This document shows, piece by piece, positions 1-35,340 of a stretch of 35,340 nucleotides of DNA. This DNA comes from Leptospiraceae bacterium. Its GTDB lineage: Bacteria; Spirochaetota; Leptospiria; Leptospirales; Leptospiraceae. The position numbers and the translations under genes are program-made. The notes beneath the pieces were generated by a model. That model was not told where the DNA came from. It did no database searches and was given only the letters and a program-made list of their open reading frames with translations. The stretch spans positions 1-35,340 of the forward strand of contig JAGRNF010000008.1 in assembly GCA_020440865.1 (NCBI GenBank). Direction: 5' to 3'. Each line of letters starts with the position of its first letter. The first letter of the stretch is position 1.

Positions 1-183
1 TTATTGTATGTTTATCCATAATGGATAGTTTAACAGAAAAAAGAGTTTTGTGAACCTGTGGGAGTTTTAGCGCTTACGAATGTTTTTAGAGTATCTAATT
101 TATCTTCTGATAAAAGAATAATTCCTCCAGGAAAGTCATTGAATCCAACTAAAACCCAAAAACAAATGATAAATGCCTATAGA

Positions 184-2952
184 ATGAGCACTGTTTTGAA
201 CTTGGTTTTAAAAGGATTTTTCAGTTTATTGATTCTCTTCCCCTTCGACTCACTTAAAGCGGAAACAAAAATTCTCATCGGTTCCATCCGCTCTTTAAAT
301 GCTACAGAAAGTAAGGAAATCGAAGCACTGATTCAAAAAGAATTTTCTGAGTCCTCAGATCCATTTGTATTTTATATAAAACCAATGGAATCTATTAATA
401 AAGGAATCATTGAGGCAAGAACAGGAGGATATCAAATTTATTCGGAGATCTACTACCGAAATTCCGACAGCTTTCCACCGGACGTTTACATTGCATCGTT
501 CGATCCCCAAAATGAATATTTATATGACGTCATTTCCGAAACAACCTTTATCGACCTACCTGCCGAAATAGAAATTTCAGAAGATGAGTTTCAAGAAAGA
601 CCGGAAGACATTATCAAAAGAACCAAAAAAAAATATTTGATCTCCCATTCAGTCAACCCATCCCAAAAAATAATTCGAGACAATATCATTGAAGGATTTA
701 AAAATCCGGAAGTTCGGAACAAACTCCAATCCTTTCGAAAAGCCGAGTCCCAAAAAGAAAAGTCAGAAGATGCTTTTGCGTATCTCAAAGACAATTTTGA
801 AACGGCTACCAGATCCGCTCAAAAACTTGAAGATTTACCAGTAACCGTAGGAGTGATTCGAAGAGAAGAAATCCATAATTACAACTATCGAACATTAGTT
901 GAGGCTTTGAAATTCCAACCGGGGATCATGGTTTCCGAACCGGGCAATGGAGAAGTCGGTCATCATTTTTACCAGAGAGGTCTCCTGGGAAATGAATACA
1001 CTAAAATTCTTTTGAACGGGATCCCTCTGACCCCTTCTGTAGTACAGGGTATGCCCATCAATGAGATGCTATATTTAAAACATGCAGAGTCCATAGAGGT
1101 TGTCTACGGGCCGGCTTCAGCCGTCTATGGATCGGATGCTTTTGCCGGAGTTATCAATATCAAAACAGTTCCCAAAAAAGAAAATCGAATTCATTTGGGA
1201 ACTCATGTAGGTGAATATGGATATTTGAATTTTAATTTTAATGTGGCACAGGCAGTTCCATTGCTGAATGACCATTTACTCGTTCAGGCTTATGGACTCA
1301 AAAGCAATCGGAGCGATCAAAATATTAAAAAAGGGTATTCCGATTCCTATTATGCTGAAAAATACTACCAGAGGAACAATGAATTCGGAAGCAGAGTTAA
1401 TTATTTCTCCGAGCTACCCTCATCCAATTCTTCTTATGGAACAAGTATCACATTCAAAAAATTCTCCTTTTTCTTTGATCAGATGAAGAGGACGGATCAT
1501 AGTAGTATCGGACAACAATCATCTTTTTATGCATACAATGACTCCGGAGCGATTTGGTCGGATACAATTACACGATTTGCTGCCAAAAATTCTTTTGATC
1601 TGGGAAAATTTACCTTTAACACTAATTTGTCATACAACCAATATCGATTGGACAACTCCAGTAATTATAATTTAAAATTTGAAAAATCTCCTCTTTACAA
1701 ATTCATGGGTTCCGATGATGTTCTTTTCGAACAGACAGCAATTTATAAATTGATGAAGGAAGTGGAAATCCTGGGAGGTTTCTCTTATCAATATTCCGGA
1801 GCTTTTCCCAAAACTAATGATCTAAAACTACCTTTCAATGAAAATTTTTATAAACCATTTTCTAGCAAGCTCCCTCCATCCGACCCCGATCTAGGAAATT
1901 TTGGGAACAATCCCCTGCGGTTCCAAAACAAAGGTGGATTTTTGCAAACAACAATCAATATTCAAAATACAACTATTATCGCAGGAGCCAGGTATGATAA
2001 GAATTCTCTCTATGAGGGTTCTTTCAATCCCCGGATCGCATTGATTTACAAACTCACACCAAAGTCTTCCCTTCGAACGTCATACACAGAAGGATTTCGT
2101 GGACCTCCGATTTATTTATCCTACAACTCTATAGCTACAGGAAGTACATCCTCAGGTATCACATATTTGTTTGTCCCAAATAAAAATTTACAACCTGAAA
2201 AACTCAAGTCATATGAACTGGGTTGGAGGTATCTTTATTCAAAAATTAGCTCAGCTGAAATTGTCCTCTTTCACAATTCTGTAAAAAATAAATTCAACTC
2301 TCTAAAAGTAAGAAGGGATGAATACTTATATCCTTATTCCACTCAATCCAGAGTCGATACTTTCGGAAATATCGGAAGATCCGAACTAACGGGAATCGAT
2401 ATCATCTTTCTATTCAAGGAACTATACAAACCGATCCATTTGAACCTTTCACTCTCCAACTCTTTTGCTAAGGGAGTAGAGTATCTTTCTCCGGATTACT
2501 CCAAAGTTGAAAACGAAATTGAAAATTATATTCTAGACCAATACGATCCCAAGAGAAACAAAATCAATAATTATAGATCTGTGCCTCGGCGGATGAACTC
2601 ACTTCGTATCTCATCAAAATTTTTTGAACGTTGGTTTCTCGCTTTAGATCTAATCAATACAGAAGGCTGGTATTCCAAAAACATTCGAACTAAATCCCAA
2701 TACGATACAGCAGAATTCAATCCGACATATAATATTTACTATTCATCCAATAAAATGCAGGGCTATACGATTATCGACTTCAATACATTCTTCGAAATCA
2801 ATCAATATTTTAGACTGGTTTCGAAAATAACAAATCTAACAAATGAAGTGATCAGCGGGAAAGGAGCGTATGATGGAAGCAATAATCTGGACATCCATCC
2901 ACAGTATAGAAGAAATGTTTATGCAGGATTCGAGGTGAACAATGCTTGGTAA
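184..2952 (+). CDS. TonB-dependent receptor-like outer-membrane protein (plug plus beta-barrel) with a long N-terminal extension
   Basis: Plug-domain motifs 'RGLLGNEYTKILLNGIPL' and 'IEVVYGPASAVYGSDAFAGVINIKT'; C-terminal aromatic residue ('...EVNNAW') typical of OM barrels; signal-peptide-like 'MSTVLNLVLKGFFSLLILFPFDSLKA'. The ORF is open from 58; the in-frame ATG at 184 gives the signal peptide. A ~200-aa region lies between signal peptide and plug. Confidence 0.8.
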   Translation: MSTVLNLVLKGFFSLLILFPFDSLKAETKILIGSIRSLNATESKEIEALIQKEFSESSDPFVFYIKPMESINKGIIEARTGGYQIYSEIYYRNSDSFPPDVYIASFDPQNEYLYDVISETTFIDLPAEIEISEDEFQERPEDIIKRTKKKYLISHSVNPSQKIIRDNIIEGFKNPEVRNKLQSFRKAESQKEKSEDAFAYLKDNFETATRSAQKLEDLPVTVGVIRREEIHNYNYRTLVEALKFQPGIMVSEPGNGEVGHHFYQRGLLGNEYTKILLNGIPLTPSVVQGMPINEMLYLKHAESIEVVYGPASAVYGSDAFAGVINIKTVPKKENRIHLGTHVGEYGYLNFNFNVAQAVPLLNDHLLVQAYGLKSNRSDQNIKKGYSDSYYAEKYYQRNNEFGSRVNYFSELPSSNSSYGTSITFKKFSFFFDQMKRTDHSSIGQQSSFYAYNDSGAIWSDTITRFAAKNSFDLGKFTFNTNLSYNQYRLDNSSNYNLKFEKSPLYKFMGSDDVLFEQTAIYKLMKEVEILGGFSYQYSGAFPKTNDLKLPFNENFYKPFSSKLPPSDPDLGNFGNNPLRFQNKGGFLQTTINIQNTTIIAGARYDKNSLYEGSFNPRIALIYKLTPKSSLRTSYTEGFRGPPIYLSYNSIATGSTSSGITYLFVPNKNLQPEKLKSYELGWRYLYSKISSAEIVLFHNSVKNKFNSLKVRRDEYLYPYSTQSRVDTFGNIGRSELTGIDIIFLFKELYKPIHLNLSLSNSFAKGVEYLSPDYSKVENEIENYILDQYDPKRNKINNYRSVPRRMNSLRISSKFFERWFLALDLINTEGWYSKNIRTKSQYDTAEFNPTYNIYYSSNKMQGYTIIDFNTFFEINQYFRLVSKITNLTNEVISGKGAYDGSNNLDIHPQYRRNVYAGFEVNNAW

Positions 2953-4501
2953 GATATTTTTTGTAATCATGCTCTCATTTTCAATTATGCAATCGTCCGC
3001 TATACTAGCAGATGAGAAAAATCTTACAATTCCGGTTATCATTTCATCCAATTCTGCTTCCCATCAAAAATTACTTTCAGGAATAAAATTTACACTCCCA
3101 TTTAAGTTAAAAATTATTTATCTATCTGATAATTCTAAAGAATTGGAATCGGAGTTGAATTCTAACAACTCAAACCTACCTATAATTACCATCGGAAACC
3201 TGGCTACTTCTTATGTTATCAAACGAACAAATAAAAAAGTTATATTTGGCAATACAAATTTCTCAAGAGAAAAAATTGGATATGAAGAAGGAAATACCTG
3301 TGGCTATTTTTCAGAAATTTCTACAGATAGATTATTCTATACCGTAAAAAAAATTGCTCCAAATATCAAACGGATATCCACTATAACAATTTCAAATTCA
3401 GGAAATTATTATACCATGCAGGGGAATTATTCCGACATTTTTCATAGAGTTTTATTTAAATCTATTTTTTTAAATACTCAGGAAGAATTGCAGGAAGTAC
3501 TGCAAAAATTAAAAGGGAATACTGATGCAATTTTTCTCAATTCCGATTCAATTTCTTCTCAGGAAGATTTTGAGATACTTTCAAAGTATTGTCGTGAAAA
3601 CAAAATATTACTTTTTTCTAATATATCTCTTTTAACTGATCTGGGGGTTGGATTCAGTTTGGAACCAGACTTTCTTGAAATGGGCAAAAACATCGGATCT
3701 CTTACAGAAAAAGTAGTTCAGGGCAATGAAGACTGCGGAATGGGACCCTATTTTTTCCCAGAAAAAGACATATTAAGAATCAATAAAGAATATATGGAGA
3801 GTTCAGGATTTTTAGTTTCCAAAGAAATCGAAGAGAAAACGGAATTAGAGTCTTTAAACAATAAAGCAATAGAATTGTATTTAAATGGGAAACGTAATAC
3901 AGCAGGAAATATTTTTAAATATATACTCTCGAAAGATAAGAAGAATAAAACTGCTGCCTCTTATCTTCAGGAAATAAAGAATGAGAAATATGAAGATAAG
4001 ATCAAAGGATTAACTATTCAAGCTGATTCTGCCTTCCAAAAAAATAATTTCATACAGGCTAGGAATTATTATGATGAAATTTTAAAACTCAATCCGAATT
4101 CTCCCGGAATAAATGAAAAACGTGAAATGTGCACTACAGAATATAGCGAACAAAAAAGGAAGCAGGCTTTACAATTAGAAAAATCCAATCGACCGTATGA
4201 AGCAATCCTCATTTACAAGGAATCCATTGCAATTTATCCTCAAAACCAAACATCCCTGCAGGAGTTAGAAAGTCTCAAAAATCGTCTCTCACAAAAAATT
4301 CCTGAAATGCACATTGAAGGTCAATCTTACTATAACACGCGTAATTACAGCGGGGCTATCTCTATTTATAATAATATTTTATTATTGAATGATAATGATA
4401 AAAAAGCAAAAGAGTATCTCAGGCTCTCAATAGAAAAAAAAGAAGCCTTAGAAAAACTTACAAATTGTAAAAATGATAAGGTGAATCCCTGTCCCTTATG
4501 A
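2942..4501 (+). CDS. Secreted periplasmic-binding-protein-like (ABC_sub_bind/PF04392-like) protein with C-terminal TPR repeats
   Basis: N-terminal signal peptide 'MLGKIFFVIMLSFSIMQSSAILA'; PBP-like segment 'TDAIFLNSDSISSQEDFEILSKYCRENKILLFSNISLLTDLGVGFSLEPDFLEMGKNIG'; TPR-like repeats in the C-terminal half. Start overlaps the upstream stop by 11 nt. Confidence 0.6.
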   Translation: MLGKIFFVIMLSFSIMQSSAILADEKNLTIPVIISSNSASHQKLLSGIKFTLPFKLKIIYLSDNSKELESELNSNNSNLPIITIGNLATSYVIKRTNKKVIFGNTNFSREKIGYEEGNTCGYFSEISTDRLFYTVKKIAPNIKRISTITISNSGNYYTMQGNYSDIFHRVLFKSIFLNTQEELQEVLQKLKGNTDAIFLNSDSISSQEDFEILSKYCRENKILLFSNISLLTDLGVGFSLEPDFLEMGKNIGSLTEKVVQGNEDCGMGPYFFPEKDILRINKEYMESSGFLVSKEIEEKTELESLNNKAIELYLNGKRNTAGNIFKYILSKDKKNKTAASYLQEIKNEKYEDKIKGLTIQADSAFQKNNFIQARNYYDEILKLNPNSPGINEKREMCTTEYSEQKRKQALQLEKSNRPYEAILIYKESIAIYPQNQTSLQELESLKNRLSQKIPEMHIEGQSYYNTRNYSGAISIYNNILLLNDNDKKAKEYLRLSIEKKEALEKLTNCKNDKVNPCPL

Positions 4502-6114
4502 AGATCAGTTTTAAATTAACCATTCTTTTGCTACTGGTTTCATTTCTGGCATCCGCTCCTCTCTCTTATATATTTATTGAAAAAAGTGAAGAAATTATAA
4601 CCAAAAAGACCTTTGACCTCTGCTATAATTCAGCATCCAATCTTTCAGCTGTTGCCCGCGAAGAACTTCTATTAAATAATACCTTTGATGGAATAGAAGT
4701 TTTACTGAGTAAATTAAAAAATTCTAATGATCCTTCCCTACTTTCAGTTTATGTAATCAATAAGTACGGAGTGTATGTTGCCGACCTGGAGCAGAAACGA
4801 AAAGGAAAACAGATTTCCCAATCCGATACAGAATATTATAGAACAATAGACAAACCGAATATAAAAGAGATACTTTCTGAAGGAAGCAAAATCATTCGAT
4901 TTGAATTTCCCGTATATCTAGAAGAGTCACAATTCGATTCACTCCGTCTGGGGTATGTAGTCTTTGAATATGATGATCAAATCCTCTATGAATCAGTATA
5001 TCGATTTAAGAAAAACTTATTTTACTTATCGATCGGTTTCTTATTCTTCATTATCATCTTCTCATACATAATTTCAAAAATCTTTTCCAAAAATATCTTA
5101 CTTCTGAGCCAGGGAGTTGAAATCATTGGAAATGGGAATTTGGATTTCAAACTGAAAATCAAATCAAGAGACGAGATCGGCGATTTAGCAAAAAGATTCA
5201 ATGACATGTCCAACAAACTCAAAGAAGCAGATCGGATCAAAGCTGCATTATTGAACTCTTATAGTAAATTTGTTCCCATTGAATTTCTGGACTTTCTCCA
5301 AAAAGATTCAATATTGGATATCAAACTGGGAGATCAGATAGAAATAAATATGTCTATTTTATTTTCCGATATCCGATCTTTTACCTCTATTTCAGAAAAG
5401 CTCACAGCCGAAGAAACGTTTCAATTTGTTAATTCATATTTGGAAGCAATGGTTCCACAAATTCTCCATAATGAAGGATTCATAGATAAGTACATTGGTG
5501 ACGCTATCATGGCACTCTTCCGAACCCCCGAACAGGCGGTAGATGGCGGAATCGATATGCTGGAAAGTTTGTATGTATATAATAAAAATCGAAAAGAACA
5601 AAATAAAGACAAAATCTCTATCGGTATCGGAATTCATACCGGTAAACTCATCTTGGGGATCGTAGGCTCTGAATTGAGAGTTCAGGGGACAGTAATTTCA
5701 GATGCTGTCAATCTTGCCTCCCGACTAGAAGGTCTTACAAAAATGTATGGAGCAAGTCTTTTGATCAGTGAGGACACTCTAAATCAAATTAAAAATAAAG
5801 AACGATACAAATACCGAATCATTGATACGGTAAAAGTAAAAGGAAAAGATATTGCTGTCAATGTTGTTGAAATCTTGAATGGAAATTCTGATAGAATCAT
5901 CAATCTAAAATTATCAACAACCGAAGTATTTAAAAAAGGGATCGACGAGTTTAAGCAGAGAAATTTTAAATTGGCAGTCAAACATTTTCAGGAAGTCTTA
6001 AAAATTGACCCCTTAGATAAGGCAGCACAGATGCATCTTTCTAGATCCCAATATTTTTTTGAACATGGAGTCCCTCCGGATTGGGAAGGGATATCAGCTA
6101 TCACTGAAAAATAG
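4498..6114 (+). CDS. Membrane-bound sensor adenylate/guanylate cyclase (periplasmic domain, TM, HAMP, class III cyclase, C-terminal TPR)
   Basis: Two TM segments flank a ~140-aa periplasmic domain; HAMP 'GNLDFKLKIKSRDEIGDLAKRFNDMSNKLKEA'; cyclase motifs 'ILFSDIRSFTSISE', 'FIDKYIGDAIMALF', 'IGIHTGKLILGIVGS...VISDAVNLASRLE'. ATGA start/stop overlap with the upstream gene. Confidence 0.85.
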   Translation: MKISFKLTILLLLVSFLASAPLSYIFIEKSEEIITKKTFDLCYNSASNLSAVAREELLLNNTFDGIEVLLSKLKNSNDPSLLSVYVINKYGVYVADLEQKRKGKQISQSDTEYYRTIDKPNIKEILSEGSKIIRFEFPVYLEESQFDSLRLGYVVFEYDDQILYESVYRFKKNLFYLSIGFLFFIIIFSYIISKIFSKNILLLSQGVEIIGNGNLDFKLKIKSRDEIGDLAKRFNDMSNKLKEADRIKAALLNSYSKFVPIEFLDFLQKDSILDIKLGDQIEINMSILFSDIRSFTSISEKLTAEETFQFVNSYLEAMVPQILHNEGFIDKYIGDAIMALFRTPEQAVDGGIDMLESLYVYNKNRKEQNKDKISIGIGIHTGKLILGIVGSELRVQGTVISDAVNLASRLEGLTKMYGASLLISEDTLNQIKNKERYKYRIIDTVKVKGKDIAVNVVEILNGNSDRIINLKLSTTEVFKKGIDEFKQRNFKLAVKHFQEVLKIDPLDKAAQMHLSRSQYFFEHGVPPDWEGISAITEK

Positions 6115-6206
6115 TTTTTTTGAAAACCGGTATACAATCAGCTCCACATTCGAGTTCGAATTTGATTTCTTACAAAAGAAGTGCATAAGCGACCTTTCAT
6201 TTCTCA

Positions 6207-6253
6207 GAAAATGGTACATTTTGTAAATCCAATTGACATTTTGTACCATTTTC
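6207..6253 (+). promoter_or_regulatory. Candidate operator: perfect 11-bp inverted repeat with an internal direct repeat, overlapping a TTGACA box, upstream of the COG1373 ATPase gene
   Basis: 'gaaaatggtac' (6207-6217) and 'gtaccattttc' (6243-6253) are exact reverse complements; between them 'acattttgta' occurs twice (6218-6227 and 6237-6246), with TTGACA at 6233-6238; the gene starts at 6267. Confidence 0.45.
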
Positions 6254-6266
6254 ATAAAAAAGAAGA

Positions 6267-7424
6267 ATGAAGCCTCGGCTACTCTCAGAAAAAGTCTTAC
6301 AGGTCTATCGTAAATACCCTATTCTTACGATTACCGGCCCCAGACAATCCGGGAAAACTACTCTAAGTAGGATGTTGTTTCCGCAGAAAAAATATGTCAC
6401 TTTAGAAAATCCGGACAATAGAGAATTTGCTCAAGTTGATCCCTTGGGCTTTCTCAAGGAATATGAAAATGGAGCTATCATTGATGAAATCCAACGCTGC
6501 CCTGACCTAGCTTCCTATCTTCAAGGAGAAGTGGATAAAAATAATTCTCCGGGACGTTTCATTCTAACCGGAAGTGGGCAGTTTGAATTGATGCAAAGTG
6601 TTAGCCAGTCGCTTGCGGGAAGAACTGCAATTTTGAGACTACTTCCATTTTCCCTTGAAGAAACCGATTCATTCGTTGAGAGACGGGATAGTAACGAAGT
6701 ATTGTTCACAGGATTTTATCCCAGAATATTCGACCAAAATCTGGACCCTCAGGATTATTATTCATTTTATATAGACACCTACTTACAAAGAGATGTGAGG
6801 ATGATTTTAAATATTCAGGATCTGTCCCGTTTTGAAATTTTCTTAAAACTTTGTGCCGGAAGAACCGGACAAATCTTAAATTACAATGAACTTGGAACTG
6901 CTTCAGGGGTTAGTCACAATACGATTAAATCATGGATCAATGTTCTTGAGGCTAGTTTTATAATCAAACTTATCAGACCGTATTATAAAAATTTAAATTT
7001 ACGTCTTATAAAATCTCCAAAACTATTTTTCTTGGACACCGGACTTGTTTGTTCATTATTAGGAATAAAAAACAGCGAACATATTAAAAATCATCCATTA
7101 AAAGGTGCCATCTTTGAAACATTTATCGTTTCAGAGATTATAAAAAATAGATTCAATAAAGGATTGAAAGAAGATCTTTATTTTCTAAGAGATAGTAAAG
7201 GACATGAAATAGATTTAGTCTTTGACAGCGGTATGACATGCGATTTGTGTGAGATTAAGTCTTCTATGACAATCAATAAAGATTTTTTTAAAAACATTCA
7301 ATATTTTTCTAAAATGGAATTACCCATAAAAAATAAGTATATTATTTATGGAGGAGAGGAAAAAAGAAATCAATTGAAAGTAGAGATCTTACCCTGGGAT
7401 AGGATAAGAGAGATAGAATACTAA
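6267..7424 (+). CDS. AAA+ superfamily ATPase (COG1373-type, DUF4143-containing)
   Basis: Walker A 'ITGPRQSGKTTL'; overall architecture and 385-aa length typical of COG1373 ATPases. Confidence 0.8.
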   Translation: MKPRLLSEKVLQVYRKYPILTITGPRQSGKTTLSRMLFPQKKYVTLENPDNREFAQVDPLGFLKEYENGAIIDEIQRCPDLASYLQGEVDKNNSPGRFILTGSGQFELMQSVSQSLAGRTAILRLLPFSLEETDSFVERRDSNEVLFTGFYPRIFDQNLDPQDYYSFYIDTYLQRDVRMILNIQDLSRFEIFLKLCAGRTGQILNYNELGTASGVSHNTIKSWINVLEASFIIKLIRPYYKNLNLRLIKSPKLFFLDTGLVCSLLGIKNSEHIKNHPLKGAIFETFIVSEIIKNRFNKGLKEDLYFLRDSKGHEIDLVFDSGMTCDLCEIKSSMTINKDFFKNIQYFSKMELPIKNKYIIYGGEEKRNQLKVEILPWDRIREIEY

Positions 7425-7426
7425 AA

Positions 7427-7527
7427 CTATAGTCAATTTAAAAAGAATTAACGTATTCACAAAAGAATCATCAATAAAATGGCTACATACAGTAGTAAGA
7501 AAAACGCAATTACTTATGAAAATCAGT
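7427..7527 (+). repeat. Interspersed ~100-bp element, family 1, copy A1
   Basis: 'ctatagtcaatttaaaaagaattaacgtattcacaaaagaatcatcaataaaATGgctacatacagtagtaagaaaaacgcaattacttatgaaaatcag'; a 31-codon ORF (7479-7574) starts inside it. Confidence 0.7.
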
Positions 7528-7591
7528 ATTTATTTTATGAGTTTGAATTACCTGATCTATTGGAGATAAGATAATTCAAACTCAAACGGAA

Positions 7592-9256
7592 TCAGACTAC
7601 GGTAGCGATGTCCAAATTTGTTAGCATCTCTGTAGAGAGGGGTAAGATATATACCTTTTCAAATTTATTAAATCCTTTGGCATGAAAATGCGAAAAGTAA
7701 AATTTGAATTTGTATCCACCCAATTCGTATTCATCAAAACCATACAACCTGGAAGTCTCTTCATTCAATTGTTTGATTTCTTTCAAAAGAAAATACTCTC
7801 TCAATAAATCATAGAATTCCTGGTTGAAGCGGATATCAAACCTTGTCTCTTCTAATTTTTCCAGATTGGATGTGATATTTTGATACAAAACATAATCCTG
7901 TATTACTCTTTTAGTTTCCGGGTTAAAATTATTGAGAGATTTTAGTACTGAAGAAACTTCACTTATTTCATGAAATCTACTAATCGCTGTTTTGAAATAT
8001 TCCTGATTGTTTAGTTTCAAATCATTTATGGAAAAATGCTCTAACCTTGCGGCGAAATTTACGGTCTCTCCCGTTACGGTGAAGTCTCTGACAAGCTCAT
8101 TTCCCAAATTGGATCTCAGGATTTCCTTTCCATAACTCACCCCACTCCTCAATCCCAATTCAGAATTCAAGAGGTTTGCATCCTTCAAGAGATCCAATAG
8201 AACCTGATTCAACTGAAATATTGCCCGAAAATTATTGATCACAGTTTCTCTGTCTGACTTTTCCCTATCTGAGGAAGATTCAGATTTTAGAAAAGAACAC
8301 ATGACGTTATCTCCCATAAACTTATCTATACGACCATTGAACTTTTGGGAGACTAATTTTGTTCGCTTGAAAAAGGGTTGCTGAATTTCATTTCTGAATA
8401 CATTTTTTCCATATTTATTCAAAAATACTGTGCTATTTCTCAAATCAGAAAAACTAATCGATCCATGCTCATAAGTATCCGAAACACCAAATTGCAATAC
8501 ATCAGTAAACTTCTTCCAACTTTTGTTGTAATCTTCTTCCGAGCTATCCTCAGATTTTTTACTGGAATGACTGAGACATCTATCTTTGTACTCGTCAGTC
8601 AAATTCTTGAATAGAGTCTTGAATTCCGAATTGGCATCCTTACCGTTCAATACGATGAAATCATCTTTTCCTGAACTATATCTTTTTAATAAGACTGAAT
8701 CCGAGTAATTTAAATCGGGAAATAGAATATTCTCATGTTCTTCGGGAAGTCTCTTTCCGATAAAAACTATTTCATCCGGGAAGAATGTGGCCACAGAAGA
8801 ATCAAGAGCATAGAACCAGAGCAAGCTGGTAGGATAATTTGCATCATAGAAATAATTGCGTATCCAACCTAAATAATCATTGATTTGATTGGATTCATTG
8901 ATCGGAATAAAAAGACAGGTAAGATCATCGAGGGGATCAGAATAAAAATATATTTTAGTCAAATAATCCAATAATTGAAGTGGAGGATTTTCTTCATATT
9001 TCAAAGACAATTGATCGGAAGAAATATTTTTCATAAATCTCCACATGCAAACGCCTTCTTCTTTTTCTACATAAAGTTTATGCACATAACGATAAAGATG
9101 ATAATTCAAATTTGAATAATAATTATTTGCATTGATATAGATTTGTTTGGGAAGTTTCTGAAAGCATTGAGATATTTTTTCTTCGATTAAATTCTGATCT
9201 GATAAAGTAGCCAACTCTGTCAGCAATTCATCCAATGACTTTAATTGTTCCTGCAT
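7592..9256 (-). CDS. Soluble class III nucleotidyl (adenylate/guanylate) cyclase-domain protein with uncharacterised N- and C-terminal regions
   Basis: Central cyclase motifs 'GRIDKFMGDNVMCSF' and 'LGLRSGVSYGKEILRSNLGNELVRDFTVTGETVNFAARLE'; ~260 aa N-terminal and ~130 aa C-terminal without recognisable motifs. Confidence 0.7.
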   Translation of the reverse strand: MQEQLKSLDELLTELATLSDQNLIEEKISQCFQKLPKQIYINANNYYSNLNYHLYRYVHKLYVEKEEGVCMWRFMKNISSDQLSLKYEENPPLQLLDYLTKIYFYSDPLDDLTCLFIPINESNQINDYLGWIRNYFYDANYPTSLLWFYALDSSVATFFPDEIVFIGKRLPEEHENILFPDLNYSDSVLLKRYSSGKDDFIVLNGKDANSEFKTLFKNLTDEYKDRCLSHSSKKSEDSSEEDYNKSWKKFTDVLQFGVSDTYEHGSISFSDLRNSTVFLNKYGKNVFRNEIQQPFFKRTKLVSQKFNGRIDKFMGDNVMCSFLKSESSSDREKSDRETVINNFRAIFQLNQVLLDLLKDANLLNSELGLRSGVSYGKEILRSNLGNELVRDFTVTGETVNFAARLEHFSINDLKLNNQEYFKTAISRFHEISEVSSVLKSLNNFNPETKRVIQDYVLYQNITSNLEKLEETRFDIRFNQEFYDLLREYFLLKEIKQLNEETSRLYGFDEYELGGYKFKFYFSHFHAKGFNKFEKVYILPLSTEMLTNLDIATVV

Positions 9257-9476
9257 AATACACCTTACCTATGATAAAAACTTATTTCTTAAAAAAATGG
9301 ATAGGATCTGATCTGAAAAGACAAGAATCACATTTTAATTTTAAAAAATTATTTCACCATTTTCACATCGAATAGATGAGTTGGCAAACAATTTCCTTAG
9401 ATTCTAAATTTTGATTTCTCATTCTCAAATCCAGAAATTCAATTGACCCTCCAGAACGATTTTGAATCATTTTCGT

Positions 9477-10259
9477 ATGAACTACAAAAGAGAACATCTA
9501 CAACTCAATAACGGAACCGCTGAAATTATAACCATTCAAACCAATAGTCAAAATTCCTTCACAAAAGCTAATATGCTGGAACTGGGTTCTATTTTAGGAG
9601 ACATAAAGAAAGATGACACAGTAAAAGGCGTCATCATCACCTCAGAAAATCCTAAATTTTTCTGTAATGGACTCGATGCTGAGACTCTATTGAACACTCC
9701 TCCTGATGAATTGGTAGAGGCAGTTGGAGGAATCTGCGTACTTTTTGGAGACTTTCTACGCTTTGATAAACCGGTTGCCATAGAAGTCAACGGACATGCT
9801 ATGGGTGGAGGAGCTGTAATCACAGTAAGTTCAGATTACAAATACATGCTGGAAAGTGGTTGTCGAATTGGTTTCACCGAGGTTATGGTTGGACTTCCTC
9901 TACCGGGTATGTTTGTCCAAAAAATTCAGGATACTGTTCACCCCCAATACATTCATGAAGTTTGTATGGAAGGTTCTACATACAAGGGAAAAGAAGCCAA
10001 GGAAATTGGACTCATTAACGAGACTGCCACAAGCAATGAAGAACTAAGAAAACTATCGACCAAGAAACTGGACACTGTTTTCAAATTTCCCCTCACTGCA
10101 ATTCGTAATACAAAATCAAATATCAACCATAGAGCACTCATGGATTTCAATAAATTTTTAGATGATTCCAGAGGTTGGTTCAATGTTCCGGTGATCAGAG
10201 AAAATCTATTGGAAGCAATGAAAGCTCTCCAGGAAAAGAGAAGAGCTGTCTTAAAATAG
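9477..10259 (+). CDS. Enoyl-CoA hydratase/isomerase (crotonase) family protein
   Basis: Crotonase-fold motifs 'KGVIITSENPKFFCNGLDAETL' and 'AIEVNGHAMGGGAVITVSSDYKYM'. The ORF opens with TTG at 9462; the first ATG is at 9477. Confidence 0.8.
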   Translation: MNYKREHLQLNNGTAEIITIQTNSQNSFTKANMLELGSILGDIKKDDTVKGVIITSENPKFFCNGLDAETLLNTPPDELVEAVGGICVLFGDFLRFDKPVAIEVNGHAMGGGAVITVSSDYKYMLESGCRIGFTEVMVGLPLPGMFVQKIQDTVHPQYIHEVCMEGSTYKGKEAKEIGLINETATSNEELRKLSTKKLDTVFKFPLTAIRNTKSNINHRALMDFNKFLDDSRGWFNVPVIRENLLEAMKALQEKRRAVLK

Positions 10260-10267
10260 ATTTATTT

Positions 10268-11815
10268 CTAAAACTTATACTCTCCACTCAGGAAGGCTTC
10301 CCGGGCGAATGATCCACCCATGAAGTCCCTGAGTGCACGGTATCCATCCGAAGGGAAGAAAATTCCTGATCGAAAGTTTAACTTAAAATCACTGTACACA
10401 CTCCAGGTCAGATTGAAATTGTATTCATCCCCGAAATATGTAGATGAGTTTTGTAAAAATAATGAATTGAACTCTCTATTCACTCCCAGTCTGGGTGCCT
10501 TGGAAGCATGAAGTTGATAGTAACCGAACGTTAGCTGAACCGGTCCGACTACATAATTAGTAAATCCTCCATACTCGATCAAACCTGTCATATTTGAAGC
10601 TGAAAATAATGCATACCCACCGGTAAAATCAACCAGCAAATTAGAGATCGCATAAAGAGGGGCAAGAGGACGATACCCCTGACCTTTCAAATTCGCTGAT
10701 GTCCCATCCGAATCTGTTCCGGGTCTTCCGGTAGTTCCAATTCCAATTAAGTTAAAATTGATAGAATTGTCATAAAAATAGGTTAGCTGAATATCCCCGA
10801 GAGCACCACCGATTTTGTAATCATTATTTCTTTGTATTACAGTAGATTGCGAACTGTTTACTAAAGAATTTGAAGTATGGACAACTCCATGATTGTAAAT
10901 TCCATGAACAATGATATTGAAATCCTTGAGTGTTAACTCATTGAACATACCATGCCAGTAGAGTTGTCCTGTTTCATTATTCGCATCTGTTGCATCATTG
11001 TCTTTGGATACATAGGTATAGATTTCAGTTTTAAAATTATTGATCTGAGAGTATTTGATCTTACCAAAAAACACATTAGAATTTTGACCGTACTTGTCAT
11101 TGTAACCATTTCCATCCAAATCAGCAATGGATCTTTCTCTGGCACGTATCCATCCCCACTCAAATGAAATTTTATCATCTTTAAAATCTTTATTCATATA
11201 GATACCGGGTGCTCTCGTGAATAAAACACGTCCCTGGGGTGAGGAGAACAACTGCAATCCATATCTGGAAAAGAAATCATATTGTCTCAAACGAAAATTT
11301 AAATAGAGAAGATTGGTTTGCATATTGATTGGAGATGTCTGAAACATCTCTCCGCCACTTCCAGCACCGTTGTCATAAGAACTTACCAGATCAGCATTCG
11401 AACCCGAGGTACTGAGAGCTCTACCTCCAAAAGGAATGTCTCCTATTTGAACACCGACAACTCCATCAAAATACTTAGAACTTATGAATTCTAAGTTCAT
11501 AAGTATCCTTGTATCCATGTAATTCAAATGTTCATTTTTGGGAGATCTTGTTGGCTTTTTGCCTTGCATCGCCAGTTCGAGATCTGAATAAATTTTTTCG
11601 TTTGCCTCGACAGTTCTGGCTTTGTACTCAGCGGGAATGTCGTACACGAAATTTGAATTATTGCTTCTGGACACAGGAATATCACGGGCCAAATCAAAAG
11701 CCCTAAGTCTCATGCTACCTGTTAGATTAAATTTTGTACCTTCCGAGCCTGAATCCTGAGAAACAACCGAAAATACAGGAATAAGAAGAAGAATGATTAG
11801 TTTTATTTTACCCAC
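10268..11815 (-). CDS. Outer-membrane beta-barrel protein (porin-like), family not recognised
   Basis: Signal peptide 'MGKIKLIILLLIPVFSVVSQ'; aromatic/Gly-rich alternating pattern; C-terminal '...GEYKF' ending in Phe as in OMP barrels. Start overlaps the upstream gene by 13 nt. Confidence 0.55.
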   Translation of the reverse strand: MGKIKLIILLLIPVFSVVSQDSGSEGTKFNLTGSMRLRAFDLARDIPVSRSNNSNFVYDIPAEYKARTVEANEKIYSDLELAMQGKKPTRSPKNEHLNYMDTRILMNLEFISSKYFDGVVGVQIGDIPFGGRALSTSGSNADLVSSYDNGAGSGGEMFQTSPINMQTNLLYLNFRLRQYDFFSRYGLQLFSSPQGRVLFTRAPGIYMNKDFKDDKISFEWGWIRARERSIADLDGNGYNDKYGQNSNVFFGKIKYSQINNFKTEIYTYVSKDNDATDANNETGQLYWHGMFNELTLKDFNIIVHGIYNHGVVHTSNSLVNSSQSTVIQRNNDYKIGGALGDIQLTYFYDNSINFNLIGIGTTGRPGTDSDGTSANLKGQGYRPLAPLYAISNLLVDFTGGYALFSASNMTGLIEYGGFTNYVVGPVQLTFGYYQLHASKAPRLGVNREFNSLFLQNSSTYFGDEYNFNLTWSVYSDFKLNFRSGIFFPSDGYRALRDFMGGSFAREAFLSGEYKF

Positions 11816-12660
11816 TTATTGCTATTGAAATACTTTTCCTTTAAACGATTCACTTCGCCTGTTCTTTTGATTTCTCTGATGAATAGATTTAGATCAGCCT
11901 GAGTTGTTAAATCATATTTCTTAAAACAAAAAGATACCTGTTTTTCCATAATCGGAGCCGACAGGGCTACAAAACGAGCTTTTAGAGAACTATCTTTCTG
12001 CATTAGGCCTTCTATGTAAAGATTATCTGCTACATAGGTATTAAATTTGTTATCTTTCAATGCTTCCAGCGCAACAAAATCATCCTTGAACTCCATAATT
12101 TGATTCTGTCCGTAGATTGATTTGATGTAATCAAGATTAGAAGTCTTTTCTTTGACACCAAAGCTCAACCTGGATAAACTTTTGAGATCCAATAAACTTC
12201 TAAAATTTTTGTTCAAAACGATATCACCTTCCTGTTCGGGGGGTAAAATCATCTTATTTACCAACCCTCCTACAGAAACTATCAAATAAGGATCCGAAAA
12301 ATAAACATATTTCATTCGAATCATAGACGATGAATTGCCCAATGCCAGGTCTACAATTCCCTGATTCACGGCCAAAGCATGTTCTGAAAAATTGTTTAAT
12401 GGAAGAATCTTTTCTATTTCAACTCCTAAATAATCTGCATACTTTTCTGCGATTTCTACTTCGAAACCGGGGTATCCGGGCTTAGGATTGTCAATATAAT
12501 AAGGTTCATAATTGGCACCAACTGATACAGTTAGTTTTTTCTTTTTAAGAATACGGTACAAAACTGATTTTTTATCTAAGGAAAGTAGATTTACAAATGG
12601 TGTAGTGATTAACAGTAATAAAAATGCTCGTGTAATTATTTTTTTTCTCAAGTTCATCAT
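11803..12660 (-). CDS. Periplasmic solute-binding protein, family 3 (polar amino-acid-binding type)
   Basis: Signal peptide; SBP_bac_3 motifs 'KLTVSVGANYEPYYI...GYPGFEVEIAEKYADYLGVEIE' and 'YFSDPY'. Confidence 0.8.
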   Translation of the reverse strand: MMNLRKKIITRAFLLLLITTPFVNLLSLDKKSVLYRILKKKKLTVSVGANYEPYYIDNPKPGYPGFEVEIAEKYADYLGVEIEKILPLNNFSEHALAVNQGIVDLALGNSSSMIRMKYVYFSDPYLIVSVGGLVNKMILPPEQEGDIVLNKNFRSLLDLKSLSRLSFGVKEKTSNLDYIKSIYGQNQIMEFKDDFVALEALKDNKFNTYVADNLYIEGLMQKDSSLKARFVALSAPIMEKQVSFCFKKYDLTTQADLNLFIREIKRTGEVNRLKEKYFNSNKWVK

Positions 12661-12672
12661 TTCTCCTAACTA

Positions 12673-14667
12673 TCATGGTATATCTATAACAAGGATTGTT
12701 ATATCATCGTCAAATTCTTTTGCAAAACCAATCCATTCTTTGACCCGATAAGCAATAAAATAGTTCAATCCCTCAGCATTCATCGAAGCGTTTGATTTGA
12801 CAGCGATTTCAAAATTATCATAATCAAACATCTCATGCTTCTCATTGAACGCTTCAATAACTCCATCGGTGTAGATAATTATCCTATCCCCACTAGCAAA
12901 TTTATATTGATGTTCTTTTAACTTTATATTTTCAAACCATCCTATGAATTGACCCTTACATTCCAAATAAATAACTTTGTCTTCATTCCTTTTGTGAACC
13001 ATAATAGCAGGATGTCCCGCACTGCAATAGGTTAAGATATTTGATCTAAGACTAAAATGCGCATACACTGCTGTGACAAATTTTTTACCAAGATTGCCCA
13101 AAAGAGATGTATTCATCTTTCTCAACGCTGCTTCCGGCCTATGATAATAAGAATGGGAAGCCTTGAATGCCACTTTCAACATGGAAGCAACAAGAGCTGC
13201 TGCAGGTCCATGCCCGGAAACGTCCGCCACAAAACATGTGAAGGATTGTGGATCCTTTACATAAAAATCATAATAGTCTCCACCGATTTGCTTCATGGGA
13301 AGATAGTAAGCGGCCAGATCACAACCTTTTAACTTTGGAACACCCTCAGGCAATAAAGAGAGTTGCATTTTTTCAGCAAGATTCAATTCTTTTTTTATGC
13401 CTGTTATTTCATTTGACATCTCATCTTTTTCGATTTGCAATCGATTCATTTTTGAGAGAATAGCCAGGGCGACAAAGAGCATTTGAAGTGAAGAGCCCAG
13501 TGCGGAGGAATATTCACTGTAGTAATAATTTTCTATAGGAATAATTGAAAAGATTTTCCCCAGAAGTAAAAATGACCATCCGAGTATGAAGTACTTCGCA
13601 GGCTGAAATCCTTTTCGGTAAACATAGAAAGAAGAAATGTAAAATCCCAAAATGTACAAAAATCCAACAGTCAAAGCTATATACATTATATTTTCATTGA
13701 TCAATGAAGGTAATGGCAAAAACAGGAAGATCACCAGAGACATGATTCCCAGGGTTCGATGCAGCTTAGTATGATAAAATTTTAAATTCAAAAAATCTCT
13801 GGCAAATAAGGTAGCGAAAAATAAGGACATTACAAAAGCAAAGTACCAAATACTCGTGTTGATTTCAGGATTTTCAGGATATACAAAGTAGGTAGTGAGC
13901 GAACTCTGAGAAAGTTGATAGATTCCATCGAAGAACATCACACCGAAATAGTAGAGATAAGAATAATCCCTTAGATAATAAAAAATCGAGAAACTAAAAA
14001 TAGACATGAATATAATGATTCCATAAAATATTCCTGTCAGCACATAGTTTTTTAAAAAATAATCCAACAAACTGGAGATGCTAAAAATCTCTATCTGGGT
14101 GAACGCAATCAAATCTGATTGAATATCCAAATATATCTTTATAGATTCATTTGGAGATAAATGCACAGGAAATAGGGAATCGATCATATGGATCGGTTTG
14201 TATTTCAAAGGTAAACTACTCCCACCCTGAAATCTCTCCATATTTTCATTTTCATGTACTACATAACAAATAATTTTATCGAGAGCAAATTCTTTTATGG
14301 AAATAAATATAGGTACTTCGGTAGATCCTGAGTTCTTGAGTGAAAACCTGGTCCATAAATGTGTACCCCCACCAGGATAGACATATGCAACAGGTGACCT
14401 GGAAATTTCCCAATTCTTTTCATCTGAATGTATGACTTTTAATAAATCCTGCTCATTGACTAGATTGTAATTATTTTCAAGAAACGGTAAGATATTTAGA
14501 GTCTCATTTTTCAAATCAGAAACCTCTACAGGTTCAGAAAAAAGGGAAAATGAAAACACAAGTAGACTGATTAAGTATAGTTTCACAGTACATATACTTA
14601 GACTACCTGATCTGAATTTTCTTATAAAATTTGAGAACACATTGAAATCAGGATTTTTTATTATCAA
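12673..14667 (-). CDS. 7TM-receptor-type (7TMR-DISM-like) sensor fused to PP2C/SpoIIE serine phosphatase
   Basis: ~250-aa extracytoplasmic domain, 7 hydrophobic TM segments, coiled-coil linker, PP2C motifs 'QIGGDYYDF', 'ADVSGHGPAAALVASM', 'CSAGHPAIMV', 'IIIYTDGVIEA'. An alternative GTG start at 14589 would give a cleaner signal peptide 'MKLYLISLLVFSFSLFS'. Confidence 0.85.
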   Translation of the reverse strand: MIIKNPDFNVFSNFIRKFRSGSLSICTVKLYLISLLVFSFSLFSEPVEVSDLKNETLNILPFLENNYNLVNEQDLLKVIHSDEKNWEISRSPVAYVYPGGGTHLWTRFSLKNSGSTEVPIFISIKEFALDKIICYVVHENENMERFQGGSSLPLKYKPIHMIDSLFPVHLSPNESIKIYLDIQSDLIAFTQIEIFSISSLLDYFLKNYVLTGIFYGIIIFMSIFSFSIFYYLRDYSYLYYFGVMFFDGIYQLSQSSLTTYFVYPENPEINTSIWYFAFVMSLFFATLFARDFLNLKFYHTKLHRTLGIMSLVIFLFLPLPSLINENIMYIALTVGFLYILGFYISSFYVYRKGFQPAKYFILGWSFLLLGKIFSIIPIENYYYSEYSSALGSSLQMLFVALAILSKMNRLQIEKDEMSNEITGIKKELNLAEKMQLSLLPEGVPKLKGCDLAAYYLPMKQIGGDYYDFYVKDPQSFTCFVADVSGHGPAAALVASMLKVAFKASHSYYHRPEAALRKMNTSLLGNLGKKFVTAVYAHFSLRSNILTYCSAGHPAIMVHKRNEDKVIYLECKGQFIGWFENIKLKEHQYKFASGDRIIIYTDGVIEAFNEKHEMFDYDNFEIAVKSNASMNAEGLNYFIAYRVKEWIGFAKEFDDDITILVIDIP

Positions 14668-14780
14668 AAAGATTCAAGAATCTTTTCTTAAAGTTTTCGA
14701 ATTGCAATTGAACAAAAATTCCTAAAACTTAGTACAGAAAAAATGATCGATCCCTAAAAGTATTTTTCAAAGTTTACATA

Positions 14781-14880
14781 CCAATTCTCAGAAATAATTG
14801 CGTTTTATAGTTCACGGTATGTATCCATCGTAGAGCTGATTTTTTTTGTATCTGCAAATACTTTTGAAAATGACTATAAA
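14781..14880 (-). repeat. Interspersed ~100-bp element, family 1, copy B1 (inverse orientation; mini-ORF disrupted by an in-frame stop)
   Basis: Reverse complement aligns at ~75-80% with copies at 7427, 24798 and 26948: 'tttatagtcattttcaaaag...cgatggatacataccgtgaactataaaacgcaattatttctgagaattgg'. Confidence 0.7.
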
Positions 14881-15011
14881 TATAACTATTCTTACTAATA
14901 AAATAACTCACATTATGCAAATTTAAGAAAAAAGGGTCAAGCAGAAGCAATAGGTAAAATGGGCTGGTACTTTGACTTATTTTTTTACCTTTTTTTTAGT
15001 AAAAATAAATA

Positions 15012-15104
15012 CCAATTCACAGAAATAATTACTTTTTTTCTATTACTAGGTATGTAGCCATATTCTCTATGAATGAGTAAATGCTTTAGAAAATGACTAT
15101 AAAA
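15012..15104 (-). repeat. Interspersed ~100-bp element, family 1, copy B2 (inverse orientation; mini-ORF frameshifted)
   Basis: Reverse complement 'ttatagtcattttctaaagcatttactcattcatagagaatatggctacatacctagtaatagaaaaaaagtaattatttctgtgaattgg' aligns to the family consensus. Confidence 0.7.
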
Positions 15105-15178
15105 TCTGAGAAAATGGATCTATGGGAAACACAGAGGACAAAAGGGTTTATTAATTCATCTTAGTAATTTTTTATTTT

Positions 15179-15330
15179 TCTGAATTTTTTTAATTCAAAA
15201 TCATATTTTACTAATAAATCAAAATAAACAGGGATTGGGGACGATGATTCCTCTATTCTCCGAAAGGATCCCTTTCATCATTCTCAACTTTCCTATCAAG
15301 TGCTTACGTTGATTTATTAAAAAAATTTAT
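15179..15330 (+). repeat. ~150-bp element, family 2, copy 1 (direct repeat immediately 3' of the NeuB gene)
   Basis: 'tctgaatttttttaattcaaaatcatattttactaataaatcaaaataaacagggattggggacgatgattcc...' is near-identical over the first ~75 nt to the copy at 16385 and diverged in the 3' half; ends in a weak hairpin 'atcaa-gtgcttacg-ttgat' plus A/T run. Confidence 0.65.
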
Positions 15331-15343
15331 TGAATCAGGCTGA

Positions 15344-16351
15344 CTAAAGAATGTCTTTAAATTGAATCGGTCCTGATTTTTTAGCAAACTTACTGTTTTC
15401 AATTTTACTTATATCCCAAGACTCAAGAATCGAACTGTCTTTTGTGTGCAGTGCCGGACGCAGTGATATGGATTTATTTTCCTGGAGGTATGCGGATCTC
15501 CTTCCATAGTATCTTCCGTTGAGTTCTTCTTCATGAACTATCTTCTTTCTTTCGCCGATCATTAGATAGGCAGAATTGATCTGCTCGGAAAGCAATTTCA
15601 ATTCCTCCGGATTGGCGGATATGGTATGATCCGGTCCGGGGAGAGATTTGTCTAAAGTAAAGTGCTTTTCTATCACTCTTGCCCCAAGACCCACGGAAAG
15701 AACTGCTCCGGTAAAGCCCTTGGAATGATCTGAAAATCCTAAAGGAAATGAATACATCTCACCATACAATTCTATAGTTTTTAAATTCAATTTCTCGGGT
15801 GGAGCGGGATACAGTGATACACAATGCATCAGGCAAAGTTCTTCAGTAGCATTCGATCCAAAAAATTCGATTGCTCTAACAACTTCATAGAAATCAGCAG
15901 CTCCCGAAGAGAGAAAAACCGGAAGATTTGTTTTCGCGATTTTTTTTAGAAGTTGAAAATTGACTACATCACCTGATGCTACTTTGATGACGGGGACTTT
16001 TAAAGAGACAAGCAAATCTACAGCAGACTCACAAAGCGGTGTTGAAAAAAAGTCAACCCCTAAGTCTTTAGCAGTCTTTTGAAACTCTAAATGAAATTGC
16101 TCTGAGAGTTCGTATTGTTTGAATATGTCATACAAAAACTTAGCTTCCACATTATTCTCATCAATAAACTCTGAAGTAGTGTATGTTTGAAATTTCACTG
16201 CAGAAGCACCCGATTTGGCGGCTGCTTCGATAGTTCTTTTTCCTATTTCTAAATCATTATTATGATTCAAACCAATCTCAGCAACCAGATAGGGCGAAGA
16301 GTGTCTGGATATAGTTTTATTTCCAATATTAAATTCGTTTTTAAAAAGCAT
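15344..16351 (-). CDS. neuB: N-acetylneuraminate (sialic-acid-type) synthase family protein, NeuB/SpsE-like
   Basis: N-terminal 'PYLVAEIGLNHNNDLEIGKRTIEAAAKSGASAVKFQTY' matches the NeuB TIM-barrel signature; length 335 aa with a C-terminal SAF-like region. Confidence 0.75.
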   Translation of the reverse strand: MLFKNEFNIGNKTISRHSSPYLVAEIGLNHNNDLEIGKRTIEAAAKSGASAVKFQTYTTSEFIDENNVEAKFLYDIFKQYELSEQFHLEFQKTAKDLGVDFFSTPLCESAVDLLVSLKVPVIKVASGDVVNFQLLKKIAKTNLPVFLSSGAADFYEVVRAIEFFGSNATEELCLMHCVSLYPAPPEKLNLKTIELYGEMYSFPLGFSDHSKGFTGAVLSVGLGARVIEKHFTLDKSLPGPDHTISANPEELKLLSEQINSAYLMIGERKKIVHEEELNGRYYGRRSAYLQENKSISLRPALHTKDSSILESWDISKIENSKFAKKSGPIQFKDIL

Positions 16352-16384
16352 AAATTTTTAACTCACGTTACGCAATTTTTATTC

Positions 16385-16535
16385 TTCTGAACATTTTTTT
16401 ATAAAAAATCATATTTTACTAATAGATTAATAAATATAGGGGTTGGGGAGGATGAGTCCCCAATTAGCCGATAGGCTTCCTTTATTTATCCTCACCCTTA
16501 GCATGAAGAGCGTAAGGTGAGTTTTTTAATTATTT
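16385..16535 (+). repeat. ~150-bp element, family 2, copy 2 (direct repeat immediately 5' of the NeuB gene)
   Basis: 'tctgaacatttttttataaaaaatcatattttactaatagattaataaatataggggttggggaggatgagtcccc...' ends in a good stem-loop plus T6. Confidence 0.65.
16490..16527 (+). terminator. Rho-independent terminator-like hairpin inside family-2 copy 2
   Basis: Stem 'ctcaccctta' / 'taaggtgag' with 12-nt loop 'gcatgaagagcg', followed by 'tttttt'. It is oriented for the + strand although the flanking genes are on the - strand, 9 bp from the stop of the alpha/beta hydrolase gene. Confidence 0.45.
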
Positions 16536-17387
16536 TTCTAATGAGAAAATAAAGTCTGATATATCCTTCAAAACTTTTTCTCTGTCCTGAGGAAGTTCAT
16601 TCATTAATTCGTGATACAAACCGGGATACACAACTAATTTCTTTATCTTTGATTCGACATGTTCAAAAAAGCGAGTCGTCCCTACAACGTCAGCAATCCC
16701 ATCCGCTTCTCCATGAATCATCAGTATCGGCACTTTGATCAAATGAGATTTAGTTTTCATAGCTTTGTTCAAATGAAAGAGGTTCGCACCCATTTGAAAG
16801 GAAATCTTACCATGAACCAGTGGATCTTTTTGATACTTTTCAATTTCCGATTTGTCGTGACTAAGAAAATTCACATCCAAATTTGCATCGATTGTCATCG
16901 CAGGCATAATCGAACTTAGAACTTCAGCGGCAAATTTTTTGACTTCCTTTTCAAAATCCATTTTTACTTTCAGACCCGGTGAACTTACAACAAGACCTCT
17001 CAAATGGTCCTGGTTATTCACCTCGCAGGCATATTGCAATGAAATCACTCCACCCAGGGAATGACCGAGAAGGACTATCTTATCTAATTTGGAATCTTCT
17101 TTCGCAATGTGAATCAACTCTGCTAGATCATCGACATAATGCTGAAACTGATCGACGTGACCTCGTTTCCCTTCAGAACGCCCATGACCTCTGGAGTCAA
17201 TACCGTAGACGGAAACATTTTGATCCTGGATTGCATCCAAAAGATGACCGTAACGACCACTGTGCTCTCCAAATCCATGCTGGATTACAATAGCGGTTTC
17301 CGGATTGGGTTTGGTCCAGGATTGGTAGTAAATTTTTGCGTGGTCTGTGGAAGAGTTAAAATTAGATTCTTTGTGTTCGAACGCCAT
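16530..17387 (-). CDS. Alpha/beta hydrolase (lysophospholipase / monoacylglycerol-lipase-like)
   Basis: Motif 'HGFGEHSGRY', nucleophile elbow 'LLGHSLGG', 285-aa length typical of the family. Confidence 0.85.
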   Translation of the reverse strand: MAFEHKESNFNSSTDHAKIYYQSWTKPNPETAIVIQHGFGEHSGRYGHLLDAIQDQNVSVYGIDSRGHGRSEGKRGHVDQFQHYVDDLAELIHIAKEDSKLDKIVLLGHSLGGVISLQYACEVNNQDHLRGLVVSSPGLKVKMDFEKEVKKFAAEVLSSIMPAMTIDANLDVNFLSHDKSEIEKYQKDPLVHGKISFQMGANLFHLNKAMKTKSHLIKVPILMIHGEADGIADVVGTTRFFEHVESKIKKLVVYPGLYHELMNELPQDREKVLKDISDFIFSLEK

Positions 17388-17604
17388 GGGATCCTACTTT
17401 TGAAATTACTTTTATAAAAATAAAGAGAAATAGATAAAGAGTGTCAAGAAATTAAATCAGAAAATCCTATTCCGAATCGTAACAAAAACATTTTTCAAAG
17501 TTTTTTTTAAAAAAAATGGTCTCTTCGATAGTTTTTCTAATTAATTTACAATTATTCAAAGGATGGAAATCCTAAAGCAAATTCAAATAAACATTCCATT
17601 CAAA

Positions 17605-17964
17605 TCAGAGTTCATTCAAAGTTTTTTTACATTCGGATGATAAATTTTCCTCATTTTCAAAAAGGCATTTTAGAATCCGTCCTCCTCCGGGAACAATCCA
17701 TTTGCAATATTGATCGATATCATTCCTACAATTCGATGATTTAGTGGATCGTAATTTTTTAAATGAACTCTTTAGGGAAATTTTACAGTCACCGCTCAGT
17801 TCTGACTCATTGTCCAGAAGGCATTGCACAACCTTTGCTTTTGCCCCTTTTACCGAACTACAGAATTCTTTTTGCTCTGTTTTGCACTCTTTAAGAATTT
17901 CAGAATTTGGATACAAACCAAAACTAAAAACAGTGATAAAATAAATGAATATCAGTTTTTTCAA
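17605..17964 (-). CDS. Small secreted cysteine-rich protein with two-fold internal repeat
   Basis: Signal peptide 'MKKLIFIYFITVFSFGL'; two ~40-aa repeats, each C-x6-[FY]C-x9-11-C-L-x-[DE]NE-x-LS-x-[DE]CK (4 Cys each). Confidence 0.5.
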   Translation of the reverse strand: MKKLIFIYFITVFSFGLYPNSEILKECKTEQKEFCSSVKGAKAKVVQCLLDNESELSGDCKISLKSSFKKLRSTKSSNCRNDIDQYCKWIVPGGGRILKCLFENEENLSSECKKTLNEL

Positions 17965-18189
17965 TTTTTCAAACTTCCTATATATAGTTTTGTATTTATC
18001 TTTTTGACTTCGCTAGTATCGAAAAGAGTTTTTTTTCTTACACAATTCGTTTTACCGGAAGTTTTTATTCACAGATAATTTCGATCTAGTGAAAAAAAAT
18101 CTATTAATGGTTCATTCGTCCTTCAACTGATATTTCCAAAATGTTTTTTTAAGATATGAACAGATATTGAAGAGTAAGTACTCCCAACG

Positions 18190-19473
18190 ATGGATACGAA
18201 AACGAATGATGAAAAAGAATCTATTAAAATTATAGTAAATAACACCAAACTCAAATTTATGTTATTCTTTTATTTAATACTTTTCTTCTTCTTTCTGGGA
18301 TTAGGAGCGAATCTTTCTTCTATCTCTCCTTATTTAATTTCTAATTTTAATGAAGATTCTGAATGGTTATTCATTATCAATCAGGTATCCGTTCCTGTTG
18401 GTACCTTATTTGCCGGTTGGATTTCCGATAAAACTAAGCTGATTAGGCCATTTTTAATCATTGGATTATTGCTTAATTTTCCTGCTCAGTATTTATTTTA
18501 TTCATTTCCGGAAAATTCCCTTTATACGGGTATTTGTATAGCAATTCTCAGACTATTACTCTCGGCAAATTATCAATGGATAGTAATAGGAGCTATTGAA
18601 TCGTTAGGCGAAAATTCATTTAGTAAAATTCGAAGCTACGGGACTATTGGATTTTTATTCGCACAATTGATTTTGTTTCTGGCAAGTACAGAAACTTTGA
18701 GTCTTTTAAAAAGTAGTTCTGAATCTGGGAAATTTGGGAGTTTATTTTATTTAATTCCTCTCCTCTTCATCGGACATGTTCCCCGGGTAAGAAATTCCAC
18801 TAGAATTTTTCTCTTCAAGGACGCACTAAAATTACTCAAACAAAAACACATGTTAGTTTTCTTCTTTTTATCTTTTCTATTTTATTCTGCATATCAATCC
18901 ACAGACAATTACCAGGGAAGATACTTTCAATTATTGTTCGGACTCCAATCTGTGTATATGATGTGGTTTATAGGTGTAATCTTTGAGGTTCCTTTTCTTC
19001 TCGGAGTCCCACAAATTGTTCATAAATTAGGTATTTTTTCATTAGTCTATCTATCTATATTTTCAGGGATACTTAAATTTTTTTATTTATCAATTTCTCC
19101 TTTTCGATTTGATATGTTCGAAGCCTACTTCTTCCAGATGTTTCATTCAATCTTATTTGCAGGATACTATATGGCGGGGATTTATTGGTTTAGAAAAACT
19201 TCAGAACCTCATCTTTATGGCTCTATCTATGGCCTCTATAGTATTTTTGCGATTTCACTTGGAGGAGTTACCGGAAATTTAATCTGTGGGAATTTACTCC
19301 ATTCCGATCTGGGAAATAAGGTCTTTTCGGAATTTTCAGGAAAAATATCTCCTGTGATTTTAAGTTTTATACCAATCTATATTTATTCCGGAATGATCTA
19401 CCTAATCTTATTGCCTCTATTTTATATGTTTTTCAAACTATTACCGGGTAAAATAAAGAAATCATTTCATTAA
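18190..19473 (+). CDS. Polytopic membrane protein, MFS-transporter-like
   Basis: ~12 hydrophobic segments; MFS motif-A-like 'AGWISDKTKLIRPFL'. An alternative start at 18259 (MLFFYLILFF) is possible. Confidence 0.5.
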   Translation: MDTKTNDEKESIKIIVNNTKLKFMLFFYLILFFFFLGLGANLSSISPYLISNFNEDSEWLFIINQVSVPVGTLFAGWISDKTKLIRPFLIIGLLLNFPAQYLFYSFPENSLYTGICIAILRLLLSANYQWIVIGAIESLGENSFSKIRSYGTIGFLFAQLILFLASTETLSLLKSSSESGKFGSLFYLIPLLFIGHVPRVRNSTRIFLFKDALKLLKQKHMLVFFFLSFLFYSAYQSTDNYQGRYFQLLFGLQSVYMMWFIGVIFEVPFLLGVPQIVHKLGIFSLVYLSIFSGILKFFYLSISPFRFDMFEAYFFQMFHSILFAGYYMAGIYWFRKTSEPHLYGSIYGLYSIFAISLGGVTGNLICGNLLHSDLGNKVFSEFSGKISPVILSFIPIYIYSGMIYLILLPLFYMFFKLLPGKIKKSFH

Positions 19474-19478
19474 ACAGG

Positions 19479-19496
19479 ATTCTTCTAATCAAGAAT
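19479..19496. terminator. Weak bidirectional hairpin between convergent genes
   Basis: 'attctt-ctaatc-aagaat' followed by T-rich 'ttatctctttgtt'; AT-rich 6-bp stem only. Confidence 0.25.
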
Positions 19497-19516
19497 TTAT
19501 CTCTTTGTTAAATAGA

Positions 19517-20323
19517 TCAATGAGCTTGAGTTTTGGACAATTTTAAAATTCGAAATGCACCGAAAGCAACCAATCCGAATACAAGAAATCCAATGATAAG
19601 ATCAGGAATTCCGGACTCAAAATAATAGACCAAAGTACCAGCAAGTACCACTCCAAGGTTGGCTATAATATCATTGGATGTAAAAATATAACTAGCCTGC
19701 ATATGACTCTCTTTGGATTTACTTTTTTGAATGATGTAAAGACTTAGAGAGTTTCCTAACAAAGCAAAGATTGAAATAGCAATCATAACCTGAAAATCTG
19801 GCATGTTCTCTACTCCAATGAATCTACGTATGACTTCTATCAATCCGAGTAGAGCGAGTATCAATTGCAAATATCCACTCAAAGCAGCAACCCGATTCTT
19901 TTTTTGATAAGATTTCCCAACTACCATTAGAGCCATACCATAGACAAGACTATCTGCTAACATATCGAGCCCATCAGCAACTAAACCAAGAGAATGAAAA
20001 AGGAATCCAAAGAGTGATTCGAGACAGAAGAAAAAGAAATTTATCCCCAAAACTATGAGAAGGAGTTTCTTATCCTGAGTTTGATTTTCAGGGATTTGAA
20101 AATCTTCAGATGAATCGGAAGAGATAAGCATAGCTCCCAAATTCAAACTTTCGAGATTAGTTAGTACTTTATTCTGAGTAATTTCATGATAAACTATAAG
20201 TTTTCTCGATGGAATATCAAATTCCATCGAGTGAATCCTATCCAATTCTCCTAATTTCATTCGGATCAAACTTTCTTCCGAAGGACAATCCATTTTTTGA
20301 ATTAGATAGATTGATCTATTCAT
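19517..20323 (-). CDS. Cation-diffusion-facilitator-like 6-TM membrane protein with N-terminal HMA-like (ferredoxin-fold metal-binding-like) domain
   Basis: TM2 motif 'HSLGLVADGLDMLADSL' resembles the CDF metal site A (D-x3-D); TM5 'SNDIIANLG'; N-terminal 'IQKMDCPSEESLIRMKLGELDRIHSMEFDIPSRKLIVYHE' has HMA-like spacing with a single Cys. Located 17 bp downstream of gcvP on the same strand. Confidence 0.5.
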   Translation of the reverse strand: MNRSIYLIQKMDCPSEESLIRMKLGELDRIHSMEFDIPSRKLIVYHEITQNKVLTNLESLNLGAMLISSDSSEDFQIPENQTQDKKLLLIVLGINFFFFCLESLFGFLFHSLGLVADGLDMLADSLVYGMALMVVGKSYQKKNRVAALSGYLQLILALLGLIEVIRRFIGVENMPDFQVMIAISIFALLGNSLSLYIIQKSKSKESHMQASYIFTSNDIIANLGVVLAGTLVYYFESGIPDLIIGFLVFGLVAFGAFRILKLSKTQAH

Positions 20324-20340
20324 AGTATTTGTTTTACTTT

Positions 20341-23235
20341 TTAGAGATAGGCTTCCATAGGCTCACAGGAACAAACCAGATTTCTATCCCCATAGACATT
20401 ATCTATTCTGGCTACAGCAGGCCAAAACTTGAAATTCTTTAGACTCGGAAGCGGATAGGCTGCTTTTTCTCTTGAATAAGAATTTTCCCACTTATCGGAA
20501 GTCACCATCAAAGCTGTGTGGGGTGAGTTTTTCAAAACATTATTCTCTTTTGAATATTTCCCCTCTTCGATTTCTTTGATTTCTCGATAGATTTCCATCA
20601 TAGCGTCACAAAATTTATCCAATTCGAATAATGACTCACTCTCGGTAGGCTCAATCATCAGGGTTCCCGGCACCGGAAATGACATAGTAGGAGCATGATA
20701 ACCAAAATCCATCAATCGTTTGGCTATATCCTCGACTTCCACTCCGGAACCAGTTTTAAATTTTCTTGTATCGAGAATGCATTCATGAGCAACCAACCCC
20801 GATCTTCCTTTATAAAGAACAGGATAGGAAGAAGATAATTTCTTAGCTATGTAATTGGCATTTAGAATTGCTACCTGAGTAGCTTTTCTCAAGCCTTCAA
20901 ATCCAAGCATGCGAATGTAAGCATATGAGATCAGGAGAATATTAGCACTTCCAAATGGAGATGAAGTAACTGCTCCCTCTTTATTCCCCGAATTATTATC
21001 ATAAAGACTGTGTCCGGGTAAAAATTTTGCCAGATGAGATACAACACCTATCGGTCCTACTCCGGGACCACCACCACCATGAGGGATACAAAATGTTTTA
21101 TGAAGGTTCAAATGACATACATCAGCACCAAAGTCAGCAGGTCGACACAATCCTACCTGTGCATTCATATTGGCTCCATCCATATAAACATGTCCACCCG
21201 CTTTGTGGACGATTTCACAAATATCACGAATCTCTTCTTCAAATACTCCGTGAGTAGAGGGATAAGTAACCATCAATGCACCCAGGTCATTTGCATACTT
21301 ATCAACTTTTGCTCGTAGATCGGATACGTCCACATTCCCGTTAGAATCGCAATTCACTACGACTACTTTAAAACCTGCCAGAACTGCACTGGCCGGATTG
21401 GTTCCATGGGCAGAGATTGGAATCAAACAGATGTTTCGATTGGATTGACCGATTGATTTGTAATAATTTCTTATGGTGAGAAGACCGGCATACTCTCCCT
21501 GAGAACCGGCATTGGGTTGAAGGGATACAGCAGAAAACCCTGTGATCTCACTCAGCCATTTTTCTAATCTCTCAAATAACTTTCTGTATCCCCTAACCTG
21601 ATCACCGGGTGCAAAAGGATGAATATTGCTGAATTCTTCCCAGGTAACCGGAATCATTTCAACAGTAGCATTCAATTTCATAGTACAGGATCCGAGTGGA
21701 ATCATAGACGTGTTTAACGATAAATCCTTTGACTCCAAACGATGCATATATCTCAGAATTTCTGTCTCGGTATGGTATTGATTGAAAACTTTTTGTTGAA
21801 GAATTTGAGTATTTCTCAGTAATTTGTCCGGCAAAGTTATCGGATGATATTCAGTTGAACAGGAGGAAAATGATGGTTCTCTATTTTGATTCAATACAAA
21901 AAGAATTTCATCTAAATCAAATAAAGTAGTTGTCTCGTTGAGGGAAATGCTAATTACTTTATCATCAAAATACCTAAAGTTAATTTTCTTTTCTTTTGCA
22001 AAATTCTTTAACTCCTCTGAAGAGATATTAGACAATTCTATTTTAAGAGTATCAAATGAATTTTCATTGAGTACTTTATGTCCAAGTTTCCGAACACCTT
22101 CTGCTAAAATATTCGACATTGAATGAACTCTTTCAGCAATTTTGCGGAGACCTTCCGGACCATGATAGACTGCATACATAGAAGATAGTACCGCTAGAAG
22201 TACCTGTGCTGTACAGATATTACTTGTTGCCTTATCCCTTCTAATGTGTTGCTCTCTGGTTTGAAGAGACAAACGTAGGGCAGAATTGCCCATACGATCT
22301 TTCGAGACACCTACAAGTCTTCCGGGCATATTTCGCTTGTATTCATCCTTTGTTGCAAAGTATCCGGCATGAGGCCCACCATAACCCATGGGCAATCCAA
22401 ATCTCTGATTGCTCCCAACTACTATATCCGCACCCCATTCTCCCGGAGGTTTGAGCAGTACAAGTGAAAGTAAATCTGCGACTACAATAGATTTGATTTT
22501 TTTCTCAGAGCTAGACTTAACTATTCCTTCAAAGTCCATTACCTCACCATTGGTATCAGGATATTGTATTACTATCGCAAAATATTTTTCATCCGGTTTG
22601 TATTTTGTTATCGAACCCACTTCGACCTGTATTCCAAGTGGTTCGGTTCTGGTTTTGATCACAGCTATCGTCTGAGGATGGCAGGCATCGGATACAAATA
22701 ATGTATTAGATGTTTGATTCTCGCGAATGCTATAGAGTAAGAACATTCCTTCAGCAGCGGCAGTTCCTTCATCCAGAAGGGATGCATTTGCTATTTCCAT
22801 TCCGGTTAAATCCATAATCATAGTTTGAAAGTTCAATAGGGCTTCCAGTCTACCCTGAGCGATTTCTGCCTGATAGGGTGTATAAGCTGTATACCAACCG
22901 GGGTTTTCTAAAATATTTCTTAATATTACGTTGGGTAAAATACTCGGTGAATATCCCATCCCAATATATGATTTATAGATTTGATTCTGATTGGCCAATT
23001 CTCGAATTTCTTGAATTACGTCAAACTCACTGATTGGTGGTGGGAGTTCTAAATTTTTTTGCAATCGGATATTTTTTGGTACTATATTGTCTATTAGATC
23101 TTCAATAGATTGATAACCAACTTCTTTAAGCATACTTTGAATCTCATTTGAATTGGAACCGAGATGTCTATTGATGAACTCTTCTTTTTCAAGTGCAGGG
23201 TATCGTTCAGACGGAGTGATTTTAATTTTGTTCAT
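20341..23235 (-). CDS. gcvP: Glycine dehydrogenase (decarboxylating), glycine cleavage system P protein (single-chain form)
   Basis: 964 aa; full-length collinear GcvP hallmarks including '[23 protein letters not shown]', PLP region '[25 protein letters not shown]' and 'ECILDTR'. Confidence 0.95.
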
Positions 23236-23282
23236 AAAGAAGTCCTCTTGAGAAATATCATTTTCGAAAAATTCCGGAACGG

Positions 23283-23328
23283 ATTCATAGAAAACTCTGA
23301 CAAATGAAAAAGCAAGAAAGCTATGAAT
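23283..23328 (-). promoter_or_regulatory. Long-loop hairpin in the gcvP 5' leader / upstream-gene 3' region
   Basis: 8-bp inverted repeat 'attcatag' (23283-23290) / 'ctatgaat' (23321-23328) enclosing a 30-nt loop, ~50 nt upstream of the gcvP start codon. Confidence 0.3.
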
Positions 23329-23375
23329 TCTTATTCTTACTCCAGTTTTTTTTGGCTAAGTTTTTTTTAAATCAA

Positions 23376-24788
23376 TTAATCGACATCAACGATCAGAAGA
23401 GTGATGTCATCTTCAGGATGTTTGTTTCCGGTAAATTCTGAGACTTTTTGAATGATAAATCCTGTGGCTTCCTCACCACTCAATTCTCCGGATTCATGGA
23501 AATATCCAAAGAGAGTTTCTTCGTCAATCATCATCCTCGATTCATTGTTTCTCGCTTCCAGAAGACCATCCGTGTAAAAAATGAATCTATCTCCGGAAAA
23601 ATACGGAACAGTTTTCTCCTCGAGTTTTAAATCCGGAAATACTCCCAGGAGCCTTCCTTTGGATTCTAAAATATCTCGCTTACCATTTTTCCTAATTACA
23701 TAGGGAGGAGGATGGCCTGCTGAAGAGAAAATAAAACGTCCAACAGCAGAACTTTCCAGGGAAGCAGGAGATTGCTCAAACACACCTATAAATATTGTAA
23801 TAAAATTTCCTGCAGTTATATCTAGAAGTTGTTGGTTGATTTTATTGAGAATCAAAGAGGGATAGTAAAGTCTTTCTATGGAGTTTTTCCAGCTCATTTT
23901 TGCCATCGATGCTATAAAAGCGGCGGGTATCCCATGCCCGGAAACATCAGCGATGATAACTCCAATCTTGTCCCGAGAATTTTTTTTAAAACTTTGTGCC
24001 CGGAAGTCTACAATATCATAAAAATCTCCCCCAACACTGGTCATCGGGAGATATTTTGTGTAAAATTTCAAACCTGATTGAATCGGCAAGGCTTTGGGCA
24101 ATAAATTTTCCTGAATTTTTTTTGCCCTTTCGAGTTCTAAATTTACTTCTTTTTGTCTGTTTAGAATTTCTTCTTTAAGTTTTTTTTCCTGTTTGAGATT
24201 CTCAGTTAAATAGTTAATAAATAATTCATTAATATAATTAATAATATAAGAAGACTGCCTTTCGATTAATATTCTTGCTTTTTCTTTTTGAAACTTTCCC
24301 ATCGAGCTCATTTCTATAGATTGAATGAATTGGTCCCGAACATGACCTTCCTGAAGGTTGAACCGCCCCAAATCATCCGGAGACTGAACCAACCTTTTAA
24401 AAACTATATTTACTCTGTTTTTTATCAATTTGAAATCAGGATCTAAATCATATAAAAATAAATGCTCTATCCGGAATTTGTAAGTTAAAATTAAATTTTT
24501 AGCTGTAACATCTTCAAAATCAAAATCATTTACATTCTCTTTATAAATTCTTTCAAAAAAAGAATCTCCTTTAGGTAAGGTTTTATAAAAATTTTTAATA
24601 TATTTTAACTCGTTTTCTAAAAAATCTTTATAAGTGTTTCCTTCAGCCATAAGAAAGTTTAAAGTCTGATCTTTTTTTTTGAGTTCCCTTTGTATTACTT
24701 TTGCATACTCCCCTAATAATATTTTAAATAATTTTTTTCTAAAAAAATCTTTTTCTAATTTGTATCTACTAAATATTGACTCACTCAA
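23376..24788 (-). CDS. Cytoplasmic PP2C/SpoIIE-family serine phosphatase with N-terminal uncharacterised coiled-coil domain
   Basis: 'MTSVGGDFYDIVDF', 'IADVSGHGIPAAFIASM', 'SSAGHPPPYVIR', 'FIFYTDGLLEA'. The ORF as given starts with TTG. Confidence 0.8.
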   Translation of the reverse strand: MSESIFSRYKLEKDFFRKKLFKILLGEYAKVIQRELKKKDQTLNFLMAEGNTYKDFLENELKYIKNFYKTLPKGDSFFERIYKENVNDFDFEDVTAKNLILTYKFRIEHLFLYDLDPDFKLIKNRVNIVFKRLVQSPDDLGRFNLQEGHVRDQFIQSIEMSSMGKFQKEKARILIERQSSYIINYINELFINYLTENLKQEKKLKEEILNRQKEVNLELERAKKIQENLLPKALPIQSGLKFYTKYLPMTSVGGDFYDIVDFRAQSFKKNSRDKIGVIIADVSGHGIPAAFIASMAKMSWKNSIERLYYPSLILNKINQQLLDITAGNFITIFIGVFEQSPASLESSAVGRFIFSSAGHPPPYVIRKNGKRDILESKGRLLGVFPDLKLEEKTVPYFSGDRFIFYTDGLLEARNNESRMMIDEETLFGYFHESGELSGEEATGFIIQKVSEFTGNKHPEDDITLLIVDVD

Positions 24789-24797
24789 AACATTCTC

Positions 24798-24896
24798 CTA
24801 TAGTCATTTTCAAAAGGTTTGCATATGCACAAAAGAATCATCTATAAAATGGCTACATACCGTAATAGAAAAAATGCAATTATTTATGAGAAATGG
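24798..24896 (+). repeat. Interspersed ~100-bp element, family 1, copy A2 (reference copy)
   Basis: 'ctatagtcattttcaaaaggtttgcatatgcacaaaagaatcatctataaaATGgctacataccgtaatagaaaaaatgcaattatttatgagaaatgg'; begins 10 bp from the start codon of the PP2C gene on the opposite strand. Confidence 0.7.
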
Positions 24897-24925
24897 TGTA
24901 TAGAAATGCTTTATAAGATCATTAA

Positions 24926-26935
24926 TCATTTCTCCCTACCCTTAAATTCTAGAAGTAGAAAGGTCGCATCATCGTTTAAATTTGAATTCTCTTTTGATTC
25001 TTTCCATACTTTTACAATTTTATCCAGGGAAGTATCCACCTGATAAATTTGATTATTGGTAAATACCTGAAAGAAGGCATCCATATTCCATCCGGGGTTA
25101 GTATTGTCCAAGAAAACTCCATCTGTATAAAGTAAAATCCTATCTCCGGGGTTTAATTTATCTACCCTATATTCAAATTTGGGATACTGGATTGAACTCA
25201 TACCCAAAAACATTCCTTTGGATAGCAAACTTTCATAAATCCCAAATTTTTTTCTAAATAAAAAGGCTGGCTTATGTGCTGCTGAAGAGTACAATAAAGT
25301 CCCATCGGAATGAATTATCAATAAAAATGCTGTCATATAATCATTTGTATGAATAGTCTTTTTGGTCTGCTCATTGACATTTTGAAATATTTCATTGGGT
25401 TTTGAATCTGACTTTATAAAATTTTGAAAACTCATTTTGAAAAGAGTGGTTAGCAATGCCGCAGATACACCGTGACCGGATACGTCACCAATATAAACCG
25501 CTATTGTATCTTTATCTATACTAATAATATCAAAGAAATCCCCACCTATATCCATTAGGTATTCACAATGATACTTTACACTTATGAATTCATATTCGTT
25601 TTTTTCGGAGGGAATCAATCCTCTTTGCACATCAGAAGCAAGTTGAAGTTCATCCTGAATTTTTTTCTGTTTATCTGCAAAATCTTTTATAATTTTTTTT
25701 AATTTAATATTTTCTTCTTCTGATACTTTTTTTAATTCATTTTTTTCTTCTCGAAGTATTTTTGATGTCAAACCTATTTTAGATGAAAAAATCAAGGTTA
25801 TAGATATCGCCTGAATCACAACAGAAGCTTCAAATCCCCACTTAACATATCCGATATGAGAGTCATGGAAATAATTACGAAATAAGAAAAGAACACTTCC
25901 CAATATTAGAGGACTCCAGGTAATTGCATACATATACAATTGATTGTCTTTCTTTACTATCATATATAAAAAAAACAAACAGAGTGTACTAAATATCACT
26001 CCATCAATAAACAATAAATAATAGAAATCGAGAATATTTTGAGAATGATATCCAAAACTCATTATAAAAATGAGAAAAATTAAGATAAAATTTCGAATTT
26101 TTTTGATGGTGTAGTATTCAACTTTATAAGATTGTAATTCTGAAAATATATAAAGAACGCAGAGCTGTAATAGATTAATCACAATGAGATACAGCACCTG
26201 ATACATACCTAAAGTGAAGTCAAAGAATAAAATAATCAGATTATGAGTAAATAGTTCATAAAAAGCTAATGTAGAGATAAGGAAGAAATTATATAAAAAA
26301 TTCATTTCTTTTGAGAAGAAAAAAATGAATACATTATAAATTCCAAATAAAATCAATAATCCGTAATATATTCCCAAAAGAAAGTTTTCAATAAATTTCT
26401 TATCGTGAAATCTCTTTGTATTGTATATGTTAAAAGAATTGAATATGGGTGCTCTGGAATAAATTTTGATATATATTTCAAGTTCTTCATGATCTTCGAT
26501 GAAGGGTAATTCAATAATAAAATTTCTATTTCGAACTTGTCCCGGTTTCCATTCTTGCCCCTTGCCCATATCTATAAGTTTCAATCTTTCTTTTCTTAAT
26601 AAAAAAACATCTACTCTTTCGAGAATACTATCATCTAGTTCTAAATACATAGCTTCATCTATTTTACCAAATATTCTAATATGAAACCAATGATGATTCG
26701 TAGATGTCATCGAATTGTAAGTTTCCTTATTTATCACCCGGAACAAATGGCTTGAATTCCTTACTTCATCCAAACTAAGAATTTTATTTTCTTCTTGATA
26801 GTATTCAAAAAAAGGTGTGATGTTTTGTTGTGAACTCAGCAATTCAATCGAATAGGATTCAACCGAATAAAGAGGAAAAGTACAAATCAAGAAAAATGTT
26901 AAAATCAATTTTTGAATTAATATCCAATTCTTCAT
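24926..26935 (-). CDS. 7TM-receptor-type (7TMR-DISM-like) sensor fused to PP2C/SpoIIE serine phosphatase
   Basis: Extracytoplasmic N-terminal domain, 7 TM segments, coiled coil, PP2C motifs 'MDIGGDFFDII', 'IGDVSGHGVSAALLT', 'SSAAHKPAFLF', 'ILLYTDGVF'. The ORF is open to 27028, but that extension is built from the family-1 repeat; the Met at 26935 ('MKNWILIQKLILTFFLICTFPLYS') gives a signal peptide and lies just outside the repeat. Confidence 0.8.
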   Translation of the reverse strand: MKNWILIQKLILTFFLICTFPLYSVESYSIELLSSQQNITPFFEYYQEENKILSLDEVRNSSHLFRVINKETYNSMTSTNHHWFHIRIFGKIDEAMYLELDDSILERVDVFLLRKERLKLIDMGKGQEWKPGQVRNRNFIIELPFIEDHEELEIYIKIYSRAPIFNSFNIYNTKRFHDKKFIENFLLGIYYGLLILFGIYNVFIFFFSKEMNFLYNFFLISTLAFYELFTHNLIILFFDFTLGMYQVLYLIVINLLQLCVLYIFSELQSYKVEYYTIKKIRNFILIFLIFIMSFGYHSQNILDFYYLLFIDGVIFSTLCLFFLYMIVKKDNQLYMYAITWSPLILGSVLFLFRNYFHDSHIGYVKWGFEASVVIQAISITLIFSSKIGLTSKILREEKNELKKVSEEENIKLKKIIKDFADKQKKIQDELQLASDVQRGLIPSEKNEYEFISVKYHCEYLMDIGGDFFDIISIDKDTIAVYIGDVSGHGVSAALLTTLFKMSFQNFIKSDSKPNEIFQNVNEQTKKTIHTNDYMTAFLLIIHSDGTLLYSSAAHKPAFLFRKKFGIYESLLSKGMFLGMSSIQYPKFEYRVDKLNPGDRILLYTDGVFLDNTNPGWNMDAFFQVFTNNQIYQVDTSLDKIVKVWKESKENSNLNDDATFLLLEFKGREK

Positions 26936-26947
26936 AGCATTGATTTT

Positions 26948-27045
26948 TATAATCATTTTCAAAAAGATTTGTGTACTCACTAGTAAATCAGCAATAAAAT
27001 GGCTAATATCGTAAACAGAAAAACGCATTTATTTTTGAAAATTAG
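26948..27045 (+). repeat. Interspersed ~100-bp element, family 1, copy A3
   Basis: 'ttataatcattttcaaaaagatttgtgtactcactagtaaatcagcaataaaATGgctaatatcgtaaacagaaaaacgcatttatttttgaaaat'; TATAAT in place of TATAGT. Confidence 0.65.
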
Positions 27046-27061
27046 TTCATTCTTCTCATCC

Positions 27062-27185
27062 AAACATTCTCAGAATTGGTTTTTATAAATACTTGCGAAT
27101 TTCATCTTAAGGTATATAACCATTTTATAGCTTATTCTTCTGTGAAAGCGCAAACCTTCTGAAAGTGACTTTAGTAACTATAGCT
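27062..27185 (-). repeat. Interspersed element, family 1, copy B3 (inverse orientation, adjacent to A3 forming an inverted pair)
   Basis: Reverse complement 'ctatagttactaaagtcac...cacagaagaataagctataaaatggttatataccttaag...cgcaagtatttataaaaaccaattctgagaatg' aligns to the family, with small rearrangements at the 3' end. Confidence 0.6.
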
Positions 27186-27274
27186 TTGTATCTTAAAAAA
27201 ATTTAGTTCCAAAATGATTCCAAGATTTTTTTCCACTAATCGGGAGGATATTTTTTTAGAAAGAAATTTTTAAT

Positions 27275-27853
27275 TCAAAAAATTCCGGGTAAAAATCGTT
27301 TCTTATCAGCAAAATGCTCCTGATATTTATGGTTTTGAAATAATTTCGATTCTTCAAGCGGGATTCTAAATGCCAATAATATAGCATTTCCGACACTGAA
27401 AAAAATAAAAGTCAGATAAGCGTTATGTATTAATGAAATGCTCAAAATTTCCAAAATCACTACAAGATAATTTGGATGTCTAATGAATCTATAAACTCCT
27501 TTTGTCACTATGGAGTCTGGCGAGGTGTCTGTAATGATTTTTGTATTCCATGAAGTATTCAAAATCTTTAAAACATGAAACCTGAGTATCAGACAAAACA
27601 AATAGATCCCCCCAAAAATCATTCCGCCGTAATTAGAAAAATCTCTTTTGAATAAAATCACTTCCAACGGAACCGAAATTAAAAACATAGAGTGAAGAAG
27701 TACAAAAAAAACAAAGTATCTTTCTTTCGTTTCGTGTGTTTGAGGATTTTGGATCCTAAGATTTCGATTTTTTTTTGCTATCAAAAGTTCCAACAATCGC
27801 AAAACAATCGTCAGAATCAAAACAATAGCCAGAAATATATAACCAAGATTCAT
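27275..27853 (-). CDS. Isoprenylcysteine carboxyl methyltransferase (ICMT/PEMT-like) family membrane methyltransferase
   Basis: Multi-TM; C-terminal motifs 'RFIRHPNYLVVILEILSISL' and 'EESKLFQNHKYQEHF' (R-H-P-x-Y ... E-E-x-x-L-x-x-x-F-G/H). Start codon overlaps the stop of the upstream gene (TAATG). Confidence 0.7.
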   Translation of the reverse strand: MNLGYIFLAIVLILTIVLRLLELLIAKKNRNLRIQNPQTHETKERYFVFFVLLHSMFLISVPLEVILFKRDFSNYGGMIFGGIYLFCLILRFHVLKILNTSWNTKIITDTSPDSIVTKGVYRFIRHPNYLVVILEILSISLIHNAYLTFIFFSVGNAILLAFRIPLEESKLFQNHKYQEHFADKKRFLPGIF

Positions 27854-28578
27854 TAGTAAATACTAATACTACACTCACCGCTGCCGGTGACAATTACAAA
27901 TTGCATTGTATATCCTCCCTGAAGACTCCATTGAGGATTCACAGCATTCTCAGCAGCGGTTGGAGAGCATGTATTGGAAAAGTAAACATAATTCATATAA
28001 TTTGGACAAATAAAGGTAAAGCTCCTAGTTCCGGGAAGCAATTCTACCTTGAAAGCCTTTCCTGTGGTTTTGCTGTAAGTGACCTTGTTCACCTTTCCAA
28101 CTTCAAGAGTTACTTCTTCCCCATAGGGACTCCCTATTCCTGCGTAGCAATCCACATAATAATTCTTACCCGAACAGTTGTAGCCCGATTTTTGATCCAA
28201 GCTGGAACAGGTTCCCCCGGGCTTCATCACCTTCATTATGCCCTGAGGGATTCCATCCGGAACCTTTACTATCAATTCAGTATTTGTCGAGGCTTGTACA
28301 GTAGCAGGTAGATTATTGAAAGTAACAATATTCTCTGAAGTGACATAAGAAAAATTTCTACCTTTGATAGTTACTATTGAGGAAGGATAAGTAACATTGG
28401 AGTAGGAAATGCTTGGATTCACCTTTACAGGATCAAAAGACGTGACCACAGGTGAAGCAGTAGAATCACCGACAAGAGCTGCAAGGTAGTCATTACCGGA
28501 AGATGACGATTTACAATCCCCGATTAGGAATACAGCAATCAGTATTAATATTTGATATTTAATAAAATCCATGATCAT
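27853..28578 (-). CDS. Secreted/lipoprotein-like protein with IPT/TIG (Ig-like) domain and Cys-rich C-terminal domain
   Basis: Signal peptide with Cys ('...AVFLIGDCKSS'); TIG-like segment 'VVTSFDPVKVNPSISYSNVTYPSSIVTIKGRNFSYVTSENIVTFNNLPATVQASTNTELIVKVPDG'; 8 Cys in the C-terminal 110 aa. Confidence 0.6.
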   Translation of the reverse strand: MIMDFIKYQILILIAVFLIGDCKSSSSGNDYLAALVGDSTASPVVTSFDPVKVNPSISYSNVTYPSSIVTIKGRNFSYVTSENIVTFNNLPATVQASTNTELIVKVPDGIPQGIMKVMKPGGTCSSLDQKSGYNCSGKNYYVDCYAGIGSPYGEEVTLEVGKVNKVTYSKTTGKAFKVELLPGTRSFTFICPNYMNYVYFSNTCSPTAAENAVNPQWSLQGGYTMQFVIVTGSGECSISIY

Positions 28579-28821
28579 ATCAATCTGACTACCGACACTA
28601 AGTAATGTTTAAAAATCGGAAACAAAAATTCAATTCAATTCGAAATTCTTTTGAAAAATACTATACAGATAGCGATAATAAGCAGAGAAAATATATGGAT
28701 TTTATGAAAATTACCACAATTTTTTAATTTTTTAATAAGAAACTGCTTGTTTCATTTTTTTTGGTATTCAATTGTTATTCAATAATATAATTAGTAACCC
28801 TGTTCCATAAAGGAAGTATCA

Positions 28822-31800
28822 ATGGATTTTATTGATCTAATTACATCATACACTCTTTTCAATTTTTACTCTTTTGGTACACTCTTAGTCTCATTTTTTA
28901 CTTTTTTCTTTGCTTTCTTCTTCTTAAACCTTTCCAATAAATCTAAAAGTACATTTCATCTGGGAATGGGATTTTTCTTTCTTGCCCTCTTCAGCTTTGG
29001 TTATTTCTTCGGAGCATCCTTTTATCATCCCCTAGCTGCTTATCACAGATGGCTGACAGGAGGCTTTGTCTTACCGGCACTGATTCATTTCGGACAATTC
29101 TTCTTCACCTATCCCACTGACATCAATCCCAAACTATCCCGTCGAGTTTTTCAGGGATCCTGGGCCATTGCCATTTTGGCTATCCTCACTTTCTTTTATC
29201 AGACAGCTATTTCAGAAAAGAAATACCATTTCACAGGACACTATTGGGATTTTGATGCTGAAGGAATTAGCTTTGTTCTGGGAATCATCATCATGCTTTT
29301 TTCTCTGGTCAAGCTCTTGGTGATAGGTCTATGGAAAGCTTATAGGGTGAAAACAAATGAGCGATACGTCATCCTGCTCATGGTGATAGCTATGTTTATT
29401 TCAGCACTCCTCCCCAACTTCACAAATATTCTGAGTAGGGATGGTGCTCTTGAAAGGTCTACGTATCTATTTTCACTAGTATTTAGTTTTGTTCTCGGTT
29501 TTTTCATGGTTTCGATTGTGTACATCAATTCGACTACAGATCGAACCAGCTTCATGGCAAAAATTATAAGTATCACACTTGTAACCATGCTTCTCATCAT
29601 GCAATCACTTAGTTTTTATACCATGAAAGATCAGGATTCTGATTTCGATGGGATCAAAGTCGAGCATATTGAAAGGATATTGATCAATAAAGATTACTTT
29701 CGGGACATAGATTACATTCTAGAAATTCCACTTGATTCTAAGGAAATCAATAAAATCAGATACTCTGATGTTCACAATCTGGATTTAGAACTACTTAAAA
29801 TCGATTTTCTAAATACATCGATTCATGATAGAATTCAACGCCTAACTTCAACAAATTTCAAAAAAAATCTCATTGAAATTCTTGATACAACCCACCCGTA
29901 CTTTCAGGGTTACAGAGAATCGATTGATTTATTTCTTCAAAACAATGAATCCCTTAGTGATTCAGAACTCAAAGACAGATTGTCTGACTATTTATCCGAC
30001 TTAAACTCAATCGGTTATGTTACTACCAACCGAATCAGTGCACTGAACAATACAAACTTTTGTTCGGAAGTTACCAAATTCCTATCCTCAAAATTAGAAT
30101 TAAAACCCTTTAAAAATGAAATTGAGAGACATTTCAAAGATTGTGAATGGGACAATAAACCTATGACTTCTGATGAGATGCGTAGAGAAATCAACAAATA
30201 TTTTCGTTTTTTCAAACCTTCTCTTACAAGACACTACCGTAAAAGCATGCATGAATATCAGGATCAGCAACACTATGTGTCATACATCTACTACAATCCA
30301 TATTTAGAAATAGTTACCGAAGTTGGTTTTTCTTATATCGAATACAGAAATCACATCCACAAAGTCGCCTACAGTCAACAATTGACACTCATCATAGTGA
30401 TTCTTGTTATAGTGATATTCTATCCAATGTTCTTCAGAGGCTCTCTCCTGAATCCTCTGAACCTCCTTCTTCAGGGAGTGGAAAACGTCAATAATGGTGA
30501 ACTGGAAGTAGAAGTGCCCGTAATGGTAAAAGACGAGATCGGATTTTTGGCTGATTCCTTCAATAAAATGGTTATATCCATTCGATATGCAAGGTCAGAA
30601 CTACAACATTACGCTGAAACCCTAGAAGAAAAAGTTGCCAATAGAACCAAAGAAGTCGAAGAGCAAATGTCAGAAGTGCAAAACCTGAAAAATCAACAGG
30701 ATGGAGATTACTACCTGACTTCACTTCTAGCCAAGCCCTTATTTAAAAACTGGAACAAATCCGATTTTGTTTCTACAGATTTCTTTTTAAAACAAAAGAA
30801 AAGTTTTCAGTTTCGAACAAAAGAATCTGAACTCGGTGGAGACATCTGTGTAACAGGAAATCTTCGATTGGGAAAGAAAGAAAAGTTCAAACGATATACT
30901 TTTGCTCTCAATGGTGATGCGATGGGAAAGTCAATGCAGGGTGCCGGAGGATCTCTGGTCATGGGAGTTGTGATCAATTCGATCATTGCACGCTCAGCAA
31001 GAAATGATTGGGTCCTTGACCAAACCCCGGAACATTGGTTGACTGAGATGTACTATGAAGTCAATCGGGTCTTTAAATCTTTCAATGGATCTATGGTAAT
31101 ATCCTGTGTAGCTATGCTCATAGATGACGAGACAGGAGATACATTCTATTTCAATGCCGAGCATCCCTTCTCCGTCCTATATCGAAACGGAGATGCAGTT
31201 TTTATTGATAAAGATCTGACTCTCAGAAAGCTGGGTCTCGATTCAGAAATCCCCTTTGAGGTCCAAAAAACCAAACTTCTACCCGGTGACATTTTAATCA
31301 TAGGTTCTGATGGAAGAGATGATATCGATCTCACTCCGGAGGAACCCTTCCGCACGATCAATGAGGACGAAAACTTGTTTTTAAAGCATGTAGTCCGCGG
31401 GAAGGGAAATCTTGAAGAGATCTACAAATCTATTCTGAAAATGGGTTCAATCACCGATGATTTTTCACTTCTCAGAGTGGTTTATAGAGAACATGAAATT
31501 TCAAACAATGTAGATCTGGAAGATAGCTATGATGAAAACATCGAAATCGATTCTATTTACCAAAAGTGCAAAGAAATCCTGAAAGCCGGGAATTTTTCTG
31601 AGGCCTATGAACACCTCAACCGTGCTTATCAGATCAATCCGGACCATCCGAAGGTCAGTAGACTTTATGGAATGTTGGCCTTCAAATCCAAAGACTTTCA
31701 TACAGCAATCTCAGTCATGAGAGGATATCTCCTGAGGGATCCCCTTTATTCTGACTTCTGGTACTATTTGGGAATCTCAGAAAAAATGGTAGGAAATTAC

Positions 31801-32028
31801 CGTGGAGCTGAGGAGGCCTCACGACAATTGGTCCGAATGCAACCCGACCACATTCAGAATATGATCAATCTTACAGATATTCTTCGCCTACAAAACAAAT
31901 TGGATGAAGCCAGAGTCTTCCTGAAGCAGGTGATCAATATAGATCCTGAAAATCGGCAGGCCAAAAAAATGTTCAATATCTTAGAAAAAAACAATTCGAA
32001 TGAGGATATGGACTCAATAGCCGATTGA
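28822..32028 (+). CDS. Large multi-domain membrane sensor: N-terminal polytopic TM region, HAMP, PP2C/SpoIIE phosphatase, C-terminal TPR
   Basis: ~8 TM segments in the first 270 aa; HAMP-like 'LLQGVENVNNGELEVEVPVMVKDEIGFLADSFNKMV'; PP2C motifs 'LGGDICVTG', 'ALNGDAMGKSMQGAGGSLVMG', 'FNAEHPFSVLYRNGD', 'ILIIGSDGRDD'; TPR repeats at the C-terminus. Confidence 0.85.
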   Translation: MDFIDLITSYTLFNFYSFGTLLVSFFTFFFAFFFLNLSNKSKSTFHLGMGFFFLALFSFGYFFGASFYHPLAAYHRWLTGGFVLPALIHFGQFFFTYPTDINPKLSRRVFQGSWAIAILAILTFFYQTAISEKKYHFTGHYWDFDAEGISFVLGIIIMLFSLVKLLVIGLWKAYRVKTNERYVILLMVIAMFISALLPNFTNILSRDGALERSTYLFSLVFSFVLGFFMVSIVYINSTTDRTSFMAKIISITLVTMLLIMQSLSFYTMKDQDSDFDGIKVEHIERILINKDYFRDIDYILEIPLDSKEINKIRYSDVHNLDLELLKIDFLNTSIHDRIQRLTSTNFKKNLIEILDTTHPYFQGYRESIDLFLQNNESLSDSELKDRLSDYLSDLNSIGYVTTNRISALNNTNFCSEVTKFLSSKLELKPFKNEIERHFKDCEWDNKPMTSDEMRREINKYFRFFKPSLTRHYRKSMHEYQDQQHYVSYIYYNPYLEIVTEVGFSYIEYRNHIHKVAYSQQLTLIIVILVIVIFYPMFFRGSLLNPLNLLLQGVENVNNGELEVEVPVMVKDEIGFLADSFNKMVISIRYARSELQHYAETLEEKVANRTKEVEEQMSEVQNLKNQQDGDYYLTSLLAKPLFKNWNKSDFVSTDFFLKQKKSFQFRTKESELGGDICVTGNLRLGKKEKFKRYTFALNGDAMGKSMQGAGGSLVMGVVINSIIARSARNDWVLDQTPEHWLTEMYYEVNRVFKSFNGSMVISCVAMLIDDETGDTFYFNAEHPFSVLYRNGDAVFIDKDLTLRKLGLDSEIPFEVQKTKLLPGDILIIGSDGRDDIDLTPEEPFRTINEDENLFLKHVVRGKGNLEEIYKSILKMGSITDDFSLLRVVYREHEISNNVDLEDSYDENIEIDSIYQKCKEILKAGNFSEAYEHLNRAYQINPDHPKVSRLYGMLAFKSKDFHTAISVMRGYLLRDPLYSDFWYYLGISEKMVGNYRGAEEASRQLVRMQPDHIQNMINLTDILRLQNKLDEARVFLKQVINIDPENRQAKKMFNILEKNNSNEDMDSIAD

Positions 32029-32193
32029 GTAGATTTTTAAAGGGACATAAATTTTATTGACAAATGTAAATAAGTTAGTAAATAAATTAATAAAAAATTC
32101 TCAATAAATTTCATTATGTTCCAAAATATGTCCCATACATTCAAAAACTTTAGAAAAATCTTATTTTTTTAAGAAAAAAATTTTTCATTTGAA

Positions 32194-32221
32194 TTGACAT
32201 AGGATTTTGAAAACCGATAAT
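32194..32221 (+). promoter_or_regulatory. Sigma70-like promoter (TTGACA-16-GATAAT) placing the TSS at or next to the ATG of the downstream gene
   Basis: TTGACA at 32194-32199, 16-nt spacer, GATAAT at 32216-32221; the first ATG of the ORF is at 32228, ~7 nt downstream of the -10 box, which suggests a leaderless transcript. Confidence 0.4.
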
Positions 32222-32227
32222 CAAAAT

Positions 32228-33127
32228 ATGAATCACGAAAGAAATTCAGATACAGACTCTATGCAAAAACTACTAGAATTCCTTTTTTATGAGATTCACT
32301 TTTCCACAGACGAGATCCGTGACGAAACAACTCAAAAAATCGTAGAAATCCTTCCCTGGAACTCCTCTCTATCAAATATAGTAGACAGGTTTTCGGATGG
32401 TAACCTAAGAATCAGCAGTAGAAATTCAATACCCAAAATTCAGGTTGAGTTAGTGAATCATCACCTTTCCCAACTCTCCCAAAAAGGTCATCGAAATTCT
32501 TATGAAGATCTCGAGAAAGGAGTTTACCTTCTTTCATTGATGGGAGATCCAACAGCTGACTATCAAACTTTTAAAAACAAACTTGATTCGATTTCCTTTC
32601 GACTGGGAGAGTTATTTGAACTCAACCGTTCAATTCTCACAGATGAAGTGAAAGTTCACCTTTTGTCCCGTGTGATGCACCAGGAAGAAGGCTACAACGG
32701 AAACCACATATTCTATCACAACCCTGAGAACTCCTATATAACTAAAGTTGTCAATTCTAAGTTTGGTATTCCAATCACTCTATCAGTTCTATATATGTTG
32801 GTCGGTCACCGACTCAATCTTCCTTTATTCGGTGTCAACTTACCTCTTCATTTTATGCTTTCGTATGAATCCGATGAGTATCAAACTTTTATTGATCCTT
32901 TCAACGGTGGAGTTCAATTAGATAAAGAAACCTGTCTGAGATTCTTAGAAGCCAATGGTTACAAAGACTCCTCCGATTATTTCTCCAGGGCAAGCACACT
33001 TTCCATTCTAAGAAGAATGTACAATAATTTGATTCTCATATTTAAAAAATTAGGTGAGACAGAAAAAGAAGAGATCCTTTCAAAACAATTGGCTCTATTA
33101 GAAAATAAGCAGAGCAATTTTTCTTAA
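32228..33127 (+). CDS. Transglutaminase-like superfamily protein (Transglut_core2/SirB1-N-like)
   Basis: 'GNHIFYHNPENSYITKVVNSKFGIPITLSVLYMLVGHRLNLPLFGVNLPLHFML' follows the Transglut_core2 pattern (G-x-P-I-x-L-S ... R-L-x-L-P ... G-V-x-x-P-x-H-F). The ORF opens with TTG at 32207; the first ATG is at 32228. Confidence 0.5.
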   Translation: MNHERNSDTDSMQKLLEFLFYEIHFSTDEIRDETTQKIVEILPWNSSLSNIVDRFSDGNLRISSRNSIPKIQVELVNHHLSQLSQKGHRNSYEDLEKGVYLLSLMGDPTADYQTFKNKLDSISFRLGELFELNRSILTDEVKVHLLSRVMHQEEGYNGNHIFYHNPENSYITKVVNSKFGIPITLSVLYMLVGHRLNLPLFGVNLPLHFMLSYESDEYQTFIDPFNGGVQLDKETCLRFLEANGYKDSSDYFSRASTLSILRRMYNNLILIFKKLGETEKEEILSKQLALLENKQSNFS

Positions 33128-33128
33128 T

Positions 33129-33485
33129 TCATTCCGGAAAGCAAGGATCAAATTCTCCCGAATTAGAATTCGGAGATACATGAATCAATTCCTCTCCTTC
33201 AAACTTCAATCCAAGAAGAGGTAGCCAGAAACAGCCATTCTTTTCAAAGCCTGTAGCATCCTCCAATTCCATTTTAAAAATTCTCAAAATTTCATTTTTG
33301 GATTTTCCTCGTGTCAAATATGGTATGAGTTTCATCAATTCCTTTCTCATCTTTTGTTCTTCCTGATAGGAAGTTTCGAGATAAGATTTTGATACCACCA
33401 TATCCAAATTCATTAGGTAAAGATAAATCAATAATAGTATTAGAAAAAGATTAAAACCCACCGAAACTATTAGATATTTTTTCAT
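33129..33485 (-). CDS. Small hypothetical membrane-anchored protein
   Basis: 118-aa ORF with N-terminal hydrophobic anchor 'LIVSVGFNLFLILLLIYLYL'; no recognisable motifs. Convergent with, and 1 nt from, the upstream gene's stop. Confidence 0.4.
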   Translation of the reverse strand: MKKYLIVSVGFNLFLILLLIYLYLMNLDMVVSKSYLETSYQEEQKMRKELMKLIPYLTRGKSKNEILRIFKMELEDATGFEKNGCFWLPLLGLKFEGEELIHVSPNSNSGEFDPCFPE

Positions 33486-33565
33486 AGTCTTATTACTATT
33501 TTCGTAATTTTAGTTCAGCGGATTGATATTAGGTTATTTTAATTTAAGAGATTCGAAATAAGAAA

Positions 33566-33587
33566 TCCCCGTGAGAATCCACGGGGA
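33566..33587 (-). terminator. Rho-independent terminator of the downstream surface-protein gene
   Basis: GC-rich 8-bp stem 'tccccgtg' / 'cacgggga' with 6-nt loop; on the - strand it is followed by 'tttcttatttcg'. It lies 16 nt beyond the stop codon at 33603. Confidence 0.6.
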
Positions 33588-33602
33588 TGAAGGAAAGTTC
33601 AA

Positions 33603-34790
33603 TTAATTGTTAGAAGGTATAGCTTTTATGCTTGTTTTGGGAGCCTGAACATCATAGAAGAATGAAATTGCTTTTACATCACTTTCATTACCTACATTGT
33701 CAATAGATTTTGCTTCTAATTTGTGTTCGCCGGGAGTATCAAAAGTCAATTCTTCTACATAAGGAGAGAACTCAGTGTCAGTGTCTCTTTTGTAGAGAAT
33801 TTTAGAAATACCACTTTCGTTATCTTTAGCAGATAGCTTAAAAAGTGTTCCTTTTCTAGCAAAACTCTTGTCTCCAACTTTAACATAAGGTAAAGACTCT
33901 GTAATGTCTACAGTCGGTTTACCTGCATCAATGTTCACAAGATAGTTTTGAGGTTGACTGGAGTTTCCTGCATTGTCGACAGCATAGTATGTAACAGAAT
34001 GAAATCCAGGTTTTTCGATCTTGATCGGACCTTCATAGGTTTTGTTGGGCTCGTTGTCTACGGAGTATACAATCTCTTTCACGCCAGCCGCAACATCTTC
34101 AGCAGTGATTGTGAAAGTGTTGTTGGGAGAAGTAAAACCGGTAGATTTATCCACATACAATGGCTGAGAAGGTTTGATAACCGCAGTAGGAGGTGTGTTG
34201 TCTACAACAAGATAAAGAAGAGTAGGATTTTCTTTGTTTCCTACTTTATCTATCGCACGGTAAGCAATTGTAGTAGATCCCTCTTTAGAAAGAGTGATCG
34301 GTCCGGTGTATTTCATGTATTCTGAATCATTGATTTTGTATTCAACATAATCTACAGTACTGAGATCATCAGTTGGTAACAATTCAAAAGAAGTTTTGAA
34401 GTTTACATACAGAGCAGTTTTTCCTGTTCCGGGCTGTGGCTGTGTAGCTGCAGTGTTTGAAGCAGGAGGAGTAGTTGTAGTTGCTCCAGTTGTTGTACCG
34501 GAAGTTGTAGTTTCTGCAGGTGTGGTAGATGTAGTGTTAGATGTAGTGGACTTATCAGTCGCAGTGACATTTCCATTTTCATCTGTAGTTGTAGTGGTCG
34601 TGGTTGTAGTAACTGTTTCCTCCCTTTTTACAGGTTGGACAGTATCCTTTGTGGTAATTACTGAATCAATTACCTCGGATGCTTTATCAACGGTTTTAGT
34701 GCTAGGTATAGGCTTTTTGCTTTGCTGACCAATAATCGCAAAAGCAGAGAGAAAAGCCAGTAGAAGGATACTTCTTTTCAGCGCTGTCAT
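33603..34790 (-). CDS. Secreted surface protein: signal peptide, Thr/Ser-rich linker, three tandem CHB_HEX_C-like/Ig-like repeats
   Basis: Signal peptide 'MTALKRSILLLAFLSAFAIIGQ'; the linker 'TTTTTTTTDENGN...TSTTPAETTTSGTTTGATTTTPP' maps to ~34463-34613 on the - strand; three repeats each with a Y-x-A-x-D-x-x-G-N motif ('YRAIDKVGNKENP', 'YYAVDNAGNSSQP', 'AKSIDNVGNESD'). Confidence 0.65.
   Translation of the reverse strand: MTALKRSILLLAFLSAFAIIGQQSKKPIPSTKTVDKASEVIDSVITTKDTVQPVKREETVTTTTTTTTTDENGNVTATDKSTTSNTTSTTPAETTTSGTTTGATTTTPPASNTAATQPQPGTGKTALYVNFKTSFELLPTDDLSTVDYVEYKINDSEYMKYTGPITLSKEGSTTIAYRAIDKVGNKENPTLLYLVVDNTPPTAVIKPSQPLYVDKSTGFTSPNNTFTITAEDVAAGVKEIVYSVDNEPNKTYEGPIKIEKPGFHSVTYYAVDNAGNSSQPQNYLVNIDAGKPTVDITESLPYVKVGDKSFARKGTLFKLSAKDNESGISKILYKRDTDTEFSPYVEELTFDTPGEHKLEAKSIDNVGNESDVKAISFFYDVQAPKTSIKAIPSNN
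34463..34613 (-). repeat. Low-complexity Thr/Ser-rich coding tract (mucin-like linker) within the surface-protein gene
   Basis: Runs of ACN codons on the - strand; the antisense reading gives the spurious Val-rich ORF at 34396..34728. Confidence 0.7.
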
Positions 34791-34930
34791 TAAATAACTC
34801 CTATGTTAACGGTTTATAAGGGATTGTTATAACCAGTTTCAAGATTTATACTAAGAATGTCAAGGATTGAGAATTTTCTTTAAAATCTTTTTGACATTTC
34901 TTTTCTTTAAATAGTATACGATGAATACAT

Positions 34931-35340
34931 TATGAACCTACTACCATTGATTCTGTCTCTTTGTATATTTTTTATCAATGGTACAGAATTATCTCTACAC
35001 CCCCTATCCAAATATTCCGATAGTAGAGTTCTCGAAAATTTTGAAAATTTTCAATTCTCTGAGAAGAACATAATTTTCCATGGAAATTCAGAAATTTATC
35101 CTGAGATCAAGCTCACCTCACTCTTCACCTCTCCCTATATGGAATCCAACTCTTCTCTACTTTTCCGGATTCCTTCCGGAGCCAGGTTTGAGTCTATAGA
35201 AGTTCTTTTGAGCACTCCTTATCTCATTCCCGAACTAGCTCTTGAATTAGAGTTCCACCTTTATAGCACTGCCAGAGGGGGTGAATTGTACTTTTTTGTG
35301 GAAGACAGTGCTTCAAGACCGCATAAAGTTTCAGTATCAA
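34931..35340 (+). CDS. Partial (5' portion) secreted hypothetical protein, continues beyond the window
   Basis: ATG at 34931 followed by >136 codons with no stop to the window end; N-terminal 'MNLLPLILSLCIFFINGTELS' is signal-peptide-like. Absent from the ORF track because no stop codon lies in the window. Confidence 0.4.

Follow-up and report, generated by a model that had tools for sequence, protein, structure and literature searches.

A TonB-dependent receptor, a TPR-fused solute-binding protein and a HAMP adenylate cyclase as a probable envelope-spanning sensing unit of Leptospirales

TonB-dependent transducers of the FecA/FpvA type mediate cell-surface signalling to anti-sigma/ECF sigma factors, and resemble the locus described here in linking a TonB-dependent receptor (TBDR), with an extra periplasmic N-terminal domain before the TonB box, to an inner-membrane signalling gene. 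LuxP-LuxQ, TorT-TorS and ChvE-VirA are membrane sensors dependent on solute-binding proteins (SBPs), in which the liganded SBP docks on the periplasmic domain of the sensor and regulates a cytoplasmic enzyme. The present locus would share that principle with these sensors, but they are histidine kinases or chemoreceptors, with neither a dedicated outer-membrane receptor gene nor a TPR fusion. An analogue that does include the outer membrane is the PAH-sensing pathway PahS-PahP-PahK(-PahR) of Cycloclasticus sp. P1, published in iScience in 2023 (PMC10570129). There, a clustered trio encodes a TBDR-type outer-membrane protein, a two-lobe periplasmic SBP and an inner-membrane sensor, and the proposed flow runs from outer-membrane receptor to SBP to inner-membrane sensor, with the SBP engaged in signalling and not in ABC transport. 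For AgtS and AruS with their adjacent SBPs, an orphan or dual-use SBP gene likewise adjoins a membrane sensor (PMC11113362, PMC9602780). The YfiBNR (TpbB) system of Pseudomonas aeruginosa likewise has three parts, namely an outer-membrane protein, a soluble regulator in the periplasm and an inner-membrane periplasmic-domain-HAMP nucleotide cyclase, and the signal is relayed by the periplasmic protein changing its binding partner (PMC3375315, PMC4655355, PMC4887326).

The window analysed here, 35,340 nucleotides of a Leptospiraceae bacterium (contig JAGRNF010000008.1), holds at positions 184-6114 three genes on the + strand (ORFs 58/184-2952, 2942-4501 and 4498-6114) with overlapping stop and start codons, and their products are a TBDR, an SBP-TPR fusion and an adenylate cyclase. 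The reading favoured here, with somewhat better than even confidence, is that the three genes form one Leptospirales-specific envelope-spanning sensing unit, in which signalling would pass from TBDR to SBP-TPR to cyclase. The sequence itself shows the junctions reported in the initial annotation: the TBDR and SBP-TPR genes overlap by 11 nt (2942-2952; ATG at 2942, TAA at 2950-2952), and the SBP-TPR and cyclase genes share an ATGA at 4498-4501. In a public annotation of the identical contig the middle gene begins at ATG 2969, which shortens the product to 510 aa and abolishes the overlap. The evidence favours ATG 2942, because a Shine-Dalgarno sequence is present (GAGGTG, 5 nt upstream), the n-region of the signal peptide gains a Lys, and the TBDR/SBP overlap is kept in homologous loci (-7, -11 and -7 nt). 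The TBDR start is ambiguous between ATG 184, ATG 166 and GTG 58, and the window edge cuts the upstream region.

Counted from ATG 184, the TBDR (184-2952, +) has 922 aa. Its plug (826-1152; residues 215-323; PF07715, 63.2 bits, E 3.6e-17) and beta-barrel (1396-2949; residues 405-885; PF00593, 105.4 bits, E 8.3e-30) both score above the Pfam cut-offs and the protein ends in ...NNAW, with the aromatic Trp last, which bears out its assignment as a receptor. Homologues with 59-62% identity occupy the same position in three other loci (L001-L003). Between residues 26 and 215 (259-828, +) lies a periplasmic N-terminal extension (NTE) of roughly 190 aa, made up of an alpha/beta domain (about residues 26-120) and a helical linker; PahS, of 687 aa, has no such extension. 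The NTE is a folded periplasmic domain of the protein-interaction type, with an LpoB/PelC/TolB-N-like fold in place of an STN domain, and the TBDR was therefore rejected as a FecA-type transducer. Nor did the window or the gene tables of the loci contain sigma or anti-sigma genes. Just before the plug, the motif DAFAYLKDNFETATR (769-813, +; residues 196-210) sits where a TonB box is expected, and is a putative one. F198, L201, T207, A208 and T209 are invariant in TBDR alignments, and similar segments occur in L004 (..TTSATK), L016 (..VEAASK) and L017 (..VSAASK). In the last two loci the triad is kept although the TBDR has no NTE, and the extension is therefore not essential to the principle.

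The 519-aa product of the middle gene (2942-4501, +) is a secreted orphan SBP fused to TPRs. Its probable signal peptide (2942-3013, +; residues 1-24, ...SSAILA/DEK, with a hydrophobic segment at residues 4-24) has no Cys, from which a soluble periplasmic protein is predicted rather than a lipoprotein. Residues about 27-293 (3020-3820, +) form a PF04392-type (class I / cluster B) solute-binding domain. The Pfam score (23.9 bits) falls just below the gathering score of 25.9, but the assignment is confirmed, at the level of profile and model, by a family profile of 8 sequences searched against the PDB (3LFT, 5.6e-15; 6HNI, 7e-13; 3LKV, 1.4e-8) and by an AF2 model (pLDDT 86) whose top Foldseek matches are 6hni, 6hnj, 3lkv and 3lft at about 1e-10. 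Homology of fold and profile thus extends to SP1069/TrpX (3LFT), VC_1101 (3LKV) and CD0873 (6HNI). All 54 family members compared have G85, G121 and D202, and C120 and C265 are nearly invariant among them. The remainder (3821-4498, +; residues about 294-510) is an all-helical TPR domain of about 215 aa (TPR_2, 39 bits), followed by a C-terminal NCKNDKVNPCPL tail with two Cys. Its helices are modelled from H294 to H510 at pLDDT of about 95, an EYLRLS motif is conserved, and the domain is weakly BamD-like (TIGR03302, E 1e-5; PDB 3qky/5efr). Clustered at 50% identity, its full-length relatives form about 55 groups, almost all of them from MAGs of Leptospirales. PahP, with 318 aa and no TPR domain, can be likened to this protein by layout.

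Aromatic amino acids are the ligands of those PF04392 proteins that have been characterised (PMC10443332, PMC6816091); these proteins are lipoproteins/SBPs of 290-340 aa, encoded with an ABC permease and ATPase and specific for Trp, Phe or Tyr, whereas SBP-TPR is an orphan, is TPR-fused and shares only about 15% identity with them. Their role in transport lends something to the idea that TBDR and SBP are a nutrient uptake pair feeding an ABC transporter encoded elsewhere, with the enzyme using its own periplasmic domain (about 145 aa) for independent sensing and either regulating uptake or being merely co-expressed; SBP genes far from their transporters do exist (PMC9602780). Permease and ATPase genes are, however, absent from all 14 loci compared and from the 35-kb window, which argues for an SBP devoted to signalling rather than transport, and a TPR fusion is not a feature of transport SBPs. 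The uptake reading is further opposed by an SBP-TPR/sensor junction that almost always overlaps, and by the co-divergence of SBP-TPR with the sensor, which spans three types of output and three gene orders, as set out below; it is judged improbable.

The third gene (4498-6114, +) encodes an inner-membrane class III adenylate cyclase of 538 aa with the layout TM-periplasmic domain-TM-HAMP-catalytic domain, as first annotated. Hydropathy places TM1 at about residues 5-27 and TM2 at about 172-196. The intervening periplasmic sensor domain (4579-5010, +; residues 28-171) found no sequence relative in the PDB. PahK, which has a histidine kinase output, was described without a periplasmic sensor domain, in contrast to the conserved domain of about 145 aa found here, where a HAMP adenylate cyclase or, in other loci, a PP2C or HK-REC-cyclase provides the output. 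The HAMP domain (5080-5223, +; residues 195-242; PF00672, 37.6 bits) also has HAMP matches in the PDB. In the catalytic domain (5347-5850, +; residues 284-451; PF00211, Guanylate_cyc, 69.7 bits), the metal residues D291/D335, the substrate-specifying K331/T398 and the transition-state N405/R409 are invariant in four orthologues, and alignment thus shows every residue that conversion of ATP to cAMP should need. The initial annotation had left the product as cAMP or cGMP; cAMP, and not cGMP, is predicted because of the Lys331/Thr398 pair and because the closest solved relatives (OaPAC, CyaB and bPAC) are adenylyl cyclases. A TPR-like cytoplasmic tail (5890-6111, +), with weak TPR_1/TPR_2 matches at residues 479-505, is kept in orthologues and ends in the conserved motif HGVPPDWEG.

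The layout and the domain types together raise the alternative of a YfiBNR-like switch without ligand import. SBP-TPR would then be a periplasmic repressor or activator of the sensor, the TBDR NTE would sequester or release it upon receptor occupancy or a change of envelope state, and the SBP cleft might hold nothing from outside the cell. Such a switch is unlikely, though it deserves more weight than the uptake pair. The outer-membrane/periplasmic/inner-membrane-cyclase arrangement mirrors YfiB/YfiR/YfiN (PMC3375315, PMC4655355), the NTE has the fold of the periplasmic outer-membrane lipoprotein regulators LpoB and PelC and of the TolB N-domain, and the weakly BamD-like TPR is a protein-binding module. 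YfiB is an OmpA/Pal-like lipoprotein and not a TBDR, YfiR is a DUF4154 protein and not PF04392 plus TPR, and the YfiBNR output is a GGDEF diguanylate cyclase and not a class III adenylate cyclase; a Pfam search detected no homology of the triad to YfiBNR, and no DUF4154 or OmpA-like domain in its proteins. Also against the switch, the TBDR has kept its complete plug and barrel and a TonB-box-like segment, which speaks for a receptor that does handle a ligand. The SBP keeps its two-lobe fold and the PF04392-conserved G121 and D202 in 54 members, and the triads of L016 and L017 do without the NTE that the switch would employ.

Comparison of 14 distinct loci, all from MAGs or metagenomes and known from sequence alone, bears on the favoured sensing unit. 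SBP-TPR adjoins a TBDR in 12 of the 14 and a membrane signalling enzyme in 12 of the 14, the exceptions in each case having lost the flank to a contig end. In all loci where it was measured, the spacing between the SBP-TPR gene and its neighbouring sensor gene lies between -17 and +2 nt. The synteny queried at the outset is conserved in divergent Leptospirales genomes: at least 12 distinct loci, of 26 to 60% GC and with unrelated flanking genes, contain the triad, and its adjacency is therefore not due to chance. That the three genes are adjacent and translationally coupled yet functionally unconnected can draw on the general point that gene overlap by itself proves no functional link, and on nothing else; recurrence of this breadth, in three orders and with swapped outputs, effectively refutes it as far as comparative data can, and it is barely credible.

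The enzyme partner is a HAMP-adenylate cyclase in seven loci, in the order TBDR, SBP-TPR, cyclase (the window, L001, L002, L003, L006, L008 and L010), a HAMP-HisKA-HATPase-REC-cyclase in one (L012, which is paralogous and shares its MAG with L010) and a HAMP-SpoIIE (PP2C) protein in four (L013, L016, L017 and L009), while L015 has two TBDRs and SBP-TPR followed by cyclase ORFs. Three gene orders occur: sensor-SBP-TBDR in L013, SBP-sensor-TBDR in L016 and TBDR-SBP-sensor in L017. The adenylate cyclase is thus one of several interchangeable outputs, so that the real unit is an input module and not a cAMP-specific system.

Residues 1-250 of the window cyclase can be aligned from end to end with both the HK-cyclase (36% identity, 1.6e-46) and a PP2C protein (31%, 2e-31), and the periplasmic domain alone matches those of L012 (35%, 1e-27) and L013 (32%, 1e-15); by these alignments, enzymes of several output types have a homologous TM-periplasmic-HAMP input module. 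Similarity of SBP-TPR and of the sensor input module is closely correlated (Spearman 0.94, 36 locus pairs), a value confounded by shared phylogeny, whereas the barrels of the TBDRs differ greatly from one subfamily to another and follow SBP-TPR only weakly (rho about 0.5, with the same confounder). This far tighter co-divergence with the sensor than with the TBDR counts in favour of the YfiBNR-like switch; the weak correlation is compatible with a front end that is loosely coupled or exchangeable, and also with a weaker functional link. Joint inheritance of TBDR, SBP-TPR and the TM-periplasmic domain-TM-HAMP enzyme is nevertheless shown by the locus comparison, as is a conserved, co-diverging input of SBP-TPR and the sensor periplasmic/HAMP module to which the cytoplasmic output is swapped. 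The suggestion in the initial annotation that the SBP is the intermediary between receptor and cyclase is strongly supported, because TBDR and SBP-TPR recur in three orders with enzymes of different output, and because the homologous input module co-diverges with SBP-TPR.

As to ligand and mechanism of the favoured sensing unit, we infer the following route. The TBDR would bind an extracellular ligand and TonB energy would move it into the periplasm, where the SBP domain would capture it; ligand-loaded SBP-TPR may then dock on the cyclase at its periplasmic domain of roughly 145 aa, and HAMP would relay the change across the membrane to alter cAMP synthesis. The TPR domain and the LpoB/TolB-N-like TBDR extension are likely contact surfaces tethering SBP to receptor, and the SBP may shuttle between or bridge the outer and inner membranes, as proposed for PahS-PahP-PahK. 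Precedents are the TBDR-SBP-sensor relay (PMC10570129) and the sbp genes that adjoin the sensor kinases their products activate (PMC11113362).

A signalling reading of the triad is thus supported by its genes and their relatives. The further statement that no signalling system of this architecture had been described is partly right; it was too strong, given PahS-PahP-PahK, the SBP-activated sensors and the established YfiBNR. PahS-PahP-PahK belongs to gammaproteobacteria and the present triad to Leptospirales. The triad points to a possible route from the cell surface to cAMP.

The three genes lie on the + strand at 184-6114, with open reading frames for a TonB-dependent receptor (TBDR; 58/184-2952, +), a PF04392-type solute-binding protein fused to TPR repeats (SBP-TPR; 2942-4501, +) and a HAMP class III cyclase (4498-6114, +). 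The overlapping stops and starts described in the initial annotation are borne out by these reading frames and by both junctions. The cyclase start codon (ATG 4498) and the TGA that ends the middle gene overlap as ATGA, while in the window sequence ATG 2942 is preceded by GAGGTG at 5 nt, and the TBDR stop codon (TAA 2950-2952) ends 11 nt further on. In the public gene call of an identical contig (L007), the middle gene instead begins at ATG 2969; its product is then 510 aa long, and the overlap disappears. ATG 2942 is preferred as the probable start, because a Shine-Dalgarno sequence is present, the n-region of the signal peptide gains a Lys, and the TBDR/SBP overlap recurs in orthologous loci (-7, -11 and -7 nt). 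The TBDR start is ambiguous (ATG 184, ATG 166 or GTG 58), and the promoter region is truncated by the window edge. Predicted promoters and terminators were no more numerous than in shuffled sequence, and the scans marked no operon boundaries. In addition, an Rfam search upstream of the TBDRs of the window and nine other loci found no riboswitch or other RNA, and therefore provided no clue to the ligand.

TonB-dependent receptors have an N-terminal Plug, a C-terminal 22-strand beta-barrel with an aromatic last residue, and a TonB box before the plug. The product of the first gene carries Plug PF07715 at residues 215-323 (63.2 bits, cut-off 23.9) and TonB_dep_Rec_b-barrel PF00593 at residues 405-885 (105.4 bits, cut-off 27), and terminates in ...EVNNAW, with Trp last, in agreement with the plug motifs and terminal Trp of the initial annotation. 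A conserved DAFxYLKEQFDTATR segment immediately N-terminal of the plug occupies the TonB-box position and partly matches the xVVTATR consensus; it is a putative TonB box. No NCBIfam model reached its cut-off against the TBDR, and therefore no substrate class can be assigned to it. The receptor also carries a periplasmic N-terminal extension of non-STN type, with an LpoB/TolB-N-like fold, and a word-indexed homologue search with this extension returned solely a fragment of itself. TBDRs without the extension (L016, L017) are paired with an SBP-TPR that is ~70 aa shorter, but this correlation is confined to a single clade and is therefore not counted in favour of contact between the extension and the TPRs. 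In one metagenome contig (L006, 4267-6953) the TBDR orthologue is divided between two overlapping reading frames of 282 aa (partial Plug) and 615 aa (barrel), the sign of a frameshift or pseudogene, or else of an error in sequencing.

FecA-type transducers possess an STN signalling domain (secretin/TonB short N-terminal) and adjacent genes for FecR-like anti-sigma and ECF sigma factors. A transducer of this type was considered and rejected here, the STN domain being absent from the TBDR according to both Pfam and the fold of the N-terminal extension. FecR-like anti-sigma and ECF sigma genes were absent from the 35-kb window and from the gene tables of L001-L017, the homologous loci from MAGs and metagenome contigs used for neighbourhood comparison.

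The signal peptide of the SBP-TPR has no Cys, and the protein is therefore predicted to be soluble and periplasmic; its C-terminal tail contains two Cys residues. As a single sequence it scored 23.9 bits against PF04392, slightly below the gathering score of 25.9. A precomputed PF04392 match is nevertheless recorded for seven of its eight close homologues, and a profile of the eight-sequence family matches the PF04392 structures 3LFT (5.6e-15), 6HNI (7e-13) and 3LKV. The best Foldseek matches of the AF2 model (pLDDT 86) are 6hni, 6hnj, 3lkv and 3lft, with a probability of 1.00 and TM (target) of 0.57-0.71. On the family profile and the modelled fold, the protein is assigned to the PF04392 ABC_sub_bind SBPs, with a predicted two-lobe class I fold. 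Residues 294-510 form a confidently modelled, all-helical TPR domain, with weak similarity to BamD. The reading of the middle gene as a signal peptide, a PF04392-like fold and TPRs thus holds, the family profile and fold matches backing a marginal single-sequence score.

Characterised PF04392 proteins are SBPs of ABC importers, with Trp, Tyr or Phe as ligands (PMC10443332, PMC6816091). ABC permease or ATPase genes adjoin the SBP-TPR in none of the loci examined, the window included, and it is therefore an orphan SBP; given also an identity of ~15% to the characterised proteins, its ligand cannot be inferred. The importer role of the characterised proteins would suit a transport pair standing beside a regulator that senses independently, but with no ABC genes adjoining, and with the SBP-TPR and sensor similarities correlated as described below, such an arrangement is quite improbable.

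The third gene encodes the periplasmic-domain, HAMP and class III cyclase layout ascribed to it earlier: TM1 (residues ~5-27), a periplasmic domain of ~145 aa (28-171), TM2 (172-196), HAMP (195-242), the class III catalytic domain (284-451; PF00211 at 69.7 bits, cut-off 21.9) and a cytoplasmic TPR-like tail (465-538). When the sensor N-terminus was compared with PDB as a profile, the HAMP part alone was matched, and no sequence relative of the periplasmic domain was found. The TM and HAMP segments may account for the NCBIfam WalK match over residues 3-246. The tail contains a conserved segment with an invariant HGVPxDWEG motif, and C-terminal TPRs are also found on the PP2C partner in L013 and on the HAMP-SpoIIE protein of the window.

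In class III cyclases, Lys with Asp/Thr specifies adenine, versus Glu/Cys in guanylate cyclases, and Lys/Thr for ATP is the class IIIb pattern. The metal-binding D291 and D335 and the transition-state N405 and R409 are all in place and do not vary among orthologues; the same is true of K331 and T398, which align with the Lys/Thr pair of OaPAC KFIGD...YTILGDAVN. The closest solved relatives of the catalytic domain are the adenylyl cyclases OaPAC (best PDB match, 8e-25), CyaB and bPAC. Because these six residues are kept and the nearest solved relatives are adenylyl cyclases, the predicted product is cAMP and not cGMP. Of the cAMP/cGMP output first envisaged, the class III cyclase and cAMP are retained, and cGMP is rejected on the Lys/Thr substrate pair and the adenylyl-cyclase relatives.

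A word-indexed search with the SBP-TPR yielded eight relatives, the same by single sequence and by profile. When 1.84 billion representatives were searched exhaustively by profile, the full-length SBP+TPR proteins amounted to ~55 clusters (at 50% identity); they are ~450-545 aa in length and align in one stretch with E values from 1e-241 to 1e-78. Versions of ~450 aa with shorter TPR regions were found as well. Peptide-pattern scans, using one or two short patterns, retrieved two loci from genome contigs and one from metagenome contigs, and carry little weight for distribution. Where the source was named, the carriers were Leptospiraceae, Leptospira sp., Leptospirales and Turneriella MAGs, with one MAG labelled Candidatus Sericytochromatia. 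This last (L013, GCA_026005135.1) is a cyanobacteria-related label on a 26% GC contig that holds the module and Leptospira-style HAMP-SpoIIE-TPR genes; the contig may have been wrongly binned or classified, or horizontal transfer may be involved.

The order TBDR, SBP-TPR, HAMP-adenylate cyclase is found in the window and in L001, L002, L003, L006, L008 and L010, with flanking genes that all differ. In L012, a paralogous locus from the same MAG as L010, the third gene encodes a HAMP-HisKA-HATPase-REC-cyclase. Elsewhere the sensor is a SpoIIE-type PP2C phosphatase: HAMP-SpoIIE-TPR precedes SBP-TPR and TBDR in L013, HAMP-SpoIIE lies between SBP-TPR and TBDR in L016 (Turneriella MAG) and HAMP-SpoIIE follows TBDR and SBP-TPR in L017. 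L009 shares the sensor-to-SBP order of L013, and L004 (Leptospira sp. MAG) has SBP-TPR followed by TBDR. L015 (Leptospirales MAG, 60% GC) has two TBDR genes, then SBP-TPR and uncalled membrane and class III cyclase ORFs. These ORFs fall within 9615-11018, 3' of its SBP-TPR, where no gene is called: a multi-TM ORF (9615-10199) is followed by a cyclase ORF (10242-11018) that is 28% identical to the window cyclase domain and has no HAMP domain, and the two may be one gene broken by a frameshift or assembly error. The loci span 26 to 60% GC, and wherever the spacing of SBP-TPR and the neighbouring sensor gene was measured, it lies between -17 and +2 nt. The window and at least 12 related loci thus combine a TBDR with a periplasmic SBP and an inner-membrane sensor in one gene cluster, and the synteny of the trio holds in divergent loci with different flanks. 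Adjacency of the three genes through mere chance, set beside this recurrence, is scarcely credible.

The AAA_14/DUF4143 ATPase gene immediately 3' of the cyclase (6267-7424, +) is present in L007 but absent from every orthologous locus, and therefore falls outside the module. Convergent with the trio is a gene (7592-9256, -) whose 554-aa product has a class III cyclase domain of degenerate type (Guanylate_cyc 20.9 bits, slightly below its cut-off, 21.9) and lacks any predicted membrane or HAMP region. A second, closely packed cluster of sensor and binding protein occupies 10268-14667 (-), comprising a 7TMR-DISM/SpoIIE phosphatase (12673-14667, -), an SBP_bac_3 binding protein (11803-12660, -) and, with a 13-nt overlap, a 515-aa protein without a Pfam match (10268-11815, -). 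The window content, at ~35% GC, fits Leptospiraceae, with four SpoIIE/PP2C sensor phosphatases (12673-14667, 23376-24788, 24926-27028 and 28822-32028), of which two are 7TMR-DISM receptors, another has 470 aa and the fourth is a 1068-aa HAMP-SpoIIE-TPR protein with the same output architecture as that attached to the SBP-TPR/TBDR module in L013.

Across several of these sensors of differing output, the input module (TM, periplasmic domain, TM and HAMP) is homologous. Residues 1-250 of the window cyclase can be aligned over their whole length to the N-terminal parts of two other sensors, the L012 HK-cyclase (36% identity, 1.6e-46) and the L013 PP2C (31% identity, 2e-31), and the periplasmic domain aligns on its own (1e-27 and 1e-15, respectively). 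The PP2Cs of L016 and L017 have the same architecture, with a longer periplasmic domain that shows no detectable similarity. Pairwise similarities of SBP-TPR and sensor input module are correlated at Spearman 0.94 over 36 locus pairs, while the TBDR barrels, strongly divergent between subfamilies, reach a correlation of only ~0.5; phylogeny confounds both values. Although phylogeny confounds them, these correlations show that the SBP-TPR and sensor input have stayed together, whereas the output domain and, in part, the TBDR have been exchanged. Paralogous copies of the module, two or more per Leptospiraceae genome, were observed in GCA_016718635.1 (L010 and L012) and in MAGs IPG24 and IPQ05. 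Because single genomes hold paralogous modules with different outputs (AC and HK-REC-AC in L010 and L012), duplication followed by output swapping inside one lineage is suggested.

The genes accordingly constitute a conserved three-component unit, the invariant core of which is the SBP-TPR and the periplasmic-domain/HAMP sensor, with the TBDR consistently alongside. No ABC transporter or sigma/anti-sigma pair accompanies it in the loci examined, and no riboswitch in the window and nine further loci. The three genes probably act as a functional module, with less certainty over the detailed order of events. An external ligand would be bound and imported by the TBDR and captured by the orphan SBP; the liganded SBP-TPR would then dock on the periplasmic domain of the sensor, and the HAMP domain would pass the change on to the adenylate cyclase. 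Candidate contact surfaces are offered by the TPR domain and by the LpoB/TolB-N-like extension of the TBDR, through which the receptor may retain the SBP or release it to the sensor. The signalling role proposed in the initial annotation is largely supported by the conserved unit and the co-divergence, with corrections on four points, namely cGMP, the STN transducer, the claim of an undescribed system and the cyclase as sole output.

The general kind of system is already known. SBPs that activate adjacent membrane sensors have been reported (PMC11113362, PMC9602780), and a TBDR-SBP-kinase relay has been published for the PahS-PahP-PahK gene cluster, in which PahP is proposed to leave PahS upon ligand binding and then dock on PahK (PMC10570129). 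As in Pah, the TBDR gene is clustered with those of a periplasmic SBP and an inner-membrane sensor, a likeness of gene arrangement, and the proposed holding or hand-over of the SBP at the receptor resembles the passage of PahP from PahS to PahK. However, PahK, a histidine kinase, is reported to have no periplasmic sensor domain, whereas the window sensor is a HAMP-adenylate cyclase with a conserved ~145-aa periplasmic domain. YfiBNR is a relay from outer membrane through periplasm and inner membrane to a nucleotide cyclase (PMC3375315, PMC4655355), and would be the model for a sequestration switch operating with no ligand import. The module has three-tier logic alone in common with YfiBNR, and the three window proteins gave no Pfam or NCBIfam matches to DUF4154 (YfiR), OmpA (YfiB) or GGDEF; a switch of this type is unlikely, although a better candidate than the transport pair.

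Import and relay through the SBP-TPR remains the preferred reading, and it is set apart from known relays by the PF04392+TPR fusion adaptor, the non-STN extension of the TBDR, the sensor input module with swappable outputs (AC, HK-REC-AC and PP2C), cAMP as the predicted output in the window, and restriction to Leptospirales among the carriers found, the one MAG labelled Candidatus Sericytochromatia apart. Literature on PF04392 with TBDRs, on Leptospira TBDRs with cyclases and on TonB-dependent transducers with cyclases or PP2C, of incomplete coverage and with all members of the family uncultured, contained no description of the module. The claim of novelty is to that extent upheld, but must be read beside the published TBDR-SBP-kinase analogue (PMC10570129). 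It is conceivable, if somewhat short of probable, that the module represents an unrecognised class of diderm cell-surface signalling, running from TBDR through an SBP-TPR adaptor to sensors of swappable output and not from STN to anti-sigma factor, with the TBDR extension a new periplasmic signalling domain that engages the TPRs. If so, TonB-dependent-receptor-to-cAMP signalling would have its first example here, and parallel routes would lead to PP2C partner-switching and to histidine kinases.

The use of TBDRs as a signalling front end would then extend past the sigma/anti-sigma paradigm, with cAMP and a partner-switching phosphatase joining the outputs. Moreover, natural output swapping on a conserved input offers a ready-made system for studying the coupling of HAMP to different enzymes, and could also serve in the construction of sensors for compounds too large to diffuse across the outer membrane. 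Leptospira and its relatives possess unusually many adenylate cyclases and PP2C phosphatases, and to our knowledge the input signals of almost all of these are unknown. For a whole set of these enzymes the module provides a concrete, testable input path, from outer-membrane receptor through binding protein to periplasmic sensor domain.

Follow-up and report, generated by a model that had tools for sequence, protein, structure and literature searches.

Correia elements (CREE/NEMIS) of Neisseria insert at TA, and their ends read TATAGT..., after which the repeat continues GGATTAA.... RUP, a pneumococcal repeat of ~107 bp, probably owes its mobility at TA sites to a transposase of the IS630 type. 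The ends of Correia elements are -10-like boxes with demonstrated promoter activity, and their hairpin is cleaved by RNase III (PMC10969869). The pneumococcal repeats RUP, BOX and SPRITE are short and non-coding; they cluster and are found inserted in each other, and mutual insertion, like the presence of sigma-70-like boxes, is also described for other MITEs (PMC10969869). The defining traits of MITEs, among them a prokaryotic size of 50-800 bp, have been laid out together with a catalogue of conserved MITEs, in which the Leptospirales, whose genomes contain a median of 154 MITEs, mostly between genes, rank among the richest orders (PMC11602168).

The repeat described here, from a Leptospiraceae bacterium, fits this MITE-rich, intergenic picture. 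It resembles Correia elements, which are ~100-150 bp long with terminal inverted repeats of ~26 nt and lie mostly between genes in dozens to hundreds of copies. However, there is no sequence relationship past the TATAGT tip, which is followed here by CATTTTCAAAAG; compared with the 26-bp Correia terminal repeat, only the first six bases agree. The host phylum is also different, and tandem arrays are prominent in the Leptospiraceae element. Promoter activity, IHF binding and RNase III processing, which are features of Correia elements, would be putative in the Leptospiraceae element. With RUP, BOX and SPRITE it shares the habit of short non-coding repeats that are clustered and mutually inserted. 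These repeats have no sequence similarity to it, and the parent insertion sequence of RUP is known, whereas none was found here. Rickettsia palindromic elements and the ORF-carrying small mobile sequences of enterobacteria are likewise short and palindromic and often contain stop-free frames, but these are inserted in-frame inside genes, whereas 0 of 60 classifiable copies of the present element lie inside an ORF.

Results and Discussion

Distribution of the repeat

The window, by which we mean the whole stretch of 35,340 nucleotides that was analysed (contig JAGRNF010000008.1), has a G+C content of ~35% and an ordinary chromosomal gene content: a TonB-dependent receptor, adenylate cyclase-like proteins, GcvP, NeuB, an MFS transporter and several SpoIIE/7TMR-DISM phosphatases. 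No transposase gene lies within the window, and a search for tRNA and tmRNA found none. The 18-mer TATAGTCATTTTCAAAAG, allowing up to three mismatches, occurs seven times in the window against 0.31 expected occurrences. Using nhmmer, we found six full copies of ~105 nt each (Table 1).

Table 1. Copies of the repeat and associated features in the window.
Feature	Position	Strand	Description
Copy A1	7428-7532	+	nhmmer 81.8 bits; copy named in the initial annotation
MATY mini-ORF in A1	7479-7574	+	31 aa, MATYSSKKNAITYENQYLFYEFELPDLLEIR
Hairpin GAGUUUGAAUUA...UAAUUCAAACUC	7538-7584		Strand folding: z -4.98 (+), -5.97 (-)
Copy B1	14775-14878	-	nhmmer 87.7 bits; ORF ends after 7 codons
Copy B2	15006-15101	-	nhmmer 62.0 bits; internal 11-nt deletion, frame-shifting 2-nt insertion
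Copy A2	24799-24902	+	nhmmer 93.1 bits; in 138-nt spacer between two SpoIIE phosphatase genes
Copy A3, TATAAT variant	26948-27051	+	nhmmer 77.6 bits
Copy A4, TAAAGT variant	27070-27173	-	nhmmer 80.8 bits; decayed 3' end
Solo 5' terminal-repeat match TATAGTATTTTTCAAAAG	28648-28665	-	2 mismatches; upstream of gene 27853-28578

A DNA pattern scan linked the repeat to the Leptospiraceae MAG HK-STAS-SPIR-4. With a strict two-block pattern, essentially one genome among 185,579 species-representative genomes was matched, namely HK-STAS-SPIR-4; by nhmmer, none of the eight matches in other phyla contains the repeat element. The nhmmer total of 82 matches comprises the 6 window copies, 73 copies spread over 34 loci of HK-STAS-SPIR-4, and 3 re-samplings of A1 on contigs that are 99.7-100% identical to the window (L001-L003). 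Extra copies were found on metagenome contigs L046, L109, L158, L168, L199 and L211. When metagenomes were scanned with the 5' terminus, 120 loci were obtained, five of which contain true copies, all of them MITE-sized, and among viral contigs the 38 matches to the 18-mer include no real element. The repeat is a recurrent intergenic element in some Leptospiraceae bacteria, with at least 73 copies in HK-STAS-SPIR-4.

By exact look-up of its proteins, the window was located on metagenome contigs that stem from several samples. By sequence comparison, the window belongs to a genome different from that of HK-STAS-SPIR-4, since no fetched HK-STAS-SPIR-4 locus overlaps the window and the best matches of the window proteins to these loci are just 23-46% identical.

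The window copies are old and diverged. Their similarity is 69-80% in repeat-finder comparisons that involve A1, A2 and A3, and 77-88% in the others. Terminal pairing has been lost in A1 and A2; it is kept in B1 and, less so, in A3 and A4. Every related contig that reaches A2, A3 and A4 carries these copies with identical spacing, although the contigs come from different samples. The copies are present, at the same spacing, on each of ten strain-level contigs around 27275-27853, and the 138-nt spacer with A2 is identical on the related contigs that reach it (L049, L050 and L052), in each of which nhmmer finds A2. Copies A2, A3 and A4 are old, fixed insertions.

Anatomy and arrangement

Alignment of 67 full copies with their flanks delimits an element of 103-105 nt between sharp boundaries. 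Column entropy is ~1.8-2 bits in the flanks, drops to ~0 exactly from TATAGTC, and goes up again after GGTATATA. The consensus is TATAGTCATTTTCAAAAGTATTTGCG, with ends that read TAGTCATTTTCAAAAG... and ...GAGAAYYGGTA. The termini form imperfect inverted repeats of ~27 nt (TATAGTCATTTTCAAAAG...GAGAATTGGTATATA), in which columns 1-27 and 81-107 make 24 pairs. In these pairs 80.1% of the cells are paired, compared with 37-53% in a control in which the partner was slid by 1-3 columns, and the inner pairs show compensatory GC-to-AU changes. Nearly all copies have TA or TATA at both ends. The central block AATAAAATGGCTACATACC is nearly invariant and is conserved as strongly as the termini.

The initial annotation placed a -10-like hexamer at the start of every copy, TATAGT in five and TATAAT in one. 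A hexamer does stand at each start, but homology gives a count of four TATAGT, one TATAAT and one TAAAGT. The homologous hexamer of A4 is TAAAGT (27173-27168), and the TATAGT at 27182-27177 lies 9 nt upstream of it in unrelated flanking sequence.

All 60 copies that could be classified, meaning those with a called ORF on both sides, are intergenic, and they fall into orientation classes of 17, 17, 16 and 10. Copies often abut. Head-to-tail arrays share TATA and have a period of 99-101 nt, as in the arrays on L041 (4.0 copies of 101 nt at 99% identity), L013 (4.0 copies of 99 nt) and L009 (three units), and a head-to-head pair sharing TATA occurs on L039. On L021 a full copy is nested within the central TATA of another copy. 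Removing 99 nt together with one TA from this locus restores a gap-free, collinear outer copy that scores 70.6 bits, as opposed to 64.5 bits with the TA kept. The resulting increment of 101 nt equals the tandem period and, read from the sequence, would be explained by a core of 99 nt plus a duplicated TA (2 bp) or by one of 97 nt plus a duplicated TATA (4 bp).

The central TATA, in the CTATAAAATGG block, is the site of the nested insertion (L021 5519-5724) and also the start of a half-copy (L004 7009-7067). It looks like a preferred break or insertion point.

Mobility

We conclude that the element is very probably a MITE, a non-autonomous DNA transposon with a core of ~99 nt and a duplicated TA (or 97 nt and TATA). 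At 103-105 nt it has no room for a transposase; its 24 terminal pairs compare with the at least 10-15 bp of terminal repeat typical of MITEs; the TA/TATA flanks and the restored outer copy on L021 correspond to a target duplication within the usual 2-10 bp; and its many copies are intergenic and in both orientations. In the mechanism that we propose, a transposase encoded elsewhere in the genome would bind both terminal repeats and insert the element at TA/TATA sites in AT-rich intergenic DNA, with duplication of the target. Because the ends and the centre of the element contain TATA, new copies would often land beside or inside old ones, which would account for the tandem, head-to-head and nested arrangements. 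For the four-copy arrays at 99% identity, unequal recombination is a possible alternative to repeated insertion. One subfamily appears to have been amplified recently in HK-STAS-SPIR-4.

From the terminal repeats and the TA/TATA duplication, together with general knowledge of the IS630/Tc1-mariner and IS5 families, we infer that the mobilising enzyme is a TA-targeting DDE transposase, for example an IS630/Tc1-mariner-like or IS5-like one. Searches of the window, of ~270 kb of HK-STAS-SPIR-4 loci and of the metagenome matches revealed neither a parent insertion sequence nor a transposase with matching termini. Across all loci searched, a screen for solo termini and for long elements bounded by both termini returned truncated copies only, and an all-against-all ORF comparison of the HK-STAS-SPIR-4 loci revealed no multi-copy protein. 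An empty orthologous site was not found either: the strain-level contigs all carry A2, A3 and A4, and the homologues of the neighbouring cyclase-like gene in this comparison are at most 71% identical and not syntenic.

Folding and strand asymmetry

Two features are predicted by no plain cut-and-paste MITE, namely the invariant centre and a bias of the hairpin towards the forward strand. The forward-strand hairpin is the more stable one in 51 of 67 copies (mean -18.5 vs -15.0 kcal/mol), and three conserved G-T wobble positions in the terminal pairing can pair on the forward strand only. Since the strand asymmetry of the fold derives from these three inherited positions, it is statistically weak evidence. 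It is conceivable, though unlikely, that these features mark a strand-specific hairpin element with AATAAAATGGCTACATACC at its apex. Such an element would either transpose in single-stranded form through an enzyme that has escaped recognition, or have been recruited as a portable -10 box or as a processing site of the RNase III type. If such co-option were true, the element would rewire the expression of the adjacent, expanded SpoIIE-phosphatase and cyclase signalling genes in this lineage.

Decidedly unlikely is the related possibility of a mobile palindromic repeat that an HUH enzyme (IS200/IS605-type TnpA or RAYT) transposes as single-stranded DNA, so that the element would resemble PATE or REP/BIME rather than a MITE of a DDE transposase. 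The long hairpin of one strand would then be the substrate, in keeping with the forward-only wobbles and the more stable forward fold, and the 101-nt insertion on L021 fits equally well an insertion next to TA with no duplication. Apart from the weakness of the asymmetry, no HUH gene was seen near any copy, and the element differs from the known members of these groups: long terminal inverted repeats reaching the outermost bases are normally absent from IS200/IS605-type elements, and REPs are much shorter than an element of ~105 nt.

Transcription

We consider it very unlikely that the repeat is a multi-copy small-RNA gene, in which TATAGT would serve as the -10 box of a transcript that folds into a long hairpin and acts in trans or is processed. 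A conserved -10-like hexamer at a fixed position would suit such a gene, as would the compensatory changes in the inner stem and the end-to-end folds of the young HK-STAS-SPIR-4 copies, which have significant forward-strand z-scores of -2.5 to -4.3. The window copies, however, fold no better than shuffled sequence (z-scores -0.3 to -0.9); the termini of A1 have decayed (z-score -0.65), and B1 retains end-to-end folding. Beyond the pairing of the termini we found no consensus RNA fold: RNAalifold on 65 copies predicted 0 pairs and no consensus structure. An Rfam gathering search of the whole window gave no match, and an Rfam E-value search around A1 gave chance miRNA matches only, in the flanking hairpin. 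The nested and abutting copies and the sharp, TA-flanked ends are features of a transposon.

TATAGT is a good -10 match, but upstream of the hexamer nothing is conserved. When TTGACA was matched at at least 4 of 6 positions with a spacing of 16-18 nt, a -35-like hexamer was found in 8 of 67 copies, against 7 of 67 in a control with the wrong spacing. Among the six window copies, A2 is the only one that scores as a full sigma-70-like site (TTGACT, 17-nt spacer), and its TTGACT comes from the flank, not from the element. Overall, promoter-like counts equal those of shuffled sequence, and a terminator-like site was found at none of the copies. As judged from these counts, TATAGT does not appear to be an intrinsic full promoter. 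Since the hexamer consists of the target TA and the tip of the terminal repeat, its conservation follows from transposition alone and calls for no promoter role. For the MITE that we propose, TATAGT would be the duplicated TA joined to the four opening bases of the terminal repeat (TAGT...), conserved for transposition, and would act as a -10 hexamer only where the flank supplies the remainder of a promoter. By analogy with Correia elements and other MITEs, promoter activity of the TATAGT end is possible in particular contexts. If this end is an active -10 box, the element would be a source of regulatory variation, as Correia elements are in Neisseria; any effect of the element on neighbouring genes is putative.

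The MATY reading frame

That the element encodes a small MATY protein family, or a leader peptide that regulates the downstream gene, is hardly credible, for all that the ATG is retained in 64 of 67 copies, that many copies read MATYxxRKNAIIYENWYI through to the element end, and that five of the six window copies adjoin SpoIIE phosphatase genes. The initial annotation had described the frame accurately. The ATG, reported ~45 nt past the hexamer, lies 51 nt after its first T (40 nt in B2, owing to the 11-nt deletion), and translation reproduces the listed ORFs of 31 aa (7479-7574), 64 aa, 29 aa and 17 aa. The reported disruption of the frame in B1 and B2 was equally borne out, with a stop after 7 aa in B1 (MDTYREL) and after 10 aa in B2, caused there by a 2-nt insertion.

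Length argues against a protein. The element has no internal stop codon in this frame, so that the C-terminus of the ORF is set by the flank; the peptides are 3-76 aa long, with a median of 20.5. In the ORF at 7479-7574, codons 1-18 lie within the repeat, which ends at 7532, and codons 19-31 in the flank. The commonest form is MATYRE followed by a stop (10 copies); an eleventh ORF of 6 aa reads MATYLE. This MATYRE-stop form, with its stop at codon 7, belongs to the youngest, most uniform and most recently amplified subfamily. In a subfamily on metagenome contigs the nucleotides are kept and the frame is shifted after MATY, giving MATYxxEKMQ..., and one divergent copy (L046) has ACG in place of ATG. 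The retained ATG itself lies inside the central block AATAAAATGGCTACATACC. No purine-rich ribosome-binding site is visible in the sequence before it, which reads AATCAGCTATAAAATGG.

A test for codon-level constraint across the copies, whose failure had been set beforehand as a refutation of coding, found none. The first, second and third codon positions have entropies of 0.714/0.779/0.633, the third thus being the least variable. In the MATY frame, synonymous changes make up a fraction of 0.164 of the single-base codon differences, less than in any of the other five frames. When the whole element is considered, the synonymous fraction is flat across the six frames (0.22-0.27). The two synonymous differences between A1 and A2 noted previously are real, but they account for only 2 of 9 differing codons, which is no excess.

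A small-protein gene family, one of three roles originally considered, is contradicted by the varying length, the unconstrained codons, the shifted frames, the missing Shine-Dalgarno sequence and the flank-set ends. Neither did the second, a leader peptide or attenuator, survive, since the copies show no orientation bias relative to their neighbours: for 34 of 60 copies the downstream gene runs in the same direction, and for 26 of 60 in the opposite one. Copy A1 lies between convergent genes, and there is no fixed, co-oriented upstream position. Of the third suggestion, a non-coding RNA with fortuitous ORFs, the fortuitous ORFs stand and the RNA gene does not, as the evidence favours a MITE. 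On these sequence comparisons, the MATY reading frame is accidental and not coding. We also eliminated a type I toxin-antitoxin system, because the peptide is not hydrophobic and its length is not conserved.

Open frames are common in the repeat as a whole. Three of the six frames of the majority consensus lack stop codons, and the mean number of open frames per copy is 1.07, compared with 0.30 in shuffled sequence; no frame has a synonymous excess, and no copy lies inside a gene.

Surroundings of the window copies

The five window copies that adjoin SpoIIE phosphatase genes do so in both orientations, which argues for independent insertions into AT-rich spacers and not for parts of a duplicated cassette. 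Segmental duplication together with the SpoIIE paralogues was ruled out, since the orientation to those genes differs among copies. The paralogous SpoIIE (PP2C-type) phosphatase genes form a cluster in the window (10268-11815, 12673-14667, 23376-24788, 24926-27028 and 28822-32028), and several of the encoded proteins have 7TMR-DISM or HAMP sensor domains. Two class III cyclase-like genes accompany the cluster, which makes this a dense stretch of signalling genes.

Copies A3 and A4 converge and are 18 nt apart. The 700-aa SpoIIE/7TMR-DISM gene, encoded on the strand opposite to A3, has its called start (27028) within this copy. The true start of this gene is likely the ATG at 26936 (- strand; MKNWILIQKLILTFF...), 12 nt outside A3. 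Copies thus already distort gene calls, in this case by a start codon placed inside the repeat, and in annotation they should be masked as repeats and not listed as small genes or sRNAs. Gene calls on related contigs likewise begin at the start codon of 27028. With its TA/TATA target, its 27-nt termini and its tandem and nested arrays, the element is a clean, well-bounded addition to the MITE-rich Leptospirales, with a possible use as a strain marker.

Copy A1 starts 3 nt past the stop of a DUF4143/AAA gene (6267-7424). The hairpin at 7538-7584 lies outside the repeat, yet encodes the C-terminal part of the ORF at 7479-7574. It has 13 stem pairs plus inner pairs and stands between the convergent genes 6267-7424 and 7592-9256; since it has no U-tail, it is not a canonical terminator.

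On a contig from another metagenome (L046), an element related to the solo match at 28648-28665, with the same start (TATAGTATTTTCAAAAA) and a strong internal hairpin, occupies 2087-2177, directly after the stop of a 71%-identical orthologue of gene 7592-9256. This is the same site as that of A1, with the opposite orientation to the gene and a different element family.

A second, unrelated repeat family of ~175 nt is present in the window at 15148-15320 and 16355-16529. These two copies are 74% alike, and each lies directly downstream of a gene. The family is multi-copy in HK-STAS-SPIR-4 (L023 545-1281, L033 4746-4806, L029 7629-7685 and L045 5076-5121), where it forms tandem arrays, and it often stands directly beside copies of the TATAGT repeat, so that the two families form joint repeat clusters.
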